Shown here in pieces: positions 1 through 29,539 of a DNA stretch of 29,539 nucleotides. The notes beneath the pieces were generated by a model. The model saw only the letters and a list, made by a program, of their open reading frames with translations. It was not told the origin of the DNA and ran no database searches. The DNA is from a virus. Taxonomy: Duplodnaviria; Heunggongvirae; Uroviricota; Caudoviricetes. How positions within the stretch are numbered: position 1 is the first letter of the stretch; the number at the start of each line of letters is the position of its first letter. The DNA is taken from positions 1 to 29,539 of IMG/VR virus record IMGVR_UViG_2554235125_000005. One strand, given 5' to 3'. The position numbers and the translations under genes are program-made.

Positions 1-1170
1 TCAATCCCTATCTTCCTCTGAACTGTACTCCACTTCCGAAAGCTGAACCTCAAGCTCTAGCCCCGTCGTGAAGCCATTATTATTCAGATTGTGAGTTACC
101 TTACTGATTAACCAAGATTGCTCGTCTATGACACGCTTAAAGCCTGATACGCGCACTGGCGTCTCGGGAAATAAATCAGCGCGACCGAGCGCCAGCGTAA
201 TTGAAAACTCGGCAACACCTCGTTGCAGCTTATCCCACTTAGCCTGAGCGGCGCGCATCGCCTGTGCCTTTGATGCGTAGACCGTCGTCAGCGCCAGCAC
301 GTTATCGGCTTCACCGGTCATGTACTCACCCTCGCGCGCTTCCTGCTCTTTTTTGGCCTTTGTCTTTTTGCTGACCGGCTTTGCTTTCGGGTGTTCCAGT
401 GCGCGCAGGTGTTTCTCTTTTGGCTGGCGTTTCAGCGTAACTTTCTGCTTTTGCGGCTTCGGGTCTTTAGTGTGCAACCATTTAGCGGTTACGCCGGTAT
501 AAGCCCCACGGTCAGCGATAGCAAACTGATGACGGTCACCGTCGCTACGGGTCAACGTCATTTGCGGAATTGGCTTACCGCTGACCGTCGTCGCGCTCCC
601 TGCTTTCATAAACAGCAGTTTCCCCGCTTTCACTGATACCGCAGCTCCGTTTCGGTCAGCCAGTCGGGTCAGAAATACCGAGTCGGACTCCTGCGACTGG
701 TCGATATGCGATACTGGGATTTTTTTTAGTGCATCCGCTACGCTGGCCGTCAGTTTGTTGCGTTTCGCAATGGTGCTGACCAGTTCGTCGAGGGTGGTGT
801 CATGCCATGATTCTTCACGCCTAGAATTGAGCGAACCGCGAAAGTCTGCACTGCGTGCCCGGATGGTCAGGGTATCAGGCGCGCCCCGGTGCTCAATCTC
901 ATCGACCGTGAAATCACCCTTATTCAGAAGTGCCGAACCCTGCCAGCCAAGCCACAACGTTAGCACCGCCCCGCGCAGGGGTAATTCGACTTTGCCGTCA
1001 GAGTCGTCGAGCTCAATGTCGAGTTGGTCAGCTTCAAAGCCCCGGTTGTCGGTCATGGTAAGAGAAATCAGCCGGTCACTAAAATTGCTGGTAATGTCCT
1101 GGCTGTTCAGCGTCAGCATAAATGCCGGTGCAAGACTGGCACCGGCGTCAATGGTCATGCCCGTAATCAT
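1..1170 (-). CDS. D: Tail protein D (late control gene D)
   Basis: 389-aa ORF at the distal end of the tail operon, the P2 gpD position and about the P2 gpD length as I recall it. Start ATG overlaps the upstream U stop (ATGA). Stop is at window positions 1-3. Confidence 0.8.
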   Translation of the reverse strand: MITGMTIDAGASLAPAFMLTLNSQDITSNFSDRLISLTMTDNRGFEADQLDIELDDSDGKVELPLRGAVLTLWLGWQGSALLNKGDFTVDEIEHRGAPDTLTIRARSADFRGSLNSRREESWHDTTLDELVSTIAKRNKLTASVADALKKIPVSHIDQSQESDSVFLTRLADRNGAAVSVKAGKLLFMKAGSATTVSGKPIPQMTLTRSDGDRHQFAIADRGAYTGVTAKWLHTKDPKPQKQKVTLKRQPKEKHLRALEHPKAKPVSKKTKAKKEQEAREGEYMTGEADNVLALTTVYASKAQAMRAAQAKWDKLQRGVAEFSITLALGRADLFPETPVRVSGFKRVIDEQSWLISKVTHNLNNNGFTTGLELEVQLSEVEYSSEEDRD

Positions 1171-1652
1171 GCTGTAAGTCCTCCGAGCGAACCCTGCAGC
1201 TTATCGACCACATTTCCGGCAGAGCCGAGAAGCTCACTGGCCTGTTTATTCAGGTCGCCAAACATCGCCGTCAGTGATTCGTCGACCCGTTTAAGCGAAA
1301 GAGTGAAATCAATCTTTCTGGCTGCACCGTCGCTGAAAAACTCAGTGTGCGTGGTCGATACTCTGTCGACGATATACATCCCGAGAATGTTGCCGGTTCC
1401 CTCTATCAGCGGCCATGCTCTGCCCTCGTTAGCCATCACCTCGACAGCCTTTAAGGAAATCCAACCGCCGGTAATTGCAGGGTAAAGCGTACCGGCAAGC
1501 TGGCGAGATGTTTCCCCCTCACCAAGAAACTGATACGCAGGCGGCTTACCGACCCGGTCATTAGATACCCAGCGGTAATCTTTCGAGTGTTGCATCGACT
1601 GATAAGGTAGGGTGCGGAGTTCAAACACAAACATTCCAAGTGCAAGCATCAT
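1167..1652 (-). CDS. U: Tail protein U
   Basis: 161-aa ORF between tape measure and D, the conserved T-U-D order of P2-like phages. Begins MM...; my read of the display puts the first ATG 1 nt from the track coordinate. Confidence 0.75.
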   Translation of the reverse strand: MMLALGMFVFELRTLPYQSMQHSKDYRWVSNDRVGKPPAYQFLGEGETSRQLAGTLYPAITGGWISLKAVEVMANEGRAWPLIEGTGNILGMYIVDRVSTTHTEFFSDGAARKIDFTLSLKRVDESLTAMFGDLNKQASELLGSAGNVVDKLQGSLGGLTA

Positions 1653-1664
1653 CGTTTATTCCCC

Positions 1665-4106
1665 TCAGTCATGGCTCATGCTGGCACGCTGACGCGCACG
1701 CTTTTCGCGCTCAATTTGTTCGAGTGTGTCGCGTAGCTGTCGGTCAAGTTGAGGCCCCGGCGCAACGCCACCCGGTAGAGTGATGTTGTATTCGCTTTTA
1801 CTCTGGTCGATGTAAGAGCGTCCCGCCGGTGCGGTAACTGGCTGATAAGCCTGATAACCGCCATATGTGCTGGTTGCCGGGATGTAGGAATTACCCTGTG
1901 TGGCGGTGTTGGTTTTGGCTGCGGTCTGGTCGAGACTGTCCGACTCTTTGTTGATGATGCCGAGCTTTTCGAGAAGCCAGTCGACGCCGCTGCGCAGCTT
2001 GTTAAAAACATTGAGCGGAGCCATCAAGGCAGAGGCCAGCGTCTGACCAAATATGACGCCGACATTTTTGCAGCTATCGAGCGTCTCCTGCGTGGCCTTG
2101 ACTGGTGCAATCAGGTCTTTAAACCACTGCCAGACGCCACGCAGCTTCTCGCCGAGGCCGTCAAAGATGGGAGCCAGTGGTGTGAACATTTCCCCGACTG
2201 GGGCAAAGGCACTCATGATGCCCTCAATCACTCCCGAGAAAAATGCGCTGATGGGCTCCCAATATTTACGGATGAGTAGCGCCCCTGCCACAATCGCCGC
2301 ACCGACGGCCACTATCGGCCAGGTAATCGCACCGAGCGCTGTCGCAATGGCACTACCGACGACAGTAAAGACCGTACCCAGCACGCCAGCAGCGGCGATA
2401 ATGGCATTAATCCCCATGACAACCGGCCACGCAACGAGACCAATGCCGCCGATGATACCAATCAGCGCCAGCGCACCACCGGCGATGATGCCGATAGTTT
2501 CCGCTAACTCCTTGTTGTCTTTGATCCAGTCATCAAGCTTTAGCACATACCGTGTTGCTGTCTGAGTTAGCTGACGCAATGAGCTATCTTGCTGGTCATA
2601 GAGGTCAGTGCCGACCGCCTCATACGCTGACTGGAACTCCTTGAAGTCGCCGCCGAGGTTATCCTGCATAACCTTGACCAGCTCCTCTGTTTTACCGTCT
2701 GAATCCTTTATCGTGGCAGTTAGCTTATCGAGTTTTCCGCTTGCCGCTGCCGCCATAAGGACACTTGCAGACTTCATAGCCTCCTCGCCGAATATCGTTT
2801 TCACGTACTCGGCCTTTTGTGAGGTACCAAGATTGTTGCGCTTAAAACTGGCCTGCATTTCTTTCAGGATGGTAAATAACGGGCGCGTATTGCCTTTGCT
2901 GTCCGAGGTTTTAACTCCCAGCTCTTTGAGAGCATCGTATGCTTTGCCTGTGGGTGCCTGTAGTCTCGTTATAACAGCAGCGCCGCCAGTACCAGCCATT
3001 GACCCCCTGATGTTATTATCATGAAGTGTGCCGGTAATCGCAGCCGCCTGTTCAAGACTCACCCCAGCATTTTTCGCAACAGGGGCAAGGTAACTTAATG
3101 AGTCACTTAGTCCCTGAAAATCAGCGGTGGTTTTGTTCATCGTGGTTGAAAGAACATCACCGATATGCGCAGCCGCGTCATTAGAAAGCTGAAAGGCGGC
3201 TTTTGTCCCCATCAACAGTTGCGCGTTTTCCTCCATTGTTTTTCTGTTTGCAAGCGACAGGTTGAGAGTCACAGGTGTCATGGCCGCTATAGCTGCCGCA
3301 TCACCACCACCTTTTGCAATGATAATCTGCGCACTGGCTGCATCATCAGCAGAGGCGGCAGTATTGTCGCCGAGCTGGCGCGCCTGTTTGCGTAGCGCCT
3401 GCATTTCTGGCGACTGCTTATCGACCCCGAGCACGGCCTGCAGTTCGGAATTTTTCTGCGCAAAGTCATAACCGGGCATCAGTAATTTAACCCCGGCCAT
3501 CGTTCCCGCTGTCGCGATAGCGACCCCGGCGGCACCTGCAGCGGCCATGTTACCGGCAAGCTCCTTGCCTGATTTATATCGCTCTTTCACCCGGACTAAT
3601 TTCGTCTGCTGTGCACTGACGCGCGCCAGTGCCTCGCGCTGGCGGTTAAGCTGCGCCGTCGTTTCACTTATGCGACTTTTTAATCCTCGCTCGTCATTGG
3701 CAAGGTTGCGGGTATTAATTCCCGCCGCACCCAGCTCGCGTCGCTGACGTTTTATCGACTCGGTAAGGCTGTTGTATTTAACCTGCAGACCATCAGCTGC
3801 ACGCTTTGCCGATTCAAGCACTTGCGCTTGCGCACGAGTTGGTCGCTCGGTGTTTTTAAATTGGGTAGCAAGCTCCTCGGCTTCACGCTTCGCTTTTTCA
3901 AGCGACTGTCCCGTTACGGCCAGTTGTGCGCTGGCCTTACGAAAGCCGTCAATTTTTGCTGCCTGCCCGTTAAGGTCACGCAGCCCTTTTTGTGTGTCGC
4001 GAATATCCGCCGTCAGGGCTTTACTCTTAGCCTGAATGGATTTAAGCGGTCGGGTCGCCTGGTCGACCGCTTTCAGCAAAACCTCAAGCCTCAGGTTATT
4101 ACTCAT
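1665..4106 (-). CDS. T: Tail tape measure protein
   Basis: 813-aa ORF with long Ala/Gln-rich coiled-coil N-terminal half and Gly/Ala/Ile-rich hydrophobic segments, typical of tape measure proteins. Start ATGAGTAA overlaps the E' stop. Confidence 0.85.
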   Translation of the reverse strand: MSNNLRLEVLLKAVDQATRPLKSIQAKSKALTADIRDTQKGLRDLNGQAAKIDGFRKASAQLAVTGQSLEKAKREAEELATQFKNTERPTRAQAQVLESAKRAADGLQVKYNSLTESIKRQRRELGAAGINTRNLANDERGLKSRISETTAQLNRQREALARVSAQQTKLVRVKERYKSGKELAGNMAAAGAAGVAIATAGTMAGVKLLMPGYDFAQKNSELQAVLGVDKQSPEMQALRKQARQLGDNTAASADDAASAQIIIAKGGGDAAAIAAMTPVTLNLSLANRKTMEENAQLLMGTKAAFQLSNDAAAHIGDVLSTTMNKTTADFQGLSDSLSYLAPVAKNAGVSLEQAAAITGTLHDNNIRGSMAGTGGAAVITRLQAPTGKAYDALKELGVKTSDSKGNTRPLFTILKEMQASFKRNNLGTSQKAEYVKTIFGEEAMKSASVLMAAAASGKLDKLTATIKDSDGKTEELVKVMQDNLGGDFKEFQSAYEAVGTDLYDQQDSSLRQLTQTATRYVLKLDDWIKDNKELAETIGIIAGGALALIGIIGGIGLVAWPVVMGINAIIAAAGVLGTVFTVVGSAIATALGAITWPIVAVGAAIVAGALLIRKYWEPISAFFSGVIEGIMSAFAPVGEMFTPLAPIFDGLGEKLRGVWQWFKDLIAPVKATQETLDSCKNVGVIFGQTLASALMAPLNVFNKLRSGVDWLLEKLGIINKESDSLDQTAAKTNTATQGNSYIPATSTYGGYQAYQPVTAPAGRSYIDQSKSEYNITLPGGVAPGPQLDRQLRDTLEQIEREKRARQRASMSHD

Positions 4107-4278
4107 TGTGGTTTCCGCTACGCTGCAGCGCCTTTTCGCGCCATGTGATGAGCTCGGTCAGGCTCAGGGAATAGAGCTCTGATGGCGACCAGTGGAATAT
4201 CACCGCAATATCCGCCATCAGGTCATCGGTCGACAGGTCGGGCGGGAAATCTATTCCGCCGAAGCCGGTGACAAAAAA
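4099..4278 (-). CDS. E' extension of the tail chaperone, reached by -1 programmed frameshift (E+E' fusion, about 160 aa)
   Basis: In the -1 frame after the slippery site an open frame runs about 57 codons (VTGFGGIDFPPDLSTDDLMADIAVIFHWSPSELYSLSLTELITWREKALQRSGNHNE) to a TAA that overlaps the T start codon. The G-GT-like frameshifted chaperone is conserved in long-tailed phages. Confidence 0.55.
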   Translation of the reverse strand, partial: FFVTGFGGIDFPPDLSTDDLMADIAVIFHWSPSELYSLSLTELITWREKALQRSGNHNE

Positions 4279-4586
4279 CCAATCACCTTAGCGGCCAGCG
4301 ACAGCATATCGGGCAGGTTCATCGCGGTAAGCTCCTGCGCCGTGAGGGCGGGATAGGTCATGCGGGGCAGCACTTTAATCAGCGCATCGACTTCGGACTG
4401 CGCCACCGCTGCCAGACTGACACCGCGCAGGGTACCGGCGTTCGGCTCAATCAGTGTGACTTTATCAATCGTCTGACCGGCACGCTTAATCGGCTTGTCG
4501 AGAGTCACGACGTTCGGGTTTACGGTGTCTATTTCATTGCCAGCCGTATCTACAAATTCAGCGGTTTTACGTGGTACTTTTGCCAT
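4251..4586 (-). CDS. E: Tail assembly chaperone E (zero-frame product)
   Basis: 111-aa ORF immediately upstream of T and downstream of the tail tube gene. Ends just after an in-frame T_TTT_TTG slippery heptamer. Confidence 0.7.
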   Translation of the reverse strand: MAKVPRKTAEFVDTAGNEIDTVNPNVVTLDKPIKRAGQTIDKVTLIEPNAGTLRGVSLAAVAQSEVDALIKVLPRMTYPALTAQELTAMNLPDMLSLAAKVIGFLSPASAE

Positions 4587-4649
4587 GATGTTTTTCTCTG
4601 CTCTGAAAGGGAATTAATAACCGGCCAGCAACACTGACCGGTCAGGGAT

Positions 4650-5168
4650 TTACAGCCCGATTGCGCGGCGGTGCTGTTCCAGACGGTCGACGCCGTTCAC
4701 CTTCTCGACCATGTTGACGGTGTCGATTTCGATGACGTCGCTACCATCAATTGTGAGGCGGTAATAGGTGCAAACGGTCGACAGTTTGGTCGAGGTGTTT
4801 TCACCCTGCTTATTCTCGCCGCCGTCGATTTCTTTATGACGGCCACGCATGACCACCTCGACCGCGATGATTTCGCCAGTGTCGTCGCGTTGGTAAGAGC
4901 CAGCAAAACGCAGCGGCACGGCGTCAGCACCCGGCGCAGCGTATTGCGCCCACAGCGTCACATCGGGCAGGCCACCGACAGACCATTCGACGGTTAACGC
5001 ATCATCGTCGAGACCGAGGTCAATCGCCGCCGCGCCATTCATACCACCGCCGCGATAGTTTTCGAGCTTGCGGGTCAGCTTCGGCAGCGTCACGGATTCA
5101 ACAACGCCCATGTAGCTGAGGCCATCGTTGAACATGTTCAGATATTTGAGTTTGCGGGGTAGTGCCAT
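4650..5168 (-). CDS. FII: Major tail tube protein
   Basis: 172-aa ORF directly downstream of the sheath gene; P2 FII position and size. Confidence 0.8.
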   Translation of the reverse strand: MALPRKLKYLNMFNDGLSYMGVVESVTLPKLTRKLENYRGGGMNGAAAIDLGLDDDALTVEWSVGGLPDVTLWAQYAAPGADAVPLRFAGSYQRDDTGEIIAVEVVMRGRHKEIDGGENKQGENTSTKLSTVCTYYRLTIDGSDVIEIDTVNMVEKVNGVDRLEQHRRAIGL

Positions 5169-5183
5169 GTTGTTTCAGGCTCC

Positions 5184-6362
5184 TTAGCTGTTGACCGATT
5201 CGGCCAGATTCACCAGATATTTATCGGTGATTCGCTGGCGCAGGGTCAGGCTTTCCAGTGGTGGAACCGGCGTATAGTCGTAGTCGATATACAGTTTCCC
5301 GGCCTTGAGGGTTTCCTTATCGTTCGATTCCTCGTCGAACCAGCATTCACCGTCCACGATGTAGCCATTTGATTTCAGCTCGCGGAATTTGGCGTTAATA
5401 CCGTCGACAATGTCACGGATAAGCGATGCGGTGATGGGCTTATCGACCGCCCACATGTGCGCCTCGGCCATCGTGTCGGCCAGAACCTGCGCGGTGCGGG
5501 TGTAGTTCTCAAACAGGAAAAGCGGGTCATCAGAGCAGGTACGGTTACCCCAGAAGCGGAAACCATCCTTGCGCACCAGCGTTGTGACCCCGGCCTCGTT
5601 GAGCAGGTCAGCATCGGTACCGGATGCCTGCAAATCCCAAAAGACTGACGCACTGATGCCGGTGACACCCTGCACGCCGACGTTAGACAGGGTTTTGTGC
5701 CAGCCGACGGTTTGGTCGATGTAGGCACGCAGACCGAGTGCGCGAGCGGTGGCGTAGGCCGTTGCGGTGGCGTTCGCGGTGGTGTCCCATGCGAGGAAGT
5801 CAGGCCAGATAACCATCAGTTCGCGCTGACTGAAATTCTCGCGATAGGCTATCGCTTCGGAAATGGTCTTACAGCCCCATGCGCTGACGTAACCAAATGC
5901 GCGTAGGCTGATACAGACCGACGCAAGTGCGACTGCGACCTCTTTGGTATCGAGACCCGGCACGCCGAGAATGCGCGGCTTAACGCCGGTGACCGCTTCG
6001 GCAGTCAACAGCGCCTTGATACCGGTGTATTTACCGTTCTCATCCGTGCCGCCGATGATGTTAGAAATGGTTTGCGCTTCCGCGTCGTCTCCGGCACCTT
6101 CTGCAACACGCACAACAACGGTGACTGGTTTTGACTGGTCGGCGATAGCCTGCAGGGAGGCAGACAGCGTGCCTTTTTTACCGGCTTTCGCAATGGCGCT
6201 CTGCACATTGGTAATCAGTACCGGCTCGTTGAGGGGAAATGTCGCGGCATCTGCATCGCTGGCCGTACAGACCATACCGACGATTGCAGTCGCGACCGTA
6301 GAAATAACACGCGTACCGTCATTGATTTCGATGACCTGCGTGCCGTGGTGAAAATCACTCAT
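5184..6362 (-). CDS. FI: Contractile tail sheath protein
   Basis: 392-aa ORF (MSDFHHGTQVIEIND...) first in the FI-FII-E-T-U-D operon. GGAG Shine-Dalgarno 8 nt upstream. Confidence 0.85.
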   Translation of the reverse strand: MSDFHHGTQVIEINDGTRVISTVATAIVGMVCTASDADAATFPLNEPVLITNVQSAIAKAGKKGTLSASLQAIADQSKPVTVVVRVAEGAGDDAEAQTISNIIGGTDENGKYTGIKALLTAEAVTGVKPRILGVPGLDTKEVAVALASVCISLRAFGYVSAWGCKTISEAIAYRENFSQRELMVIWPDFLAWDTTANATATAYATARALGLRAYIDQTVGWHKTLSNVGVQGVTGISASVFWDLQASGTDADLLNEAGVTTLVRKDGFRFWGNRTCSDDPLFLFENYTRTAQVLADTMAEAHMWAVDKPITASLIRDIVDGINAKFRELKSNGYIVDGECWFDEESNDKETLKAGKLYIDYDYTPVPPLESLTLRQRITDKYLVNLAESVNS

Positions 6363-6460
6363 CCGGTTAACTCCGTGGTTAGTGGGCGAGTGTTATTGTC
6401 CTGGCTGGTCTTGAGAGGGGCTATTTGTCGGCGATGGATAGCCGATGGCACATAAACAAA

Positions 6461-6489
6461 TCATAAAAAAGACGGGCATTAGCCCGCCC
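6461..6489 (-). terminator. Candidate intrinsic terminator downstream of the tail-fibre operon (minus strand)
   Basis: Plus strand reads AAAAAAGACGGGCATTAGCCCGCC. On the minus strand this is a 5-bp GC stem (CGGGC/GCCCG) with a 4-nt loop followed by UCUUUUUUAU, right after the G stop codon. Confidence 0.5.
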
Positions 6490-6493
6490 AGCA

Positions 6494-7090
6494 TTACTCC
6501 GGTTTAACCGGCCACTCGATACTCGGTGCCGTGGAGGTGTCGACCGCGTTCAGCGCCTGAATGTATTTCATCCATGCAATCAGGCTGACTTTGTCATCGT
6601 CGCTGATGATGCCGAGCTGCAGCTCGGTTTGCCACAGGCTGACAGTTCTTTGCGCCTCGGCCAGCAATGAGTTTTTTTTCTGTTGAGCCGCTGCAACCTG
6701 GCCGCTTTTCTGCGCATCCGCATCTGTAACCCACTCGTTACCATTCCAGCGGTCATAAGGCGTCAGCGGCTCGATGGTGGTCACATTATCAGGGTAATCA
6801 CCAAGCCCTGTCATCTCGACAGGCTGGCCGGTTTCGGTGTCATACACAGTCTCGCCCCGGTGGTCGACAACATAATCCCACCCATCAAGGCTGGCCGTGC
6901 GGCAAATGGCAAAACCTTCTTTCTCATCGACCGGCGCATCGGTACAGGAATTGGCAGGAATCCCCACGCCTACTGCAAGATACTCTGTGGAAGTCGACAG
7001 AAACTTGCGCGTTTTCCCGTCGTAGTTATAAACAGTCATATCACCGGCTTTAGTGGTAATGCCGATTTTATTCAATATCGCTTTCGCCAT
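6494..7090 (-). CDS. G: Tail fibre assembly protein
   Basis: 198-aa ORF immediately downstream of the tail fibre gene, the position of the P2 tail-fibre assembly gene G. Confidence 0.65.
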   Translation of the reverse strand: MAKAILNKIGITTKAGDMTVYNYDGKTRKFLSTSTEYLAVGVGIPANSCTDAPVDEKEGFAICRTASLDGWDYVVDHRGETVYDTETGQPVEMTGLGDYPDNVTTIEPLTPYDRWNGNEWVTDADAQKSGQVAAAQQKKNSLLAEAQRTVSLWQTELQLGIISDDDKVSLIAWMKYIQALNAVDTSTAPSIEWPVKPE

Positions 7091-8103
7091 TATGCTGCCC
7101 TCACGACGTAATTAAATGCGATGTTGCGCGGTCGCGTTTCAGATGCAGTCCTGGTGACGGTACTTGAGTCCAGTTTTGCTCTGCTGTAAGGAGTTAGTTC
7201 ATTAGTAACAGTAACCAAACCGTCAGTCCCTGTTCTGTTAACTCCTGAAAAAGCCCCATCAACATAAGTGAACAATCCGTTTCCGCTATAACCAAATGAG
7301 CCGACGATAGGCTGCATTGCATCTGCCTGAGTTGCGAGTAACAACCGCCCGCTGTCAACCCCGCGCCCGTCATCCCAACCGCGAATAAACTCACCACGTA
7401 AATCAGGCAAATAACCAGACGGAAATACAGCAGCCAGCCCCGGATATTTCACCTTATCAAATGCCGCGCCGTTGCATTTCAGCCAGCCTGTCGGCGGCGT
7501 TGCTGACGGGAAAGGAAGTGGTATACCTACCGGCGTATATTTCGCAATATCGGCGATTTGCAGGTATTGCGAATGCGGGTTCAAGGCGGTGAGGTGTGCG
7601 GCCAGCAGGCTATCGGCATAGACTTTGACCTCAATAACCTTATCGTCGACATACTGACGCGTTGCCAGTACGACCGACGGGTCGATTTTCAGGGTGATGG
7701 CCGATGTGTTCGACACAATCAGAATCATGCGAATGGTCTGTGTGCGGCCGCTTCCCTCCTGCAATTGCGGCTTGTAGGTCTCCGGGCAGTTCGCCACGGC
7801 AATCAGAATGCCGTCGTCATCGTAGAGACCAATCTCGCGGATCCAGAAACCGCCCTCATTCTCGGGAATAATCTGTTCCGCGATAATCTGGTTGGTATTG
7901 GCCGGGTCAACGGTCAGCAGGTTCAGTGGCGCGATGCGCTTTTGGTTAATGAGCTTCGTCTGCGCCGGGTCAGGGGTCAGCAGCGTACCATTCGCATCAC
8001 CGACGGCCATCTGCGTCAGGTTGAGTCTGGTACCGAGAGCCGCCGCGTTCGCCAGCCGCGCCGCGCCCTGATTGGTCAGAATGGCAAAATATTTTGCGGT
8101 CAT
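7090..8103 (-). CDS. H: Tail fibre protein (short H-type with collar-like domain)
   Basis: 337-aa ORF between baseplate gene I and the fibre assembly gene. C-terminal half carries GWLKCNGAAF...YPGLAAVFPSGYLPDLRGEFIRGWDDGRG, which resembles the phage tail-collar fibre motif. Confidence 0.7.
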   Translation of the reverse strand: MTAKYFAILTNQGAARLANAAALGTRLNLTQMAVGDANGTLLTPDPAQTKLINQKRIAPLNLLTVDPANTNQIIAEQIIPENEGGFWIREIGLYDDDGILIAVANCPETYKPQLQEGSGRTQTIRMILIVSNTSAITLKIDPSVVLATRQYVDDKVIEVKVYADSLLAAHLTALNPHSQYLQIADIAKYTPVGIPLPFPSATPPTGWLKCNGAAFDKVKYPGLAAVFPSGYLPDLRGEFIRGWDDGRGVDSGRLLLATQADAMQPIVGSFGYSGNGLFTYVDGAFSGVNRTGTDGLVTVTNELTPYSRAKLDSSTVTRTASETRPRNIAFNYVVRAA

Positions 8104-8708
8104 GCGTTCACTCTCAGGTTATCAATCAAATGGATGGCCGAGGCCGGGTAATATTCACCGCCGACGACAATTTCCTCGGGGGTGTAGGGGTAAACGGTCA
8201 GCGCGTCGCCGTCGTAGCATCCCGCGCCGACGTACAGCTCGCCGGTTGCACTCAGACTGATAGCCAGCCCCGTCAGGTGACGACTTGCCGGTTTGGCGTC
8301 TTCAATCAGGCGCTCAAGTTCCTGATACATTTCGTCAGTGATGCCGCTGTCGAGCACACCGACAACGAGACGGAATGTTCCAGGCTCCTCATTGAGTTGC
8401 CACCATTCGCGCACCTCAATCAGAAAGCCGAGCGGCTCGACCACCCGACGTAATGCGCTGATGGTGCCTTTGTGCTGATGGACGAAAAACGAGGATGCGC
8501 AGACGCTGCGCTTTGTCGCCTCCGGCCACTTTTCATCCCACCGGTCGACCGATAGCGCCCACGCCAGATACGGCAGCAGGTTTACCGGGCAGGTACGCCA
8601 GTTCCACAGGGTGCGCAACGGTACCGGTACGCGCTGAATCTCAGAGAGTGCAGTAGCGGCGGCAACTTCCAGCGGCGACGAGCCAACGGGTAACAGCCGG
8701 TCACTCAT
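8100..8708 (-). CDS. I: Baseplate protein I
   Basis: 202-aa ORF in the V-W-J-I-H order of P2-like phages. Confidence 0.75.
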   Translation of the reverse strand: MSDRLLPVGSSPLEVAAATALSEIQRVPVPLRTLWNWRTCPVNLLPYLAWALSVDRWDEKWPEATKRSVCASSFFVHQHKGTISALRRVVEPLGFLIEVREWWQLNEEPGTFRLVVGVLDSGITDEMYQELERLIEDAKPASRHLTGLAISLSATGELYVGAGCYDGDALTVYPYTPEEIVVGGEYYPASAIHLIDNLRVNA

Positions 8709-9609
8709 CCGAGCCCCCGATAGTTATCTGATACTCGGTGCAGTTCGACGCCTGCGACTTACTCAGCACAATATCGGCCTGCGGTGATGCCAGCTCGACA
8801 CGCTGCACCCCCTCAACATGCAGCGCCGCGTAAATGGCTGACAGGCGAATATCTCGCCCGAGGCGGTGCTGCGCACTGATGTAGCTCTGCAGCGTCTGCT
8901 CTGATGCCTGCCTGATGGGCTCAGATTCCGGGCCGGGGTAGACGTAGAGCGTCGCGTCAATCTGGTACGGCACAATCTCGGCTGACTGGACAGTCACCCG
9001 GTCGGCCACGGGGCGCACATCTTCGGCATTCAGCGATTTATCAACAATCGCCAGTAAATCAGGGCTGGCGGTGCCGTCACCCTCCCGGGATAACACTGTA
9101 ATCGTCACGCAGGCTGGCGACGGGCTTGCGACCGAAACGTCAGCGACCCGCCCGTCGGCGCTGCGACCGTGATACTCGTATGCTCCGACCGGTCCCGCCA
9201 CGCTCAGGCCCTCAAACGCCTGTTGCGTGCGCAGACGCAGGTCGGTATCGGATTCCATAACGGCAGGTGTCGGCGGAATGGTGGTGTCATCCGCCGGGGT
9301 GATGGTCAGGCGTTCGGTATTGTTGTTCCCGGCCACGACGTCGAGGTCGTTACCGGCGGAATAGGCCAGCGTCACCGCCTGCGCGGCTTCGTTTACCCGC
9401 TGACGCCAGATAACTTCACGGTAGGCGTTTTCCTGCAGCAGTTTAACAATCGGCTCCGACTCAAGTGCCAGTGTCCGGGCAATGGCCTCCTGCTGGTCTT
9501 CGGGATAGAGCGAAATCAGTATCGCTTTGCGCTCCGCAAGGATGGTTTCATAGTCCAGTTCCTCAACCACGTCGGGAACGGGTAACTGACTCAGGTCAAC
9601 GGTTGCCAT
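8701..9609 (-). CDS. J: Baseplate assembly protein J
   Basis: 302-aa ORF; P2 gpJ position and size. Confidence 0.8.
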   Translation of the reverse strand: MATVDLSQLPVPDVVEELDYETILAERKAILISLYPEDQQEAIARTLALESEPIVKLLQENAYREVIWRQRVNEAAQAVTLAYSAGNDLDVVAGNNNTERLTITPADDTTIPPTPAVMESDTDLRLRTQQAFEGLSVAGPVGAYEYHGRSADGRVADVSVASPSPACVTITVLSREGDGTASPDLLAIVDKSLNAEDVRPVADRVTVQSAEIVPYQIDATLYVYPGPESEPIRQASEQTLQSYISAQHRLGRDIRLSAIYAALHVEGVQRVELASPQADIVLSKSQASNCTEYQITIGGSDE

Positions 9610-9615
9610 AGTGAT

Positions 9616-9963
9616 TTAACTCAGTGAAACAGTGGTTGAAACTGACGCACCAGTATCGGTACGCATCCCGGTAATATCGACATACATTTCGCCAGCGCCG
9701 CCGGTCTCAAAGCTGATAGCGGTAAGCCTGATGCGCGGCTCCCACTTCTGGATAGCCGAATAGCACGCCACCATAATTTGCAGCCTGAGCGCCGGGTTTT
9801 GCGGCATATCAATCAGCGTCGACAGCAGCGAGCCATATTCACGACGCATCACCCGCGAACCGACCGGCGTCAGCAGTATGTCGCGCATGCTCTGGCTGAT
9901 GTGCTCAGTGTCGCTGATACCGAGTCCGGTATTTCGATTCATACCCTGATAGCGCACTGTCAT
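9616..9963 (-). CDS. W: Baseplate protein W (gp25-like)
   Basis: 115-aa ORF between V and J; P2 gpW size and position. Confidence 0.8.
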   Translation of the reverse strand: MTVRYQGMNRNTGLGISDTEHISQSMRDILLTPVGSRVMRREYGSLLSTLIDMPQNPALRLQIMVACYSAIQKWEPRIRLTAISFETGGAGEMYVDITGMRTDTGASVSTTVSLS

Positions 9964-10595
9964 ATCGGCGCCCCCGTCGTCCCGCCGCTGTCGCCGGGGT
10001 GTTTATGGGTATGGAGTACCTTGCCATTTGACGACAGTGACCCGCCGGTATGCTCAATGTTGCCTTTCATCGTGCCGCCTTTTTGCACCTCAAGCGTCGT
10101 CGTCGTTAGCTTGTTGGTGCAAATCACCTCCGGGGTGTCGAGGGTGATACTGGTTGAGGCTTTCACCAGTACCAGCGGTACGGTTGCGATGATGGATTCC
10201 GATGCCGTCACGTCGGCCGTTTTTATGCCGCTGACCGTCAGCGCACTGGTCTCGGGCTCGTACTCAATGACCGCACCATCAGGGAAAACCACATGCCACG
10301 CATCCGCCGAGGCTGACGGGGCGGGGTTATCGTCGGAGAAAATACCAGGCAACACGAAAGCGGTATCAAGCTCGCCACCGATTGCCAGCAGCAGAACCTG
10401 CTCACCGACCGAGGGAGCCCACCACGTCCGCGAACGACCGGCTCGGGTGGTCAGCCAGTTCAGCCATGTAGTCTGGATCCCGCCGCTTTGTACGCGGCAC
10501 AGCCCCTGCACGGTATCGACCTCAGTCACTACGCCTGAGCGGATGAGGTTGCGAATCGCACGCGCTAGCTCTTGGATTGAAGATAGTGTTTTCAT
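9960..10595 (-). CDS. V: Baseplate spike / assembly protein V
   Basis: Track ORF is 246 aa; the internal Met (MKTLSSIQELARAIRNLI...) gives about 211 aa, matching P2 gpV length and N-terminus as I recall them. Start refined by eye. Confidence 0.75.
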   Translation of the reverse strand: MKTLSSIQELARAIRNLIRSGVVTEVDTVQGLCRVQSGGIQTTWLNWLTTRAGRSRTWWAPSVGEQVLLLAIGGELDTAFVLPGIFSDDNPAPSASADAWHVVFPDGAVIEYEPETSALTVSGIKTADVTASESIIATVPLVLVKASTSITLDTPEVICTNKLTTTTLEVQKGGTMKGNIEHTGGSLSSNGKVLHTHKHPGDSGGTTGAPI

Positions 10596-10723
10596 TTCGC
10601 TATCATTCACCAAGCAAACAATCATTCCAAACTGGATCAAATGTCTGATCTTTGGTACAAAAAGCATTTGGCAAGGTAATCCTGTCGATAGCAAAGACAT
10701 ATGTGTTATTGAGCGAGGGAATT
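10596..10723. promoter_or_regulatory. Divergent promoter region: late promoter for V operon (minus) and promoter of the cargo cassette (plus)
   Basis: Intergenic between divergently oriented V and the AT-rich cassette. No promoter elements confidently identified. Confidence 0.3.
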
Positions 10724-11236
10724 GTGAACTTTAATGCTTTAAAACCCAGCATTTCGTCTGCTGCTATAGGTGGTGCGGGCTTCTTATCTGCATTAGTAAC
10801 TATGTTTGTAAACGTTCAATCTGAGCTATCGGTTAAATGGTTTATATTTTTAACATGGTTAAGCATAACTATTTTTATTCTTTTGATTAAGCGTATTGAT
10901 GATCTTGAAAAAGAGAACGGAAAATCTTTTCCTGCACCATATGAAAAGCCAATTAAAATATTAAGTGGTGATGGGCTTATTCTGATAAAGAAAAACGCCA
11001 ATTTCTCTAACAATATAATAGTTGGCTGCTATCTTATTAATGATGAATTTGAAAAGATCGCATTTTCAGCACACGTCTATCACATCCAGGAAAATTTATT
11101 GCAGTTAAAAATAATTGATAGTTATTGTACAGAAGAAGAGCTTGATTTAATAAATGCAAAGGGTGCAAGCTCAATGTTAATTGTCAGGCCTAACATACCT
11201 TACGAATTACTCGAAAAGTTTGGAGAGAGAGACTAA
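10724..11236 (+). CDS. Hypothetical membrane protein (two predicted TM helices plus about 110-aa soluble domain), cargo gene 1
   Basis: GTG start preceded by GAGGGA. Hydrophobic stretches SISSAAIGGAGFLSALVTMFV and WFIFLTWLSITIFILLI. AT-rich codon usage unlike flanking phage genes. No family recognised. The track ORF begins at a TTG at 10652 without a Shine-Dalgarno. Confidence 0.45.
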   Translation: MNFNALKPSISSAAIGGAGFLSALVTMFVNVQSELSVKWFIFLTWLSITIFILLIKRIDDLEKENGKSFPAPYEKPIKILSGDGLILIKKNANFSNNIIVGCYLINDEFEKIAFSAHVYHIQENLLQLKIIDSYCTEEELDLINAKGASSMLIVRPNIPYELLEKFGERD

Positions 11237-11658
11237 TGTCTGAACTATATGATGCAAAAATTATTCATATCAACAACGATTTCACTAAATTTGTTATCAA
11301 TAAGGGTGAGAATGGAAATATACGTGACGGGATGGTATTTTTAATTTATTCACTTGGGGAAAATATTATAGATCCTGACACAGGAATAGATTTAGGCCGA
11401 CTTGAAATAGTAAAAGGTGAAGCTATTGTACATCACATACAAGAGAAAATGACTACATTAATTTCGCGTGAATTCATAGAAGAGCCAGTAAAGGAAGAAA
11501 CCATATATAAACGTGAGATTTTCGCGCATCGCAGATTAATTAGCGATCTCTATGAGGGGGTCCGTACTCCTGCGAAAAAAGTGAGAGTCTCCCCAGAGAA
11601 AAAAATCAAGCCTCTTTTAGATGTAAAAATAGGGGATTATGTTAGAAGAGTGAAGTGA
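11236..11658 (+). CDS. Hypothetical soluble protein (140 aa), cargo gene 2
   Basis: ATG overlaps the gene 1 stop (TAATG), implying translational coupling. GGAGAGAGAGA upstream. AT-rich. Possibly a small beta-barrel-like fold (IRDGMVFLIY and KIGDYVRRV segments), but this is a guess. Confidence 0.5.
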   Translation: MSELYDAKIIHINNDFTKFVINKGENGNIRDGMVFLIYSLGENIIDPDTGIDLGRLEIVKGEAIVHHIQEKMTTLISREFIEEPVKEETIYKREIFAHRRLISDLYEGVRTPAKKVRVSPEKKIKPLLDVKIGDYVRRVK

Positions 11659-11686
11659 TTAAACAATCACTTCATACATAGTACTG

Positions 11687-12136
11687 TTAACCGTGAAGAT
11701 GGGAAATAATAATATTCAATATGTTGTTATTCTCCTCATGTGAAGCGCCGAGCAACGGGCGCGCCTCGTACTGCACATCCCGGGTGTTACGGTTTGGCCG
11801 GTCTTTTAGGCCGTACTGATGCACCCGCGCCATGCGCTGCACCTTGCTGGTAAAGTCCACCACCGCCGCACTGTCGCTGCCTTTGGCTTTCATAAAGCGA
11901 TTGGTGCGCAGTTTGGCGAACATTTCACGCTTAATCCGACCTTTCTTGCCCCGCACCGGCTGGCGCTTTCGTGCCGAATACGGAGTGCCGTCGGGTGCCT
12001 GCTGGCGCTTGATGCGCTGCTGCTGACTGGTACGCAACTTTTTCGCAATCTCAGCCGCCATTTGCCGACGCGCCGCCGGTGACAGGCTGGCAATCAGACC
12101 GGCAAGACGTTCCTGCAGTGCGGTTAACTCACTCAT
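11687..12136 (-). CDS. S: Tail completion / virion morphogenesis protein S
   Basis: 149-aa ORF with the conserved core PVRGKKGRIKREMFAKLRT...VQRMARVHQYGLKDRPNRN of the P2 gpS family, as I recall it. Confidence 0.75.
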   Translation of the reverse strand: MSELTALQERLAGLIASLSPAARRQMAAEIAKKLRTSQQQRIKRQQAPDGTPYSARKRQPVRGKKGRIKREMFAKLRTNRFMKAKGSDSAAVVDFTSKVQRMARVHQYGLKDRPNRNTRDVQYEARPLLGASHEENNNILNIIISHLHG

Positions 12137-12605
12137 CCCACTTACTCACCAGTTCGCCGTTAACGTACAGCTCGACCGGGCGCATCACCGGCTCTGGCAG
12201 CGGCGGTTCAGGGGCATAGCTGACATGCAGCGCGCCGTCGACCTCTTTGACGAGCGTGCGCTCGGTGAGTCTCAGGCTGATACTGATATCGAGCGAATCG
12301 TCGTTATTGATATCAATAATCCAGGTGAATCCTTTTTCCCGACCGTCATCGGTGGTCATAATGTCCGGCTGATGTTCACGCAGCCACGCCTGCACTGGCA
12401 CGAATATCAAATCGAGGTCGCCGGTGAAGTCGGTCACTACCACGTTAAGCACGTACACCTTTTCAAACGACAGCGAGCTCGCCACTCGAGAATCGGTATG
12501 GCCGTTGTCGGCAAACAGGCGCAGCATATCGGGGTTGTTTCGGAGCTGCGGCACGGCGTTAATCAGTGCTTTGCGCAGGCTTTTGTGCTTCTGCATCGAG
12601 TTCAT
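12129..12605 (-). CDS. R: Tail completion protein R
   Basis: 158-aa ORF upstream of S with conserved-looking segments (SLSFEKVYVLNVVVTDFTGDLDL, QPDIMTTDD). Exact start uncertain (M1 or M4). Confidence 0.75.
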   Translation of the reverse strand: MNSMQKHKSLRKALINAVPQLRNNPDMLRLFADNGHTDSRVASSLSFEKVYVLNVVVTDFTGDLDLIFVPVQAWLREHQPDIMTTDDGREKGFTWIIDINNDDSLDISISLRLTERTLVKEVDGALHVSYAPEPPLPEPVMRPVELYVNGELVSKWDE

Positions 12606-12849
12606 CCTGACAGTGTTTGACGGTTTTGACCTGCAGCGCGCAGGCGGTCAGCGCGCCCTCAAGACGGCGGATATCCGCGCTCAGGTCGCCATTGGTTTTC
12701 GGGTCACTTCCCGGCATCGGGCAAAGGCTCACCCTCGGGCATCCGTTGACCACAATCACCGGCACTGGCGCAGGCGGTGCGGGTGTGCAGCCGACGCACA
12801 ACGTCAGGCAGAGCAGCGTTATACCAGCGGCGAAAGGCTTCATTTTCAT
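12559..12849 (-). CDS. lysC: Outer-membrane spanin lipoprotein (LysC / Rz1-like)
   Basis: 96-aa ORF with signal peptide and lipobox-like LCVGC followed by Pro-rich TPAPPAPVPV. Starts inside lysB in another frame and extends beyond it, the P2 arrangement. Confidence 0.65.
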   Translation of the reverse strand: MKMKPFAAGITLLCLTLCVGCTPAPPAPVPVIVVNGCPRVSLCPMPGSDPKTNGDLSADIRRLEGALTACALQVKTVKHCQDELDAEAQKPAQSTD

Positions 12850-13117
12850 TAAGTAACCTCGTTATCGTCTGCTCACGGCGGCTGGCTTCCTCGCTGGCCT
12901 TTGCGAGCTGTTCACGCAGTGCCACCTGCGCAGATTCATTACGTCTGGCAAGCTGACCGGCAACACTGAGCTGATTTTTCAGCATGCCAATCGTCGTCTT
13001 TTGTTCGCTCGCGACGCGGTTTGCTGTCTCAAAGGAGCGGGATAAATTGCCGTTCTCATGGCGCAACCACAACATCCCGAGTACAGCTAGCACCAGAAGT
13101 GTAATCAGGATTTTCAT
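12704..13117 (-). CDS. lysB: Inner-membrane spanin (LysB / Rz-like)
   Basis: N-terminal TM helix MKILITLLVLAVLGMLWL then a charged coiled-coil region. Start ATG overlaps the K stop (ATGA). Confidence 0.65.
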   Translation of the reverse strand: MKILITLLVLAVLGMLWLRHENGNLSRSFETANRVASEQKTTIGMLKNQLSVAGQLARRNESAQVALREQLAKASEEASRREQTITRLLNENEAFRRWYNAALPDVVRRLHTRTACASAGDCGQRMPEGEPLPDAGK

Positions 13118-13611
13118 GCCATTACCCCGCCAGCGGTGCGCCATACGGTGACCAGTTTGTCGAGGCTGTGCTCACGCTGGCCGTAACCGGCACCCGGTAA
13201 CGACGCCCAGATATTGCGGCACCGTGAAATTGCCCGCTCAATACGCCCCGCCTTAATATCCTCAATGGCACCGCGCTCGCGGATTAACTGAATCGCAAGT
13301 TTGTCCTGCGACAACGGGCTGAAATCAGGCAATGCGAGTTGTTTCTGATAGTGCGGCCAGTAGAGATAAAGCTGCTGGTAACGCCCTGATGCCGTGGATT
13401 TTTCGCCGCGTCGATTAAACACTTTCGCTGGTCTGCCATGTGCGAAAGGGTGGTGGGTGTAGTCGGTGAAAATTTCCGGCTTGCCATCAAGACCAGTGAC
13501 AATGACGTCGTAACCACGATTTTTCGTCAGCGGATGCGTCGCCGTCCCTTCGGAATAGGCAAGCATGTCCAGAAACGCGGCGATATTCTGGTGAGTATTA
13601 ATTACCGGCAT
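13114..13611 (-). CDS. K: Endolysin (P2 gpK-type lysozyme)
   Basis: Internal start MPVINTHQNIAAFLDMLAYSEGT gives 165 aa, the size of P2 gpK. GGGGGA Shine-Dalgarno. The track ORF (242 aa) has an implausible Cys/Trp-rich N-terminal extension. Confidence 0.8.
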   Translation of the reverse strand: MPVINTHQNIAAFLDMLAYSEGTATHPLTKNRGYDVIVTGLDGKPEIFTDYTHHPFAHGRPAKVFNRRGEKSTASGRYQQLYLYWPHYQKQLALPDFSPLSQDKLAIQLIRERGAIEDIKAGRIERAISRCRNIWASLPGAGYGQREHSLDKLVTVWRTAGGVMA

Positions 13612-13894
13612 CGCTATCCCCCTGTTGTGACTTAAAGCGGCGCTGAATGGCGATTTCCACCACCTGATAACCTGCAATGCCGAGCATAGATCCAATCCCA
13701 CAAACGGCAGGCAGTGACATATCTGGAAACTGCACCAGAACAACACCGGCGACCATTGAAACAAAACCGCCGAGCAGCATGCGGCCGATAAACAGGCGCG
13801 GGGTAATGGGCTCACCACCCGCCAGCACTTTTCCGACAACAATCATCACGCCAATCACAAACAGTGACAGGACGCCTTTTTCCCCTTCTGTCAT
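13598..13894 (-). CDS. Y: Holin
   Basis: 98-aa ORF with hydrophobic helices (LSLFVIGVMIVVGKVLAGG, LLGGFVSMVAGVVLVQF) and a charged C-terminus, directly upstream of the endolysin gene. Confidence 0.75.
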   Translation of the reverse strand: MTEGEKGVLSLFVIGVMIVVGKVLAGGEPITPRLFIGRMLLGGFVSMVAGVVLVQFPDMSLPAVCGIGSMLGIAGYQVVEIAIQRRFKSQQGDSDAGN

Positions 13895-13897
13895 GGT

Positions 13898-14101
13898 TTA
13901 CTCCCAAAGGTTGATAGTTTCTGTTACGGGTGACGATGCCACGTCGGGCAGGTCAATCGTCGTGCCATGCGGCAGAATGACGCCCAGCTCAGACAGACCG
14001 GGATTAGCCTGCAGCACCGTCTCGACCACGCCCTCAGTGCGCCCGTAATACCGGGCGCAAAGCGCGTCGATGGTGTCGCCCTGCATCGCGTAGACTTTCA
14101 T
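13898..14101 (-). CDS. X: Tail protein X (LysM-like)
   Basis: Start refined to MKVYAMQGDTIDALCARYYG (67 aa), overlapping the L stop (ATGA). Confidence 0.7.
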   Translation of the reverse strand: MKVYAMQGDTIDALCARYYGRTEGVVETVLQANPGLSELGVILPHGTTIDLPDVASSPVTETINLWE

Positions 14102-14610
14102 CAGAGCTGACCCACGATGCAGCGCGGCTTGTCCTGCAGACGCGAGACCGACCAGCGCATATCCCGCCATAGGTCATCAATGGTGGTTTCGACGCTGTCG
14201 GCTTTTTTGTCACTCTTGCCCGTGGCCTCAACTCCGCGATAACGCTCATACAGGGTGGCGGTCGCCATCGCCGTCACGGCGCTGAGGTAGTGGAAAACTC
14301 GCACATTCTCGCCGTCGATTTCCTCGGCGTCAGGCACGTCGGCCAGTGTCTTAAACCCTGCGGCAATCTGGCGCAGCCGGTAGTCGTAAAGCTCCGCATT
14401 GGTTTCTGCCATGCCGGTCTTGATGGCGTTGCGCAGGCGCGCATCGGAAACCGTCTGCTCAAGGCGCATCAGTTCGCGCACCCGCTTCGGATCCACATCA
14501 GGGAAAAAGAACGTGTTTTTAATCACTGCGTCGCCCGTTTCCGGTGCGGGAATCACCACGCCCGGTATGTCCTGCGGTTCGTCGGGCTGATTCAGTATTA
14601 CTGTTGTCAT
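14101..14610 (-). CDS. L: Head completion / stabilisation protein L
   Basis: 169-aa ORF downstream of M; P2 gpL size and position. Confidence 0.8.
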   Translation of the reverse strand: MTTVILNQPDEPQDIPGVVIPAPETGDAVIKNTFFFPDVDPKRVRELMRLEQTVSDARLRNAIKTGMAETNAELYDYRLRQIAAGFKTLADVPDAEEIDGENVRVFHYLSAVTAMATATLYERYRGVEATGKSDKKADSVETTIDDLWRDMRWSVSRLQDKPRCIVGQL

Positions 14611-14703
14611 GACAACCTCATTAGGTTGGGCGGTGGACGCCGGTCGCCGTCAGGGGCAAAACCCGCTTTGACCGGCGTGCCGCCCGGCTCGGGGAGCGTT
14701 CAG

Positions 14704-15453
14704 TTAACCGGCGGTTTTTACCGCCTTTGGTGGACGCCCGCGCTTTGCCGCCGGTTTGTTGGCAGGTTTGCGCGTGCGCGGTTTAGTCGTTTTACGGGAT
14801 GCTGCCTCTGGCTTTGGCTTCAATGCGCGCTCCAGTCGCTCAATCTCTTTGCGCACACCGGCATTGCGGTCGAGCTGCATCGCGCGCTGAAACTGTGTCA
14901 GCGCTTCGGCGCTCTGACCGGCATCGCGCAGGGTCAGGCCGGTCACCTTATGCAGTCGAGCGCGCACCATATCGGGAACGTCAGCGCCGTCGGTCAGGCT
15001 GAGGGTGGTCAACAGTAATACGAGGTCGACAGGCTCACCGGCATCGCGCAGGCGCAGCGCGGCAAGCGCCACCTCCTCAACCAGCATGTAAGGCGTGGTG
15101 CGACGATGGTCAGAGGTGAGGCCGTATTTCAGCGCGTAGGTCGCAATTTCCAGCGCGCCAGCAATCTCACCGGCATCGAGACGCCACAGCATGACGGCCA
15201 TGACAATGTCATCCTGCGCACCACGGCCATCAGCCAGCACACCGGCGACCCACGGCGCATAGAACGGCAGCAGCTCGCGCTTTTTCTCGGCCTTACGCTC
15301 ATTTGAACGGATGTTTTTTAACGTGCGGCGGTCTTCGGCCAGCTTTACCAGCATCTGCTCATAGGCGGTTGCATGGCGCAGCGGGGCTTGTTCCCGCTGC
15401 GCGGCTTGAGAGGCCGAGACCCGCATCATGTGACGTTGTGCGGGGCTCGTCAT
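14704..15453 (-). CDS. M: Terminase small (endonuclease) subunit M
   Basis: Start refined to MTSPAQRHMMRVSASQAAQ (about 249 aa) with GGAGA Shine-Dalgarno. Basic C-terminal tail (KPRTRKPANKPAAKRGRPPK). Confidence 0.8.
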   Translation of the reverse strand: MTSPAQRHMMRVSASQAAQREQAPLRHATAYEQMLVKLAEDRRTLKNIRSNERKAEKKRELLPFYAPWVAGVLADGRGAQDDIVMAVMLWRLDAGEIAGALEIATYALKYGLTSDHRRTTPYMLVEEVALAALRLRDAGEPVDLVLLLTTLSLTDGADVPDMVRARLHKVTGLTLRDAGQSAEALTQFQRAMQLDRNAGVRKEIERLERALKPKPEAASRKTTKPRTRKPANKPAAKRGRPPKAVKTAG

Positions 15454-15457
15454 GGGC

Positions 15458-16525
15458 TTACTCTCCGCTTTCCGGTACTGCAGGTGCGGTGAAATCACCC
15501 AGGGTGATATTTTCCAGCAGGCACCCGGCGGCATACGCCTCGACCACATAGTCGATGTTCATCGACTCGTAGTTTTCCACACGGTCTTTTTTCGGGTTCT
15601 CATCAATGCTGCGGCGATGGCTCTCATCCATGAAGTAGACAGAGAGGTTTTCCAGCGTGGTCACGAATACCGCATTCGCCGGGAAATACGGCACACGCAC
15701 GGCAGGCAGGTTGCCGATGCGCTTCTGGCTGATGATGATATCCGCCGCGAGCGACTCGGTGTTTTCCTGCTGCTTGTTCACCAGCGGGAAATATTTGTCG
15801 GCCAGCAGCTTACGGCCAACGATAGCAACGAGTTTCGGGTCATCCTGATAAATCTCGTCAATCAGGGTGTTGGTACCGTCCATCACCAGTGCGTCGAGGT
15901 TCTCATAGTCGCCATTCTTACCGACGCGAATCACGTCAGAAATAACGCTACCGCCCTCAGCGGTGATTTTGCTCATCACGCGCGCCGGGGCTTCGTTGCG
16001 GTACTTCTGCAGCCAGCCGACGGCCACATCTTGCAGCATCGGGTTTTTGCTGCGGTCTGAGGTGTCAGCACGGGTGGTACCGTTGAACCCGGCCATGATG
16101 AAATCGAGCGCCTGACGCTGGACAATGGCGTCGCGAATACGGCGCTGGAAGTCCTGGAAACGCGCCCACAGGTCGAGGCGTTTATAGGTCAGGTGGAAGT
16201 CAAAGTTAATCTGGTTGCACTCGTACTTGTTGGACTCAAGCGCGGTGAAATCTGCGGTCTGGCGCTCCTTGTCACCTGATGTGTCGGTCGTGCTGGCGAT
16301 GGTGCCGGTCACACCGACGCCGATTTTCTCGCCCTTCATTTCTGCGACCGGCAGAATGTTAATCATCTGCAGAAATGCGGATGACGCCTGCACTGTGTTC
16401 ATCAGCGTTTGCGTGACGGACGGCTCAACGGTGAATTTCTTGCTGACATCATCAACGCTGATGCCGTTCAGTTTGGCGAGCTGGGTCAGATAGGCATTGA
16501 ACTTAAAACGGGTTTCCTGACGCAT
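15458..16525 (-). CDS. N: Major capsid protein N
   Basis: Start refined to MRQETRFKFNAYLTQLAKLNG with AGGAA Shine-Dalgarno; the track start is a GTG. Strong resemblance to remembered P2 gpN across the whole length. Confidence 0.9.
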   Translation of the reverse strand: MRQETRFKFNAYLTQLAKLNGISVDDVSKKFTVEPSVTQTLMNTVQASSAFLQMINILPVAEMKGEKIGVGVTGTIASTTDTSGDKERQTADFTALESNKYECNQINFDFHLTYKRLDLWARFQDFQRRIRDAIVQRQALDFIMAGFNGTTRADTSDRSKNPMLQDVAVGWLQKYRNEAPARVMSKITAEGGSVISDVIRVGKNGDYENLDALVMDGTNTLIDEIYQDDPKLVAIVGRKLLADKYFPLVNKQQENTESLAADIIISQKRIGNLPAVRVPYFPANAVFVTTLENLSVYFMDESHRRSIDENPKKDRVENYESMNIDYVVEAYAAGCLLENITLGDFTAPAVPESGE

Positions 16526-16600
16526 AGTATTTCCTGTTTGAATTAATCGGTTAGTCACAGCATCGGGCGGGGTTACCGCCCGGTTTAGGTCTGCGGTTTA

Positions 16601-17455
16601 TCAGCAGTCAGTCAGCAGCTCATCGCCACCACCGCCGCTGGCTTTCGTGCGTCGCGGCTGGCTGAAACTTTCTGTTTTGTCGAGGGTGGTTTTCAGAGTG
16701 GAAAATGCCTGGCTGGTTTCTTCAATCTTGCCGGTCAGTTCCTGTTTGAAAGTGGCAAACGCGGTTTCCATAGCGGAAAGACGCTCGTCCTGTTTGGTCA
16801 GGTTAGTCTGCACATGTTCGCTGACGGTGGTCACCGCTTCATGCACATCATTCAGGCGCGCATCGTCGCTGACCTGCTTACGGCTGAAAATGGCTTTCAC
16901 CTTATCCGCCAGGCTGTTGAGTACCGTGTCAGGAACGTCTTCAAATTCCAACTCGGCCAGCGTGGCAGCGGAAAAGACGTTTTCAGGGTTGGCCTTAAAG
17001 CGCTGCAGAGGGTTGTGTTTCGCGTTGCGGCAGAATTCGAGGTATTCAGTGCCGAGGCTCGCCGGGTCATCGGTGACCGCAAGACCGACGAGGTAGCATT
17101 TGCCGGTATTGGCAAAATTCGGCTGAATTTCCATTGAGGTGTAGACCTTCTGCAATTTTTTATTCATCGCAATCAGGTCGTCTGTCGGGGTGATTCTGGC
17201 GAACAACGCCCATTTGCCGTTAAGCGCAGAATCGTCGTCAATCTTCTCGGCTTTCAGCTCGACCACATCGCCTAAGCGTTTGAAATCGCCATCGGGAAAG
17301 AGGCCGCGAATATGCTCAAGGTTAATACGGCAACCGTAGACACGAGGGTCAAACGATTCGGCCATTTCCTGAATATCGTTACCGCTGATAATGCGGCCGT
17401 CGCAGGTGTCACCTTCGACGCCGATGCGAAAGAATTTTGAGACTTTTTTTGCCAT
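16601..17455 (-). CDS. O: Capsid scaffolding protein O
   Basis: 284 aa, MAKKVSKFFRIGVEGDTCDGR...GGGGDELLTDC; near-collinear with remembered P2 gpO. Confidence 0.85.
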   Translation of the reverse strand: MAKKVSKFFRIGVEGDTCDGRIISGNDIQEMAESFDPRVYGCRINLEHIRGLFPDGDFKRLGDVVELKAEKIDDDSALNGKWALFARITPTDDLIAMNKKLQKVYTSMEIQPNFANTGKCYLVGLAVTDDPASLGTEYLEFCRNAKHNPLQRFKANPENVFSAATLAELEFEDVPDTVLNSLADKVKAIFSRKQVSDDARLNDVHEAVTTVSEHVQTNLTKQDERLSAMETAFATFKQELTGKIEETSQAFSTLKTTLDKTESFSQPRRTKASGGGGDELLTDC

Positions 17456-17620
17456 TGTCAGGAGTCCTGAGGTTGGGGTTACTGGTCAACGCCAGTTTCC
17501 AGACTCAGGACACGCCAGACCACCAATGACGACTGGACAACCGCCCACACAACAGCACCTTAGCGAATCACTGACGGCCATTAAGTAGCCTTGCCCTGAA
17601 TCCACTACGGCGAGGCATCA
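17456..17620. promoter_or_regulatory. Divergent late promoter region between O (minus) and P (plus)
   Basis: 165-bp intergenic region between divergent capsid and terminase operons, as in P2. No TGT-N12-ACA activator site found by eye. Confidence 0.4.
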
Positions 17621-19390
17621 ATGACCATTTCCACCGATACAACCTTGTTGCATGACCCGCGACGGCAGGCATCGCTGCTTTACTGGCAGGGTTTTTCCGT
17701 GCCACAGATTGCCGAAATGCTGCAGGTCAAGCGCCCGACCGTGCAGAGCTGGAAGCAGCGCGACTGCTGGGACGGTATCGCACCGATTTCCCGCGTTGAA
17801 AGCAGCCTTGAGGCGCGCCTGATTCAGCTCATCGCCAAGCCGCAAAAGTCAGGCGGCGACTTCAAAGAGATTGACCTGCTCGGGCGACAAATTGAGCGAC
17901 TGGCGCGCGTTAACCGCTACAGCCAGACCGGCAACGAGGTCGACCTTAACCCCAATGTTGCCAATCGCAACAAGGGCGAGCGTAAGAAGCCGAAAAAGAA
18001 TTTTTTCAGCGATGAGGCTATCGAGAAACTGGATGAATTATTTTTCGACCAGTCTTTCGAGTACCAGTTGCAGTGGTACCGTGCAGGGCTGGAACACCGT
18101 ATTCGCGACATTCTCAAATCCCGACAGATTGGCGCGACGTTCTATTTTTCCCGCGAGGCACTGCTGCGCGCGCTCAAGACCGGTCATAACCAAATCTTTC
18201 TGTCGGCCAGTAAAACGCAGGCTTACGTGTTCCGCGAATACATCATCCAGTTTGCGCGACTGGTCGACGTCGACCTGACAGGCGACCCGATTGTCATCGG
18301 CAACAACGGCGCAAAGCTGATTTTTCTCGGTACCAATTCCAACACCGCGCAGAGCCATAACGGCGACCTGTATGTCGATGAAATATTCTGGATCCCGAAT
18401 TTTCAGAAGCTGCGCAAAGTCGCCTCGGGCATGGCCTCTCAGAAGCACCTGCGCTCAACCTACTTTTCTACACCTTCCACGCTGGCGCACGGCGCTTACC
18501 CCTTCTGGTCTGGCGAGCTGTTCAACAAGGGGCGCAGCCGTATTGCCGACCGCATCGAAATCGACATCAGTCACAACGCGCTCGTCGGTGGCCAGCTCTG
18601 CGACGATGGCCAGTGGCGGCAGATTGTCACCATTGAGGACGCCCTTGCCGGTGGCTGCACCCTGTTCGACCTCGACCAGCTCAAACGCGAAAACAGTGAT
18701 GAGGATTTTAAAAACCTGTTTATGTGCGAGTTTGTCGACGATAAAGCGTCGGTATTCCCGTTCGAGGAGCTGCAGCGCTGCATGGTCGACGTGATGGAAG
18801 AATGGGAGGACTTTGCCCCGTTCGCCGACCATCCGTTCGGCTCGCGTCCTGTCTGGGTTGGCTACGACCCGTCACACACCGGCGACAGTGCCGGGTGCGT
18901 CGTACTCGCACCGCCGGTGGTCTCGGGTGGCAAGTTCCGCATGCTGGAGCGTCAGCAGTGGAAAGGCATGGACTTTGCTGCGCAGGCAGAGGGCATCCGC
19001 AAACTGACCGAGAAATACAACGTCGAATACATCGGCATTGACGCAACCGGCCTCGGTCTCGGCGTGTTCCAGTTGGTGCGCTCATTCTACCCGGCGGCGC
19101 GCGGCATCCGTTACACGCCTGAGATGAAAACCGCGATGGTGCTCAAGGCAAAAGACACCATTCGCCGTGGCTGTCTGGAGTATGACGCCGGTGCGACCGA
19201 CGTCACGCAGTCGTTTATGTCCATCCGCAAAACTATGACCAGCAGCGGGCGCAGCGCCACGTACGAGGCCAGCCGCACCGAGGAAGCCAGTCACGCCGAT
19301 ATCGCATGGGCGACTATGCACGCCCTGTTAAACGAACCGCTTTCCGCCGGTAGCGGCATGCAGCCTAAATCTATTCTGGAGTTCAACTAA
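17621..19390 (+). CDS. P: Terminase large (ATPase) subunit P
   Basis: 589 aa, P2 gpP size; divergent from O and followed by Q. Confidence 0.9.
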   Translation: MTISTDTTLLHDPRRQASLLYWQGFSVPQIAEMLQVKRPTVQSWKQRDCWDGIAPISRVESSLEARLIQLIAKPQKSGGDFKEIDLLGRQIERLARVNRYSQTGNEVDLNPNVANRNKGERKKPKKNFFSDEAIEKLDELFFDQSFEYQLQWYRAGLEHRIRDILKSRQIGATFYFSREALLRALKTGHNQIFLSASKTQAYVFREYIIQFARLVDVDLTGDPIVIGNNGAKLIFLGTNSNTAQSHNGDLYVDEIFWIPNFQKLRKVASGMASQKHLRSTYFSTPSTLAHGAYPFWSGELFNKGRSRIADRIEIDISHNALVGGQLCDDGQWRQIVTIEDALAGGCTLFDLDQLKRENSDEDFKNLFMCEFVDDKASVFPFEELQRCMVDVMEEWEDFAPFADHPFGSRPVWVGYDPSHTGDSAGCVVLAPPVVSGGKFRMLERQQWKGMDFAAQAEGIRKLTEKYNVEYIGIDATGLGLGVFQLVRSFYPAARGIRYTPEMKTAMVLKAKDTIRRGCLEYDAGATDVTQSFMSIRKTMTSSGRSATYEASRTEEASHADIAWATMHALLNEPLSAGSGMQPKSILEFN

Positions 19391-19391
19391 A

Positions 19392-20438
19392 ATGGGTAAG
19401 CAAAAATCCCGTAAAGCCGCTGCGCAGAAGGCCAGCAAGCCACAACAACTTACCGCCAGCGCACCGCCAAAAACGACAGCGTTCACCTTCGGCGAGCCGG
19501 TGCCGGTACTCGATAAGCGCGATATTCTGGATTACGTCGAGTGCATCAGTAACGGCAAATGGTACGAGCCGCCAGTAAGCTTCTCCGGGCTGGCAAAGAG
19601 CCTGCGCTCTGCCGTGCATCACAGCTCACCGATTTATGTTAAGCGCAACGTACTCGCAAGCACCTACATTCCGCACCCGTTGCTATCCCGTCAGGATTTC
19701 AGCCGTTTTGCACTCGACTATCTGGTTTTCGGCAATGCCTTTCTTGAGCAGCGCAACAGCGTCACCGGCCAGTTAATCAAGCTACTGGCCTCACCGGCCA
19801 AATACACCCGGCGCGGGGTCGACGACTCGATTTTCTGGTTTGTGGAAAACTTCACGCGGCCGCATGAGTTCGCGCCTGATACCGTGTTTCACCTGCTTGA
19901 GCCCGACATTAATCAGGAAATTTACGGCCTGCCTGAATATCTCAGCGCGCTTAATTCCGCCTGGCTGAATGAAGCTGCGACGCTGTTCCGCCGCAAGTAT
20001 TACCAGAACGGAGCGCATGCTGGTTACATCATGTATGTGACCGACCCGGCGCAGAGCGCGACCGACGTCGAATCGCTGCGCGAGGCGATGCGCAACTCGA
20101 AAGGGCTCGGCAACTTTAAGAACCTGTTTTTCTACGCACCCGGCGGAAAACCGGACGGCATCAAAATCGTGCCACTGAGCGAGGTCGCCACAAAGGATGA
20201 CTTTTTCAACATTAAGAAAGCCAGCGCTGCCGACCTGATGGACGCGCACCGCGTGCCGTTCCAGCTTATGGGCGGCAAGCCCGAGAATATCGGTTCACTC
20301 GGTGACGTTGAGAAGGTGGCAAAGGTATTCGTTCGTAACGAGCTGTCACCCCTGCAGGACAGGTTCAGGGAGGTAAACGACTGGCTCGGCATGGAGGTCA
20401 TCAAGTTTAAAGAGTACACCCTCGAAAACCCGGAATAA
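19392..20438 (+). CDS. Q: Portal protein Q
   Basis: 348 aa, P2 gpQ size, immediately after P. Confidence 0.9.
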   Translation: MGKQKSRKAAAQKASKPQQLTASAPPKTTAFTFGEPVPVLDKRDILDYVECISNGKWYEPPVSFSGLAKSLRSAVHHSSPIYVKRNVLASTYIPHPLLSRQDFSRFALDYLVFGNAFLEQRNSVTGQLIKLLASPAKYTRRGVDDSIFWFVENFTRPHEFAPDTVFHLLEPDINQEIYGLPEYLSALNSAWLNEAATLFRRKYYQNGAHAGYIMYVTDPAQSATDVESLREAMRNSKGLGNFKNLFFYAPGGKPDGIKIVPLSEVATKDDFFNIKKASAADLMDAHRVPFQLMGGKPENIGSLGDVEKVAKVFVRNELSPLQDRFREVNDWLGMEVIKFKEYTLENPE

Positions 20439-20480
20439 CTCCCCTCAAGCCGCCATTATGGCGGCTATTACATAAAAAAC

Positions 20481-21704
20481 TTAAACTTCGTCTTTACTAT
20501 TTATCATTCTGATATAACTAGGCATACGAGGATCTGAAATTTTATATACCCCTCTAGCTGCCTTTGTAAGGATCGCTCCTTTATCAGCCCTAGTAAAACG
20601 CCCAATATAGTTACTCATGTGATAGTTACTTAATGAAATTCCCGTATCTTCTCGAATTTGGGTAATCCATTCTTGAATGGTAAATTTATTATCTTTGAAT
20701 TTGGCTGCTGCATAAAGTATTGATGGATAAACATCAGTCCTGGATGAAGTAACTGCGTTCTCATAGTCTCTTTTAAGTTGTCCCTCGGTGTTTACTACTG
20801 CTCGCCTCAAAGCTTCAGGAAGAATGTCGGAATTTACTTCGCTTTTACCAGATGATAATACTATATCTGCAGATTCCTTTCCTATAAGATGCGTGAAATA
20901 TGGAAAACCATTGCTAATTTCAACTATAGAGTTTTTAACGTCACTACTAAATGTTATACCCAAGCCACGCTCGCCAGTCTCAATTATTTCATGTAAATAT
21001 TTATCTTCAATTCGAGAGAGTTGAATTTCATGGAGGCATCTGTTCACAGAAGGATGACCTGCTATCAACGAAGCACCGTCACTGGAAATGCCAACTAATA
21101 AAATCTTCAAAGGACTATTGGAATCGCTAAGTTGTTTAACAAACTCAGCGACATCATGCTTAACGTCATCACTGACAACATCAAATTCATCTATTAAAAG
21201 TATTGCATTCAATTCTTCAAGCGCAAAACAGGCTTTACTTGGAGTAAGATCTTCTTTTTCTATCGTGATTTTCTCTTCGGCAGAAACGTCCGCTCTAAAT
21301 AATTTCAAAACATTAAGGCCAACACCTGCTTTTTTAGTAGTCTCTCTTTTATTTGCGGCATATTCACTATCAATAAATATAGCTGGCCTTGCAATAATAT
21401 CTTTGAATTTTGTTTTTTTATCACATCGCACTACAAAAATATTACTAGGTAACACACCTTCATTTTTCCCTCCCTCTAAAGTAGATAAGGCGAGCGAGCT
21501 TTTCCCAATCCCTCTCTCTCCATAAATCATACAATGCTTGCCATCAGTAGTTAAGGTATCGAGGATATGTTCCACCTCGTTATTACGTCCTTTCAAATGG
21601 GTAGGTGCCTCAATAGGTTTAGAGGGTGTAAAATATAAATCAACATTTTTAATTTTATTTTTTTTTGCTTTAAATTTACTGAATATGCTGCTAGTAGTCG
21701 TCAT
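20481..21704 (-). CDS. P-loop NTPase of unknown function (AAA+/STAND-like with C-terminal winged-helix-like region), cargo gene
   Basis: 407-aa ORF with Walker A GERGIGKS and Walker B ILLIDEFD about 100 residues apart. No ABC signature. AGGA Shine-Dalgarno. Strongly AT-rich codon usage. Sits between portal gene and cos. Confidence 0.6.
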   Translation of the reverse strand: MTTTSSIFSKFKAKKNKIKNVDLYFTPSKPIEAPTHLKGRNNEVEHILDTLTTDGKHCMIYGERGIGKSSLALSTLEGGKNEGVLPSNIFVVRCDKKTKFKDIIARPAIFIDSEYAANKRETTKKAGVGLNVLKLFRADVSAEEKITIEKEDLTPSKACFALEELNAILLIDEFDVVSDDVKHDVAEFVKQLSDSNSPLKILLVGISSDGASLIAGHPSVNRCLHEIQLSRIEDKYLHEIIETGERGLGITFSSDVKNSIVEISNGFPYFTHLIGKESADIVLSSGKSEVNSDILPEALRRAVVNTEGQLKRDYENAVTSSRTDVYPSILYAAAKFKDNKFTIQEWITQIREDTGISLSNYHMSNYIGRFTRADKGAILTKAARGVYKISDPRMPSYIRMINSKDEV

Positions 21705-21821
21705 TTCCGCATCCTATTGCAAAAAGTTAACTTATTAAAAGAAAAATTCAGAGTAAGTGCAATACCTATTATTCGGAGCTTGTCACAAGATTCACTACTG
21801 AAGTGTAACCGCTGGCGCGCA

Positions 21822-21840
21822 ATGCTTTCCCCGCCACGCC
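21822..21840 (-). other. cos: cos-type cohesive-end site (19-mer)
   Basis: Plus strand ATGCTTTCCCCGCCACGCC is the reverse complement of GGCGTGGCGGGGAAAGCAT, which matches the P2/186 19-nt cohesive end as I recall it. Expected position for a prophage (between Q and the A side). Confidence 0.6.
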
Positions 21841-21999
21841 TGCCCGCTTTATGGGGCGGTTTTAATGCAGTTGCATGACTACTCTGGATCCGCTTCAGCT
21901 CTGGCGGCGCACGGCCAGAACGGGCAATCCCGGCGCATGCAAAACCATGCACCTGTTGCATGCACGACTAAAAAACGGGGTAATCGCGGAAAAATGGCA

Positions 22000-22025
22000 T
22001 AAAAAACCGGCATTCACGGTGCCGG
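22000..22025 (-). terminator. Candidate intrinsic terminator ending the SOS-operon transcript before cos (minus strand)
   Basis: Plus strand AAAAAACCGGCATTCACGGTGCCGG. On the minus strand a 6-bp GC-rich stem (CCGGCA/TGCCGG), 7-nt loop, then UUUUUUAU. Confidence 0.45.
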
Positions 22026-22119
22026 TTTGGTGTCAATCTGGTAACCAGCTAACGCCTCGCGGGGCTCGTTGTTCAACCCCGCCAGCACTGAAAGCAAGTT
22101 TCAGCACCGGCGGCGTTTG

Positions 22120-22356
22120 CTATCGTCGGCGGGGCGGCGGAATAATCGGACCTCTCGCCGGTGTAAACGCCTCAATTTTCGGATTACTAATATCGTACAG
22201 CCTGCCGTAATTATCCCTGACTATTTCGGCGCACCCGACCAGCTCGGCGGGTGACAAATTCTCATTGACCATTATCCGCTGCAGGCGATGAACGATAGCC
22301 ATTAACTTAATATTTCTTGTCTGGTGCTGCGGTATTTCACTTGGTAGTCGATGCAT
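22120..22356 (-). CDS. Hypothetical protein (78 aa)
   Basis: ORF with GAGGGTGA upstream of its ATG and a Pro/Arg-rich C-terminus. Flanked by two related 60-bp repeats. No family recognised; could be non-coding. Confidence 0.3.
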   Translation of the reverse strand: MHRLPSEIPQHQTRNIKLMAIVHRLQRIMVNENLSPAELVGCAEIVRDNYGRLYDISNPKIEAFTPARGPIIPPPRRR

Positions 22357-22555
22357 ACTATCACCCTCGATGAATTTTAATCAGTGCCGTCAAAACGCCA
22401 CTATAAAACCCTCTCAGATCATGCTTCATTCATCACGGGCGTGTCATCAATAGCACATTGAGAAGTTTTGAAAGGCAGGACTAAAGCCTCGTGGGCTCGT
22501 TACTCAACCCCGTCGACGCAAAAAGCTAGTTTTTGCGCCAACACGGTTATCATGT

Positions 22556-22786
22556 TTAACGCCAGCTATCGTCTTCCCAAATCTCTTGTAATATGCCGCC
22601 TAATGTTTCTTTGTCTGCCTCTTTATCGAATCCGATAACCTCTACACCAGTCATTGACCCTTTCTTGACGTTAACTTTTATTGTAGGAAAAACGCATTGT
22701 ACTCGATGTGTTATTTCATTCTGAAAAGCATCAATGATCTGTTGCCCTAATTTTTGTTCTTTATCCAACGTGATATTGATTCTCAT
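22556..22786 (-). CDS. dinI: DinI-like protein (possible C-terminal module of a Tum-type antirepressor)
   Basis: 76 aa, MRINITLDKEQ...GGILQEIWEDDSWR; resembles E. coli DinI in length and in the N-terminal MRI.. and C-terminal ILQE.WE..D.W pattern, from memory. Downstream of a LexA box. Confidence 0.7.
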   Translation of the reverse strand: MRINITLDKEQKLGQQIIDAFQNEITHRVQCVFPTIKVNVKKGSMTGVEVIGFDKEADKETLGGILQEIWEDDSWR

Positions 22787-22789
22787 AAT

Positions 22790-22972
22790 CTAATCAGCCT
22801 TATAAAAATTATCATCTTCGGTTTCGTTATTCTCGCTGTTTGCTAGGTCTGCAATGAGAGTGAGCGCGAGCTTTAAGTCTGATGGCTTGCAGTTTGCAAT
22901 CAGAGATACCTCGGCAATAAATTGCACACAAGCCCACTTTTGCTGCGTTCGGCTGAAATGTTCGTCAACCAT
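22790..22972 (-). CDS. Small SOS-induced protein (60 aa), possible N-terminal part of a split Tum-like antirepressor
   Basis: ATG preceded by AGGAGG and a consensus LexA box. Same frame as the DinI-like ORF, separated only by TAG plus one codon. Confidence 0.5.
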   Translation of the reverse strand: MVDEHFSRTQQKWACVQFIAEVSLIANCKPSDLKLALTLIADLANSENNETEDDNFYKAD

Positions 22973-22991
22973 GGAATCCCTCCTACAGGGT

Positions 22992-23011
22992 TACTGTATG
23001 TTTATACAGTA
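22992..23011 (-). promoter_or_regulatory. LexA operator (SOS box) overlapping a candidate promoter -10
   Basis: TACTGTATGTTTATACAGTA fits CTGT-N8-ACAG with AT-rich spacer. On the minus strand TATAAA lies inside the box, about 25 nt upstream of AGGAGG and ATG. Confidence 0.75.
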
Positions 23012-23085
23012 GCACGTATTGGTAAAAGATGGGAAGAAAAAAAACGAATAGGGCGATTGTCGTATGTACATGATATGGATATAAA

Positions 23086-25308
23086 TTACTCTGATATTGG
23101 TTTTGATGCTTCAGCTATCGCAGCAACACGATTAAGGATTTTCCTGGCTTTAGCCTCATGCGATGGTGCTGTGGAAAATATTTCTCCTTTGGCCGTTCCG
23201 CGTAGCCATTTACCATCAAAACAACTTTTACCACCGGCCATCAAGTGCAGAGCTTCGCCCCGGCTGATATTAATGCCGGTTGTCAGATGTATCTCTTCGA
23301 TAGTTTTCGCTATAGCTGCGTTTTGCTCATCCGTTCCGTGTATGAATTTTCGCCGTGCTGCTGGCTTTTGCTTCCTGAGTCGGTTGGTTAGCTCTCGTCT
23401 TTCGCGTCGACTCAGGGGCTTTGTCAAATCCAGTACCGGTGGATCGTTTTCGCTTCCCGTACAGTTATTGACAGAACTCCGAGGGACGGCTTTGCCGTCC
23501 TGAAGGTCAACGGCCAAATCAACAGCATGCTTCGGAACAATCTTCCACTGAGTGAGTCGGGTTAATATCGGGCTCCCTGCACCTATGGAGGAATCGTAGA
23601 CCCCCTTAATACATACCGTTTCCTCACCGTACTGATTAAGCTCGGTACGCGGTTCATACAGTGTGCGCACCTGTAAATCATCGCGACGGACAAACGGTCC
23701 ACCCTGCGCATTAACATACCCAGCCCAGTCACCAGCGTCGGCGGCATCATGGACGGCGGCAAACTCAACGCTCAGTCCGTGCGCGGTTTCGGTATCAGCG
23801 AGGCGACGCAACTCACGGTAAACCGTCACCGGCGCACCACCGATAAACTGAAACTGACGGATGTGCCAGCGCGAAGCCCATGCTGAAACGGCGGGGGCTG
23901 TCTCTTTCAGCAGTTCACCACTTTCATCATCGGTTTCACCATCGAGAGCATAACCGTCGATATTTTTTGAGATGTATTTAGCAACATAGCCGGTTGCGCT
24001 GCCTTTCTCCGGGTCAATGGACTCGGCGTGGAAACGTGCTTTTTTGGCCTTATCGCTTTTCAGTTCGTGGCGGTCTTCTTTACACGCGTATTTACGTACG
24101 ATGGAGCGAACATATTCAACATCTTCCGGCAGCATGAACATCAGCATGTGCCAGTGTGGAGTACCGTCGTGATGGGGCTCGGCAACACGAATACCGAAAA
24201 TACGGACATCTTCCCGATGCAGTTTGGCACGGATACGCGCCCAGATACCGGTTAGATAGTTTTGCGTGTCAGCCGGGCTGGCACCGCTCCATTTGCTGTT
24301 ACGGTAACCGGCTTTAGTCGTGGCGTGATATTTCGACGGCGCGGTCAGAGTGTAAAACTCACCGACATAACCGAGCTCATTACAGATGTTTTCAAACCCA
24401 CGGATGCGAGTCATGAGCTCACAGCGGCGAATCGCAGGGTTAGCAACTGAGCCATCATATTTTTCAATCAGGCTGATACGGTTGCCGTCTTCGTCTTCGA
24501 GATCCAGACCTTTGAGAAATTCACGAGTTCGGCGCTTTTGTTCACGCCAGTCAGTCACGCAGTTTTTACTCGCATAGGTGTTTTTTTTCTTGCTGACGTT
24601 GCCGACTGCAATTTGCAGGTGTTCGCGCCACGTAGCTGCAACTCGGCGCAAACGACCACGCCACCACCCATCGTTAAACATCTTGGCGATAGCCGGTGCG
24701 ATTTCATCCGCGCCGACATATTTTTTTGCAACCCGATCCCAATGGGGTGGGATAACGTTGAATTGGAGGGAAATAAAGCCAGCACGATTATACCAGGTGT
24801 ACAGCGTTTTAAGCTCGCCGAATCCGTGGTCATTAATGTTGGCAAGTTCACCACGAATGAAATCAGCAATATCGGCGGCCAACAGGTCAACATCAGCGCG
24901 CGACATATCCGGGAGGCGGTTATATCGGGCGACCATATTAACCATGCGTGACGCCAGATATTGCATAAGCTGGGTATCAAAATGACTTCCAAAAACAGAG
25001 GTTGATACCTTGCTGTTGATACCCGCGCATTCGTATTTTTTTGCGACCAATTCAAGACGCGGCAATGCCTTTTTGCAGAAGCTGATCAAAAAGGCATTGG
25101 CTCGTTGAATACCCTGATTTTGCTCCAGCACTGCAGCAGTGCGATAAACATCTAACCGCACGCAGTCGGGCTGGAGAGAAAGCACCTTTTTCGCATGCAG
25201 CAAAGCCGCGAACATACGGTCGCGGCGATGCTGTTGCTCATAAGTAAGGTATGGGCTGGAGATTGCCGACCGTGGGACGTTCCACGGATAAGCGAATTGA
25301 ACAGCCAA
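23086..25308 (-). CDS. A: Replication initiation protein A (rolling-circle nickase)
   Basis: 740 aa, near the P2 gpA size as I recall it. Contains HWHMLMF and GYVAKYISK motifs resembling the metal-binding and catalytic-tyrosine motifs of rolling-circle initiators. Confidence 0.85.
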   Translation of the reverse strand: MAVQFAYPWNVPRSAISSPYLTYEQQHRRDRMFAALLHAKKVLSLQPDCVRLDVYRTAAVLEQNQGIQRANAFLISFCKKALPRLELVAKKYECAGINSKVSTSVFGSHFDTQLMQYLASRMVNMVARYNRLPDMSRADVDLLAADIADFIRGELANINDHGFGELKTLYTWYNRAGFISLQFNVIPPHWDRVAKKYVGADEIAPAIAKMFNDGWWRGRLRRVAATWREHLQIAVGNVSKKKNTYASKNCVTDWREQKRRTREFLKGLDLEDEDGNRISLIEKYDGSVANPAIRRCELMTRIRGFENICNELGYVGEFYTLTAPSKYHATTKAGYRNSKWSGASPADTQNYLTGIWARIRAKLHREDVRIFGIRVAEPHHDGTPHWHMLMFMLPEDVEYVRSIVRKYACKEDRHELKSDKAKKARFHAESIDPEKGSATGYVAKYISKNIDGYALDGETDDESGELLKETAPAVSAWASRWHIRQFQFIGGAPVTVYRELRRLADTETAHGLSVEFAAVHDAADAGDWAGYVNAQGGPFVRRDDLQVRTLYEPRTELNQYGEETVCIKGVYDSSIGAGSPILTRLTQWKIVPKHAVDLAVDLQDGKAVPRSSVNNCTGSENDPPVLDLTKPLSRRERRELTNRLRKQKPAARRKFIHGTDEQNAAIAKTIEEIHLTTGINISRGEALHLMAGGKSCFDGKWLRGTAKGEIFSTAPSHEAKARKILNRVAAIAEASKPISE

Positions 25309-25309
25309 T

Positions 25310-25531
25310 TTATACCCCCCGATAGTGTTTGTTTTTTAGCTCTGCGATTTGCTGGCAGGTTACGCAAAAAGCCACGCCCGGAATCGCAATGCGGCGAGCT
25401 TCCGGGATTGGTGCGTCACATTCCTCGCAAAGAAAACGGGAAGGTGCAGCGATACGGGTGCGTGCGTTGCTGATGTGGCGTTCGCGGTCTTCCTGCTCGC
25501 GCAGTTGTGCTAAATCCATTGCGTCGGCCAT
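25310..25531 (-). CDS. TraR/DksA-type C4 zinc-finger protein
   Basis: 73 aa with CEEC-x17-CVTC. Immediately upstream of A, as in P2-like phages. Confidence 0.75.
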   Translation of the reverse strand: MADAMDLAQLREQEDRERHISNARTRIAAPSRFLCEECDAPIPEARRIAIPGVAFCVTCQQIAELKNKHYRGV

Positions 25532-25758
25532 TAGTGCAGCTCCTGTGATTCATTCTCAAAGCGGGTTGCTTCACGGCGCAGCAGTTCGGCAGCTTCGGTG
25601 CCGCTCATACCCTCTCTGGTAATATGGATAGCCAGCGCTTCGAGGCGGATGGAAACAGCGAGCGCGCGGTCTTTACGCTCTTCTTTTTTTGCATCGGTCA
25701 GCAATACGGCCAGCGTATCGCTATCAGTGTTAAAACTACGGATTTCGGTATTACGCAT
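25531..25758 (-). CDS. Hypothetical small early protein
   Basis: 75-aa charged, helical ORF in the early operon between the switch genes and A. Confidence 0.45.
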   Translation of the reverse strand: MRNTEIRSFNTDSDTLAVLLTDAKKEERKDRALAVSIRLEALAIHITREGMSGTEAAELLRREATRFENESQELH

Positions 25759-25827
25759 AATTAACTCTCCTGATTTCGGGCAATAAGAAGCCCGGCGGGT
25801 TTACGCCAGATAATTAATTGTGATTAA

Positions 25828-26028
25828 TTAGCTATAGCCAAATACAACGGCAGGTTTACTTTTTAATTGGCTGATAATTTCAGCTTTCAGGCCATCCTTA
25901 AACTCTTTGCAGCACTCCCACTCAGGGTCAACGCGAAGTATTGCGCCGTCGCGGGTTTTAATTTCAAAACCGTCTTCCATATTCGGAATCATGGCTCCTA
26001 AAACAATTCTTAATTCATCGCGTGACAT
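25828..26028 (-). CDS. Hypothetical small early protein
   Basis: Start refined to MSRDELRIVLGAMIPN (66 aa) with AGGGA Shine-Dalgarno; the track ORF starts at an upstream TTG. Confidence 0.4.
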   Translation of the reverse strand: MSRDELRIVLGAMIPNMEDGFEIKTRDGAILRVDPEWECCKEFKDGLKAEIISQLKSKPAVVFGYS

Positions 26029-26242
26029 GCTTAATCCCTTTAATAATAAAGTGGACAATACGAATAATTAAAAAGCCTGACGACTTCGACTGCTTGGATT
26101 TCAGCCCTTTTAATAATTCGGACTGAGAGCAGCACGGGTGCCAGCGCTTACCATCTTTACCCGCGATCCAGCCGTGACCGTAATGCATACCTGGACTTTG
26201 CTTAACGAGCAGAGATGCGAATGAGGGTTCATTTTTCAGCAT
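26015..26242 (-). CDS. Hypothetical small early protein
   Basis: Start refined to MLKNEPSFASLLV (about 75 aa) with AGGTG upstream. Contains HPCC. Occupies the position just after cII. Confidence 0.4.
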   Translation of the reverse strand: MLKNEPSFASLLVKQSPGMHYGHGWIAGKDGKRWHPCCSQSELLKGLKSKQSKSSGFLIIRIVHFIIKGIKHVTR

Positions 26243-26249
26243 AAACACC

Positions 26250-26759
26250 TCATACCAAACCAAATGTTGCGCCGATGCCGGTCATGGTATCAACCACGCT
26301 CGACATTGCCGGATTAGCCTGTAGACGCGCCTGTAACGCCAGCGCCGACAGAGACAACATGCGGATGCCTGCATTAACACTCTCAACCATGCTGTGTTTG
26401 CGGTCAGAGGTCATACGTTCATTTGATACCGCACCGCTCGCCAGTTCGCCGAGTTCACTCATTGCGCGCATCACATAAGACTGCAATTTCTCTTTAGCCA
26501 GCTCATTAACCGGCACGCATGGCAGACAATGTATCTGCGCCAGAAAGCCATCAACGAGGGTTGAGTCTTCGGTCAGGTCAGTCAGCAGCCACAATTCAGG
26601 CGGTGTGAATTGGTGAGGCTGTTCCGGGTTGAGCTTGTTACGTAACGTTTGAACATTCATACCCGCACGCTCGGCCAGCTTCGCCATGTTGTGACGCTGC
26701 GCAAAAGCCCGGCACGCTTCGTCATAGTGAGGATGTTTGGAAATCTGAAAATCAAACAT
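26250..26759 (-). CDS. cII: CII-type lysogeny establishment regulator (186 CII-like)
   Basis: Start refined to MFDFQISKHPHYDEACRAFAQRHNMAKLAERAGMNVQTLRNKL (169 aa) with GAGGGA Shine-Dalgarno. Resembles 186 CII in length and helix-turn-helix region, from memory. Confidence 0.75.
   Translation of the reverse strand: MFDFQISKHPHYDEACRAFAQRHNMAKLAERAGMNVQTLRNKLNPEQPHQFTPPELWLLTDLTEDSTLVDGFLAQIHCLPCVPVNELAKEKLQSYVMRAMSELGELASGAVSNERMTSDRKHSMVESVNAGIRMLSLSALALQARLQANPAMSSVVDTMTGIGATFGLV
26733..26759. promoter_or_regulatory. Candidate CII operator of an establishment promoter
   Basis: Perfect inverted heptamers ATGTTTG and CAAACAT with centres 20 bp apart, the geometry I recall for 186 CII half-sites. 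CATAAT lies about 25 bp to the right on the plus strand. Confidence 0.45.
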
Positions 26760-26791
26760 GGTTAAATTCCCTCTAACTTGCATAATCAAAT

Positions 26792-27163
26792 TCAGTTAAG
26801 AGCGATACGGTGGTCGATGTAGCGACAATCAATCGCTTGCTGGGTTAGTTTGTCGCGCCATGCTTTCACGTTTACGAGGGTGCGGCTTCGTTTTCCAGCC
26901 TCTTCCTTGTTGGAAAAGTCTTTAGTTGGAGCTTTGAGGAGGATTCCCTCATCAAGCCATTGCCAGACCAGACGCTCGCTTACACCGCGAGTGGCGGCAA
27001 AGTCTTTCACTGTCATTGTGTCTGACATAGCGGAGCGGATCATTGTCTGCAGAGCTGGCAGCATAGCGGTAACGATGGCATCAAACTGAGCCGGATCTAA
27101 CAGCACAGTTTGATTTTGTGAGTTTTGCGAATCATGCGTCGAGATTGATTTTGCATCTGACAT
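26792..27163 (-). CDS. Apl/Cox-like helix-turn-helix protein (excisionase / lytic-switch regulator candidate)
   Basis: 123-aa ORF, first gene of the early lytic operon, divergent from the repressor gene. AGGAGA Shine-Dalgarno. HTH-like VKDFAATRGVSERLVWQWLDEG. Longer than remembered Apl/Cox; the N-terminus is low-complexity. Confidence 0.5.
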   Translation of the reverse strand: MSDAKSISTHDSQNSQNQTVLLDPAQFDAIVTAMLPALQTMIRSAMSDTMTVKDFAATRGVSERLVWQWLDEGILLKAPTKDFSNKEEAGKRSRTLVNVKAWRDKLTQQAIDCRYIDHRIALN

Positions 27164-27240
27164 ATCGCATTATCTCCTGTTGATTGTAGTGAACTGCATT
27201 GATGTGCATCGTGGTTGATAATCATCACTTTAGTTCGCGA

Positions 27241-27270
27241 AATTTAATTTTGCAATGGCAAAAATTAATT
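27241..27270. promoter_or_regulatory. Candidate repressor operator overlapping a leftward early promoter
   Basis: Near-perfect AT-rich palindrome AATTTAATTTTGC-aatg-GCAAAAATTAATT just upstream of the repressor start. On the minus strand TTGCAA-17 nt-TAAAGT could be the early promoter. Confidence 0.35.
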
Positions 27271-27283
27271 TTGGTGGCAATAC

Positions 27284-28120
27284 ATGGCTAAATTTGGAGA
27301 TGGTGCGGCTCCGGCTATCGAAAGAATCCTTTCGGCTTATGGACTTAGCTCGCAAAAAGAACTTGGCGAAAAACTTGGTATTTATGCCAACAACATAAGC
27401 AGTTGGCTTGCCAGAGATAGCGTTCCGGGCAATGTATTTGTTGAATGTGCTATTGAAACGGGCGCAGATATCGGATGGTTAGTGACAGGGGAGCTTGCAA
27501 AAGCAAACTCTCCACGTGCGACCCTGAAGGGCAAAGAGCTTTATGAAAAGGTCATGGCTTCAGGTGGTAAACCTGTTCTGAGACGCATCCTTGATGCTTA
27601 CGGTTTTTCTATGCAAAAGGAGCTGGGTGATTTACTCGGTATATCATCTGGAACAATTAGCACATGGGTTCGGCGTGATTTTTTCCCAGGTGATGTAGTT
27701 GTTACTTGTGCTCTTGATACTGGTGTTTCGCTGGAATGGTTAGCAACCGGCAAGGGGCAAATGCGAACTAACAGAGAAATGGTCACATCAAGTTTTTCAA
27801 TTAAAAAATTTCGCCTTGAAGCGGGTGAGCTTAAGGACGCTGGCGAATGGCATCCAGACCCCTCGATGATACCCTCTGACTCAGAGGAGTTGATTTTTGT
27901 TGAAGGTGTTGGAGCCTCTTGGCTTGTCAACCGTTCTGCTTCGAACATAAGTAATGGGCGTTGGTTAATTGATATTGACGGCGCTCTTGATGTTTTTGAT
28001 GTAATTCGTCTTCCCGGCGGAAAAGTCAGGTTGTCAAATAAGTCTGCTGAGTTTGAATGCAGCATTACAGATATCACACCAGTAGGTGCTGTAATTTTCA
28101 CATTGGAAAAACACGTATAA
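27284..28120 (+). CDS. Immunity repressor, 186 CI-like, with tandemly duplicated N-terminal DNA-binding domain
   Basis: 278 aa. Two homologous about 60-aa segments (residues about 10-70 and 97-160, pattern I.RIL.AYG.S.QKELG..LGI....IS.W..RD..PG.V.V.CA..TG....WL.TG) followed by a C-terminal domain. No GDSM-type peptidase motif seen. Confidence 0.7.
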   Translation: MAKFGDGAAPAIERILSAYGLSSQKELGEKLGIYANNISSWLARDSVPGNVFVECAIETGADIGWLVTGELAKANSPRATLKGKELYEKVMASGGKPVLRRILDAYGFSMQKELGDLLGISSGTISTWVRRDFFPGDVVVTCALDTGVSLEWLATGKGQMRTNREMVTSSFSIKKFRLEAGELKDAGEWHPDPSMIPSDSEELIFVEGVGASWLVNRSASNISNGRWLIDIDGALDVFDVIRLPGGKVRLSNKSAEFECSITDITPVGAVIFTLEKHV

Positions 28121-28128
28121 GGGACATT

Positions 28129-28467
28129 ATGAAACGTAAGCTTTTTTTAGCTTTATTTCTTTCACTTTCTTTCGGTGCATCAGCCGCTGAAAAAACACAG
28201 GATTTAGACGGTGCTAAGTTTGGTGATGATTGGCCGTTAACTTTTGAAAAAGCTACGGTGTCTTGTGTTAATGGTAGATATGCCTTTGTGTACGACAAAG
28301 CAACAGATGACCGATACCCATTAAATGGGTTTGCTATTGATGGTGTAAAGTCTGGAAAGCTTGAGGGGAGCGATATTGATACTGTTTGGAAAGATAGCCC
28401 GGATTATGAAGGAGTAAAAATTCCTTTGGATCCCGTAATGGATGCTGCGACAGCACTTTGCGAATGA
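28129..28467 (+). CDS. Secreted/periplasmic protein of unknown function (lysogenic conversion candidate)
   Basis: Start refined to MKRKLFLALFLSLSFGASAAEK (112 aa): typical Sec signal peptide with AXA site, two Cys in the mature part, AAGGGA Shine-Dalgarno. Lies between repressor and integrase on the same strand. Confidence 0.55.
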   Translation: MKRKLFLALFLSLSFGASAAEKTQDLDGAKFGDDWPLTFEKATVSCVNGRYAFVYDKATDDRYPLNGFAIDGVKSGKLEGSDIDTVWKDSPDYEGVKIPLDPVMDAATALCE

Positions 28468-28489
28468 TAAGAGTTGCCTCGGTGACATT

Positions 28490-29539
28490 ATGACTATAAG
28501 TAAGCAAAAAAATGGCAAATGGTTATGTGAGCTTTATCCTAATGGGCGAGAAGGGCGGCGAATACGTCGGCAATTCAATACCAAAGGTGAGGCCGAGGCA
28601 TTCGAAGCATTTACGAAAAGCGAGAGTGAAGATAAGCCGTGGCTCGGCAAGAAAGAAGACCGCCGACGCTTAAGTGAGATTATCCAGCTTTGGCATAATT
28701 TACATGGACAGGCGTTGGTCGCCAGTAAGTCGCGGTTAGCTAAGCTTCAAATTGTATGTAACGGGTTGGGCGACCCTATTGCATCTCGTCTTACCGCTAA
28801 AGATTGGGCTCATTACCGTGACCGTCGATTACGTGGCGAAATAGACAACGGCTATCACAAAGACCCGGCGAAATGGATCGCCAAACCTATAACTGTCAAT
28901 CGCGAACAGCAATACCTCGAAGCTGTGTTCAATGAACTGCGGCGATTAGGTGAATGGGGTTTACCCAATCCACTGGACGGGATTCGCGTATTCAAAGAAG
29001 CTGAGAAAGAAATGTCCTGGCTAACTTTGTCTCAGCTCCCGGAGCTGTTCCGAGCCTGTGAACAATATGGCAAAGAAAATCTTACTATGATTGTTAAGGT
29101 GTGTCTGGCTACTGGTGCACGATGGGGAGAAGCTGAGAGACTTACACGTCCCCAACTTTCCCCCTGCAAGCTGACTTTCACCAAAACCAAAGGTAAGAAG
29201 AATCGCACGGTTCCGATTCCTAAATGGCTGTATGACGAGTTGTCCGAACGTCAGGGAAGAATGTTCAAGCCCTGCTATCAGGACTTTAAGAAGATGCTCA
29301 AACTTACAAACATTGAATTGACTGAAGGGCAGAAAACGCACGTTTTACGTCACACCTTTGGTGCGCATTTTATGATGAATGGCGGCAATATCCTTGTACT
29401 CCAGAAGATACTCGGTCACGCAAATATTCGTGAAACAATGAAGTATGCGCACTTTGCTCCTGACCATCTTGAACAAGCTGTCACCTTGAATCCGTTGTCA
29501 CTGTGTATTGGCGACAACGTGGCGGCAGAGGTTGCGTAA
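28490..29539 (+). CDS. int: Tyrosine integrase (P2/186 family)
   Basis: Start refined to MTISKQKNGKWLCELYPNG (349 aa). Catalytic-domain motifs ATGARWGEAE, HVLRHTF and MKYAHF. Stop codon at 29537-29539, so attL should lie just beyond the window. Confidence 0.9.
   Translation: MTISKQKNGKWLCELYPNGREGRRIRRQFNTKGEAEAFEAFTKSESEDKPWLGKKEDRRRLSEIIQLWHNLHGQALVASKSRLAKLQIVCNGLGDPIASRLTAKDWAHYRDRRLRGEIDNGYHKDPAKWIAKPITVNREQQYLEAVFNELRRLGEWGLPNPLDGIRVFKEAEKEMSWLTLSQLPELFRACEQYGKENLTMIVKVCLATGARWGEAERLTRPQLSPCKLTFTKTKGKKNRTVPIPKWLYDELSERQGRMFKPCYQDFKKMLKLTNIELTEGQKTHVLRHTFGAHFMMNGGNILVLQKILGHANIRETMKYAHFAPDHLEQAVTLNPLSLCIGDNVAAEVA

Follow-up and report, generated by a model that had tools for sequence, protein, structure and literature searches.

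A pair of small genes in the window, by which we mean the whole stretch of 29,539 nucleotides that was analysed, is horizontally acquired, independently oriented and translationally coupled. Our best explanation of the region is an accessory operon (moron), complete in itself, that fills the S/V ('orf30') variable slot of a 186/P2-like E. coli prophage. That the prophage expresses the pair as a phage-exclusion or abortive-infection module at the inner membrane is a proposal to which we give an even chance. The broader reading holds that the pair is the E. coli member of a two-gene system against phages (or mobile elements) that is widespread and undescribed and consists of two paralogous FlgT_C/HAS-type barrels, one of them anchored by a two-helix hairpin as membrane effector, and that the S/V slot is a third P2 defence hotspot beside TO and Z/fun. 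This broader reading is plausible and falls a little short of even.

The foreign character of the operon is apparent from its composition. The GC content is 32-35% across positions 10596-11746 against about 59% in the flanks, and in 300-nt windows it stays at 0.32-0.35 over 10600-11500 against 0.55-0.63 on either side. Broken down by part, GC is 0.34 for the gene pair, 0.59 for V, 0.57 for S and 0.52 for the whole window. Two conserved minus-strand genes anchor the tract. On the left lies the baseplate spike gene gpV (9960-10595; Pfam Phage_base_V 8.6e-19, Phage_spike 7e-28 and Apex, as well as the PGAP annotation of an identical prophage), and on the right the tail-completion gene gpS (11687-12136; Pfam Phage_tail_S 2e-35). 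An initial annotation had reported an AT-rich tract amid GC-rich phage genes, which the composition bears out. Its extent had to be redrawn at both ends. The leftmost ~130 bp (10596-10723) are not cargo coding sequence and hold the V late-promoter region. On the right, AT-richness extends beyond the pair through the last ~20 codons of S (11687-11746, minus strand, GC 0.32). This 3' end of gpS travels with the cassette, marks the right-hand recombination boundary, and is divergent from phage 186 and E. coli I4 as far as the conserved GAGCAACGGGC. The operon probably came from a low-GC source and entered the slot through recombination inside the terminal parts of S and V. A 17-nt direct repeat around the insert (at 10616 and 11661) was considered as an insertion scar and rejected as a probable chance match, because the copies, which are AT-rich, share 82% identity and the actual junctions fall within V and S.

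Both open reading frames are real genes. Gene 1 (10724-11236, plus strand, within an ORF spanning 10652-11236) encodes a 170-aa inner-membrane protein from a GTG start, which is also the PGAP choice in the 99.9%-identical prophage of E. coli EC6622. The start is preceded by a Shine-Dalgarno sequence, GAGGGA (10715-10720, plus strand), conserved together with the GTG in two diverged cassettes (L008 and L012). Gene 2 (11236-11658, plus strand) encodes a 140-aa soluble protein from an ATG that has one base in common with the TAA of gene 1 (TAATG), an overlap of two plus-strand genes that was correctly described at the outset. The reality of the genes follows from a pN far below pS between diverged copies (50-72% identity) and from the conservation of the pair across phyla. 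Purifying selection acts on both genes, with a dN/dS of about 0.1-0.3 for the pair where computable. The extreme AT content, and promoters and terminators that do not rise above background, would suit decaying or non-functional acquired DNA with fortuitous ORFs. However, both ORFs are intact and constrained, the family comprises thousands of clusters and includes full-length proteins among the matches listed, the fold predictions are confident, and ribosome-binding site and start codon are conserved. We see virtually no probability in this explanation, which conservation effectively refutes.

Neither protein belongs to a family that can be named, in line with the initial annotation. Scans of Pfam, PADLOC, PHROGs and NCBIfam gave no meaningful match for either protein; the sole matches, to phrog_1916 (E 0.075) and EppA (E 0.03), were dismissed as noise. 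No family in PADLOC-DB v2.0.0 (2023) matched either protein at E<=1, and a profile search against PDB sequences gave a weak match to TsaP for gene 2 and none for gene 1.

Structure was more informative. Hydropathy and an AlphaFold model agree on two N-terminal transmembrane helices in gene 1 (residues 10-31 and 37-65 in the model, with the membrane hairpin placed at about 10-31 and 37-60), as had been predicted, followed by a beta-barrel of the FlgT_C/HAS type at about 75-160. The transmembrane hairpin is conserved in sequence and has small-xxx-small spacing. Its topology bias points to an N-in/C-in hairpin, which would place the barrel in the cytoplasm on the same side as gene 2. The gene 2 protein has the FlgT C-terminal beta-barrel fold at residues 7-91; a loop at 95-110 that is variable and disordered comes next, and the C-terminal strands fold back against the barrel. 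It has neither a hydrophobic segment nor a signal peptide. The two models match the same barrels in structure searches, and both proteins contain a V-x-H/N-x-Q strand. Invariant residues are E110, H120 and Q122 in gene 1 and D46, T49, E57, K60 and Q69 in gene 2. Profile-profile comparison with hhalign aligned the shared strand with an E-value of 9.5e-4 at a probability of only 22%, weak support for paralogy; the two barrels are probably paralogous. Set against the FlgT_C profile PF16538, with its gathering threshold of 27 bits, one member of the gene 2 family (P0045) scored 29.2 bits and seven of the nine other tested members fell below threshold at 14.6-25.6 bits; gene 2 of the window had no match at E<=1.

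A barrel of this kind is a generic scaffold that flagellar, pilus and ATPase proteins and MreC also contain. The pair could be a lysogenic-conversion or envelope module outside conflict, either an NfeD/SPFH-like scaffold or a modulator of flagella, type IV pili or the cell wall. The FlgT/TsaP/MreC-like barrels speak for such a role, and short NfeD proteins combine transmembrane helices with a cytoplasmic barrel in an architecture resembling gene 1. The barrels of FlgT, TsaP and MreC are periplasmic, however, whereas those of the pair are predicted to be cytoplasmic and gene 2 carries no export signal. Pfam NfeD, MreC and PilZ had no match among the window proteins, and the partner of gene 1 is itself a barrel protein rather than an SPFH protein.

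The site of the operon is a variable one. Among 186-like E. coli prophages with flanks at least 90% identical, the V/S junction is either empty or occupied by one of at least five unrelated AT-rich cargos; phage 186 and many E. coli prophages have nothing there. The initial annotation had proposed this comparison across related prophages, and an empty site or different cargo is what it revealed. Two of its statements on the locus need correction. V directly adjoins S in phage 186 but not in P2, where the nonessential antisense Orf30 lies between them. The site had also been thought not to be a known P2 accessory locus, yet the orf30 site is documented alongside TO and Z/fun as the third place where P2-like phages carry horizontally acquired genes (PMC3091744; PMC6823313). 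The P2 hotspot papers PMC9122126 and PMC9519451 leave out the S/V site as a defence hotspot, and no description of it as such was found in the literature on Peduoviridae hotspots.

The pair lies between S and V homologues, is absent or replaced in close relatives and is of foreign composition, as expected for S/V cargo. P2 Orf30 closely parallels it: it occupies the same slot in antisense orientation, with its 5' end by the pV activator site and its 3' end by the O-operon terminator, has a GC content of 0.34 and is annotated as nonessential. P2 Orf30 is a single gene, whereas the pair consists of two, and no blastp match between them was found at E<=10. The pair likewise has no sequence similarity to any of the other cargos found at the V/S site. 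These include a pentapeptide-repeat protein, a HIT-family pair, a 347-aa protein and a UPF0489 protein. One cargo, in other E. coli 186-like prophages, matches PD-T4-7 (E 4.8e-9), reportedly validated as an abortive-infection defence gene by Vassallo et al. in 2022. The slot can therefore carry defence cargo. Unlike the pair, the PD-T4-7 relative is a single gene, and it has no sequence relation to the pair.

The same location raises the question of an accessory role in the phage's own lytic cycle, such as assembling the tail or baseplate, timing lysis or regulating the V operon. The pair sits between tail genes, its 5' end adjoins the V promoter's late-activator site, and a two-helix membrane protein is formally holin-like. 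Such a role is nevertheless very improbable. The two genes run opposite to both late operons and to the lysis genes, and the prophage already has a separate minus-strand cassette of holin, endolysin and LysB/C spanins at ~12.5-13.9 kb. Phage 186 and most related prophages lack the pair, and tblastn found it in none of the 50,697 deposited phage genomes; plasmids, restriction-modification operons and an archaeal MAG do carry it. The nonessential status of P2 Orf30 at this site also argues against it.

The control region between V and gene 1 (10596-10723) combines the V late-promoter region with a putative promoter of the pair. A TGT-N12-ACA dyad at 10642-10659 is, by position and conservation, a probable Ogr/B-type late-activator site of the V promoter. 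It is centred ~55 nt upstream of the V ATG, compared with ~57 nt for the annotated activator site of P2 pV, which has a similar sequence yet a TGT-N11-ACA dyad, and it is kept in the Enterobacter and Citrobacter cassettes. The pattern alone is not above chance, with three occurrences in the whole window against 6.4 expected, and was rejected as a window-wide marker of late promoters for lack of enrichment. An alignment of three diverged cassettes shows that the V-proximal part and the Shine-Dalgarno/GTG are conserved and that 10660-10710 is not. Divergent activation of gene 1 from the symmetric Ogr-type site was considered and dropped, because the spacing between site and gene varies (by a 16-nt deletion in L012).

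Consensus scans of the region for promoters and terminators performed no better than on shuffled sequence; the sole sigma-70-like match on the plus strand (10577-10606, 9/12) was equally unremarkable. A perfect 10-bp inverted repeat across the gene 2 stop codon (11651-11674) is a weak bidirectional terminator candidate. It folds at -12.8 kcal/mol (z -2.7) on the plus strand and -11.6 (z -2.3) on the minus strand, and has no T-run, so it went uncalled by the terminator scan. Other cassette variants have hairpins of their own at the end of gene 2, and the one in L008 includes a T-run. No Rfam RNA family was found in the window. At 34% GC, the operon could be subject to silencing by H-NS in E. 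coli.

The family to which the pair belongs is large and widely mobile and extends far beyond this prophage. The gene 2 family comprises 3045 clusters at 50% identity, and the best 150 of these 3045 matches are all about 112-173 aa long. A 2TM-barrel partner lies directly upstream of gene 2, often overlapping it, at ~23 of 31 genomic or plasmid loci and in 17 of 18 viral contigs. The gene 1 HMM recognises almost every one of these partners, with marginal scores at the lower end. The two genes are almost always inherited as a pair in the order gene 1-gene 2. A 28-sequence gene 1 profile, used in a word-indexed homologue search, recovered only six new proteins and no domain fusions. Within E. 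coli, the pair is carried by 3 of 5426 complete genomes. Prophages of Enterobacter, Citrobacter and Klebsiella have it in the same V/S site at 50-75% amino-acid identity, and among archaea it occurs in at least one MAG. Fibrobacter, a Clostridiales MAG and a Planctomycetota MAG have gene 2 on its own. No description of the gene pair was found in the literature.

Genomic contexts elsewhere associate the pair with mobile DNA. In low-GC temperate phages, the pair is co-oriented with a cI-like repressor and an integrase within lysogeny modules. Neighbours in 10 viral contigs (93 proteins) include HTH_3 proteins (10), serine recombinases (6), antirepressors (3) and Abi_2 (1). Small plasmids carry the pair beside VapC/Phd or beside DUF262, and on two of them, a 7.2-kb one from Psychrobacter and an 11.5-kb one from Megaera, there is very little other cargo. 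One locus places it next to a BsoBI endonuclease and one near TerB, HicAB and ParE. In two type III restriction-modification operons, the order is mod-g1-g2-res with gaps of a few nucleotides. Contexts of this kind (lysogeny modules, plasmids and restriction-modification operons) are typical of conflict systems and make the pair a credible candidate exclusion system. In five cyanobacterial genomes, the pair adjoins chlH, and other neighbours of a housekeeping type include pyruvate kinase and ABC ATPase genes. Band_7/SPFH genes account for 2 of 147 neighbours. Neighbourhoods this heterogeneous fit a housekeeping role equally well, and chlH, the other housekeeping neighbours and the two Band_7/SPFH genes favour the envelope module raised above. 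The patchy distribution on mobile elements, from a few E. coli genomes to phages, plasmids and restriction-modification operons, speaks against it, and we hold it to be unlikely while still deserving attention.

A toxin-antitoxin-like addiction module with no anti-phage role would account for several of the same contexts. The 2TM membrane protein would be the toxin and the soluble protein its neutraliser, and together they would stabilise a prophage, plasmid or restriction-modification operon. The pair resembles type II modules in being two small overlapping genes on mobile DNA. Its place on the two small plasmids with so little other cargo, the toxin-antitoxin genes nearby and the conserved hairpin with its small-xxx-small spacing could all be read this way. 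At five loci (L039, L041, L042, L051 and L059), gene 2 occurs alone or with a decayed gene 1, which is the pattern of an orphan antitoxin. However, classical type II systems do not typically encode the putative toxin first or have proteins of near-equal size, neither protein has a DNA-binding domain that could serve autoregulation, and the apparent paralogy of the two proteins would be unusual for a toxin and its antitoxin. We regard the addiction module as rather unlikely. Toxin-antitoxin function and abortive infection are not mutually exclusive, so this explanation overlaps with the one that we prefer.

The preferred explanation remains exclusion or abortive infection by a prophage-borne membrane module. 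The defence reading of the initial annotation has gained circumstantial support from lysogeny modules, plasmids, the BsoBI locus, toxin-antitoxin genes, type III restriction-modification operons and the PD-T4-7 cargo, and has found no counterpart among the PADLOC models. That neither protein has a catalytic or known effector domain counts against it, as do the heterogeneous neighbourhoods, the genomes with gene 2 alone, promoter matches no better than in shuffled sequence, the possible silencing by H-NS and the absence from deposited phage genomes. In our proposed mechanism, gene 1 would be anchored by its hairpin so that its barrel lies on the cytoplasmic side of the inner membrane, with gene 2 as a free cytoplasmic barrel. 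The two might form a membrane-associated complex, which we infer because FlgT_C, HAS and F1-crown barrels typically assemble edge-to-edge into rings. Expressed from the prophage, the pair could then exclude other phages or mobile elements in one of two ways. The soluble protein might sense infection or restrain its partner until the hairpin protein permeabilises or depolarises the membrane, as in RexAB-like abortive infection. Alternatively, the complex might block genome entry at the inner membrane in the manner of Sie proteins.

If the pair excludes phages, a compact system of ~0.9 kb without an enzymatic domain would join the defence repertoire. A function could then be assigned to ~3000 clusters of unnamed small proteins across bacteria and at least one archaeal MAG. 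The long-known and functionally blank orf30 site would become a third mineable hotspot of P2-like phages, and searches that use gpS and gpV as anchors would bring up more candidates like the pentapeptide-repeat protein, the HIT-family pair, the 347-aa protein and the UPF0489 protein. The embedding between mod and res would add a new example of accessory modules inside restriction systems. Should the pair not act in exclusion, it would be a conserved membrane-associated pair with a cellular role and of modest interest.

Comparison with known systems places the pair among several partial analogues. The FlgT_C (PF16538), TsaP, MreC, HerA-HAS and F1/V1-ATPase N-terminal barrels are domains of large periplasmic or ATPase proteins. 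In contrast, the barrel of the pair makes up a whole soluble protein or is fused solely to a transmembrane hairpin, and is predicted to be cytoplasmic. Superinfection exclusion offers a likeness in position. The lactococcal Sie2009 and Ltp of S. thermophilus phage TP-J34 are small proteins associated with the membrane, which the prophage expresses from genes between integrase and repressor, and gp30/gp31 of mycobacteriophage Butters combine a membrane protein with a cytoplasmic partner. The lysogeny-module loci of the pair match this position. Sie2009 and Ltp are each encoded by one gene and have extracellular domains, whereas the barrel of gene 1 is predicted to face the cytoplasm, and we know of no sequence relationship between the pair and Sie2009, Ltp or Butters gp30/gp31. 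Lambda RexAB and similar two-gene abortive-infection systems of prophages, which couple a cytosolic sensor to a membrane effector, offer parallels in organization. Homology to RexA or RexB was not detected with PADLOC, Pfam or PHROGs, RexB has four transmembrane helices compared with two in gene 1, gene order and sizes differ, and the shared beta-barrel domain is a feature of the pair. Nevertheless, RexAB is likewise a two-gene cassette of a temperate phage that joins a small polytopic inner-membrane protein to a soluble cytosolic partner. The rexAB genes lie beside cI, just as the pair adjoins and is co-oriented with the repressor gene in low-GC phages. By analogy with RexAB, the pair might act through membrane depolarisation.

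The window was identified as a 186/P2-like prophage in which apparently new protein families fill a familiar role, that of accessory cargo at a variable locus. Phage 186 and many E. coli prophages have V next to S, separated by a 68-bp spacer. The initial annotation had placed the same adjacency in P2, where it does not hold, as in the P2 record Orf30 (261 aa; antisense and nonessential) separates the O-operon terminator from the activator site of the V promoter. The site had also been considered distinct from the known P2 accessory loci, but orf30, the TO region and Z/fun are documented as the three places of horizontally acquired genes in P2-like phages (PMC3091744). The orf30 site of phage R18C holds another, different ORF (PMC6823313). 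The two papers that defined P2 defence hotspots cover just the cos-adjacent TO and Z/fun loci and leave the S/V site unmentioned (PMC9122126, PMC9519451). The slot is known already, and the function of its cargo is a blank. Among complete E. coli genomes whose V/S flanks match the window at 90% identity or more, the junction is either empty or filled with differing cargo. The pair studied here occupies it in 3 of 5426 complete E. coli genomes. Other occupants are a pentapeptide-repeat protein whose N-terminus is weakly SLATT-like (E 0.003; comparison locus L003, 1834-2670), a 287-aa protein (L002 of E. coli Ecol_545, 1885-2748; also H92-H95), a 347-aa protein on the strand of the late genes (L030, 492-1535), a 261-aa UPF0489 protein (L031, 467-1252), and a 160-aa protein overlapping a HIT-family protein by 8 bp (L032, 3769-4888); elsewhere the cargo is broken by IS21. 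The V/S cargos are AT-rich throughout (GC 0.30-0.39), and sequence comparison found no relatedness among them or to the pair. The 287-aa cargo matches the PADLOC PD-T4-7 model over its N-terminal half (E 4.8e-9), and PD-T4-7 is a validated abortive-infection defence gene (PMC9519451). The pentapeptide-repeat, 160-aa plus HIT, 347-aa and UPF0489 cargos are all uncharacterised.

The other accessory sites of the prophage differ in content. The cos-adjacent TO hotspot beside the portal gene (20481-22356) encodes a 407-aa AAA ATPase (20481-21704, minus strand), with only a weak PADLOC match to the candidate system PDC-S59 (E 1.8e-7), and small ORFs at 21701-21961 and 22120-22356. This region is a possible second defence cargo. 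The Z/fun slot (6363-6493) is nearly empty at 131 bp, between the tail sheath (5184-6362) and tail-fibre assembly (6494-7090) genes. The E. coli EC6622 prophage carries about 0.8 kb more at Z/fun, consisting of a recombinase remnant and two hypothetical genes. As the same prophage is 99.9% identical at V/S, the accessory slots turn over independently in this phage lineage.

Several features proposed initially from the sequence were borne out. The AT-rich insert has a GC content of 0.32-0.35 across 10600-11500 against 0.55-0.63 in the flanks (300-nt windows); by part, GC is 0.34 in the pair genes, 0.59 in V, 0.57 in S and 0.52 in the entire window. The gap is occupied by two plus-strand ORFs, between minus-strand gpV (9960-10595; Pfam Phage_base_V, Phage_spike and Apex) and gpS (11687-12136; Phage_tail_S). 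Gene 1 (170 aa) is best started at GTG 10724, the start chosen by PGAP in the EC6622 prophage, and both the GTG and its Shine-Dalgarno sequence (GAGGGA, 10715-10720) are kept in cassettes with just 50-72% protein identity. Gene 2 (11236-11658, 140 aa) starts on the gene 1 stop (TAATG), as initially described. As anticipated, neither protein could be named, with no match in Pfam, PADLOC (v2, 2023), PHROGs or NCBIfam. Rfam found no RNA family within the window. Between diverged copies, pN is 0.17-0.33 against a pS of 0.64-0.87 for both genes, and dN/dS comes to about 0.1-0.3 wherever saturation of synonymous sites does not interfere, a pattern indicative of purifying selection. Such conservation contradicts the idea that the pair is junk DNA, which has next to no probability. 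Discordant similarity across cassettes suggests recombination between the two genes: the window (10724-11658) and the diverged cassette L008 (5489-6420) share 72% identity in gene 1 and 60% in gene 2, against 51% and 62% between L008 and a second such cassette, L012 (5490-6420).

The left 130 bp of the AT-rich region is regulatory, with a TGT-N12-ACA dyad at 10642-10659, some 55 nt before the V start codon (ATG), that is kept in Enterobacter and Citrobacter cassettes. In P2, the annotated pV activator site has a similar sequence at nearly the same distance (about 57 nt), but its dyad is TGT-N11-ACA; the TGT-N12-ACA motif by itself shows no excess over chance within the window. The promoter of the pair could not be mapped by sequence scan or cassette alignment. 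A perfect 10-bp inverted repeat straddles the gene 2 stop codon, and other cassette variants have hairpins of their own at this end. The last approximately 20 S codons belong to the AT-rich tract and the first V codons differ between the window and phage 186, hence cassettes are exchanged by recombination within the anchor genes S and V. An imperfect 17-nt direct repeat (AAACAATCA..., 82% identical; 10616-10632 and 11661-11677, spacing 1045 bp) flanks the pair; considered as an insertion scar, it probably reflects chance similarity within AT-rich DNA.

The AlphaFold model of gene 1 (pLDDT 74.8) contains two helices (10-31, 37-65) and then a beta-barrel, and hydropathy recovers the same two TM segments in homologues, in agreement with the initial annotation. 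Over 28 homologues, K+R residues total 51 ahead of TM1 and 77 beyond TM2, with 28 in the short loop between them, so the hairpin is predicted to be N-in/C-in with a cytoplasmic barrel. The gene 2 model (pLDDT 79.8) comprises a barrel (7-91), a variable disordered loop (95-110) and C-terminal strands packing back onto the barrel. The gene 2 family profile matches TsaP in the PDB (E 6e-4), and family members match Pfam FlgT_C, one exceeding the gathering score. Both families share a V-x-H/N-x-Q strand, aligned profile-profile at E 9.5e-4 but with a probability of only 22%, and are probably paralogous. No catalytic domain is recognisable in either protein.

The gene 2 profile recovers 3045 clusters at 50% identity (E<=1e-3; 1255 at E<=1e-10). 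The best 150 of the 3045 are all about 112-173 aa, and members checked by name are all "hypothetical". In 17 of 18 IMG/VR contigs and about 23 of the 31 loci from genomes and plasmids, a 2TM-barrel partner lies directly upstream on the same strand, frequently with an overlap. The gene 1 HMM matches nearly all of these partners, the weakest marginally. A few loci hold decayed pairs, and gene 2 is solitary in Fibrobacter, a Clostridiales MAG and a Planctomycetota MAG. Hosts span Enterobacteriaceae, Cyanobacteria, Melainabacteria, Clostridia, Fibrobacter, Deltaproteobacteria, Leptospiraceae, Cytophagales, a Rickettsiales symbiont and a Methanotrichaceae archaeon. The pair was found in none of 50,697 deposited phage genomes.

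P2-like prophages of Enterobacter, Citrobacter and Klebsiella carry the pair in the same V/S slot, and low-GC temperate phages carry it in the lysogeny module, co-oriented with a cI-like repressor and integrase. Ten non-redundant viral contigs supply 93 neighbouring proteins, among them 10 of the HTH_3 family, 6 large serine recombinases, 3 antirepressors and 1 Abi_2. Plasmid copies lie between mobQ and repM (7.2 kb, Psychrobacter), beside VapC/Phd (11.5 kb, Megaera) or beside a DUF262 gene (34 kb, Clostridium). A TA-type addiction module would suit the tiny plasmids and orphan gene 2 copies; it overlaps with abortive-infection logic, and we regard it as unlikely. On chromosomal islands the pair adjoins a BsoBI endonuclease or lies near TerB, HicAB and ParE. 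In two Melainabacteria-type genomes it sits inside type III R-M operons, with Mod methylase, pair and Res subunit forming four genes on one strand with few-nucleotide gaps (L036, 2834-7949; L037, 2985-8005). Help for the phage's own lytic cycle is very unlikely, being contradicted by the antisense orientation, the absence from relatives and the presence outside phages. In five cyanobacterial genomes (Aphanothece, Microcystis, Microcoleus, Tychonema and one uncultured cyanobacterium; L039, L043, L047, L050 and L053) the pair lies directly 3' of the magnesium chelatase gene chlH. This site looks like a conserved chromosomal position, which a purely mobile-defence reading leaves unexplained. Other housekeeping neighbours are pyruvate kinase and ABC ATPase genes, and such neighbours disfavour a purely defensive reading. 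An envelope or scaffold role outside conflict would account for both the synteny with chlH and the FlgT/MreC-like fold. The cytoplasmic topology and a distribution that is patchy and mobile weaken this reading, which seems unlikely.

The pair is mobile and tightly coupled; one barrel is anchored to the inner membrane on its cytoplasmic side, and the other is free in the cytoplasm. It is carried in the moron slots of prophages, in lysogeny modules, on tiny plasmids and inside R-M operons, which is the pattern of conflict systems. We therefore favour, at about even confidence, an exclusion module expressed from the prophage. The defence hypothesis of the initial annotation is strengthened, though it stays circumstantial, whereas its claims about P2 adjacency and an unrecognised locus are wrong. 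The FlgT_C/HAS-type barrel fold class commonly forms rings, hence the barrels of both proteins may assemble. The soluble protein would act as sensor or restraint, and the hairpin protein would then permeabilise the membrane, in a RexAB-like abortive infection, or alternatively obstruct genome entry in a Sie-like manner. The pair is one among many such candidates and comes without an enzymatic clue to mechanism, but it is well delimited, cheaply testable and backed by a large unnamed family. In logic it resembles the Sie genes of lysogeny modules, as well as two-gene systems of prophages that combine a membrane component with a soluble one, for example RexAB and Butters gp30/31. No sequence-based test assigned the pair to any such system, and it is not homologous to P2 Orf30. 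Fold places both proteins among FlgT_C/HAS barrels. Slot, orientation, composition and dispensability, each tested, agree with P2 orf30-site cargo, and by position the pair is a member of this class.

Follow-up and report, generated by a model that had tools for sequence, protein, structure and literature searches.

The window, that is, the whole stretch of 29,539 nucleotides of a tailed-phage genome (Caudoviricetes) analysed here, contains a 407-aa NTPase gene (20481..21704, minus strand, ATG start; RefSeq WP_019842449.1), which lies between replication gene A (23086..25308, minus strand) and portal gene Q (19392..20438, plus strand), next to cos and convergent with Q. The following features could be recognized in and around this gene, with the invariance of residues scored across 32 sequences from several phyla.

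20448..20466, no strand: terminator-type hairpin AGCCGCC-ATTAT-GGCGGCT just past Q, conserved in all slot variants
20471..21807, no strand: AT-rich cargo module of about 1.34 kb (35.5% GC), common only to loci L011, L001 and other carriers
20481..21704, minus strand: 407-aa nSTAND1-type NTPase gene, stop codon included (from ORF, Pfam, the RefSeq record and dN/dS)
20484..20744, minus strand: basic winged-helix domain (pI 9.6), codons 321-407, ending in the invariant GxYxxxDPRMxS
20886..20915, minus strand: SNGFPYFTHL in the helical lid, codons 264-273 (from invariant residues and modelled lid helices)
21027..21095, minus strand: sensor-1/box VII-like stretch VGISSDGASLIAGHPSVNRCLHE, codons 204-226 (from invariant residues and a PDB match)
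21180..21203, minus strand: Walker B ILLIDEFD, codons 168-175, with D172, E173 and D175 invariant
21495..21521, minus strand: Walker A GERGIGKSS, codons 62-70, with G62, R64, G65, G67, K68 and S70 invariant
21705..21815, minus strand: upstream region of 111 bp inside the cargo, with the RBS AGGA 7 nt before the ATG
21816..21878, no strand: conserved cos core (invariant alignment columns), common to all slot variants
21822..21840, minus strand: cos 19-mer GGCGTGGCGGGGAAAGCAT, read on the minus strand from 21840 to 21822

A first-pass annotation of the same DNA had described an AT-rich block between Q and cos, and such a block does extend from the portal-gene terminator to the cos 19-mer (21822-21840) at about 36% GC. 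The GC content is 35.9% for the gene, 35.5% for the block (20471-21808) and 52.2% for the whole window. Homology between the slot variants ends at about 20469-20470 in the alignment, and the hairpin, as the final backbone sequence ahead of the cargo, marks the left boundary of the slot. At the other side, the 17-mer core of the cos 19-mer is unique in the window and was matched in none of 100 shuffles, the record of a sequenced relative, Escherichia phage Midge, ends within the 19-mer, and the P2-type locus L004 has GGCGAGGCGGGGAAAGCAC in its place. Conservation of the cos core runs mainly towards the A side, and on the Q side cargo can extend to within about 7-15 bp of the 19-mer. The statement that Q adjoins cos in P2 agrees with a Q-to-cos distance of 172-179 bp in P2-type prophages; the distance is the same in empty 186-type prophages and reaches 1,386 bp here. 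The segment is a single-gene cargo cassette (a 'moron') that is complete in itself and belongs to the gpA-gpQ hotspot of a 186/P2-like prophage. It fills a distinct sub-slot of this hotspot on the portal side of cos, in which the exchange of cassettes extends from the portal terminator to 7-15 bp short of the cohesive-end sequence.

The content of this sub-slot varies widely among close 186-type relatives, in which five states of the Q-cos interval were identified. Four of them lie behind an identical portal protein (WP_000517961.1), namely the NTPase gene (L011), a 334-aa gene (L002 and L007), a two-gene pair (L003 and L008) and a DUF2188 gene (L006); the slot is empty in another close relative (L009), which encodes a different portal, a 93%-type relative. 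The gene is also rare. It was found in only 4 of 5,426 complete E. coli genomes, which are also only 4 of the 1,641 that match the Q/cos query (window positions 19392-22400), and none of 119 sequenced phages with matches to the terminase (P) and portal (Q) genes of the window has it. Sequenced, viable phages that are 96% identical in P and Q have an empty slot, and in Yersinia phage PP516623 the cos-region match stops 164 bp from the Q match. Related prophages, which the first-pass annotation had proposed to check for different genes at the Q-cos junction, therefore do carry them, even on an identical portal protein. These comparisons show the AT-rich block to be exchangeable cargo that the phage can dispense with.

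Such a distribution bears directly on the view that the gene encodes a conserved packaging or replication accessory protein. Its position adjoining both cos and the portal gene, its ATPase nature and its co-divergence with terminase and portal in four genera would all suit this view. However, the slot is empty in P2-type prophages, in many 186-type prophages and in the viable phages mentioned above, other cargo takes its place on an identical backbone, and the gene's variable presence and its rarity in genomes and phages imply that its product is neither a packaging nor a replication protein. The comparative data already contradict this explanation, whose probability is close to negligible, and a role shared by all related phages, which the first-pass annotation had named as one outcome that would overturn its proposal, no longer needs to be considered given the absence of the gene from nearly all relatives.

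The same Q-cos slot contains the NTPase gene as cargo in prophages of Enterobacter, Pectobacterium and Citrobacter, and the identity of the homologues in other genera tracks that of portal/terminase (87/79/85, 73/74/75 and 52/62/62%). This co-divergence suggests that the gene has long resided in some P2-like lineages and does not turn over rapidly, and it argues against a simple recent acquisition of the gene. The GC content of the gene stays at 33-41% in hosts of 45-59% GC.

With a dN/dS of 0.105 between the window gene and a 96% variant, and 416 homologues of uniform length, the ORF is a real gene under purifying selection. The 111-bp upstream region is conserved with the Enterobacter variant and with a second E. 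coli variant; a consensus scan of the sequence upstream of the gene gave no strong or clear sigma-70 site, and the region presumably contains the gene's own promoter. A search within the cargo for non-coding RNA or repeats returned nothing credible. As for the protein, the ORF, the Walker motifs and the structure model agree with the original description of a P-loop NTPase that is encoded by a single gene and has a winged helix. The distance from Walker A (G62-E-R-G-I-G-K-S69) to Walker B (I168-L-L-I-D-E-F-D175) is about 105 residues. Further invariant positions across the 32-sequence alignment include V204, G205, H217, S219, R222 and C223 in the sensor-1/box VII-like stretch, of which R222 is a candidate arginine finger, and S264, G266, T271, H272 and L273 in the lid, where P268 is nearly so. 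The lid sequence SNGFPYFTHL is what we take to be a GxP-type motif typical of STAND and PF01637 ATPases.

The NTPase had been left as one of a kind that could not be assigned, and an assignment can now be made. The protein matches Pfam nSTAND1 (PF20703) at 34.9 bits (gathering threshold 27.1), over profile positions 18-217 of 379 only, and this model was matched above threshold in all 32 aligned homologues. AAA_22 was also reached (33.5 bits; threshold 27), and PF01637 stayed below its threshold (19.9 vs 33.2 bits). None of the Pfam ORC/Cdc6 models was matched at threshold, PF24389 giving 16.7 bits (threshold 27) on the P-loop only. In a PDB profile search, no solved relative appeared below E = 1e-3 and no Cdc6/Orc1 below E = 1; the sole PDB sequence match outside the P-loop covered codons 204-226 and involved a Sir3/Orc1-type AAA+ domain (E 0.022). 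The structure model (pLDDT 87) consists of an ATPase core, a helical lid and a winged helix, which together account for all 407 aa (Pfam and model), and neither a built-in effector nor sensor repeats could be recognized in the protein. The layout of STAND proteins, in which a helical lid with the GxP-type motif and then a winged helix follow the P-loop NTPase, is present, and in the model the AAA+ core, lid and C-terminal winged helix also correspond to a predicted fold of the ORC/Cdc6 type. The folds closest to the model are archaeal PF01637 ATPases and Cdc6/Orc1, together with ORC subunits, TnsC, MuB, RFC and DnaA, and a viral structure library gave only generic clamp-loader AAA+ matches. 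Thus, the protein is a minimal STAND-type (nSTAND1) nucleotide switch at the border of ORC/Cdc6, PF01637 ATPases and STAND proteins. The PF01637 ATPases PAB2304 (PDB 2qen) and SSO1545 (PDB 2fna) share only 15-18% identity with it.

The protein's nearest folds belong to replication initiators and DNA-loading ATPases rather than to immune proteins, which counts against a defence role. They raise a different possibility, in which the protein is an accessory factor for DNA transactions or regulation with no part in defence. As an ATP-dependent DNA-binding protein of the ORC/Cdc6 or MalT kind, it would serve the element itself in, for example, plasmid-like maintenance or partition, replication control, or the regulation of host or prophage transcription. 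The basic winged helix is consistent with this possibility, as are the co-divergence with the backbone, the constant placement and direction of the gene beside cos in four genera, and a distant homologue that adjoins parAB on Y. pestis pMT1. Moreover, about a quarter of P2-like hotspots have been reported to hold partition systems (PMC9122126). On the other hand, nearly all relatives, including the 119 sequenced phages, lack the gene, and the lack of a Pfam ORC/Cdc6 match also speaks against such a factor. Compared with the Cdc6/Orc1 initiators and with the DNA-bound AAA+ filaments TnsC and MuB, the protein matches no ORC/Cdc6 sequence model and has a GxP motif in its lid rather than a sensor-2 arginine, and its replicon can dispense with the gene, so that the replication requirement of Cdc6/Orc1 does not apply. 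The DPRMxS sequence is invariant across phyla, which is better explained by a structural or nucleotide-sensing role than by the recognition of specific DNA sequences. In addition, several of the genomic contexts of the family, including an R-M operon, a GmrSD/Mrr neighbourhood, the Q-lysis interval of lambdoid prophages and chromosomal islets, ill suit an element-specific initiator or partition factor. Such an accessory factor therefore seems unlikely.

These contexts are diverse. Among 160 diverse loci, no conserved partner gene was detected and no neighbouring family occurred in more than 12, the recurrent neighbours being phage backbone genes, integrases or an IS1-type transposase. In Klebsiella lambdoid prophages, family members separate the antiterminator Q from the lysis genes, and the member in mycobacteriophage Kevin1 has the lysis cassette on one side and the integrase/repressor on the other. 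One member lies within a type I R-M operon, another is flanked by an AAA_15/21 ATPase and by GmrSD + Mrr, and others were found in chromosomal islets; non-phage chromosomal contexts are frequent over many phyla, archaea included. Among the ORFs within 8 kb in about 68 species, matches to R-M, MADS, IetA, AriA, PD-T4-6, AbiL, GajA, Pycsar and type IV REase systems were obtained. When PADLOC matches of ORFs within 2 kb were compared with those of ORFs at 4.5-8 kb, the distal set also held defence genes and gave no valid background, so that the neighbour matches can be read only qualitatively. The Kevin1 protein gp30 (cluster N, Charlievirus) is a full-length homologue (28% identity over 92%, E 1e-28) and adjoins a HicB-like gene in a central variable region. 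This region of cluster N phages reportedly encodes prophage-mediated defence. Kevin1 differs from the phage studied here in host phylum and phage family, and the defence role of gp30 is putative.

The cos-proximal region had been described as a defence hotspot of P2-like phages, in agreement with the published gpA-gpQ locus, an anti-phage reservoir (Rousset et al. 2022, PMC9122126) that holds partition systems, toxins and other cargo unrelated to defence as well; one entry in the locus table of that study, labelled 'hypothetical', is the 96% variant (WP_130553851). When the protein was searched against defence models as had been proposed, Pfam nSTAND1 was reached, as noted above, and no defence HMM of PADLOC v2 or NCBIfam (June 2026) was matched at full length. 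The defence libraries gave sub-threshold partial matches to PDC-S59, mad8, DS8, DS41 and IetA. The best of these, PDC-S59, is a PADLOC single-gene 'phage defence candidate' of similar length (profile length 428), but the match amounts to only 28.6 bits (E 1.8e-7) over the ATPase half (residues 46-266 on profile positions 28-249), which makes the protein a distant relative at best. A search of the literature library used here gave no mention of WP_019842449 or PDC-S59, nor of AAA_22 in connection with prophage defence, and the protein is not among the entries of the DefensePredictor supplements. The 'AAA_22' systems of the P4 table, which are long NLR-like proteins, were rejected as members of the same family.

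Taken as a whole, the gene most likely encodes an anti-phage or superinfection-exclusion factor expressed by the lysogen, a reading that is drawn wholly from genomic context and to which we give a probability of roughly 0.55. The non-defence cargo of the hotspot, the co-divergence with the backbone, the pMT1 homologue beside parAB, the lack of a full-length match to a defence model and the failure of the scan to find a clear sigma-70 site weigh against it. The same genomic context might also accommodate a counter-defence or anti-satellite factor that neutralises host immunity or hinders P4-like satellites using the same cos and terminase. Anti-defence genes also occur in phage variable regions, and divergent P2-like phages have the gene in this same slot and in this orientation, both of which favour such a factor. 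Moreover, it is located directly beside cos, the sole region common to P2 and P4 (PMC9122126). However, the family is common in non-phage chromosomes of many phyla, including archaea, and occurs in phage types without P4-like satellites. The gene reads in the same direction as the lysogenic/early region, it resembles lysogenic-conversion genes in being AT-rich, it is not placed among early anti-defence genes, and no resemblance to known anti-defence proteins was detected. A counter-defence or anti-satellite role is thus very unlikely.

If the protein is indeed an anti-phage factor, it would at rest be a monomer with bound nucleotide whose winged helix packs against the ATPase core. A protein or DNA structure of an infecting phage might then trigger ATP binding and oligomerisation, in which R222 would complete the active site of the neighbouring subunit, and the winged helices of the oligomer could hold nucleic acid, or the oligomer could recruit a host factor. 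The output might be a block of invader replication or packaging, or an arrest of the cell; because no effector is recognizable in the protein, this step is guesswork.

Like the nSTAND1 conflict systems described previously (Kaur et al. 2021, PMC8195603), and like Avs, bNACHT and TIR-NLR proteins, the protein combines an nSTAND1-type core, a GxP-type lid motif and a winged helix after the NTPase, and its family is also found in mobile elements and defence islands. STAND/NLR immune proteins are about 800-2,000 aa long and carry an N-terminal effector (nuclease, TIR, SIR2 or protease) and C-terminal sensor repeats, whereas in nearly all listed clusters of this family the protein ends behind the winged helix, at about 400 aa, and the multidomain STAND architecture with an effector and/or a repeat sensor (TPR, WD40, lectin etc.) is absent from the window protein. 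At E<=1e-30, the family comprises 1,416 clusters at 50% identity with members of about 400 aa; among the best 150 of these 1,416 clusters, nearly all representatives are 390-440 aa, fragments apart. The longer members that were checked have no added Pfam domain, except for one NB-ARC-TPR fusion (P0124), which is probably two complete proteins or genes joined.

The absence of a built-in effector leads to a more speculative form of the defence reading, an 'effector-less' immune STAND in which the switch, once an invader is sensed, assembles on DNA and this assembly is itself the weapon. It would assemble like ORC, TnsC or MuB on a replication origin, on DNA ends or on cos-type packaging substrates, and would block the replication or packaging of competing phages or P4-type satellites without a nuclease, NADase or pore. 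This form is distinctly improbable; if true, it would represent a new output logic for STAND immunity and explain the place of the gene beside cos in divergent P2-like phages.

More generally, a large cross-phylum family of about 400 aa consists of a switch and a winged helix alone and turns up repeatedly as slot cargo of at least three unrelated types of temperate phage (P2-like, lambdoid and cluster N) as well as in R-M neighbourhoods. If it is protective, a minimal STAND module could give immunity alone or via host factors, and a compact single-gene system would be added to the catalogue. If it is not a defence protein, it would still be an uncharacterised, widespread ORC-like DNA-transaction factor of mobile elements.

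With regard to the hotspot cargo known from P2, the window gene resembles old and tin in being located in the same region between core genes by cos and in being AT-rich, exchangeable cargo, in this case a single-gene ATPase cassette on a conserved backbone. The first-pass annotation had mapped tin and old to the cos-proximal region. They do belong to the gpA-gpQ hotspot, but lie on the A side of cos and not in the Q-cos interval. P2 Old combines an ABC-type ATPase with a TOPRIM nuclease, whereas the window gene is on the Q side and has no nuclease and an ORC/STAND-type ATPase core. An OLD/ABC-type ATPase was rejected, as the earlier reading had also concluded, since no AAA_15, AAA_21, ABC or Old-type match was obtained in Pfam or PADLOC. 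By contrast, the A-side gene of the P2-type locus L004 strongly matches AAA_13 and PDC-S06.

The first-pass annotation had placed an AT-rich gene for a 407-aa P-loop NTPase between the portal gene Q and the cohesive end cos, which was borne out by the open reading frame, its motifs, its base composition and the position of cos.

Features of the NTPase gene and its surroundings in the window
17621..19390, + strand, terminase gene P, left of the NTPase gene
19392..20438, + strand, portal gene Q, left of the NTPase gene
20481..21704, - strand, NTPase gene, ATG start, 407 aa
21840 to 21822, - strand, cos 19-mer GGCGTGGCGGGGAAAGCAT, cohesive end
23086..25308, - strand, replication gene A, right of the NTPase gene
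NTPase residues 62-69, Walker A GERGIGKS (sequence and alignment)
NTPase residues 168-175, Walker B ILLIDEFD (sequence and alignment)

The GC content is 35.9% for the NTPase gene, 35.5% for the block 20471-21808 and 52.2% for the whole window. The 17-nt core of the cos 19-mer is present at a single place in the window and absent from all 100 shuffles, GGCGAGGCGGGGAAAGCAC is found at the equivalent place in a P2-type locus, and the record terminus of Escherichia phage Midge falls within the 19-mer. The surrounding 186-like prophage encodes CI, CII, Fil and a DinI-like protein, and its integration site in E. coli TK3888 lies beside yfiB. Comparison with a 96%-identical variant gave a dN/dS of 0.105, indicating that the NTPase gene is under purifying selection.

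Only 4 complete E. coli genomes out of 5,426 contain the DNA of this gene, annotated there by RefSeq as an 'nSTAND1 domain-containing NTPase' or an 'AAA family ATPase'; by comparison, a query covering Q, cargo and cos matched 1,641 genomes. Eleven related loci were fetched and cos was located in each, and the interval between Q and cos was compared in length and content.

Length (Q end to cos) and content of the interval
L004 and L005 (P2-type), L009 (186-type): 172-179 bp; empty
L006: 470 bp; DUF2188 gene (1386-1697) matching the PADLOC candidate PDC-S16
L002 (2625-3629), L007 and, split, L010: 1,304 bp; single 334-aa protein
L003 (2578-4022) and L008 (1378-2918): 1,682 bp; two proteins, 241 and 240-272 aa
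Window, L001 (TK3888 prophage) and L011: 1,386 bp; NTPase gene

Related prophages thus carry different genes, or none, at this junction, a point that the first-pass annotation had proposed to check. Because the portal protein WP_000517961.1 is identical in seven of these loci, the cargo has been swapped on a constant backbone. The alignments set the left boundary of the slot immediately past the portal terminator hairpin (20448-20466) and the right boundary 7-15 bp from the cos 19-mer, and the conserved cos core (21816-21878) extends mostly to the side of gene A. Moreover, the NTPase gene is absent from all 119 sequenced phages that match the P and Q genes of the window, the nearest being 96% identical, and in Yersinia phage PP516623 the cos-region match stops 164 bp from the Q match. 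The gene is therefore exchangeable cargo and not phage machinery: a conserved packaging or replication accessory shared by all relatives is ruled out, and any accessory role of this kind, contradicted by the comparative data, is highly improbable. The alternative slot genes (the 334-aa protein, the 241 plus 240/272-aa pair and the DUF2188 gene), all from E. coli prophages that share this portal protein, are candidates in their own right; neither the 334-aa protein nor the pair had a Pfam or PADLOC match.

The cos-proximal region from gpA to gpQ of P2-like phages has been described as a hotspot with 1,650 gene arrangements (Rousset et al. 2022; PMC9122126), which contains retrons, restriction-modification (R-M) systems, old/tin and newly validated systems; partition systems and a toxin occur there too. 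Table S5A of that study lists the 96% variant (WP_130553851) in one arrangement as 'hypothetical', so the gene had already been catalogued there, without analysis. A 2026 study confirmed the hotspot and found most previously untested genes from the corresponding P4 loci to be protective (PMC13586616). The hotspot and the existence of uncharacterised genes in it were already known. The best-supported reading, to which we give a probability of about 0.55, is a single-gene cargo cassette whose product would act for the lysogen against other phages. Slot comparison, Pfam and the structural model uphold the place, protein type and dispensability that the first-pass annotation had proposed, while the function itself is what we infer.

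Pfam assigned the protein to nSTAND1 (34.9 bits, threshold 27.1) and AAA_22 (33.5, threshold 27), with sub-threshold matches to AAA_16, ATPase_2 (PF01637) and ORC-CDC6-like; nSTAND1 was matched by all 32 aligned homologues (Enterobacterales, Aeromonas, Bacteroidota, Desulfobacterota and metagenomes), across which the key Walker A and B residues are invariant. In the AlphaFold model (pLDDT 87.4, pTM 0.81; confident save for a loop at residues 119-149), an ATPase core is predicted to be followed by a helical lid and a C-terminal winged helix, so that Pfam and the model agree with the protein type first proposed. Four further motifs are conserved in the homologue alignment.

Conserved motifs outside the Walker motifs
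FTPxxP...GR, ahead of the P-loop
VGIS...GHPSVxRC, with invariant R222 directly before strand 5
SxG(F/Y)PxFTHL, in the helical lid
GxYxxxDPRMxS, at the end of the winged helix

By analogy, R222 occupies the position of the AAA+ arginine finger, a role predicted for it here, and, apart from the P-loop, its motif alone gave a PDB sequence match (Sir3/Orc1 type, E 0.022). The lid motif is taken by us to be a GxP motif like that of STAND and PF01637 proteins, reportedly as defined by Leipe et al. in 2004, and the last motif may be analogous in position to the MHD motif of NLRs. With a pI of 9.6, the winged helix is basic. No effector domain or repeat sensor was found in the 407 residues, and the protein is thus a bare nucleotide-switch module of the ORC/PF01637/STAND type.

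Folds close to the model include, besides archaeal PF01637 ATPases, Cdc6/Orc1 (17.3) and ORC subunits (15-16), followed by TnsC and MuB (14-15), and then by RFC, plant NLRs and CED-4 (12.8-13.7), BrxC (13.6) and MalT (12.4). That the nearest ones are replication and DNA-loading ATPases counts against an anti-phage role, as does the lack of a recognisable effector; a DNA-maintenance or regulatory factor is an unlikely alternative. If the anti-phage reading is correct, the ATP-dependent switch would oligomerise upon sensing infection, and its output would go via the winged helix or a recruited host factor.

When the neighbours of 160 loci were clustered, no family recurred in more than 12, which makes the NTPase a stand-alone gene. 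PADLOC matches among ORFs within 2 kb (about 68 species) included R-M enzymes, MADS components, IetA, AriA and PD-T4-6, and those among ORFs 4.5-8 kb away included AbiL, a type IV REase, AriA, GajA, a Pycsar cyclase and NsnB. Family members thus often have defence genes nearby, in a qualitative sense, the distal set not being a clean background. Among near neighbours in loci L033-L112, mad8 (best E 9e-35), mad3 (8e-30) and IetA (3e-29) were matched by three ORFs each and mad2 by two, counts that may share ORFs or loci. The NTPase itself weakly matches mad8 (E 0.0017), and together these matches may point to a link with MADS/IetA-type ATPases.

An exhaustive profile search, counted as cluster representatives, yielded 6,144 members at E<=1e-3, of which 1,416 reach E<=1e-30. 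Fragments aside, almost every one of the 150 best listed is 390-440 aa long, and among the longer members checked only one carries extra Pfam domains: the metagenomic P0124 (1,191 aa), with a complete NB-ARC, DUF7779 and TPR NLR-like protein (1-780) before a complete family copy (785-1188), is probably two adjacent genes merged, the alternative being a true fusion. The NTPase gene has 33-41% GC in hosts of 45-59% GC. In Klebsiella lambdoid prophages a 58% homologue lies between antiterminator Q and holin, an arrangement shared by ten to twelve IMG/VR contigs; in eight IMG/VR contigs an integrase adjoins the family member, and on Aeromonas chromosomes a 72% homologue forms a solitary islet. One distant member lies within a type I R-M operon (hsdM, AAA_15 ATPase, hsdS, family gene, hsdR), and another is flanked by an AAA_15/21 ATPase and by GmrSD plus Mrr. 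Mycobacteriophage Kevin1 (Charlievirus) has a homologue between the lysis cassette and integrase/repressor, adjoining a HicB-like gene, and Gordonia phage Cashline also encodes a member. A 463-aa distant homologue on Y. pestis CO92 pMT1 (L032, 4947-6338), 28.5% identical across 92% of the query, is conserved on pMT1-type Y. pestis plasmids (63 Yersinia records). Its gene comes just after parA/parB, with a RelE/Phd toxin-antitoxin pair close by. A 96.6%-identical protein is encoded at 5939-7093 of the Salmonella enterica 'plasmid' CP074296.1, whose size (30,037 bp) points to a 186-like phage of this kind in circular or excised form.

Homologues are also found between Q and cos, and again convergent with Q, in Enterobacter, Pectobacterium and Citrobacter prophages of the P2/186-like kind (L021, L022, L023), with identities to the window of 87/79/85%, 73/74/75% and 52/62/62% for NTPase/portal/terminase. 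Although few E. coli genomes have the gene and others can take its place there, its identity tracks that of portal and terminase across genera, which suggests co-divergence with the backbone and long residence in some P2-like lineages. This tracking also counts against the anti-phage reading. A counter-defence or anti-satellite factor is a rather improbable alternative. The NTPase is of a known kind, being STAND-type and located in a prophage defence hotspot already described, and predicted multidomain counter-invader systems have been reported with nSTAND1 as their central NTPase (PMC8195603). However, characterised immune STANDs are defined by sensor and effector parts, and a family without both is a new feature; no paper or curated defence model was found for the short (~400-aa) family. 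With its size and spread, and with the puzzle of how a switch on its own could work, the family is a reasonable target for experiments.

Several other features of the prophage and its relatives were recorded.

10724..11236, + strand, 170-aa ORF in a second AT-rich block
11236..11658, + strand, 140-aa ORF in the same block
22120..22356, - strand, 78-aa ORF on the gene A side of cos, bracketed by both copies of a 47-nt repeat
22556-22786, - strand, DinI-like protein, 76 aa (Pfam DinI, 65 bits)
6494..7090, - strand, Caudo_TAP tail-fibre assembly protein

The second AT-rich block (10501-11700, GC 0.32-0.39) looks like another cargo slot: its two ORFs, neither matched by Pfam or PADLOC, are opposite in orientation to the flanking baseplate and virion-morphogenesis genes. 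The direct repeats (22062-22108 and 22493-22539; 74% identical, 19 of the first 22 nt, with short hairpins inside) resemble terminator or boundary modules repeated on either side of a small cassette, whose 78-aa ORF had no family match. The DinI-like gene follows a 60-aa ORF downstream of gene A, presumably at the position of the 186-type Tum antirepressor. On the gene A side of cos, L003 carries a Ser/Thr kinase (4465-5934) and P2-type L004 a 739-aa AAA_13 ATPase (4512-6731) with a full-length match to PADLOC PDC-S06 (E 8e-253) and a further hit to the PrrC model. From about 5200 to 10000 (sheath to baseplate genes, tail-fibre region), the otherwise near-identical TK3888 prophage is longer than the window by about 727 bp, and it has a truncated recombinase pseudogene in the region of the tail-fibre assembly gene.

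Follow-up and report, generated by a model that had tools for sequence, protein, structure and literature searches.

A 186-type cos site in an Escherichia coli prophage, with a stand-alone ATPase gene in the cargo slot on its portal side

Foreign DNA next to the cohesive end site (cos) is documented in P2-like phages and their satellites. The interval between gpA and gpQ, which lies beside cos and holds old and tin in P2, is described as a defence hotspot in Rousset et al. 2022 (PMC9122126) and in a 2026 NAR paper (PMC13586616), and the hotspot passages of both papers treat the two sides of cos together. In 186-related prophages the stretch from cos to the terminator of the packaging genes has been exchanged for a retron, Ec67 or Ec86 (Dodd and Egan 1996, Virology 219:115, as related in PMC5694545 and PMC6868368). 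The satellite P4 also has a hotspot adjacent to its cos, with gop, beta and cII as cargo (hotspot passages of Rousset et al. 2022, PMC9122126). The record of phage phiCTX (NC_003278.1) gives, in order, cosL, annotated as left cohesive end, at 1-21, the ctx promoter, ctx at 362-1222 (+), terminators, and Q at 1417-2469 (-). For the cos site itself, a core of 55 bp has been described (Ziermann and Calendar 1990, as cited in PMC5694545 and PMC2231350).

The window, by which we mean the whole stretch of 29,539 nucleotides analysed here, is a 186-like (Peduoviridae) prophage of E. coli that extends from gpD to the integrase in the orientation opposite to the standard P2/186 map; its last ORF is a tyrosine integrase. 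The gene order, A - DinI/tum - cos - (cargo) - Q - P - O - N - M, is collinear with that of 186. In a BLAST comparison with the complete 186 genome, the homologous blocks keep the 186 order: they begin at gene D (window 24-6439), continue across the genes for tail, lysis and head (11748-19390, 93% identity) and reach the portal gene (19452-20474). Beyond a gap they resume with the 186 right end (21841-22119), followed by tum (22556-22785), gene A (22992-25294) and the early genes. Divergence from 186 is seen in the tail-fibre and immunity/integrase regions. Pfam recognized the terminase P (589 aa, equal in length to its 186 counterpart), the portal protein Q, the scaffold O, gpA and a DinI/Tum-like protein, and P, Q, O, N and A are full length in the window. 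The genes that flank the site or are expected to act on it are as follows:

14704 to 15549, minus strand: small terminase (endonuclease) subunit, homologue of P2 M and 186 R, within the block of 93% identity (186 nt 1961-9598)
17621 to 19390, plus strand: large terminase, homologue of P2 P and the expected cutter of cos (Pfam Terminase_5, Terminase_6N and Terminase_6C)
19392 to 20438, plus strand: portal gene, homologue of P2 Q and 186 W (Pfam Phage_portal; 93% nucleotide identity to 186 160-1182)
22556 to 22786, minus strand: DinI/Tum-like gene (Pfam DinI, 6.6e-18; 72% identity to 186 tum, 29293-29522)
23086 to 25308, minus strand: replication initiator gpA (Pfam Phage_GPA, 5e-131; 82.6% identity to 186 A), the right boundary of the variable interval that contains cos

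The ORF at 14704-15549 is counted from its first ATG, and the real start is probably further in; its counterpart in E. coli EC6622 is intact and annotated as 'terminase endonuclease subunit'. Between 20400 and 21900 the window is 100% identical to both EC6622 and E. coli TK3888. In EC6622 the equivalent prophage is flanked by rplS and yfiB, and none of its morphogenetic genes is flagged as a pseudogene; at ~30.9 kb it is close to the 30.6 kb of 186, so its size is compatible with packaging. By these sequence features, the prophage is apparently intact.

Other parts of the prophage also yielded observations. Two ORFs of 194 and 140 aa (10652-11658, +) are oriented against the tail genes around them and fall between an S-like tail-completion gene and the baseplate gene V, which is the position of the orf30 slot of P2. 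Neither matched Pfam or PADLOC, both are hypothetical proteins in EC6622, and the pair is probably a second moron. Just ~130 bp (6362-6494) separate the tail-sheath and tail-fibre assembly genes (the Z/fun slot), where EC6622 (L138, 8303-9207) has ~845 bp extra with a truncated recombinase and two hypothetical genes. Since EC6622 is identical near cos and differs at this slot, the two prophages share their cos-side cargo and differ at another hotspot. A CI-type repressor ORF (27284-28120, +) encodes 278 aa with two Phage_CI_repr HTH matches, compared with 192 aa in 186, and a DUF2511 ORF (28057-28467, +) lies between cI and int.

The cos site is marked by the 19-mer ATGCTTTCCCCGCCACGCC at 21822-21840 (+), which occurs once in the window; when up to 3 mismatches were allowed there was still one site, against 0.04 expected in shuffles. 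An earlier note on this DNA had stated that the reverse complement matches the 186-type cohesive end and that P2 differs from it at two positions, and alignment with the termini of the P2 and 186 genomes showed both statements to be correct. The reverse complement, GGCGTGGCGGGGAAAGCAT, is identical at 19/19 positions to bases 1-19 of phage 186 (NC_001317.1), which are annotated there as 'cos; cohesive end', with the top strand cut at the 5' end and the bottom strand at the 3' end. The cosL of P2 (NC_001895.1, 1-19), GGCGAGGCGGGGAAAGCAC, agrees with the window 19-mer at 17/19 positions, with mismatches at positions 5 and 19. The match to 186 extends past the 19-mer, reaching 33 bp in total on one side and ~280 bp on the other, and phages EtG and SEN1 have, as their bases 1-33, exactly the sequence of window 21808-21840. 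The elements of the site are:

21822 to 21840, minus strand: cohesive end of 19 nt, the equivalent of cosN, reading GGCGTGGCGGGGAAAGCAT and identical to the 186 cos
21815 to 21869, minus strand: conserved cos core of 55 bp, delimited by aligning the window, without gaps, to the joined ends of P2, 186 and P4
21808 to 21821, minus strand: 14-bp remnant of a 186-type left arm (TGCGCGCCAGCGGT), matching 186 nt 20-33 at 13/14 positions, after which homology stops
21841 to 22119, minus strand: right arm of cos, abutting the 19-mer, with 85.7% identity to 186 nt 30342-30624 (right end)

By sequence identity, then, the 19-mer is confirmed as the P2/186-type cos site of a 186-like prophage, at which homology predicts cleavage. 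The staggered nicks are predicted to fall at 21841/21840 on the minus strand and at 21821/21822 on the plus strand, positions that we infer from the 186 annotation. The site lies between the gpA-side region and Q/P, collinear with 186, and it fixes the orientation of the prophage as had been claimed.

The 55-bp core is complete in the window and matches the P2/P4/186 consensus. Besides the 19-mer it comprises 29 bp on the right arm (21841-21869) and, on the left arm, the 7 bp TGCGCGC (21815-21821); the parts common to P2, 186, P4 and the window are the right arm TGCATTAAAACCGCCCC..AAGCGGGC., the 19-mer, and the left arm [T/C]GCGCGC. Scanning IMG/VR with a pattern of the 19-mer followed by YGCGCGC identified at least 120 loci, with 111 distinct cos regions among the matches listed; positions in the pattern are invariant by construction, and the flanks alone are informative on conservation. 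Across these 111 regions, most positions of the right arm from about -35 to -1 were conserved at ~90% or more, and conservation of the left arm collapsed past +7. Strong conservation on the right arm and its loss past +7 on the left point to the gpA side as the main location of the information recognized by the terminase, which would leave the portal side free to vary beyond a few base pairs.

Part of the conserved right-arm core, at 21840-21859, reads on the plus strand as a terminator-like hairpin with a T-run (CTGCCCGCTTTATGGGGCGG TTTTAATGCA); on this strand one passes from the portal side across cos. In P2 the inverted repeat of the right arm is perfect (CCGCCC/GGGCGG), and in 186 it is weaker. 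The hairpin could be a transcription terminator or merely an element of terminase recognition.

Further along the gpA-side arm, the terminator scan called a t95b-like terminator on the minus strand at 21946-21962, and 186 has t95b annotated at the equivalent place. The orf97 of 186 is absent, with ~440 bp in its place (22119-22556); a 78-aa hypothetical ORF at 22120-22356 (-) replaces it (WP_019842450.1 in EC6622; no family match). Two predicted ORFs across or beside cos, at 21701-21961 (-) and 21875-22210 (+), were rejected as spurious, having no family matches and being unannotated in RefSeq.

On the portal side, the gap between the Q stop codon and cos is 1,383 bp in the window, as against 176 bp in 186 and 167 bp in P2. 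The difference is accounted for by a replacement, whose features are:

20475 to 21807, no strand: foreign cargo segment of 1,333 bp, replacing ~126 bp of 186 (nt ~34-159)
20481 to 21704, minus strand: cargo gene for a 407-aa stand-alone AAA+ ATPase with a C-terminal winged helix (Pfam nSTAND1/AAA_22)
20448 to 20466, no strand: retained terminator hairpin of the portal operon (AGCCGCCATAATGGCGGCT), equivalent to tW of 186, with which it aligns (AGCCGCCATGCTGGCGGCT)

The cos-side junction is the low-coordinate end of the 14-bp remnant (21807/21808), in which the sole mismatch to 186 is at the tenth position (A in 186). The Q-proximal junction, at ~20474/20475, is marked by the retained hairpin, with 186 homology resuming at ~20474, just outside it. 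The T-tract at this hairpin is weakened by two substitutions (TATTACAT in the window versus TTTTTCAT in 186), and the terminator scan made no call here. The segment has a GC content of 36% (0.34-0.37) compared with ~57% (0.55-0.59) in its flanks, and BLAST found no homology between it and 186. An Rfam scan of 20300-23200 (E<=0.1) gave no match. No terminal inverted or direct repeats flanking the cargo were found across 20400-22000, so there is no sign of a transposon or of site-specific insertion. A hexamer, TTACAC, is common to the junctions of the window and of a retron-bearing IMG/VR locus (L124); we rejected it as chance, since other cargo loci have unrelated junction sequences.

The earlier note had placed an ATPase gene between cos and Q, and that gene, ~1.2 kb long (20481-21704, -), indeed separates them within the 1,383-bp gap. 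It had also called the site displaced from the portal gene. As a statement of distance this stands, but nothing about the arrangement is unusual: the gap is a documented cargo slot, and the cos core is untouched.

The ATPase gene is the one gene on the segment; it reads from cos towards Q and is convergent with Q and P. Pfam matched nSTAND1 over residues 39-262 (34.9 bits against a cut-off of 27.1) and also AAA_22, and the RefSeq names for the protein are 'AAA family ATPase' or 'nSTAND1 domain-containing NTPase'. PADLOC gave one weak match, to the candidate PDC-S59 (1.8e-7, 28.6 bits); for the same protein nothing in NCBIfam rose above cut-off, and a sequence search of the PDB gave no match. 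The Walker A residue K68 is invariant in the alignment of homologues. An AlphaFold (AF2) model using 30 homologues (pLDDT 87, pTM 0.81) combines an AAA+ core and a helical lid with a winged helix at the C terminus, and the best PDB structures in a fold search with this model were the archaeal ATPases 2qen/2fna, Cdc6/Orc1, RuvB and RFC subunits. STAND proteins of the Avs/NLR-like kind are tripartite, with an N-terminal effector, an NTPase and a C-terminal repeat sensor. We rejected assignment of the ATPase as an Avs-type STAND defence protein: it has 407 aa, and its model is without an effector or repeat domain. In a sigma-70 promoter scan upstream of the gene, no site reached threshold. By eye, a weak TTGCAC-17-TTTAAT is present upstream, below the scan threshold and partly conserved in the Enterobacter locus described below.

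The ATPase family is widespread, with 416 matches that reach Bacteroidota and Desulfobacterota; this cassette was present in 4 of 5,426 complete E. coli genomes and in none of the isolated phages in the collection searched. The supplements of Rousset 2022 returned no match to the ATPase by RefSeq protein accessions, by 'nSTAND' or by CP096587 (the EC6622 record). A homologue with 87% identity is carried by a P2-like prophage of Enterobacter roggenkampii (L128), where the order cos-ATPase-Q is also found. The cos of this prophage (4933-4951), GGCGAGGCGGGGATAGCAC, is of the P2 type with A14T, and its left junction is at ~+7 and not +14. The window and the Enterobacter locus form a single alignment at 77% nucleotide identity that takes in cos, the cargo, Q, P and O; the arrangement is therefore old and has been kept while the phages diverged.

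More divergent homologues are found in other surroundings. The gene in Klebsiella (59% identity; L133-L136, 5001-6224) lies between the antiterminator Q and the holin of lambdoid prophages, an interval that is a classical moron slot. The gene in Aeromonas (72% identity; L129-L132) occupies an isolated chromosomal site between genes for a metallo-beta-lactamase-fold protein and an amidase, and distant homologues are present in the actinophages Kevin1 and Cashline. Judged by these genomic contexts, the ATPase gene behaves as a mobile accessory gene and not as a packaging factor. It is probably a moron-type passenger that serves the lysogen, for example by phage exclusion, a role suggested by its contexts together with the weak PADLOC match.

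To place the portal-side insert among related phages, we used 97 P2-like IMG/VR loci that have both cos and Q among the first 120 matches listed; these loci are not de-replicated, and the frequencies are rough. The cos-Q gaps among these matches were distributed as follows:

157-200 bp (canonical): 83 of 97 loci
200-600 bp: 5 of 97 loci
600 bp or more: 9 of 97 loci

On the other side of cos, the median gpA-cos gap was 2,563 bp in the loci among the matches listed. The large portal-side inserts in these loci had 34-40% GC, and 8 of the 9 large-insert loci had their left junction at +7 to +14; in L118 the canonical left arm was kept and the insert lay further in. Cargoes in the 9 loci included DRT2 (L034), a retron type I-C RT-Toprim (L124, left junction at +7), an ABC/OLD-like ATPase pair (L018), PDC-S02 (L028) and a HEC-02/PD-T4-4-like ATPase. 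Q-proximal junctions in the portal-side cargo loci among the matches listed were heterogeneous and often at a terminator hairpin, which favours illegitimate or flank-homology exchange over site-specific insertion. The gpA-side gap had a median of 1,166 bp where portal-side cargo was present (n=6) and 2,683 bp where it was not (n=57; Mann-Whitney p=0.037), in a small sample of the matches listed that is not de-replicated. The shorter gpA side may reflect a trade-off in genome size under cos packaging.

These contexts allow a broader, tentative reading, which we consider possible but rather doubtful: that the 407-aa Cdc6/Orc1-like ATPase would be a single-gene anti-phage (or anti-satellite) system, that it would travel as a moron between the hotspots of temperate phages, and that the portal side of cos would be a defence sub-hotspot in its own right. 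The hotspots concerned may be the cos-Q interval of P2-like phages, the Q-holin interval of lambdoid phages and possibly a central region of the actinophages. If the portal side is such a sub-hotspot, its junctions there would fall precisely on the border of the core recognized by the terminase.

For the site itself, the reading we favour, and regard as very probable on comparison with 186, is that the prophage's own terminase cuts at 21822-21840 to produce 19-nt 5' overhangs, with 33 bp of phage sequence ahead of the ATPase cassette at the left end and the 186-like arm forming the right end. Once the prophage had excised and replicated, its gpM and gpP homologues would recognize the conserved core, mostly on the gpA-side arm, and make nicks staggered by 19 nt, leaving 5' overhangs on the packaged molecule. 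From the left, this molecule would read GGCGTGGCGGGGAAAGCAT-TGCGCGCCAGCGGT and then directly the 1.3-kb horizontally acquired cassette, so that a read from this end is predicted to begin GGCGTGGCGGGGAAAGCAT-TGCGCGCCAGCGGTTACAC; on the right it would close with the 186-like arm, including its t95b-like terminator. The cassette would have taken the place of a dispensable spacer of ~126 bp between the cos core and the terminator hairpin of the portal operon. The earlier suggestion that the left virion end begins with cargo holds as a prediction, in which 19 nt and 14 bp of phage sequence come first. What the sequences show directly is the identity to the 186 site, the synteny, a complete core, an insert of foreign composition and repeated use of the slot for cargo; cleavage at the site, the viability of the phage and the role of the cargo are inferred.

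The main competitor holds that cos is a relic, either because the prophage is defective or because insertion of the cargo crippled packaging through loss of left-arm sequence needed by a 186-type terminase or damage to the portal-operon terminator; a virion end would then not form at this site. The equivalent of 186 nt 34-159 is indeed missing from the window and the T-tract of the portal terminator is weakened; moreover, few genomes have this very cassette (4 of 5,426 complete E. coli genomes), and none of the phage isolates searched does. The missing stretch, however, lies in a part of the left arm that past +7 is unconserved, both among the P2-like cos regions in the matches listed and in P4, and the conserved core is intact. 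Foreign cargo also occupies this slot in phiCTX and in retron-bearing 186-like prophages, the Enterobacter prophage keeps the arrangement at ~77% nucleotide identity, and every morphogenetic ORF of the window is full length. With this evidence on the other side, we consider a relic unlikely. A chance match, or a 19-mer that belongs to a P4-like satellite or some other element, has next to no probability. P4-like satellites do carry a nearly identical core, but here the flanks are gpA/tum and Q/P and not psu/int, so that synteny refutes a satellite origin; as for chance, the match is exact at 19/19 positions and is prolonged in the register of 186, to 33 bp in one direction and ~280 bp in the opposite one, and shuffles gave 0.04 matches even at 3 mismatches.

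A further alternative concerns the cargo: the ATPase might serve the phage at cos, where its position would then be functional; it could, for instance, be an AAA+ protein that binds DNA and modulates packaging, or one that hinders the packaging of satellites. Its AAA+ and winged-helix fold does resemble the DNA-binding initiators and loaders Cdc6/Orc1, RuvB and RFC, and the gene adjoins cos in two diverged phages. We nevertheless think this highly improbable: homologues occupy unrelated slots (the lambdoid Q-holin interval in Klebsiella, an isolated chromosomal site in Aeromonas), the GC content is foreign, and most P2-like phages are without the gene, 83 of the 97 loci among the matches listed having the canonical gap of 157-200 bp.

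For this prophage, the cos site fixes the predicted virion ends and the orientation of the map, and the largest accessory gene of the prophage is predicted to lie at the very left tip of the DNA that is packaged. Apart from annotation, the locus is of modest value: it adds one more uncharacterized cargo to a hotspot known since 1996, and comparative evidence that conservation on the portal side reaches no further than ~7-14 bp from the cohesive end. The ATPase could merit inclusion in defence screens.

Compared with 186 itself, the site has the identical 19 nt, 13/14 of the next left-arm base pairs and a right arm ~86% identical over 280 bp, and in both phages it lies between the tum/orf97 region and the portal gene. 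The two differ in the spacer between cos and the portal stop codon, 176 bp in 186, where the window has 1,333 bp of cargo in place of nt ~34-159, and on the gpA-side arm, which has orf97 in 186 and the 78-aa ORF in the window. The retrons Ec67 and Ec86, and likewise locus L124, resemble the window in having foreign DNA in the spacer between cos and the terminator of the packaging/portal operon; their cargo is a retron, whereas the window has a single AAA+/winged-helix ATPase, and the left junction of L124 is at +7 instead of +14. The layout of phiCTX is that of the window, with cosL, a cargo gene reading towards Q, a terminator, and convergent Q and P. It differs in being a Pseudomonas phage with a 21-nt cohesive end, a toxin as cargo and ~340 bp between cos and the cargo gene, and ctx has its own annotated promoter. 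In P4 the cos core is shared and cargo sits on the left arm a few base pairs beyond TGCGCGC/CGCGCGC; P4 is packaged by the P2 terminase and on the left arm has no sequence in common with P2 beyond +7. P4 is, however, a satellite without portal or terminase genes, and its cargo is bounded by int and not by Q. The variable DNA of the window also falls inside the published gpA-gpQ hotspot interval that adjoins cos, but P2 and most loci carry their cargo on the gpA side, and the portal-side position of the window is that of a minority (9 of 97 loci among the matches listed). The window thus has foreign DNA in place of the spacer from cos core to terminator, and related phages carry different cargoes there. 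Both the cos site and the cargo slot are already known, the latter since 1996, and the new element is the uncharacterized ATPase passenger alone.

Follow-up and report, generated by a model that had tools for sequence, protein, structure and literature searches.

The stretch of DNA analysed here (the window, 29,539 nucleotides, from an IMG/VR virus record) carries, close to cos, two similar hairpin-containing segments on either side of a small open reading frame, which raises the question of whether they are functional and, if so, what they do and on which strand. The preliminary description of this locus, which did not identify the functional strand, had considered them a functional element with a covarying stem rather than a chance repeat, and had proposed a terminase or packaging site, an RNA processing or stability element, or the ends of an inserted cassette. 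Our analysis indicates that the two segments very probably belong to a functional, strand-specific family of structured elements, rather than representing chance repetition or packaging sites.

The window is a prophage of the 186/PSP3 (P2/186) type, identical in DNA sequence to one carried by E. coli EC6622. All genes around both copies of the element are on the minus strand, the sense strand of the LexA-controlled tumA/DinI operon. The upstream end of the locus is formed by replication gene A (25308..23086, minus strand), followed by a perfect LexA box, TACTGTATAAACATACAGTA (22992..23011, minus strand), which was read from the sequence upstream of the tumA-like gene and is the counterpart of the LexA site and p95 promoter annotated in phage 186. 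The first gene of this SOS operon encodes a TumA-like protein of 60 aa (22790..22972, minus strand; phrog_1993), the homologous DNA of PSP3 being annotated as tumA/tumB, and the second is a DinI-like gene of the TumB type (22556..22786, minus strand), assigned by Pfam PF06183 (E=6.6e-18) and by RefSeq annotation. Its stop codon precedes copy 2 of the element, the internal and diverged one (22481..22548, minus strand; hairpin 22506-22548, tail 22481-22505, GAGUAACGAGCCCACGAGGCUUUAG). A leader of about 125 nt, which is conserved in all two-copy loci, connects copy 2 to ORF78 (22120..22356, minus strand), a small protein of 78 aa with no assigned function (phrog_11386) and a conserved C-terminus (...PPPRRR); in this leader a consensus scan places a candidate promoter-like site, ATGACA-18-CATGAT (22418..22447, minus strand). 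Next comes copy 1, distal and consensus-like (22049..22117, minus strand), composed of a hairpin (22075-22117) and a 26-nt tail (22049-22074).

Downstream of copy 1 there is a scar of lost cargo, GGTGTCAATCTGGTAACCAGCTAA (22029..22052, plus strand), corresponding to the last ~24 nt of a convergent gene whose intact form is found in phage Midge (CPTMidge_045), and the stop codon TAA of this remnant overlaps the terminal UUAG of the copy 1 element. The presence of this 24-nt remnant between copy 1 and the following terminator points to an imprecise deletion in the window. That terminator, AACCGGCA-CCGUGAA-UGCCGGUU followed by a U run (22000..22029, minus strand), is a canonical intrinsic terminator situated 20 nt downstream of copy 1, and is the homologue of 186 t95b, annotated in that phage as 't95b; p95 transcript terminator' at the homologous place. 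The cos 19-mer, which reads GGCGTGGCGGGGAAAGCAT on the minus strand (21822..21840), was assigned in the light of the cos sequences of 186 and P2; the base homologous to window position 21841 is the last of the linear 186 record. Beyond cos lie an AT-rich gene for a 407-aa STAND/AAA NTPase and then the portal gene.

Both segments are present as had been claimed. A repeat search of the window gives a 47-nt direct repeat (22062-22108 versus 22493-22539, 74% identity), and the box patterns match these two places only, against 0-0.1 matches expected in shuffles. The covariance-model search that had been suggested as a check, performed with a model trained on relatives, gives two hits and no more across the 29.5 kb of the window, each on the minus strand: copy 1 at 22047-22122 (97 bits, E=2.6e-25) and copy 2 at 22479-22553 (66 bits, E=8e-17). 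Copy 1 begins 2 nt past the stop codon of ORF78, and copy 2, which is also seen as an inverted repeat, begins 7 nt past that of the DinI-like gene, so that the copies indeed bracket the 78-aa ORF (22356..22120, minus strand) on the right-end side of cos, at ~210 nt (copy 1) and ~640 nt (copy 2) from the cos 19-mer.

Copy 1 folds into a 19-bp hairpin, AACGCCGCCGGUGCUGAAA-CUUGC-UUUCAGUGCUGGCGGGGUU, with the tail GAACAACGAGCCCCGCGAGGCGUUAG. The short hairpins noticed previously (CTGAAA/TTTCAG and GCAAAAA/TTTTTGC) are real, but they are the tips of 19-bp stems, and the boundary drawn between the conserved box and the stem was misplaced: the CCCCG of the box is GGGGUU on the sense strand and constitutes the 3' base of the stem. 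When the 18 modelled stem pairs are compared between the two copies, 8 are unchanged, 3 are changed on both sides and still paired, 6 have one-sided changes in which pairing is kept through G.U, and 1 is broken. The tail of copy 2 is partly degenerated.

The family as a whole has the same anatomy. The element comprises ~70 bases, a 19-bp hairpin plus a conserved, mostly single-stranded tail of 25-26 nt, and its sense-strand consensus is AAC-G-CCGCCGGUGCUGAAA, a CUYGC loop and UUUCAGUGCUGGCGG-G-GUU, followed by the tail GAACAACGAGC-NNN-GCGAGGCGUUAG; the stem is continuous except for one G.G mismatch. Among 92 distinct sequences, 94% (94.3%) of the long-stem cells are paired and 11 of the 18 stem pairs show compensatory changes on both sides, counts that overstate the number of independent events because the sequences are phylogenetically related. 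The observed values for pairing and covariation were reached by none of 500 shuffles and by no slid register, and these family-wide changes bear out the earlier view that the element is functional and its stem covarying. Relatives found by BLAST, independently of the pattern, show the same behaviour: in Klebsiella and Yersinia phages the lower stem is compensated from CC..GG to UU..AA, and in ST147-VIM1phi7.1 the G.G mismatch is replaced by C-G, together with a G-C flip. Divergent members with unrelated stem sequences likewise fold into the same 18-20-bp hairpin. In the tail the column entropy is near zero apart from NNN, part of this apparent invariance being due to ascertainment; as the collection pattern fixed 15 tail bases, bias of this kind is absent only from the GCGAGGCGUUAG half and from members obtained by BLAST.

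Other foldings were also considered. A three-way junction (outer helix AACGCC/GGCGUU), the structure of lowest energy for copy 1, pairs 89.6% of cells versus 94.3% for the long stem, and is also broken by the C12 and L129-type variants, which make the long stem perfect; it was therefore rejected. A mini-hairpin in the tail, CGAGC-NNN-GCGAG with tandem G.A pairs, is backed by one related group only (GA to UC) and was not retained as part of the fold. In a pseudoknot between the loop (CUYGC) and the tail (GCGAG), 91% of cells pair, with one-sided wobble-compatible changes only and no double changes, and this pairing is lost in divergent members. We regard the tail mini-hairpin and the loop-tail pseudoknot as weak possibilities for additional structure.

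The nature of the mispairs discriminates between the two strands. G.U and A.C arise equally by transition, yet the stem cells contain 195 G.U and 21 A.C, so pairing has been selected on the sense strand only, and the structure acts as one single strand. Relative to shuffles, the minus-strand RNA folds with z=-4.6 for copy 1 and z=-4.8 for copy 2, the plus-strand values being -0.9 and +0.1, respectively. The minus strand also folds significantly when DNA parameters are used (z=-2.9 and -5.0), at about half the energy; the commonest stem type, with 3 G.T wobbles in 13 upper pairs, has -20 kcal/mol as DNA versus -41 as RNA. Hairpins that tolerate G.T could act in single-stranded DNA too, which counts against an RNA reading.

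The single strand concerned could be DNA, namely the strand displaced during rolling-circle replication by the A protein, on which the element, ~1.4 kb from the ori inside gene A, might be a signal for lagging-strand priming or primosome assembly or another ssDNA recognition site. The strand-specificity of the structure and its significant DNA-parameter fold on the minus strand are compatible with such a role, and so is the constant orientation of the element relative to gene A and its ori. The gpA protein of phiX174 nicks the sense strand, and if the A protein does the same the strand that folds is the displaced one. We nevertheless consider this role unlikely: P2, which lacks the element, replicates in the same way, no copy is detectable in most P2-like prophages of E. 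coli, the G.T wobbles cost a DNA hairpin much more stability than an RNA hairpin, and in several relatives the tail serves as Shine-Dalgarno sequence, a use at the RNA level. A mimic of the nick site or ori of the gene A protein (GCGCCTCGGAGTCCTGTCAA, or its 186 or window equivalent) was rejected separately, since alignment against shuffles gave p=0.2-0.9 on either strand. The heptamer CGCCTCG is common to the element and the P2 ori; the ori sequences of 186 and of the window are different.

The annotation of phage 186 places the element in RNA. In that record t95b is the terminator of the LexA-controlled p95 transcript and the element, of which 186 has a single copy, is located between orf97 and t95b, so it is transcribed as part of the p95 mRNA. 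Salmonella D23580 is another strain with the element, and in its related prophage BTP5 no transcript reaches a higher expression than that of tum (PMC7067206). Of the roles proposed in the preliminary description, that of an RNA processing or stability element fits best, on account of the fold restricted to the sense strand and the position within the 186 p95 transcript, from which we infer it.

A location at the end of genes and close to cos also brings up two further roles, those of an intrinsic transcription terminator and of a packaging (terminase recognition) site, both of which we regard as extremely unlikely. As in a terminator, the hairpin is long and has a GC-rich base, and copy 2 occupies the position of the partial terminator t95a in 186. 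However, the U-rich tract expected directly 3' of the stem is absent on the sense strand (GAACAACG), where the stem is followed by GAACAACGAG, a terminator scan does not call the element, and the p95 transcript of 186 is annotated as ending further downstream, at t95b. The element thus shares its operon and neighbourhood with t95a and t95b, copy 2 being at the place of the former and copy 1 just upstream of the homologue of the latter, but these are canonical GC hairpins with U runs, whereas the element has no U run and is transcribed through in 186.

For packaging, the arguments are the nearby cos of the window and two 8-mers that the stem and tail have in common with the cos 19-mer, GCGAGGCG (P2) and TGGCGGGG (186), with p ~0.03, which is chance level after some ten post hoc comparisons. 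The terminase hypothesis is contradicted by P2 (right arm searched) and P4 (whole genome searched), which both have a P2-type cos and lack the element, as well as by the lack of a fixed cos-adjacent position, the distance to the cos-proximal motif ranging from 84 to 1967 nt.

The motif was also searched in other P2/186-like genomes, as had been recommended, and it proved to be widespread in relatives. An element of the copy 1 type is found in 87 phage records, which include 186, PSP3, Wphi, P2-EC67, Midge, SEN1 and Yersinia, Klebsiella and Erwinia phages, in more than 119 IMG/VR contigs, and in at least 530 of 5426 complete E. coli genomes, the latter a lower bound obtained by BLAST with an 86-nt query. 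It is also found in 29 species genomes, all of them Enterobacterales, and pattern matches in other phyla fail the covariance model. About half of the complete E. coli genomes (2623 of 5426) carry a P2-type portal gene, compared with the at least 530 that have the element, which therefore marks a subset of P2-like phages, and most E. coli P2-like prophages have no BLAST-detectable copy. Its absence from P2 and from what can be detected in most of these prophages implies that the function is dispensable.

The element is not annotated in any record examined, that of phage 186 included. Rfam 15 gives no family at gathering thresholds over the window, and at E<=10 over 21750-23100 the element is unmatched, chance snoRNA matches appearing elsewhere only. 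Searches of the literature by sequence strings and by topic returned no description of it, and a mention in older P2/186 papers is possible. It is apparently an undescribed variant of a familiar kind, the cis-acting stem-loop at operon ends or between cistrons.

The genomic context is highly regular on the upstream side, with the element placed last in the rightward SOS (tum/DinI) or early operon of P2/186-like phages. In ~130 instances the element follows the stop codon of a same-strand gene by 0-16 nt, this gene being most commonly ORF78, and otherwise DinI-like (...DDSWLH or ...DDSWR), orf97-like (...VDSILDN), TumA-like or occasionally another, for example a reverse transcriptase; the ORF78 family ends in ...PPPRRR/P. 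Two copies occur in 18 of 112 loci, ~405 nt apart and always flanking an ORF78 homologue, and in all 20 two-copy loci examined for score the internal copy is below the distal one, its tail having lineage-specific substitutions. The window has two copies because two modules of a gene plus its element, one with DinI and one with ORF78, are arranged in tandem. The suggestion that the copies are the ends of an inserted cassette is thus correct in that units of a gene with a 3' element are found, but not in its implication of paired ends, as other cargo segments end, on the far side, without a further copy or half-site.

On the downstream side, ~45 unrelated contexts start directly after the terminal TTAG of the tail, where the column entropy rises from <=0.6 bits within the tail to 1.7-1.9 bits just past it. 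When cargo is absent, a spacer of ~25 nt is followed by t95b and then by cos, and when present the cargo has 0.3-2 kb. The next large ORF is co-oriented in ~60% of contexts and starts 0-230 nt downstream; in others it is convergent, its stop codon sometimes overlapping TTAG, as in Midge gene 045. In 7 contexts an ORF begins only 2-5 nt past TTAG, at a distance of 7-10 nt from the GAGG of the tail, which serves as its Shine-Dalgarno sequence. The cos-side junction of the cargo is not fixed, in contrast to the TTAG side. In a large subset of P2-like phages the element is the exact left border of the variable cargo of the gpA-cos-gpQ defence region, a hotspot described by Rousset et al. 2022, who left the mechanism of exchange open (PMC9122126).

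With the mechanism left open, the joining of ~45 cargo contexts at one nucleotide after TTAG, together with a variable cos-side junction, could mean that the element itself is a recombination element, a left anchor or one-ended target site for acquisition and swapping of cargo beside cos. The finding of an identical element and an identical downstream module behind three unrelated upstream genes is in line with this proposal. We still judge it improbable. Inspection of 33 distinct cargo segments showed neither a second site nor a half-site at their far end, the locus has no dedicated recombinase, and variation in the tail is not linked to the cargo, which means that no crossover point lies inside the element. 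The compensatory changes and the G.U bias denote a selected folded single strand, for which a passive homology anchor has no need, and the window itself carries the scar of an imprecise deletion. Furthermore, a sharp edge can be produced without site-specific chemistry by an erosion ratchet, in which illegitimate replacement of cargo would remove spacer and never restore it, and would halt at the boundary of a selected element. Since spacer is only ever lost, junctions would migrate until they reach sequence protected by selection, and such a ratchet most simply explains the sharp edges on both sides of the element.

Two known types of exchange site deserve comparison. An integron attC site resembles the element in having ~70 nt, a position 3' of a small ORF, conservation of structure on one strand and variable genes beyond, as well as AAC...GTT at the foot of the hairpin, where GTTGAAC fits the R' consensus GTTRRRY. 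However, the element has no R'' box (its 5' side is (A/G/T)AAC, with no RYYY), no L boxes and no extrahelical bases; its homology break falls 26 nt past GTT, after TTAG, and not inside R' at G|TT; and the combination of one site per cassette with IntI is lacking, with no second site in the 33 cargo segments and no integron integrase annotated. An attC-like cassette site is ruled out by these box features, by the logic of the junction and by the absent far-end site. Mosaic lambdoid phages have module 'boundary sequences', short conserved sequences at the junctions of exchangeable modules. From these the element differs by its covarying, strand-specific secondary structure, which implies a function of its own beyond that of a homology patch.

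Yet another possible role is that of a transcription-elongation signal, either a site of the ops or nut kind that loads an anti-termination factor and lets transcription proceed into AT-rich foreign cargo, or a factor-dependent attenuator. The tail ends in GGCGUUAG, a 7/8 match on the non-template strand to the RfaH ops core GGCGGTAG, which the divergent members L091 and L113 read exactly, and, as in ops/JUMPstart, a short non-template-strand motif is found just upstream of horizontally acquired genes, ~60% of contexts having a co-oriented large ORF within 0-230 nt. Nonetheless, the likeness fails at the bases that matter: RfaH reads G5 and T6 of ops, G5A abolishes function, and G5A, T6A, G8C and T11G are the most defective changes (PMC5995543). 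Of the core features G5, T6 and C3:G8, copy 1 has GGCGTTAG, with T at position 5 and without T11, and copy 2 has GGCTTTAG, with two core mismatches; across the family nearly every member has T in place of G5, conservation is lacking at T11, which determines the pause, and an exact core occurs only in L091 and L113. An RfaH ops element is thus rejected on the base-specific G5. In addition, ops is found in leaders and the element at the distal end of operons, the Rfam scan, which presumably includes a JUMPstart model, gave no match even at E<=10, and the 7/8 match has p ~0.01 before correction for the roughly ten motifs compared. Many cargo genes are convergent, and cargo-free phages have a working terminator, t95b, directly after the element. 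We therefore find an elongation signal of any of these kinds very unlikely. Two other similarities are attributed to chance, one with Chi (GCTGGCGG versus GCTGGTGG), which is not conserved and falls within the covarying stem portion, and one with the rrn boxA (UUGAACAA versus UUUAACAA), located partly inside the stem.

The reading that we favour, although tentatively, is that of a cis-acting sense-strand element that may well function as an RNA module at the end of operons, in 3'-end processing, stability or insulation, its RNA role being deduced from the features described above. The long stem could be a barrier to exonucleases or a duplex of the RNase III type, and the tail could be a recognition or processing site, which in some relatives would also donate the Shine-Dalgarno sequence for the next cistron. 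By these means the element would make expression of the SOS/early genes independent of the cargo located downstream. The closest precedents are the RNase III processing sites and retroregulator of phage mRNAs, such as the T7 early sites R0.3-R1.3 and lambda sib, which are related hairpins of ~60-70 nt after or between cistrons, act in sense-strand RNA only, conserve structure more than stem sequence, and uncouple or set the stability of the upstream message. About two turns of double-stranded RNA in the sense transcript, as in an RNase III substrate, are provided by the 18-20-bp stems of all folded members. The element, known from its sequence, differs in its almost uninterrupted 19-bp stem, which lacks the internal loop typical of the T7 sites, and in the near-invariant 26-nt single-stranded tail, which those sites do not have. 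The strong conservation of the tail implies a specific partner. An antisense or trans-pairing partner was not found in the window, where the best duplex (-29.6 kcal/mol) is inside the range of shuffled tails.

A bolder proposal, to which we assign a low probability, is that the P2 defence hotspot would be under the control of the element as a strand-specific nucleic-acid site. It could be a one-ended target made of folded ssDNA, which would act during rolling-circle replication and place cargo exactly after TTAG, or a new kind of licensing signal, in RNA or on the non-template strand, that would allow expression of the foreign gene landing behind it. If true, it would explain both the start of ~45 modules at the same nucleotide and the near-invariant tail across enterobacterial genera.

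If the operon-end RNA module proves to be a stabilising stem-loop only, the finding is useful but ordinary. The features that set the element apart are its near-invariant tail and its coincidence with the precise boundary of a hotspot of defence genes, the gpA-cos-gpQ region of P2-like prophages being a major reservoir of anti-phage systems. For this region it provides a precise landmark with which cargo can be delimited in genome mining, a concrete object for deletion, mutation and assay, and a candidate natural module for insulation or processing. To the SOS (tum/DinI) induction operon of phage 186, a phage that has been studied for decades, it contributes a cis-element that had escaped annotation.

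Next to copy 1 of the element (window 22049-22117, minus strand), the homologue of the 186 terminator t95b (22000-22029, minus strand) is joined directly to the 24 nt that remain from the 3' end of a convergently oriented gene (22029-22052, plus strand); the intact counterpart of this gene is CPTMidge_045 of phage Midge. The TAA stop codon of the remnant and the terminal UUAG of the element overlap, and the remnant is the scar left by deletion of a cargo module. A gene with a likely anti-phage cargo role lies on the opposite side of the cos hotspot, in the interval that separates cos from the portal gene. This AT-rich gene (20481-21704, minus strand) encodes a STAND/AAA NTPase of 407 aa (Pfam nSTAND1 and AAA_22, phrog_6841), and the PADLOC candidate PDC-S59 matched it weakly.

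Regarding the element itself, the end of its tail reads GGCGTTAG in the main family, and in two divergent members (L091:810-885 and L113:2711-2786) this position is taken by GGCGGTAG, the exact core of ops, the recognition sequence of RfaH; L091 also retains the T at ops position 11. The element further has 8-mers in common, on the same strand, with the cohesive-end sequence: GCGAGGCG of the tail is identical to nt 2-9 of P2 cos (L125:4776-4794), and TGGCGGGG of the stem to nt 5-12 of the cos of 186 and of the window (21822-21840). This sharing, with a shuffle p of ~0.03, is probably a coincidence of GC-rich sequence.

Cargo can also be located 5' of the element, since in Klebsiella phage ST147-VIM1phi7.1 (L129, 2508-3888) an annotated reverse transcriptase gene, accompanied by an XRE-family regulator, is found directly upstream of it.

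On the 3' side, a gene for a UmuD'-like protein of 107 aa starts 2 nt past the element in two divergent relatives (IMG/VR contigs L008 and L107), and is translated from the GAGG of the tail, inside the SOS operon. Its product begins at MGFPSPAQDYVE, the UmuD cleavage point, and is therefore pre-activated. In three further IMG/VR contigs (L019, L078 and L118) the gene start lies 3 nt past the element and the product belongs to a family of 87-93 aa, MGGRDYNFQIVYRG...PLF, with no assigned function; in several non-E. coli relatives this family uses the Shine-Dalgarno sequence of the tail for its translation. In two other cargo contexts (L121 and L056), the LexA-box-like sequences CTGTATGTGTATACAG and CTGCTTGTGCATGCAG are present 20-45 nt downstream of the element, suggesting that some cargo modules carry in their own SOS-regulated promoter.

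Follow-up and report, generated by a model that had tools for sequence, protein, structure and literature searches.

Phage 186 is the phage for which the LexA-controlled antirepressor route of prophage induction has already been established. In its database record (U32222), the 146-aa tum gene is found in the stretch between gene A and the right genome end and is preceded by p95, a promoter under LexA control whose LexA site is annotated as overlapping the -10 hexamer. The annotation of tum reads 'expression repressed by LexA; inhibits CI DNA binding'. The same record lists three in-frame truncated DinI-like products with the annotation 'modulates SOS induction'. The shortest of them, Tum95.5, has a GTG start and corresponds exactly to the DinI-like part of Tum. 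The original prediction for the locus studied here had described 186 Tum as a protein of about 146 aa with a DinI-like C-terminal part, encoded between A and the genome end, and the record agrees with this description.

In the record of the Salmonella phage PSP3 (Eganvirus PsP3; AY135486), two genes, tumA and tumB, are located directly after the A-like replicase. The note on tumA reads 'similar to 5' end 186 tum; UV induction of prophage', and that on tumB reads 'similar to dinI and 3' end of 186 tum'. Lemire et al. (PMC3121763) likewise described the 186 tum reading frame as split in two by a stop codon in Fels-2 and PSP3. The passage on tum in that paper cites Bunny et al. 2002 for the split form, together with a personal communication from G. 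E. Christie, and it gives the upstream gene of PSP3 as the antirepressor on the basis of the personal communication. That is, the split tumA/tumB arrangement is already known, since it is named in the PSP3 GenBank record and discussed in PMC3121763.

Two further systems are relevant. In the Gifsy prophages (gfoA, gftA, gfhA), one SOS operon with a LexA box encodes both a DinI homologue and a small antirepressor, which acts on an uncleaved repressor. In prophage DuoHS of E. coli HS, deletion of tum abolishes induction by mitomycin C (PMC12055606); neither that paper nor its supplements state whether the gene is of the TumA type or the 186 type.

The DNA that we analyzed, hereafter called the window, is a stretch of 29.5 kb (29,539 nucleotides) from a tailed-phage record. 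We put the probability at about 85% that the locus described below is an SOS-induction operon, that it belongs to a PSP3/186-like (Eganvirus-type) P2 prophage and that it consists of two genes, tumA and tumB. The features of the locus and its surroundings are as follows.

23086-25308, minus strand: replication gene A, a 740-aa ORF, listed as context only
23030-23035, minus strand: -35 hexamer TTCCCA of a p95-type promoter, assigned by homology to the 186 p95 -35 hexamer TTCACA
22992-23011, no strand assigned: predicted LexA (SOS) operator, in which TACTGT (23011-23006), the six bases that come first on the coding strand, forms the p95-type -10 hexamer
22978-22984, minus strand: Shine-Dalgarno sequence AGGAGGG of tumA, 5 nt before the ATG, conserved in relatives
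22790-22972, minus strand: tumA, the putative 60-aa antirepressor gene, including its TAG stop
22784-22792, minus strand: junction TAG-ATT-ATG (tumA stop, one codon, tumB start)
22556-22786, minus strand: tumB, a 76-aa DinI-family gene, including its TAA stop (22558-22556)
22505-22549, minus strand: long hairpin just downstream of tumB that lacks a U tract and may be a partial terminator or an RNA-stabilizing element
27284-28120, plus strand: CI-type immunity repressor, the presumed target of TumA, with two tandem Phage_CI_repr HTH domains and a Phage_CI_C domain

As shown in this list, tumA, tumB and gene A are all on the minus strand. In PSP3, 186 and the E. coli relatives, the annotation of the equivalent gene is replicase or replication endonuclease. 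A gap of 113 nt separates gene A from the tumA ATG, and the SOS operon begins inside this gap. The operon thus stands directly downstream of gene A in a P2/186-like prophage, in the same order as in PSP3. Matches to a 701-bp region of the locus were found in P2/186-like phages and in 80 of 5,426 complete E. coli genomes. E. coli HS does not occur among the 60 of these 80 E. coli matches that were listed.

The likeness to PSP3 was close. Both loci follow gene A and have a LexA box, a Shine-Dalgarno sequence, a DinI-like second gene and a downstream gp37-like ORF; the 60-aa TumA proteins are 97% identical, and the junction GAT-TAG-ATT-ATG is the same in both. In addition, the CI of PSP3 is, like that of the window, of the long, double-HTH type. 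In contrast, the TumB proteins of the two phages are only 47% identical, the window TumB being closer to the C-terminal part of 186 Tum, and the cargo beyond gp37 differs. The tum gene of the Salmonella prophage Fels-2 is split like that of the window according to its description in the literature (PMC3121763). The Gifsy operons differ from the window in that their gene order is reversed and the phage is lambdoid; what they have in common with it is the logic of the operon. Taken comprehensively, the module of the window belongs to the PSP3-type tumA/tumB family and, by analogy, would work like 186 Tum in an unfused form.

The original prediction described a near-consensus SOS box overlapping a candidate -10 hexamer, and both parts of this description were borne out. 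The sequence TACTGTATGTTTATACAGTA at 22992-23011 was the sole match in the window to the LexA consensus TACTGTATATATATACAGTA at <=3 mismatches. It has two mismatches, and such matches appeared in 0 of 100 shuffles. When we looked for perfect CTGT-N8-ACAG sites, two were found in the window. One is the operator, and the other, at 6985-7000, has a G+C-rich centre and is itself within chance expectation. A perfect CTGT-N8-ACAG was present 19-25 nt upstream of the tumA ATG in 27 of the 27 loci examined.

The promoter and operator of the window align with their 186 counterparts. The 20-bp duplex of the operator is identical to that of the LexA site of 186 p95, although its orientation relative to the gene is inverted, and the alignment with the annotated 186 elements identifies TACTGT as the -10 hexamer and gives a spacer of 18 nt between -35 and -10. 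In most TumA loci, the motif CTTC[ACG]CA is kept at a distance of 18 nt before TACTGT. The locus therefore has, by its sequence, a LexA operator that overlaps the promoter -10 upstream of tumA, and LexA would be expected to bind at 22992-23011. The p95-type promoter was missed by a generic scan for promoters, in which the number of hits equaled the shuffle expectation. The two hexamers, TTCCCA and TACTGT, are both weak.

Downstream of the promoter, the expected order of AGGAGG, ATG and a 60-aa ORF was found exactly: AGGAGGG at 22984-22978, the ATG at 22972 and the ORF at 22972-22790. The duplex energy of this Shine-Dalgarno sequence with the anti-Shine-Dalgarno sequence (anti-SD) is -10.7 kcal/mol. 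TumA of the window is thus an orthologue of about 60 aa with its own stop codon, as in PSP3.

We then compared the two proteins with 186 Tum, an alignment that had been proposed together with the original prediction. For the C-terminal part the outcome was clear: TumB and residues 71-146 of 186 Tum are 66% identical over 76 residues (E = 4e-40). For the N-terminal part, BLASTP of TumA against 186 Tum showed no similarity, and the expected relationship emerged only with directed profiles. When a profile built from 22 TumA homologues was run against 186 Tum with hmmsearch, residues 14-49 were matched with E = 1e-5 and 12 bits. In hhalign, the TumA profile and that of 20 N-domains of the 186 type were aligned with a probability of 84% and E = 7e-6 over 33 columns, VQFIAEVSLIANCKPSDLKLALTLIADLA being paired with VEMIARLTAEGTCQERDREIALNLIAEIA. 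Both directed tests are of modest strength. The DNA alignment of the window with 186 also runs through the region of tumA and the Tum N-terminal part. In a library-wide search of 1.84 billion proteins with the TumA profile, 186 Tum was absent from the matches. From the directed profile tests, the DNA alignment, the identical synteny and the shared promoter, TumA is likely to be a remote homologue of the N-terminal part of 186 Tum.

The description of the locus as a Tum-type, LexA-controlled module therefore holds, since its position, its promoter and operator and its C-terminal part are 186-like and its N-terminal part is probably so. Phage 186 has the same genome position, p95-type promoter and 20-bp operator duplex, and it also makes a free DinI-like product, Tum95.5. 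The difference is that 186 Tum is a single ORF, in which a linker of about 14 codons joins the two parts, and that the free DinI-like product of 186 starts at an internal GTG that has a strong Shine-Dalgarno sequence (-12.1 kcal/mol), whereas in the window it has a separate gene.

The DinI-like character that had been assigned to the 76-aa ORF was confirmed in every comparison. TumB scored 65.2 bits against Pfam DinI (PF06183), for which the cut-off is 24.2, with E = 6.6e-18. It also matched PHROG 189, RecA filament binding protein DinI, and it was aligned with E. coli DinI 1GHH over residues 1-75, from residue 1 on, with E = 1.7e-8. The acidic C-terminal helix is kept, as ILQEIWEDDSW in TumB and ILQETWESADDW in E. 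coli DinI; with a score above the curated threshold and this helix, TumB is a member of the DinI family. It differs from E. coli DinI (PDB 1GHH, 7YWA) in being phage-borne and second in an antirepressor operon. TumB may act on RecA filaments and so modulate the SOS signal. In the Gifsy prophages, deletion of the dinI homologues had no measurable effect on induction (PMC3121763), which makes the role proposed for TumB uncertain.

How tumB is translated deserves separate consideration. It follows tumA immediately, with a gap of 3 nt as in PSP3, and the original prediction could see no convincing Shine-Dalgarno sequence for it. Our calculation agrees with that view: the anti-SD duplex energy was -3.8 kcal/mol for tumB, at a spacing of 10 nt, and 26% of random positions in the window reach -4.0 kcal/mol, so that the value for tumB is at background. 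Since tumB has no usable Shine-Dalgarno sequence and the stop and start codons are 3 nt apart, tumB is probably translated by termination-reinitiation coupling to tumA.

Translation of tumB independently of tumA, be it from a weak UAAGG within the 3' end of tumA or from a transcript that begins internally, is the alternative that survives best, and we regard it as unlikely but deserving of serious weight. A UAAGG does lie upstream of the tumB ATG, and in one related locus (L028) the DinI gene, 17 nt downstream of the tumA stop, has its own GAGG with an energy of -9.1 kcal/mol, which means that independent initiation of a DinI gene does occur in the family. However, besides the background-level energy and the spacing in the window, AAGG near the end of tumA occurs also in loci that have no DinI gene, and it can thus be accounted for by the conserved Lys-Ala codons of TumA. 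As for an internal transcript, promoter-like hits in the region are as many as expected from shuffles, and the sole one near tumB is inside the gene itself (22725-22696). Coupling to tumA therefore remains the reading that we prefer.

The relation of the two genes was then considered in 25 species-level loci, which come from Escherichia, Citrobacter, Enterobacter, Yokenella, Kluyvera, Pluralibacter, Kosakonia, Buttiauxella, Phytobacter, Atlantibacter, Winslowiella and others. A DinI-like gene adjoins tumA in only seven of them. In the other 18, none was found within 6.5 kb of tumA, even at E <= 1. The spacing is also variable where the gene is present. Four loci (L004-L007) have the 3-nt in-frame spacing and the TAG stop of the window. 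In L013 the junction is TAA-GCG-ATG and the DinI ORF looks frameshifted; in L024 the DinI ATG comes 2 nt after the tumA stop and is out of frame, and the DinI gene of L028 is also out of frame. Even within E. coli both states occur: strain TW10598 has tumA and a PSP3-type DinI gene, and FORC 064 has tumA alone.

A similar picture was obtained for the 186 type. Among the 80 closest loci of this type, 77 have fused 146-aa genes, and the N-domain of the 186 type is also found as a free 63-aa gene, which has a DNA methylase gene after it and no DinI. Comparison of the loci thus indicates that the module is a constant small antirepressor with an optional DinI neighbour, which is not part of the antirepressor. 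In the 186 lineage, by the same comparison, both parts are fused, and the start codon and ribosome site of the DinI gene are retained as an internal start. The idea of a fusion was voiced earlier by Lemire et al. (PMC3121763), and the modular picture agrees with it.

We next describe the TumA family. It comprises 207 clusters, and the C-terminus ...FY[KE]A[DE] is common to all 120 homologues listed. Exactly 60 aa is the dominant length, seen in 81 of the homologues listed, and in the longer ones the start codon was miscalled, so that they extend through the SOS box. In the 36-codon core, 341 synonymous and 58 non-synonymous codon differences were counted, and the variable sites at codon positions 1, 2 and 3 numbered 15, 6 and 35. 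These counts indicate that strong purifying selection acts on the TumA core. The AlphaFold2 model of TumA is a helical hairpin of moderate confidence (pLDDT 66.6), in which helices 3-25 and 30-50 meet at a conserved NCKP turn and are followed by a disordered acidic tail.

The window CI is 78% identical to that of PSP3 (286 aa) and 33% identical to that of 186, which is of the 192-aa type with a single HTH. A long CI accompanies TumA in 20 of 22 loci, and a 186-type CI accompanies a 186-type Tum in 68 of 69. This pairing fits a matching of antirepressor and repressor, but it is supportive only: the two Tum types are also two phage lineages, so that the pairing is confounded by common descent, and one locus (L077), with a fused 186-type Tum and a long CI, breaks the rule. 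No Peptidase_S24 autocleavage domain was among the Pfam hits of the window CI, which suggests that an inducer of the antirepressor type would be needed. By analogy with 186, TumA would inactivate its cognate CI at 27284-28120, and the operon would be SOS-inducible.

It might be argued that the 60-aa protein is another small SOS-induced phage factor and that induction depends on a different gene. We think this improbable. A search of TumA against Pfam gave nothing significant (the sole match listed, Vg_Tdu, had E = 0.03 and 14.6 bits, compared with a 27-bit cut-off), a search against the PDB gave no match and hence no solved relative, PHROGs and RefSeq label the protein 'unknown function' and 'hypothetical protein', and its link to 186 Tum is remote; all of these would be compatible with another function. 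But such a factor would have to share with 186 tum its exact synteny, its promoter and its operator. Moreover, no other gene with a LexA box is found in the window, the CI shows no Peptidase_S24 domain among its Pfam hits, and the PSP3 annotation and the passage on tum in PMC3121763 assign antirepressor activity to the homologous gene. An antirepressor is thus the function that we assign, provisionally, to TumA.

The junction between the two genes was also as described in the original prediction: the tumA TAG (22792-22790) is followed by one codon, ATT (22789-22787), and then by the tumB ATG (22786) in the same frame, and conceptual read-through gives a product of 138 aa. The prediction left it open whether this was a Tum-type module split by a nonsense codon or one organized as two genes, and it proposed to look at the TAG in relatives. 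In the 25 loci, each representing a species, the tumA stop is TAG in 15, TAA in seven and TGA in three; it is always a stop and never a sense codon. A profile search of 1.84 billion representative proteins gave 36 relatives of TumA, nearly all of 46-87 aa, and this exhaustive search found no TumA-DinI fusion among them. The locus is therefore not a single ORF joining an antirepressor part to a DinI-like part as in 186 Tum, and the stop at 22792-22790 is family-wide.

Two special roles of the junction can be considered, both of which we rate low. The first is limited to the sub-lineage with TAG-ATT-ATG. There, the in-frame junction without a Shine-Dalgarno sequence might be no accident of history but a device that ties TumB strictly to the translation of tumA, or one that gives a rare 138-aa fusion resembling 186 Tum, with a separate part to play in the timing of induction; this is a speculative idea, a shade less probable than the assignment of TumA to another SOS function.

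The second, which we consider less probable again, is that programmed or suppressor-dependent read-through of the amber codon produces a functional 138-aa Tum-like fusion and that this fusion is the real antirepressor. The active antirepressor of 186 is indeed the fused form, TAG is the commonest stop, and the in-frame TAG-ATT-ATG is kept in PSP3, phage 613R3, L004-L005 and L007, with TAG-TTT-ATG in L006. Yet a programmed pair, that is, a specific leaky stop and an in-frame ORF that are both conserved, was not found in the 25 loci. TAA or TGA takes the place of TAG in ten of them; L024 and L028 have the second gene in another frame, and the 18 mentioned above lack it. The upstream gene of PSP3 is by itself the antirepressor in the account given in the passage on tum in PMC3121763, and stand-alone N-domains occur in the 186-type family too. 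We rejected the read-through reading on account of the varied stop codons and the out-of-frame or missing DinI gene.

According to a further reading, the TAG arose in a formerly single 186-type tum by a recent nonsense mutation or by an error of sequencing, and the module is a decaying pseudogene. This is suggested by the two same-frame ORFs one codon apart and by the single 146-aa ORF of the homologous 186 gene, but it is hardly conceivable and was ruled out by the conservation of the stop across the TumA family: all 120 homologues listed share the position, as do the 25 loci, which represent many genera and use all three stop codons; purifying selection on the TumA core is strong, no fused TumA-type protein occurs among the 1.84 billion representatives, and 186 has about 14 extra linker codons, so that the fused and split forms differ by more than one stop-to-sense change. 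Of the two options in the original prediction, the organization as two genes thus stood and the nonsense split fell. From the conserved C-terminus, the use of three stop codons, the purifying selection and the lack of a DinI fusion in the profile search, comparative evidence indicates that the tumA stop is the true end of a conserved small gene, and neither a recent nonsense mutation nor a site of programmed amber read-through.

Starting from the observed anatomy, homologies, conserved stop, operator, promoter geometry and optional DinI gene, we infer the following course of events. In a lysogen, host LexA on the operator overlapping the p95-type -10 hexamer would keep the operon off. When DNA is damaged, LexA would be cleaved and the operon transcribed. 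The product of tumA would be a 60-residue helical-hairpin protein that binds the prophage CI and blocks its binding to DNA, as the N-terminal part of 186 Tum would do. With CI inactivated, the prophage would switch to lytic growth. Ribosomes that terminate at the tumA TAG may restart at the adjacent tumB ATG, and tumB would then supply, as an optional accessory, a free DinI-like protein, whose action on RecA filaments would modulate the SOS signal.

A widespread group of P2-like prophages in enterobacteria is probably induced through TumA. This is of value for annotation, for the protein carried by the 80 E. coli genomes is at present labelled hypothetical or of unknown function and has no Pfam family. 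To the route known from 186, our survey adds that a free putative antirepressor of about 60 aa is the common state and the fused 186 Tum the exception, and that the DinI gene is an optional add-on, as its presence in 7 of the 25 species-level loci shows.

Finally, we note the hairpin that follows tumB (22549-22505). The 126-nt segment containing it has a folding energy of -39 kcal/mol, with z = -2.8 against shuffles, and a terminator scan called no terminator after tumB. In phage 186, the partial terminator t95a is located at the place of this hairpin.

The SOS operon at 22556-22972 on the minus strand (tumA and tumB, behind a LexA box) was compared with the loci L001 and L002 and found to be mosaic. 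The product of its first gene, the putative antirepressor TumA, was 97% identical at the protein level to TumA of the Salmonella phage PSP3. In contrast, the DinI-family protein TumB was only 47% identical to PSP3 TumB, but 66% identical to the C-terminal part of the fused Tum of coliphage 186. Over its first ~35 nt, the DinI module is almost the same in the window, PSP3 and 186, and this near-identity points to a recombination joint.

The repressor presumed to be the target of TumA is encoded in the immunity region.

27284-28120, plus strand: CI repressor, 278 aa, with two tandem Phage_CI_repr helix-turn-helix domains followed by a Phage_CI_C domain.

The nearest genome locus found, from Escherichia sp. 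E1V33 (L004, NZ_RHJI01000004.1), has a TumA 100% identical and a TumB 97% identical to those of the window, whereas its CI is only ~72% identical. The immunity region has thus been swapped between prophages that are close in other respects.

The layout with two Phage_CI_repr domains is shared by PSP3 CI and by 20 of the 22 TumA-type loci, whereas 186 CI has one such domain. We came across no discussion of what the doubled DNA-binding domain means for the assembly of a 186-type repressor. The match between Tum type and CI type, clean elsewhere, is broken at L077 (IMGVR_UViG_3300011753_000049). This locus combines a fused 186-type Tum (6158-6598), the N-domain of which is 91% identical to that of 186, with a long double-helix-turn-helix CI ORF (1035-1922), whose product shares 46% identity with the window CI and 30% with 186 CI.

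Other arrangements of the two Tum parts were also observed. At 2501-2692 in both L111 and L112, a free 63-aa gene corresponding to the 186-type Tum N-domain follows gene A, and a DNA methylase gene comes next, without a DinI gene. In an Atlantibacter MAG (L013), the DinI-like match after tumA (6687-6907) is split into two overlapping pieces in different frames, which suggests either that the gene is a frameshifted pseudogene or that the assembly contains an error.

Two genes lie downstream of the operon.

22120-22356, minus strand: 78-aa ORF downstream of tumB; phrog_11386 (unknown function in PHROGs).
20481-21704, minus strand: STAND/AAA NTPase, 407 aa, between the SOS operon and a portal-like gene (19392-20438, plus strand).

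The former is the positional counterpart of PSP3 gp37. The NTPase matches Pfam nSTAND1 (1.8e-8), phrog_6841 and the PADLOC candidate PDC-S59 (1.8e-7), and it occupies the slot of 186 orf97, the expression of which, according to its annotation, blocks 186 infection. The NTPase gene is probably variable cargo or serves in defence, and its transcription might start at the SOS promoter.

A short conserved block was found after gene A.

23062-23080, minus strand: ATCCATATCATGTACATAC, directly 3' of the gene A stop codon.

Both 186 and PSP3 keep this block, as do most TumA-type loci, while the neighbouring intergenic sequence is variable.

Two contigs bearing the enterobacterial tumA-type prophage module (L009 and L011) are labelled 'Bacillota bacterium MAG' and 'Chryseobacterium sp. 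18061'. These host labels likely reflect contamination or misbinning; L011 is almost the same as the Citrobacter locus L012.

Follow-up and report, generated by a model that had tools for sequence, protein, structure and literature searches.

We found that the 27-bp element at positions 26733-26759 of the window (the whole stretch of 29,539 nucleotides of caudoviral DNA analysed here, IMG/VR record IMGVR_UViG_2554235125_000005) is, with high probability, the CII operator of this phage, and that together with the hexamer CATAAT at 26781-26786 it forms the orthologue of the establishment promoter pE of phage 186. CII binding, activation and a transcription start at this element are predicted by homology. 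The element is an orthologue, unannotated until now, of a thoroughly characterised regulatory site, so that its kind is already known. The identification of the promoter is correct but ordinary, the heptamers of 186 being matched letter for letter. The features of the region are listed in Table 1.

Table 1. Features of the switch region and its surroundings in the window.
Feature	Position	Strand	Remarks
740-aa ORF	23086-25308	-	Same place as the annotated replication gene of Midge and SEN1
cII, 169 aa	26250..26759	-	Pfam Phage_CP76 (PF06892), E 7e-48; PHROG CII-like activator
Promoter-distal CII half-site ATGTTTG	26733..26739	+	Reverse complement of cII codons 7-9 (..C AAA CAT); predicted centre at -58
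13-bp spacer GAAATCTGAAAAT between the half-sites	26740..26752	+	Direct reading; one base differs from 186
Promoter-proximal CII half-site CAAACAT	26753..26759	+	Reverse complement of the cII start ATG TTT G; predicted centre at -38
Nominal -35 ATGGTT	26758..26763	+	Putative; 2/6 matches to TTGACA, 17-bp spacer
cII ribosome-binding site GAGGG	26767..26771	-	Putative; 7 nt 5' to the ATG; complementary strand of the pE spacer
Predicted -10 hexamer CATAAT	26781..26786	+	-13 to -8 if +1 is 26794
Apl/Cox-position gene, 123 aa	26792..27163	-	SEN1/Midge type; PHROG 3554, E 4e-74
Predicted +1 (A) of the pE-like promoter	26794	+	26756 + 38 and 26736 + 58, from the -38/-58 register of 186
Candidate pL TTGATT-N17-CATTAT	27145-27173	+	Putative; invariant in seven related switch regions
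Putative early lytic promoter pR	27227..27255	-	Predicted -35 TTGCAA, 27255-27250; predicted -10 TAAAGT, 27232-27227
cI, 278 aa	27284..28120	+	Pfam Phage_CI_repr (two stretches) and Phage_CI_C; about 490 nt past the predicted +1
DUF2511 ORF	28057-28467	+	E 2.4e-16; apparent signal peptide; between cI and int
int-position ORF, 365 aa	28442-29539	+	Counterpart of the integrases annotated in Midge and SEN1

Direct reading of the plus strand of the window gave aGG ATGTTTG gaaatctgaaaat CAAACAT ggttaaattccctctaacttg CATAAT caaattc A gttaag. The two heptamers form a perfect inverted repeat with a spacing of 20 bp from centre to centre, exactly as the initial annotation had described them; the centres are at 26736 and 26756, and a 13-bp spacer separates the heptamers. 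The symmetry comprises 7 bp and does not extend to either side. The statement that the right half-site holds the cII start codon was likewise correct, CAAACAT being the reverse complement of ATG TTT G. The element had further been placed at the junction of apl and cII. It does adjoin the gene at the Apl position, whose stop codon is located 32 bp from cII, but both half-sites lie in cII codons 1-9 and outside this 32-bp gap, and the operator is therefore situated inside cII and not at the junction. The window had a single exact copy of the pattern ATGTTTG-N13-CAAACAT, and 100 dinucleotide-preserving shuffles gave none. When up to two mismatches were allowed, the operator remained the sole match in the window, with 0.12 matches expected. 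According to a hand estimate, about two 7-bp inverted repeats at one fixed spacing are expected per 29.5 kb by chance, indicating that the significance of the operator lies in its specific sequence and position and not in its symmetry.

The cII ORF starts at the ATG at 26759 on the minus strand, and its translation begins MFDFQISKHPHYDE. The encoded protein is 92% identical to CII of 186, and residues 1-89, which include the helix-turn-helix, differ solely by the conservative change I6V. As the two proteins are nearly identical in the DNA-binding region, the same DNA specificity is expected as for 186 CII. In the GenBank record of 186 (U32222), a protein_bind feature 'CII, activate pE' is annotated at 23435..23462 and the promoter pE at 23400..23462. 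The 186 sequence at the CII site, GGGGATGTTTGGAAACCTGAAAATCAAACATG, has ATGTTTG-N13-CAAACAT over the cII start. In a pairwise alignment of the window and 186, the heptamers and their spacing were identical and a single base of the spacer differed, while similarity collapsed directly after the cII ATG (26759/26760 boundary). In a megablast search of 26250-27300 against phage records, the match to 186 was confined to the cII part (91% identity). The half-site sequence and the 20-bp spacing that the initial annotation had given for the 186 operator were thus verified by both the U32222 annotation and the alignment. The comparison with the 186 establishment promoter as a whole held only for the operator: heptamers and spacing are identical, but the core promoter is not conserved, the predicted -10 being part of a SEN1/Midge-type immunity module.

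At the 186 pE, the inverted repeat, two helical turns apart, is centred at -38 and -58, and CII contacts the alpha and sigma subunits (PMC6593788). The promoter has a negligible basal activity of 5 LacZ units compared to 1140 units when induced, and DNA-bound CII is no block to polymerases coming from pR (PMC6593788). Counting 38 bp from 23438 gives 23400, and the end of the GenBank pE feature therefore agrees with the +1 of 186. From +1 at 23400 and the -38/-58 statement, TAAAGT would be the -10 of 186 pE. When the same register was applied to the window, the predicted +1 fell within the stop codon of the upstream Apl/Cox-like gene. The predicted transcript would be antisense to the whole of this gene and would read toward cI, the first gene it would express. 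CATAAT lies 21 nt past the right half-site and is oriented toward cI. The initial annotation had pointed out this hexamer just downstream on the plus strand, facing the repressor gene, and it is found there. Its proposed role as a promoter hexamer is backed, at the level of the sequence, by the 186 register and by the comparative data given below. In an alignment of seven switch regions, CATAAT was invariant within the SEN1/Midge group.

The proximal half-site overlaps the -35 position of the promoter, and the match of the nominal -35 to the consensus is poor, as would be expected for an activator-dependent promoter. Half-sites that the predicted +1 would centre at -38 and -58, a -10-like hexamer and the lack of a consensus -35 were all found in the sequence. 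A scan of 26500-27500 for consensus promoters and terminators reported nothing, a result that is uninformative for an activator-dependent promoter. As homology to 186 does not reach past the cII ATG into the core promoter, the predicted placement of -10 and +1 is based on spacing and on comparative enrichment. By analogy with 186, the register, the cognate CII and the cI-int target all support the earlier placement of a putative establishment promoter where 186 has one.

Likeness to 186 further comprises the position of the operator over cII codons 1-9, its orientation toward cI-int, the -10-like hexamer at the same 21-nt offset, the poor -35, and a pE transcript, predicted in the window, that is antisense to the gene at the Apl position and convergent with pR. 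In contrast, the -10 is CATAAT in the window and, as predicted, TAAAGT in 186; the adjoining gene encodes a 123-aa Cox-like protein instead of the 87-aa Apl; the leader upstream of cI measures about 490 nt compared to about 389 nt; and CI of the window has an extra N-terminal helix-turn-helix domain.

A one-genome-per-species scan yielded 75 loci with a CII relative (63-99% identity in the best tblastn segment). The loci were mostly from Enterobacteriaceae and related Enterobacterales, with a few records under other names such as Chryseobacterium, Vagococcus, Kocuria and Bacillota. ATGTTTG-N13-CAAACAT was present at the cII start in almost all 75 loci, and the length of the 13-bp spacer was invariant wherever the operator was found at that place. 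Excluded were L023, L050 and L073, for which the pattern search gave weak off-target matches only (the tblastn match misses the cII start in L023 and L073, and no site within four mismatches occurs there in L050), and L041, in which a perfect copy of the operator sits away from the cII start. Since the half-sites are coding sequence, part of this conservation reflects protein constraint. However, among 71 unique sequences the synonymous positions within the half-sites were frozen: Phe2 was encoded by TTT in 65 and by TTC in none, Lys8 by AAA in 64 and by AAG in none, and His9 by CAT in 61 and by CAC in 5. Ser7 was TCC in 58 of the 71. The adjacent codons, in contrast, were free, with all four codons used for Pro10, CAC (39) and CAT (27) for His11, and TTT (34) and TTC (35) for Phe19. 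Frozen third positions next to varying neighbours indicate a constraint beyond the protein requirement.

Past the operator, the loci continue into the 3' end of the adjoining Apl/Cox-type gene, and simple clustering sorted this downstream DNA into 16 sequence groups. At one and the same place, each of the 16 groups had CATAAT, CAAAAT, TAAAGT, AATAAT or a hexamer like these. Offsets 0-79 were scanned for -10-like hexamers, defined by at least 4/6 matches to TATAAT including A2 and T6. Such a hexamer was located at offset 21 (13 loci), 22 (5 loci) or 23 (2 loci) in 20 of the 21 representatives of the 16 groups, whereas nearly all other offsets had one in none or one of the loci. The hexamer at offset 21-23 was present whichever Apl/Cox-type gene adjoins. 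One modest gain of the comparison is this fixed distance between operator and -10 across many immunity modules.

In six loci (L027-L030, L045 and L051) the putative recognition helix of CII reads IKPHTLYNKL instead of MNVQTLRNKL, and both arms of the operator differ, giving ATGTGA[G/C]-N13-CTAACAT. The CII proteins of this subfamily are 69-78% identical to that of the window (best tblastn segment); the cII start is at 2501 in most of its loci and at 60 in L030. Paired changes of helix and half-sites would be expected of a protein and an operator that co-evolve, and the subfamily may represent a second CII specificity. The co-varying CII and operator could serve as an orthogonal activator-promoter pair. 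Natural operator variants include changes at the outermost base of the distal half-site; the 186 mutant KS54 (A-to-G) lies in that same half-site. In three further loci (L068, L069 and L076), the reading frame of the cII homologues is broken by frameshifts or stop codons shortly past the conserved operator region, which suggests decaying prophages that still keep the operator.

Three other explanations of the element were considered. Coding constraint on the N-terminus of CII (M-F-D ... S-K-H) would produce the heptamers if both half-sites were conserved merely as the coding sequence they are, with CATAAT as a chance AT-rich hexamer, and the roughly two chance repeats of the hand estimate would be in line with this. 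However, constraint on the protein leaves the frozen third positions of the half-sites beside varying adjacent codons unexplained, as well as the enrichment of a -10-like hexamer at one offset across many downstream contexts. In addition, in 186 an identical element carries the annotation of a CII site at pE, a CII-activated promoter (PMC6593788), and we regard coding constraint as an exceedingly improbable sole cause. A role at the RNA level, in which AUGUUUG and CAAACAU of the cII mRNA form a hairpin that hides the start codon and limits cII translation, appears very unlikely. The minimum free energy fold of the 31-nt segment is exactly a 7-bp stem with a 13-nt loop, and the symmetric changes in the variant subfamily would largely keep the pairing, but this hairpin is weak (-4.1 kcal/mol, z -1.55), with 19 of 200 shuffles folding as well. 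In a 66-nt context it was no better than shuffles (z +0.21), and no Rfam family was matched at a permissive threshold. The variant subfamily has a stem mismatch alongside its changed CII recognition helix, which points to protein recognition, and the corresponding 186 DNA carries a protein_bind annotation. A hairpin could coexist with the operator and is not needed to explain the element.

A different core promoter would leave CII binding in place and move the start elsewhere, for example to TAACTT at 26774-26779 or further downstream. The -10 of the window is a predicted one, as is that of 186, and the distance from the proximal half-site to the segment aligned with 186 is 2 bp longer in the window. 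On the other hand, +1 of 186 at 23400 and the -38/-58 centres put the -10 exactly at the offset of CATAAT, and the only recurrent -10-like hexamer is that at offset 21-23 (20 of 21), while none recurs at offset 14. We therefore consider a core other than CATAAT to be highly improbable.

If the element acts as the CII operator of a 186-type pE with CATAAT as its -10, the following course of events is predicted. After infection, the putative early lytic promoter pR would transcribe the Apl/Cox-like gene and then cII; pR would thus be the source of the cII mRNA and convergent with pE. CII would bind the two ATGTTTG half-sites, two helical turns apart, in its own first nine codons. Bound at -38/-58, with the proximal half-site over the poor -35, it would recruit RNA polymerase. 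Transcription would start at about 26794 and proceed rightward, antisense through the Apl/Cox-like gene, across pR and pL and into cI and int. The transcript would supply the first burst of repressor and integrase for the establishment of lysogeny.

Some loci combine the same Apl-type 3' ends with different types of CII. The 186-type Apl 3' end is joined to the variant CII in L027 and L029, and an Apl-type 3' end of group 3 is joined to CIIs 91% and 67% identical to that of the window. Together with the end of homology to 186 at the cII ATG, these combinations make the cII start look like a mosaic junction that separates the operator from the -10. We tentatively propose, as a reading that may well but need not hold, that pE is split across this junction, with the operator travelling with cII and the -10 and start belonging to an exchangeable int-cI-apl/cox module. 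If true, the split promoter would let immunity regions swap freely without breaking the lysogeny-establishment circuit.

The immunity module of the window is of the SEN1/Midge type and not that of 186. The genes are nevertheless arranged as in a 186-type switch. The minus strand carries, in this order, the Apl/Cox-position gene, cII, fil (PF10893) and further small ORFs. The protein at the Apl/Cox position gave a weak PHROG match to a Cox-like excisionase (E 1.6e-4), and its counterpart in Midge is annotated as 'transcriptional repressor Cox'. Only 23 aa of the helix-turn-helix match 186 Apl (E 5e-5). The gene had been called apl, which is right as to its position, but it is not orthologous to 186 Apl. 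The target of the predicted lysogenic operon is 186-type, with CI (Phage_CI_repr and Phage_CI_C), the DUF2511 ORF and the int-position ORF on the same strand. A P2-type switch consists of a small C repressor and Cox, with neither cII nor an establishment promoter, whereas cII, fil and a 186-type CI are present in the window. The initial annotation was thus right in favouring a 186-type over a P2-type switch.

CI of the window comprises 278 aa compared to 192 aa in 186, owing to two tandem Phage_CI_repr helix-turn-helix domains with 53% mutual identity over 64 aa (E 6e-26). In an alignment of CI from the window, Midge, SEN1 and 186, the first domain was variable and is missing from 186 CI, while the second domain and the C-terminal part were highly conserved. 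The first domain may set immunity specificity. The DUF2511 ORF also occurs in Midge, annotated as 'putative periplasmic protein', and in SEN1, whereas 186 has no gene at that place; it is probably an accessory gene expressed in lysogeny.

Across three probably heteroimmune variants, the -10 of the putative pR is kept as TAAAGT or TATAGT, with TTGCAA (window) or TTTACA (others) 17 bp away. The candidate pL and the putative pR face each other, with predicted starts about 40 bp apart, a layout which, as far as the sequence tells, is comparable to that of the convergent pR and pL of 186. A near-palindrome, AAATTTAATTTTGC-aatg-GCAAAAATTAATTT, occupies 27237-27273 on the plus strand and overlaps the putative pR -35. 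It is common only to the window and L019 (Enterobacter sp. MGH 24); Midge/L002 and SEN1/L014/L020 each have a different sequence at this place. The near-palindrome is probably an immunity-specific CI operator, and in that case there would be three heteroimmune types with one conserved cox-like/pE region.

The predicted pE -10 is itself bracketed by an inverted repeat, AACTTG-CATAAT-CAAATT (26775-26792, plus strand), which is perfect (CAAGTT) in SEN1. This repeat is identical among variants that have three different pR operator regions and that differ in the first helix-turn-helix domain of CI. In 186, the CI operator FR (ATTCAC-N5-GTGAAT), by which CI turns pE off after establishment, overlaps the pE -10 (U32222). 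As regards an FR-like CI operator at pE of the window, AACTTG-N6-CAAGTT was not enriched in the window (10 found, 12.2 expected). A repeat search returned TTGCA-N-CAAA and copies similar to AGCTTGCAAAA at pE, at pR and inside cI; in the window, AGCTTGCAAAA was not enriched (16 found, 11.9 expected). One might speculate that the conserved inverted repeat bracketing the predicted pE -10 is a target of CI, bound through the second, likewise conserved, of its two helix-turn-helix domains. Inverted repeats also occur around the -10 of 186-type loci (ATTCAC-N5-GTGAAT, FR) and of group 9 (AAGTTC-N8-GAACTT).

The CII system of lambda and that predicted for this phage share several traits. In both, the early lytic transcript yields an unstable activator whose target repeats surround the -35 of a weak promoter, and this promoter lies within or beside the activator gene, is antisense to the lytic transcript and primes expression of cI. 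The proteins, however, are unrelated (Pfam Phage_CP76 in the window, Phage_CII in lambda), and the target of lambda CII is a direct repeat, TTGC-N6-TTGC, in place of inverted heptamers at a 20-bp spacing. A functional analogy between lambda CII/pRE and the 186 system is drawn in PMC7708051.

The phages closest to the window are the Eganvirus members SEN1 (Salmonella) and Midge (Escherichia), with about 90% DNA identity in the region from cII to the Cox-like gene. The CII site and AACTTGCATAATCAA are the same as in the window, and the gene order int - DUF2511 - cI (about 280 aa) - cox-like - cII - fil is identical. In contrast, both phages depart from the window in the pR operator region and in the first helix-turn-helix domain of CI, and are probably heteroimmune to the window phage. 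Neither pE nor the CII site is annotated in the records of SEN1 and Midge. The lysogeny-establishment circuit can now be confidently annotated in SEN1/Midge-type Eganvirus prophages, from whose public records it is missing and which occur in E. coli and related Enterobacteriaceae. Among 5426 complete E. coli genomes, two had a region with 99.4% identity and 107 had weaker relatives.

Follow-up and report, generated by a model that had tools for sequence, protein, structure and literature searches.

A two-headed CI repressor in a PSP3-type, 186-like prophage and a possible division of labor between its helix-turn-helix domains

The open reading frame at 27284..28120 (+ strand) of the window, the whole 29,539-nt stretch of viral DNA analyzed here, encodes what is, judged by its sequence, the immunity repressor (CI) of a 186-like prophage of the PSP3 type (Eganvirus); its 278 residues hold two helix-turn-helix heads followed by a single C-terminal domain (CTD). 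The name immunity repressor follows from its divergence from an Apl/Cox-like gene and cII, its position upstream of int, and its 78% identity to PSP3 cI. On balance, a comparison with about 200 related prophage regions makes us lean toward a switch built like that of 186, with the work divided between the heads: the first (HTH1) would set immunity specificity and the second (HTH2) would read constant sites.

The ORF opens with ATG, and a Shine–Dalgarno sequence (GGTGG) lies 8 nt 5′ of the start. As the original prediction had it, the protein carries tandem DNA-binding domains ahead of one CTD: Pfam matches PF07022 (Phage_CI_repr) twice, both full-length (E 3.4e-48), and PF16452 (Phage_CI_C) once, at residues 172–271 (E 8.7e-21). 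The two segments are homologous, and the estimate of about 40% identity was too low: residues 1–95 and 96–278 align by BLASTP without gaps at 33 of 61 positions (54%, E 2e-23), and the HMM-defined domains are 52% identical. The best PF07022 stretch is residues 98–161, covering the full profile length. By hmmsearch limits, the variable head HTH1 spans residues 9–71 (27308..27496, + strand; recognition helix YANNISSWLAR), and the near-invariant head HTH2 spans residues 96–158 (27569..27757, + strand; SSGTISTWVRR). Between them, linker 1 (residues 72–95; 27497..27568, + strand) is a disordered, hypervariable stretch followed by a conserved helix, LKGKxLYxxxMxxGGK, of which K82, G83, K84, G94 and G95 are invariant in aligned homologs. 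An AlphaFold2 model places five-helix bundles at 8–68 and 95–155, disorder at 73–79 (pLDDT <50), an additional helix at 83–93, and then a beta-rich CTD; with a monomer pTM of 0.41, the model does not give the mutual arrangement of the domains. The C-terminal oligomerization domain (27797..28117, + strand) superimposes on the 186 CTD structure 2fkd with a TM score of 0.88 and an rmsd of 1.7 Å (Foldseek).

The 186 CI structure 2fjr aligns to residues 97–271 only (E 1.8e-25), that is, to HTH2 and the CTD from end to end, and most representatives of the PF07022 and PF16452 family are ~190 aa and align to residues 93–275 only. By homology, then, the canonical 186-CI unit is HTH2 plus the CTD, and HTH1 is an additional N-terminal head. 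186 CI has 192 aa and a single such domain, as the original prediction stated. The tandem heads may have arisen by internal duplication or by fusion of two paralogous heads.

The two heads have evolved very differently. Mean column entropy is 0.19 bits for HTH2, 0.88 for HTH1 and 0.78 for the CTD, and pairs that are <80% identical overall retain amino acid identities of 0.84, 0.57 and 0.48 in HTH2, HTH1 and the CTD, respectively. In the same pairs, the same-codon fractions are about equal (~0.3). Because amino acid identity in HTH2 is high while synonymous sites are saturated, its near-invariance is, on this codon evidence, due to purifying selection; contacts with the antirepressor TumA or within a dimer, rather than with DNA, could be what is selected. 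HTH1 classes are told apart chiefly by the four residues that open the recognition helix (YANN in the window, HANN, AKHS, PSNS, PANN, APNN and others); its C-terminal half, (I/V)S(S/G/T)W..R, is common to all of them. Variation in HTH1 gathers where the recognition helix determines specificity, and fold residues are kept.

This variable helix is accompanied by variable operator DNA. The lytic promoter pR is deduced at 27227..27255 (− strand), with a −35 of TTGCAA (27255–27250), a 17-nt spacer and a −10 of TAAAGT (27232–27227), in a layout that matches the annotated 186 pR. A generic sigma-70 scan of 26700–27500 found no promoter, since pR scores only 8/12; we deduced it from a frame (TTTACA-17-TAAAGT, TATAGT or TATATT) kept in nearly all of 49 related loci. 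A repeat search yielded the candidate class-specific operators GCGAAATTTAATTTTG and GCAAAAATTAATTTTG, 21 bp apart within 27237..27273, which are identical in a second locus of the same HTH1 class (L005); related TTTTG-N6-7-CAAAA palindromes lie over the −35 in the HANN class. The repeated elements found within the pR spacer and upstream of it are particular to each class and kept across genera, and among the 49 loci the recognition-helix classes co-vary with pR operator sequence, a pattern that co-inheritance alone could give because HTH1 and the operators are physically linked. A mosaic profile against PSP3, Midge and SW9 places a variable block at 27240–27570 with conserved sequence on either side, which suggests that HTH1 and ~50 bp of pR operator DNA form an exchangeable immunity module of ~335 bp (~27235–27570).

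A second class of putative site, the palindrome TTGC-N4-GCAA, stays constant. In the window, the refined motif (≤1 mismatch) occurs at three places only, all within the 730-bp switch. TTGCAATGGCAA (27250..27261) overlaps the pR −35; TTGCAAAAGCAA (27495..27506) is intragenic, falls on codons L71, A72, K73, A74 and N75 at the HTH1–HTH2 linker, and resembles the 186 FL site in placement; and TTGCATAATCAA (26778..26789), with one mismatch, lies at the apl/cII junction, in the position corresponding to 186 FR. The FL-like site recurs with ≤1 mismatch at +211..+229 in 46 of 49 loci, in all HTH1 classes. Its codons are strongly constrained (CTT in 23/24, GCA in 39/40 and GCA in 27/32): of the 133 degenerate columns, they have the 2nd, 1st and 4th lowest codon entropies, respectively, and the motif is retained even where the encoded residues differ. 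Kosakonia loci carry a perfect TTGCAAAAGCAA at the apl/cII junction, the FR-like place; in the window, the imperfect FR-like site shares bases with a possible pE −10 (CATAAT), and part of its conservation may stem from that promoter.

Over 287 kb, the palindrome has 123 matches; relative to the cI ATG, 38 of them lie at +200..250, 18 at −50..0 and 13 at −550..−450. Taken by itself, the window shows no significant excess of degenerate forms (6 versus 4.6 expected; 5 versus 2.2 expected); the case for the palindrome is made by position, cross-locus conservation and codon constraint. ACTTGCA, a 7-mer from the operator of single-head repressors, is likewise not enriched in the window (2 versus 4.9 expected); the palindrome form alone was informative. 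Two further candidates were set aside: the TTGATTTTG repeats at 27110 and 27145, considered as CI flanking sites, are explained by sequence coding for the Apl N terminus, and a similar sequence at the cII start by the coding of CII residues MFDFQ together with the CII site. In PSP3, Midge and SW9, representing three different HTH1 classes, the palindrome also overlaps the −35 of the late-activator (pag) promoter, which in PSP3 reads AACTTGCAAATGCAAAC and lies outside the window. In 186, FL, FR and pB share one palindrome, ATTCAC-N5-GTGAAT, from which the pR operators differ, and the places of the constant palindrome suggest that it marks putative operators mirroring these three sites. The PSP3, SW9 and Midge classes lack a full constant-type palindrome at pR; the window class, PANN and APNN have one there as well, and in a simple model this would let heterologous CI bind, blurring heteroimmunity.

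The site at pR is also where a different geometry finds its evidence. Operators might be composite, with both heads of each subunit on adjacent sub-sites, four heads per dimer and ~36 bp in all, so that the constant palindromes would be the HTH2 part of composite sites or weak auxiliary sites. GCGAAATTTAATTTTG and GCAAAAATTAATTTTG alternatively form a ~36-bp imperfect palindrome centered at 27255/6, with A/T-rich arms around TTGCAATGGCAA; palindromes of 30–36 bp with inner and outer sub-sites lie over pR in four other loci (L009, L018, L024 and L043); a near-universal (G/A)ATCG(C), with a TCGC half-site, abuts class-specific sequence by the pR −10; and a flexible linker of ~25 residues in the AlphaFold2 model would permit such binding. 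We nevertheless consider composite operators unlikely, as the FL-like, FR-like and pag sites are isolated palindromes of 12–16 bp, identical between classes and without recognizable class-specific flanks, and as three classes do without the full palindrome at pR.

Whether HTH2 reads DNA at all is informed by a separate group of repressors. At 32 loci (L050, L136–L166), on ~15-kb elements that bear a P2 A gene and differ in genomic context from the window phage, CI has a single head of the HTH2 type. These proteins are 77–99% identical to P0133, a CI of this type; their head is 84% identical to the window HTH2 and has the same recognition helix, SSGTISTWVRR. They lack HTH1, and a palindrome of the window's type, CTTGCATTTGCAAG, fills the pR spacer as the sole evident operator, in the form CTTGCATTTGC(A/G)AG (22 of 32 exact, the others with one mismatch). 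An HTH2-type head standing alone beside a promoter spacer filled by the palindrome argues that heads of this type do read DNA. It also weighs against the idea that HTH2 serves chiefly in protein interactions (as a contact in the dimer or wheel, as a spacer, or as a docking site for TumA) and that HTH1 does all sequence-specific reading, with the constant palindrome read by conserved HTH1 residues of dual specificity or by another conserved protein. HTH2 is conserved beyond the need of a DNA-binding head, TumA is equally constant across classes, and the C-terminal half of the HTH1 helix is shared by all of them; moreover, one 186 head reads two distinct recognition sequences, according to PMC3675496 and its reference 5. 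HTH2 nonetheless keeps the full Pfam helix-turn-helix profile, including the W..RR recognition helix, and we regard such a mainly protein-binding role as improbable. Covariation between HTH2 and the motif (STAT versus SSGT helices; TCGCATTTGCAA versus TTGCAAAWGCAA) offered nothing usable, since HTH2 varies too little and the TCGCATTTGCAA/TTGCAAAWGCAA variant follows the linker sequence class, not HTH2.

The converse, that HTH1 does not bind DNA and is a regulatory or decoy appendage (auto-inhibitory, anti-antirepressor or a superinfection sensor) to a switch run by HTH2 alone, is more doubtful still. HTH2 and the CTD would by themselves make a complete 186-type CI, and a metagenomic relative (L052) is a natural split form, with HTH1 on a 69-aa ORF of its own. 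An invariant HTH2 as sole reader would, however, make all these phages homoimmune, yet operator DNA at pR differs between classes in step with the HTH1 recognition helix, in which variation centers on specificity positions while fold residues are conserved. Finally, the notion that a small helix-turn-helix gene and a normal CI gene were joined by sequencing error, for which the separate ORFs of L052 might be quoted, is refuted by the comparative data, the fused ORF being intact and co-linear in 49 genome or phage loci and 80 viral contigs from many genera and present in the isolated phages PSP3, SEN1, SW9, SI22 and Midge. No frameshift is involved, as >125 intact full-length homologs of 276–294 aa show, and the CI has the layout of the PSP3-type subgroup of that length range: HTH1, LKGKxLY helix, invariant HTH2 (SSGTISTWVRR) and CTD.

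The two-headed CI is common in Enterobacterales prophages and is neither rare nor peculiar to the window phage. To our knowledge, none of the CIs of the PSP3 group has been characterized. Literature searches on PF07022, the PSP3 repressor and two helix-turn-helix domains found no published description of a doubled CI head; a comparative paper (PMC3448106) put the extra CI length down to a "longer C-terminal domain", a reading of the PSP3 CI that the two-headed architecture corrects. An independent tandem-HTH lineage is represented by P0136 (L054), in which no operators for a parallel two-site pattern could be defined by eye.

The surroundings of cI are those of a 186-type switch with SOS control. 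Divergent from cI is a 123-aa Apl/Cox-like gene (26792..27163, − strand; phrog_3554, with a weak Cox-like match to phrog_575), equivalent to PSP3 gp30 and without a Pfam match, followed by cII (26250..26759, − strand; Phage_CP76, Pfam E 8.7e-48). A CII-binding-type inverted repeat, GTTTG-N13-CAAAC (26735..26757), nearly identical to the annotated 186 CII site, overlaps the cII start (ATG 26759, − strand), and the FR-like site lies just downstream of it. Farther away, a perfect LexA box, TACTGTATAAACATACAGTAA (22992..23012, − strand), in a p95-like SOS promoter precedes tumA (22790..22972, − strand), which encodes a 60-aa candidate antirepressor 96.7% identical to PSP3 TumA, and the DinI-like tumB (22556..22786, − strand; Pfam DinI), parted from tumA by an in-frame TAG. 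The tumB protein is 66% identical to residues 71–146 of 186 Tum. Between TumA and the N terminus of 186 Tum no similarity was detected, and the note "similar to 5′ end of 186 tum" in the PSP3 record reflects position, not sequence. Irrespective of HTH1 class, tumA is found in 63 of 66 related loci, and a CTGT-N8-ACAG box lies ≤80 nt upstream of it in 63 of 65. The upstream tum gene of PSP3 (TumA) has been reported to carry antirepressor activity (PMC3121763). CI itself has no Peptidase_S24 match (Pfam, E ≤1), and its CTD has no invariant serine across 26 homologs, S212 being A or G in Kosakonia forms. Both the missing Ser-Lys autopeptidase motif and the Tum-like, SOS-driven induction that had been proposed thus hold up, and the evidence supports induction by a LexA-controlled predicted antirepressor rather than by RecA-stimulated cleavage.

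Assigning heads to sites from their co-conservation, and assuming heteroimmunity between HTH1 classes, the switch that we favor would work as follows. HTH1 would read class-specific operators over pR and so set immunity specificity. HTH2 would read the constant palindrome T(T/C)GC-N4-GC(A/G)A at 27495–27506 (as 186 FL), at 26778–26789 (as 186 FR/pE), at the pag promoter outside the window (as 186 pB) and at 27250–27261 over the pR −35. Repression would be 186-like: pR would be occluded, the CTD oligomer would loop or wrap DNA to the flanking sites, and the late activator would be shut off. The inducer would be the LexA-controlled TumA antirepressor, whose predicted target lies in the constant portion of CI, whether in HTH2, the linker helix or the CTD, since a TumA that is the same in all immunity classes must act on what those classes share.

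Genomes of Klebsiella, Enterobacter, Salmonella, Serratia and E. coli very commonly harbor P2/186-like prophages. The 186 switch serves as the chief alternative model to lambda for how a bistable decision arises from DNA looping, promoter interference and an oligomeric repressor. The two-headed CI bears on two questions about it: how one helix-turn-helix reads two unrelated operator types, and how specificity can change while the wheel and flanking-site architecture is spared. A widespread natural relative that apparently puts two reading jobs on two heads makes both directly testable. It is possible, at rather less than even confidence, that the second head resolves the dual specificity of the 186 head, with HTH1 a swappable cassette and HTH2 frozen by shared sites and TumA. 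Cross-talk would follow: by way of HTH2, a resident prophage could silence the late activator of a heteroimmune superinfector, and a single TumA could trigger every co-resident relative together, predicting cross-regulation among heteroimmune P2/186-like prophages through shared late-gene repression and shared SOS induction.

The closest known systems are those of PSP3 (CI NP_958086), SEN1, SW9, SI22, Midge, vB_EcoM-613R3 and RCIP0057, whose CIs are likewise two-headed and 64–78% identical to that of the window. HTH2, the CTD, TumA, the Apl-like gene, DUF2511 and the FL-like site are common to this group and the window phage, whereas the HTH1 recognition helix and pR operator DNA are unlike (YANN in the window, AKHS in PSP3, PSNS in Midge, HANN in SW9). 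The palindrome of the pag promoter, which lies beyond the window, is likewise common to the group. Phage 186 shares the Pfam domains, the gene order (int-cI / apl-cII), the pR frame adjoining the cI start and SOS/Tum-type induction in place of self-cleavage; its CTD, which builds a 14-mer wheel (a heptamer of dimers), is 33% identical to that of the window CI. In both systems a palindrome of one type lies at the intragenic FL or FL-like place, the apl/cII junction and the late-activator promoter. The different operator geometry originally expected stands in part, insofar as class-specific and constant sites appear to form separate sets, while the overall plan is 186-like. The window CI differs from 186 CI in its extra head and conserved linker helix, 86 more residues in all, and its two site classes are apparently matched to two heads, whereas one 186 head reads both. 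The FL-like site falls in the HTH1–HTH2 linker codons rather than in the NTD–CTD linker as in 186, the Apl-like protein is a 123-aa form not in Pfam, and Tum is split into TumA and a DinI-like TumB. Repressors of the lambda CI and LexA type resemble the window CI in joining one or more helix-turn-helix heads to a beta-rich C-terminal oligomerization domain and in cooperative long-range repression, and the window CTD fold is distantly LexA-like (Foldseek E ~1e-4 to 1e-6). Those repressors cleave themselves through an S24 peptidase domain, whereas the window CI, with neither an S24 match nor a conserved CTD serine, is predicted to yield to an antirepressor.

The repressor gene cI is intact in the window (27284-28120, + strand), with an ATG start, a GGTGG ribosome-binding site upstream and a 278-aa product. 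Pfam matches PF07022 (Phage_CI_repr) in two stretches of CI (E 3.4e-48) and PF16452 (Phage_CI_C) at residues 172-271 (E 8.7e-21). Residues 1-95 align without gaps to residues 97-158, with 33/61 identical positions (E 2e-23), and the variable head HTH1 and the near-invariant head HTH2 are 52% identical over their HMM-defined domains; the original prediction of about 40% was too low. An AlphaFold2 model built from a 26-sequence alignment (pLDDT 77.7) contains two five-helix bundles (residues 8-68 and 95-155), joined by residues 73-79, which are disordered, and an additional helix at 83-93. Another disordered linker (161-169) leads to a beta domain that superposes on the C-terminal domain (CTD) of 186 CI (2fkd; TM 0.88, rmsd 1.7 Å), while the low pTM of 0.41 means that the model does not fix the relative placement of the domains. 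The 186 repressor is 192 aa long with a single head in its record, and its structure (2fjr) aligns only to residues 97-271 of CI. The tandem heads, and their contrast with the one such domain of 186 CI, are thus confirmed.

The window covers nearly all of a P2/186-like prophage, with tail gene D at its left end and the integrase gene at its right end. Its closest phages are the Eganviruses PSP3 (CI 78% identical), SEN1, Midge, SW9/SI22, vB_EcoM-613R3 and RCIP0057, all with identical gene order and a ~280-aa cI product. Just ten of the 158 phage records matching the CI family have this long form, all of them among these closest phages. It is abundant in bacteria, where the lengths of the best 120 of 836 database matches all fall within 267-287 aa and a single cluster represents 737 contigs. 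Sampling a single genome from each species yielded 45 loci, from Enterobacter, Citrobacter, Escherichia, Kosakonia, Serratia, Pectobacterium, Erwinia, Brenneria, Buttiauxella, Acerihabitans and others, and IMG/VR holds 366 relatives. Among the clusters of a 50%-identity library, about nine contain full-length two-headed forms; most of the family is ~190 aa and aligns to residues 93-275 only, so that HTH2 and the CTD form the canonical 186-type unit and HTH1 is an addition.

Divergent from cI lies an Apl/Cox-like gene (26792-27163, - strand), whose 123-aa product matches phrog_3554 and, weakly, the Cox-like phrog_575, with no Pfam match and a long N-terminal tail rich in Ser/Gln. The sequence AG(A/T)TTGATTTTG occurs twice in its coding DNA (27107-27118 and 27142-27153, 35 bp apart), in the region corresponding to where 186 has pL, and could represent promoter or Apl-site elements. 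The cII gene (Phage_CP76 in Pfam) is near cI. Between cI and int, a YebY-like, signal-peptide-bearing DUF2511 gene (28129-28467, + strand), kept in PSP3, Midge and SW9, is presumably a moron co-transcribed with cI in the lysogen. The stretch 20481-21961 (- strand), flanked by the portal gene and the SOS operon, holds a gene for a 407-aa STAND/AAA NTPase (nSTAND1; phrog_6841; weak match to PADLOC PDC-S59, E 1.8e-7) and an overlapping 86-aa ORF, and is likely an accessory or anti-phage cargo locus.

In an alignment of 120 homologues, column entropy averages 0.88 bits in HTH1, 0.19 in HTH2 and 0.78 in the CTD. For locus pairs less than 80% identical overall, amino acid identity is 0.57, 0.84 and 0.48, respectively, and where a degenerate residue is shared, its codon is also the same in a fraction of ~0.3 in all domains. 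Purifying selection on the protein, and not a recent exchange of DNA, therefore maintains HTH2, whose recognition helix (SSGTISTWVRR) hardly varies at all. HTH1 sequences form discrete classes, distinguished mostly by recognition-helix residues 1-4: YANN in the window, HANN in SW9, AKHS in PSP3, PSNS in Midge, PANN in Kosakonia and APNN in Serratia, among others.

We anchored 49 loci on a promoter frame conserved on the strand opposite cI (-35 TTTACA, 17-nt spacer, -10 TAAAGT, TATAGT or TATATT), whose layout is that of the annotated 186 pR adjoining the cI start. In the window, the deduced pR (- strand) has the -35 TTGCAA at 27255-27250, a 17-nt spacer and its -10 at 27232-27227. The classes share the sequence left of the -10. 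The spacer and the 25-30 bp that lead to the cI ATG are class-specific, and each HTH1 class retains them even in different genera. The PANN/APNN loci carry TCGCA-N2-3-TGCGA in the spacer, YANN/HANN loci carry TTTTG-N6-7-CAAAA over the -35, PSNS loci have AATCGAAAATGAG and AATCGATTTTGAG 23 bp apart, and AKHS has its own pattern. Candidate class-specific operators of the window are GCGAAATTTAATTTTG (27237-27252) and GCAAAAATTAATTTTG (27258-27273), 21 bp apart and together readable as a ~36-bp imperfect palindrome. In a sliding comparison with PSP3, Midge and SW9, identity is above ~75% left of 27230, 7-67% at 27240-27570 and above 80% from 27600, which delimits an exchangeable block of ~335 bp comprising the pR operators, HTH1 and the hypervariable linker.

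The palindromic 12-mer TTGC-N4-GCAA occurs twice in the window, over the pR -35 (27250-27261) and inside cI (27495-27506). Its degenerate form, T(T/C)GC-N4-GC(A/G)A, has 123 occurrences in the 49 loci (287 kb), of which 38 lie at +200 to +250 from the cI ATG, 18 at -50 to 0 and 13 at -550 to -450. With at most one mismatch, the intragenic palindrome is present in 46/49 loci and in every HTH1 class, where it falls within codons of the disordered HTH1-HTH2 linker (L-A-K/N-A-N). Leu is encoded by CTT in 23/24 cases, the first Ala by GCA in 39/40 and the second by GCA in 27/32; their codon entropies (0.25, 0.17 and 0.63 bits; the 133 degenerate columns average 1.65) place them second, first and fourth from the bottom within cI. 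A neighbouring Leu uses CTG, TTA and TTG freely, and classes with the linker N-S-H-L-Q retain the palindrome a few bases downstream as TCGCATTTGCAA. These frozen codons, and a motif kept where the residues differ, reflect selection on the DNA rather than the protein.

At the apl/cII junction, the palindrome is perfect in Kosakonia loci (TTGCAAAAGCAA). The window has an FR-like site there with one mismatch (TTGCATAATCAA, 26778-26789), which overlaps a possible -10 and directly follows the inverted repeat GTTTG-N13-CAAAC, almost identical to the annotated 186 CII site. In PSP3, Midge and SW9, the promoter of pag (-35 TTGCAA, 16 nt, TATTAT), an Ogr/B late-activator homologue located beyond the window, has the palindrome overlapping its -35 as AACTTGCAAATGCAAAC. 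Allowing one mismatch, the refined motif TTGCAWWWGCAA is found at just three places in the window (26778-26789, 27250-27261 and 27495-27506), all within 730 bp of 29.5 kb. The first spacer bases beside the pR -10 (27233-27238) read (G/A)(A/T)TCG(C/A/T) in nearly every one of loci L001-L049, across all classes (GTTCGC in the window, often GATCGC elsewhere), and contain the palindrome half-site TCGC and often a Dam GATC; to our knowledge this is not among known promoter elements.

A 196-aa single-head CI (P0133) has a head 84% identical to HTH2 of the window, with the same recognition helix. Proteins 77-99% identical are encoded by L050 and 31 further viral contigs, and in these 32 loci A(A/G)CTTGCATTTGC(A/G)AGT occupies the 17-nt spacer of the divergently oriented promoter (TTGACA-17-TAGATT), exactly in 22/32 and with one mismatch in the remainder. 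Since this palindrome fills the spacer beside a single-head CI, the HTH2-type head is predicted to be a working operator reader with the constant palindrome as its site. The single-head genes lie at the end of ~15-kb contigs (L050, L136-L166) with a P2 A-type replication gene and without cII or apl; such contigs may represent degenerate members of the P2 family or small satellite-like elements.

The 60-aa ORF tumA (22972-22790, - strand) has a perfect LexA box, TACTGTATAAACATACAGTAA, upstream (23012-22992, - strand). Downstream lies the DinI-like tumB (22786-22556, - strand), 66% identical to 186 Tum residues 71-146. Both are in the same frame, separated by TAG and one codon (22790-22792), and the PSP3 record names the equivalent genes tumA and tumB. 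In 186, by contrast, Tum is a fusion, and no similarity of TumA to its N-terminus is detectable. The split has reportedly been seen in PSP3 and Fels-2. According to one paper, a stop codon splits the PSP3 tum region and the upstream gene carries the antirepressor activity (PMC3121763, with reference to Bunny et al. 2002 and G. E. Christie, personal communication). TumA is found in exactly the ten phage records with two-headed CI, at 96.7-98.3% identity regardless of HTH1 class, and in 63/66 related viral loci with enough flank; the LexA box lies within 80 nt of tumA in 63/65 such loci. Alleles of tumB are 46-96% identical or absent in relatives, with tumA retained. Two IMG/VR contigs encode a CI 100% identical to that of the window, and tumA is present in one (L117) and not detected within 10 kb upstream in the other (L056), so early-region cargo varies between identical immunity types. 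Antirepressor-driven induction without an autopeptidase, as originally proposed, is supported by the LexA box and tumA, by the lack of a Peptidase_S24 match to CI in Pfam, and by homologue alignments in which the CTD has no invariant Ser. Because one TumA serves several immunity classes, its target is probably a constant part of CI.

Head doubling is recurrent, since tandem heads occur in at least two other CI-family branches, P0136/P0156 (L054) and P0184/P0196/P0200; in the latter three, each head is most closely related to the other head of its own protein. Two (or three) independently acquired tandem Phage_CI_repr heads are seen in these proteins and in P0226. HTH1 shares 41-52% identity with HTH2 and 44-54% with its best-matching single-head relatives, and the PSP3-type doubling could have arisen either by internal duplication or by joining two paralogous heads. 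In the metagenomic locus L052 (2213-3070), the repressor is split into a 69-aa HTH1-only ORF, with a stop directly past the WVVTG motif, a 79-nt gap containing a degenerate intragenic palindrome and a 189-aa HTH2-CTD ORF, followed by a SIR2_2 gene in place of DUF2511/int; the repressor has either decayed here or exists naturally as two genes.

We narrowly favor a model, drawn from these sequence patterns, in which the two-headed repressor runs a 186-like switch with a division of labor between its heads. HTH1 and its own operators would form a swappable immunity cassette, HTH2 would read the constant flanking and late-promoter sites, TumA would target HTH2, the linker helix or the CTD, and the CTD would provide oligomerisation and looping. 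We infer the head-to-site assignment, oligomeric state, looping and TumA target from the observed architecture, conservation pattern, motif positions, codon constraint, SOS operon and single-head comparison. Heteroimmunity between HTH1 classes is assumed, and a clean version of it is complicated by the constant-type palindrome at pR in some classes, including the window. HTH2 does not vary, so covariation with the palindrome carries no signal. One rival reading has composite operators bound by four heads. HTH2 might alternatively be a pure protein-contact module, although the single-head loci point to an operator reader. HTH1 as an appendage without DNA binding is a further rival, set against class-specific pR operators whose co-variation with the physically linked HTH1 may be co-inheritance.

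The two-headed CI belongs to a group known from sequence, with PSP3 cI deposited two decades ago and both Pfam domains visible in any domain scan, and in that sense is not new data. Our literature searches found no description or interpretation of the doubled head. The one comparative study that noted the extra CI length ascribes it to a longer C-terminal domain (PMC3448106), and an Eganvirus phylogeny paper does not discuss the doubled head. As far as these searches reach, the intragenic palindrome, head-specific conservation and division-of-labor model are new and testable.

In phage 186, the operators FL (in the cI linker codons), FR (at the apl/cII junction, over pE) and pB share ATTCAC-N5-GTGAAT, whereas the three pR operators differ, with ATCTCCCAATTGAGAGAT at the center. 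The 186 literature describes a single HTH that reads two distinct recognition sequences, with CI acting as a 14-mer wheel around which pR-pL is wrapped and from which loops reach FL or FR (PMC3675496 and its ref 5). The PSP3-type phages have the same site map as 186, but their sites comprise a constant type, shared by all classes, and a class-specific type, and the two heads of the repressor differ likewise.

Follow-up and report, generated by a model that had tools for sequence, protein, structure and literature searches.

The small gene at positions 28129–28467 of the window (the whole 29,539-nt stretch of DNA that was analysed) encodes a protein of the DUF2511/YebY family, which is very probably exported to the periplasm and carried as cargo between the repressor and integrase genes of a prophage. 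The window is an Escherichia coli prophage of the 186/PSP3 type (Eganvirus). Over the queried segment from cI to int (27200–29539) it shares 99.5% identity with prophages of E. coli A38 and TUM14697. In the A38 genome, yfiB adjoins the end of the prophage. Gene, family and context are all on record already, because the gene is annotated in PSP3-like phages and its context was noted in PMC8689200, and the copy studied here is an allelic variant. The following features are referred to throughout:

26792–27163, minus strand: cox/apl-like gene
27164–27283, no strand assigned: divergent switch region between the cox/apl-like gene and cI
27284–28120, plus strand: cI immunity repressor, 278 aa, first gene of the lysogenic operon (Pfam, PHROG 4)
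28119–28124, plus strand: Shine-Dalgarno sequence (T)AAGGGA, overlapping the cI stop codon, 4 nt from its last base to the ATG
28129–28467, plus strand: DUF2511/YebY-family gene, 112 codons plus TGA (Pfam, PHROG and PDB matches, annotated homologues)
28129–28185, plus strand: predicted Sec (signal peptidase I) signal peptide, residues 1–19, MKRKLFLALFLSLSFGASA (heuristic analysis, 48 alleles)
28186–28464, plus strand: predicted mature periplasmic domain, 93 aa (heuristics, conservation, AF2 model)
28490–29539, plus strand: tyrosine integrase, 349 aa, last gene of the operon (Pfam Int_N and Phage_integrase)

An earlier note on this DNA had placed an ORF of 112 codons between the repressor stop at 28120 and the integrase start at about 28490 on the same strand, and the sequence agrees with this description. 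The TAA of cI occupies 28118–28120 and lies 8 nt before the ATG at 28129, while the TGA of the DUF2511 gene (28465–28467; RefSeq WP_001407049.1) is followed 22 nt on by the ATG of int. A mechanical list of ORFs also offers a longer in-frame version starting at 28057. This upstream ATG is absent from many relatives, whereas the ATG matching 28129 is kept in every allele, with a gap of 8–9 nt to the cI stop codon. The AAGGGA motif that had been named as the gene's own ribosome-binding site is indeed found at 28119–28124: a TAAGGGA/TAAGGAG-type Shine-Dalgarno sequence is kept in nearly all distinct cI–DUF2511 junction variants, and the region of this sequence and the start codon is unpaired in the predicted fold. 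Because the Shine-Dalgarno sequence and the ATG at 28129 are conserved and the ATG at 28057 is not, we place the start of the gene at 28129.

Homologous loci were collected from IMG/VR and other look-ups, which yielded 74 DUF2511 loci (49–100% identity). A scan of species-representative genomes gave two loci only, so the context statistics given below come from IMG/VR. The ORF is intact in all 74 loci, with 112–113 codons and no pseudogenes, and they encode 48 distinct proteins. In the mature part dN/dS (Nei-Gojobori) amounts to 0.04–0.15 wherever dS is unsaturated. The gene is real and under purifying selection. The objection that the ORF might not be translated did not hold: by purifying selection, the conserved Shine-Dalgarno sequence and start codon, the lack of pseudogenes and the clear family membership it behaves as a real coding gene. 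On the opposite strand, minus-strand ORFs of 57–66 aa overlap the gene. No RNA family was detected by Rfam in the whole window.

The N-terminus of the protein has the features of a classical Sec signal peptide in front of AEK, as had been proposed before. The call was made by heuristics (n/h/c architecture and the −3/−1 rule): the first six residues carry a net charge of +3, the hydrophobic core averages 2.5 on the Kyte-Doolittle scale, and cleavage is predicted between residues 19 and 20 (ASA|AEK), with no lipobox and no cysteine at +1. This architecture is kept in 47 of the 48 distinct alleles (charge +1 to +3), in which the −1 residue is small and the −3 residue mostly small. With its architecture preserved, the signal peptide is the most variable segment of the protein (mean entropy 1.43 vs 0.52 in the core) and evolves much faster than the mature domain. 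The latter has a mass of 10.2 kDa and a pI of 4.3 and contains no histidine and one methionine. Its conserved core comprises residues 35–80 (WPLTF...C46...RYPLNG...VKSGKxEG; the low entropy value above refers to this core), and residues 81–105 are variable (mean entropy 1.20). The two cysteines of the mature part that had been pointed out are C46 (28264–28266) and C111 (28459–28461), which align with C48 and C113 of E. coli YebY and are both kept in 47 of the 48 alleles. From this alignment a C46–C111 disulfide is predicted. In one allele group (L027/L028, cluster P0002) the C-terminal cysteine is lost through a C111W exchange, which suggests that some lineages may be losing the gene or be able to do without it.

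The mature domain, which had not been recognized in the earlier note, was identified by homology search as the known DUF2511/YebY domain. Pfam PF10709 (DUF2511) matches with 61.1 bits (cutoff 21; E = 1.4e-16; positions 5–87 of the 87 in the profile). PHROG 2950, a group to which no function is assigned, matches over the full length (positions 1–112 of 112, E = 1e-52). The PDB entry 7N0J, E. coli YebY, aligns without gaps over residues 33–111 with both cysteines in register (E = 9.5e-8). No match for the ORF was obtained in NCBIfam or PADLOC. The structure prediction proposed earlier leads to the same family: the AF2 model has a mean pLDDT of 69.6, which means moderate confidence overall with high values in the core, and its sole matches in a Foldseek search of the PDB were YebY 7N0J (E = 2e-5, TM 0.62/0.72) and, weakly, MlbQ (E 0.02–0.04, 19–22% identity). 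A profile search of 1.84 billion representatives yielded 788 members of the DUF2511 family; E ≤ 1e-30 was reached by one representative, that of the phage clade itself, and the next one followed at 1e-20. Judged by these scores, the phage proteins form one tight, separate subfamily. Conserved in the phage clade as well as in YebY orthologues are G32, W35, C46, T59, Y63-P64-L65, A69, P102 and L110-C111. The invariants specific to the phage clade include P36, L37, F39, N48, R62 and G67 as well as K74, G76, K77, E79 and G80, the latter five within a V(K/Q)(S/T)GKxEG motif.

The same gene is known from Salmonella phage PSP3 as gp28/orf28, whose product is 89% identical to the protein studied here and whose record already notes a likeness to an E. 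coli hypothetical protein. Homologues within PHROG 2950 are found in SEN1, SW9/SI22, the Escherichia phages Midge and vB_EcoM-613R3 and Klebsiella phage RCIP0057. With PSP3 gp28 included, these proteins show 72–92% identity and are of equal length, and their genes occupy the same cI–int slot in Eganvirus genomes. The homologues are annotated as ‘DUF2511 domain-containing protein’ or ‘hypothetical protein’, in Midge as ‘putative periplasmic protein’. In a search of 50,697 phage records the family was found in ten PSP3-like ones only. We also looked for DUF2511 in other phage groups such as mycobacteriophages; a query of the actinobacterial type retrieved the same ten PSP3-like records only. With P0020 as the query nothing was found in viral contigs. 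Plasmid matches to DUF2511 proved to be mostly mislabelled chromosomes or the host yebY gene, and a DUF2511 peptide in one proteomics paper clearly stems from the chromosomal YebY; a second proteomics paper lists DUF2511 only as a table accession.

The closest characterized relative is E. coli YebY, which shares with the phage protein the Pfam family, the fold, the signal peptide, the two cysteines and the W and YPL(N) motifs, with 33% identity between the K-12 protein and the phage protein over residues 33–111. YebY is a periplasmic monomer with a C48–C113 disulfide that binds copper weakly and only when reduced (PMC8689200); mutation of either cysteine abolishes its expression (PMC8689200), and its co-expression lowers YebZ-dependent copper accumulation (PMC8689200, PMC11923076). 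The phage protein could hence change the copper homeostasis of the lysogen as a functional paralogue or mimic of YebY that acts on the host CopD-type importer YebZ (together with YobA); with copper uptake altered, the mar activation that depends on copper and the lysogen's tolerance of antibiotics would change in turn. True membership in the family and the aligned cysteines speak for this idea. YebZ–YebY fusions exist, which implies physical contact of the two proteins (PMC8689200). E. coli K-12 carries the AZY operon and DUF2511 is found beside copD in Salmonella, Enterobacter and Klebsiella among other genera (PMC11923076), so the hosts of these prophages probably have the operon as well. 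However, roughly half of the DUF2511 representatives are not located beside copC and copD genes (PMC8689200), few residues are common to the phage and YebY clades, and the mature domain is free of histidine and has a single methionine, while YebY itself is a weak, reduced-only copper binder. Other cargo found at the same junction has no link to metals, and the many old and divergent alleles described below would be unexpected for a modulator of the housekeeping type. The genomic context differs, too: yebY is the third gene of the yobA–yebZ–yebY copper-uptake operon, whereas the phage gene is flanked by cI and int. The arrangement that marks an AZY-operon orthologue, with copD/yebZ adjacent and copC/yobA two genes off, was not found here; the host orthologue lies elsewhere. 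The 2021 paper on the YebY structure had already described that in a number of Enterobacteriaceae the YebY gene has a XerD-type recombinase gene on one side and the gene of a phage CI repressor HTH protein on the other, and classed this CI–YebY–recombinase operon as unrelated to copper (PMC8689200). In summary of both sides, we consider a role in copper homeostasis unlikely, although it is the main rival of the preferred reading.

The second structural relative, MlbQ (PDB 2MVO/6QFP), mediates self-resistance to the Microbispora lantibiotic NAI-107. It has the same DUF2511 fold with the disulfide placed alike, and it was proposed to bind its cognate lantibiotic (PMC8689200). By comparison with MlbQ, the phage protein might confer immunity by sequestering an envelope-active peptide or protein in the periplasm, be it a lantibiotic-like peptide, a microcin, a colicin domain, a tailocin or a T6SS effector. 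The shared fold, the predicted periplasmic location and the maintenance of diverse alleles would fit this function. MlbQ, however, is a Gram-positive lipoprotein with a long linker that is encoded with ABC transporters in a lantibiotic cluster, whereas the phage protein has no lipobox with a +1 cysteine, and neither a transporter, a toxin gene nor other genes of a lantibiotic cluster are found nearby. In addition, the structural similarity to MlbQ is weak, and lantibiotics act mainly on Gram-positive bacteria. We regard immunity to a toxin of this kind as quite improbable. Since there is no copC or copD gene and no transporter in the neighbourhood, the contexts of YebY and MlbQ are not applicable to the phage gene.

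The preferred reading, an accessory gene of the lysogenic operon, starts from the organization of this operon. Its first gene encodes a repressor that combines a tandem pair of CI-type HTH domains with a CI C-terminal domain (Pfam Phage_CI_repr twice, E = 3.4e-48; Phage_CI_C, E = 8.7e-21), and the window ends at the stop codon of its last gene, int. The switch region contains operator-like repeats GCRAAAWTTAATTTTG at 27237–27252 and 27258–27273; a consensus sigma-70 match was not detected within it. By analogy to the annotations of phages 186 and K139 it presumably holds the lytic and lysogenic promoters. According to the record of 186, transcription of the lysogenic operon through cI and int is driven by pL and pE, and in the K139 record the lysogenic operon cI–orf2–glo–int is assigned to PL. 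Between the start of cI and the end of int our scan revealed neither a promoter-like site nor a convincing terminator; terminator-like hits occurred at chance rate and inside coding sequence. The DUF2511 gene thus lacks the promoter and terminator of its own that are used to define a moron, and relies on transcription of the lysogenic operon. From the tight spacing, the lack of internal promoters and terminators and the annotated operons of 186 and K139 we infer, on firm grounds, that the gene is co-transcribed with the repressor in lysogens.

We compared the junction between cI and int among related prophages. In phage 186 cI and int abut with no gene between them, and locus L084, the integrase of which is 93% identical, has a cI–int gap of 78 nt that contains no ORF. 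In an integrase-anchored sample of 79 cI–int junctions, the two genes either follow each other directly (gap of 5–46 nt) or are separated by the DUF2511 gene or by unrelated ORFs of 64–241 aa. Most of the alternative ORFs have a signal peptide, a lipobox or a TM segment: they include a DUF7424 lipoprotein, TM-WYL proteins, small TM proteins and a recurrent family of signal-peptide proteins with two cysteines (PHROG 3807). The main exception without such envelope features is a bPH-SHOCT protein. Some loci carry two cargo genes (L005/L032; L037/L038/L047/L048/L076; L157). The junction of 186/PSP3-type prophages hence repeatedly carries small exported or membrane proteins. The sequence CCTCGGT upstream of int is no general cassette-boundary repeat and is almost confined to DUF2511-bearing loci. 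At 40.8% GC (GC3 27.7%) the DUF2511 gene differs from the window, which has 52.2% GC. Its allele group (≥80% nucleotide identity) is present in 44 of 5426 complete E. coli genomes (∼0.8%), always as a single copy.

These comparisons bear on the question whether the gene is cargo, as the earlier note had favoured, or an accessory of integrase or immunity, required for the phage to integrate or excise or for the repressor to work and hence part of the core of the lysogeny module. The gene lies between cI and int in 74/74 loci and directly after cI and before int in 67 of these, and the remaining seven have an extra gene on one side of it, as one would expect of a fixed part of the module. It is dispensable for the phage, however, being absent from 186 and L084 and replaced by unrelated genes elsewhere. 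Its product is predicted to be exported and contains no DNA-binding domain according to Pfam, whereas Int works in the cytoplasm, and the alleles of the gene are distributed independently of those of cI and int. The cox/apl-like gene of the prophage lies elsewhere, at 26792–27163. Absence or replacement in relatives together with predicted export exclude an accessory role for integrase and support the reading as cargo. An accessory function in integration or immunity is largely refuted, and we give it next to no weight.

The allelic variation can be illustrated with the loci L064 and L065, in which cI is 92–93% and Int 93–97% identical while the DUF2511 proteins share 51% identity with saturated dS. 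Such divergent alleles between near-identical flanks indicate that old alleles have been exchanged by recombination. The diversity thus reflects old lineages and recombination and is not a demonstration of positive selection. P0021 in L157 and P0022 in L126, the closest outgroups for which a placement was possible, also directly follow a double-HTH cI, which indicates that the association of DUF2511 with the cI–int slot is old; the outgroup alignment was too divergent for a locus scan. This persistence to relatives of ∼31% identity also has to be weighed against the idea that the gene is a functionless passenger that hitch-hikes in the operon and benefits neither phage nor host. That relatives do without the gene and that one allele group carries the C111W variant would agree with a passenger, but the low dN/dS of 0.04–0.15, the intact ORFs in 74/74 loci and the conserved Shine-Dalgarno sequence would not be expected of one. 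We therefore judge this explanation very improbable.

Within the preferred reading, the DUF2511 gene would be an accessory (‘moron’-type) gene embedded in the lysogenic operon cI–DUF2511–int. The lysogenic (pL-type) and establishment (pE-type) promoters would drive its transcription jointly with that of cI, and its own Shine-Dalgarno sequence would serve for translation. The product would then be exported by the Sec pathway and cleaved after residue 19, and oxidation would join C46 and C111 in a disulfide, so that an acidic soluble protein of ∼10 kDa would be present in the periplasm of every lysogen. There it may be a small periplasmic binding protein through which the lysogen gains a protective phenotype at the level of the envelope. 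The leading candidates for this phenotype would be exclusion of superinfecting phages at a post-adsorption step or protection from another envelope-directed agent. Taken as a whole, this explanation has in our estimate slightly less than an even chance of being right. The specific assignment to exclusion or protection, which draws on analogy, is more tentative and may be called possible rather than probable.

An envelope-level role is favoured because the slot is a hotspot for envelope-targeted cargo and because a precedent exists in K139, a Vibrio phage of the Peduoviridae. Its Glo protein is periplasmic and is encoded between cI and int, directly in front of int. In terms of gene position and compartment in the cell, Glo is the best functional analogue. 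The role of Glo is cited here from the GenBank annotation: the K139 record describes it as ‘periplasmic protein; involved in phage exclusion’. BLASTP gave no alignment between Glo and the DUF2511 protein at E ≤ 100, and the two differ in that Glo belongs to no Pfam family and to PHROG 7270, while the phage DUF2511 protein belongs to PHROG 2950. As Glo is not homologous, the argument for exclusion is one of position and compartment only. The characterized relatives point elsewhere, YebY to copper import and MlbQ to lantibiotic immunity.

A more specific proposal would be a mimic of YebY that docks on the periplasmic face of YebZ, or a blocker of an inner-membrane component that is exploited by phages; we think that either is rather unlikely. 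If it were true, a P2-family prophage would rewire copper entry, mar activation and antibiotic tolerance, or would block a component used by phages, and a long-uncharacterized DUF family would be tied to lysogenic conversion. The cI–int junction of 186-type phages would then be a previously undescribed hotspot for small periplasmic effectors. Any function assigned to PHROG 2950 would be the first one for this group and would bear on phage resistance, copper and antibiotic physiology.

With respect to the origin of the gene, capture of yebY by aberrant excision was considered, since related prophages are integrated beside yebY, and rejected as a simple route: the phage clade is only ∼30% identical to YebY, and a captured gene should lie on the far side of int, adjoin att and point in the opposite direction. 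As a separate observation, prophages with distantly related integrases (56–62% identity) are found in the SdsR/RyeA sRNA locus, an attachment site known for phage PhiW104 (PMC7380047). These prophages lie directly beside the host yebY gene, which in these genomes encodes proteins 54–77% identical to K-12 YebY.

In related phages, the junction between the repressor gene cI and the integrase gene int holds a series of unrelated ORFs, most of which encode predicted exported or membrane proteins. These include a DUF7424 lipoprotein, the two-cysteine family PHROG 3807, TM-WYL proteins and small TM proteins, and one product, a bPH-SHOCT protein, looks cytoplasmic.

ORFs at the cI-int junction of related loci (coordinates of each locus)
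L098: 2327-2998
L102: 2569-2967
L103: 2339-2764 and 2793-2987
L117: 2457-2990
L099: 2374-2973
L115: 2204-2929
L119: 2750-2998
L088: 2417-2920

Two cargo genes can also share one slot, as found in L005/L032 (about 4570-4970), L076 (5168-5668) and L157 (3619-4119): either a PHROG 3807-like signal-peptide protein lies between cI and the DUF2511 gene, or bPH-SHOCT lies between the DUF2511 gene and int. One group of DUF2511 alleles (loci L027 and L028; protein cluster P0002) carries a natural C111W variant in which the C-terminal disulfide cysteine is lost. For YebY, the E. coli DUF2511 protein, mutation of either cysteine has been reported to abolish expression (PMC8689200). The C111W form may represent a decaying or altered allele.

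The CI repressor of the window (27284-28120, + strand, 278 aa) is composed of two tandem CI-type HTH domains followed by a CI C-terminal domain, whereas phage 186 CI (192 aa) contains a single HTH domain; the duplication is common to PSP3-type CI proteins. In the cox-cI intergenic switch region, the sequence GCRAAAWTTAATTTTG is present twice, at 27237-27252 and 27258-27273, with a spacing of 21 bp. These repeats are probably operator sites, and they can alternatively be read as an imperfect inverted repeat. A search of the switch region for a consensus sigma-70 promoter detected none. On the other side of this region lies the following gene:

26792-27163, - strand, gene at the cox/apl position, 123 aa

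No Pfam family was found for its product. For the homologue in Midge, the annotation ‘transcriptional repressor Cox’ rests on HHpred, and in a 2011 survey the PSP3 protein at this position was a singleton among Cox/Apl proteins.

A further gene of the window looks like separate cargo:

20481-21704, - strand, P-loop NTPase, 407 aa, Pfam nSTAND1/AAA_22

Its GC content is very low (35.9%), and it directly follows a gene at 19392-20438 (putatively portal-like, judged by position), upstream of the replication genes. PADLOC returned a weak PDC-S59 match for the product, and we regard the gene as a candidate for anti-phage defence. P2-type phages are known to have a variable slot in this region.

Finally, the P2-like prophages of loci L133-L151 (for example L134, 4122-4707, and L137, 4125-4695) have the SdsR/RyeA sRNA locus as their integration site, an att site already known for PhiW104 (PMC7380047). 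Their integrases are 56-62% identical to that of the window. Some 100-130 nt past the sRNA locus, and convergent with int, is the yebY gene of the host itself, whose identity to K-12 YebY is 54-77%.
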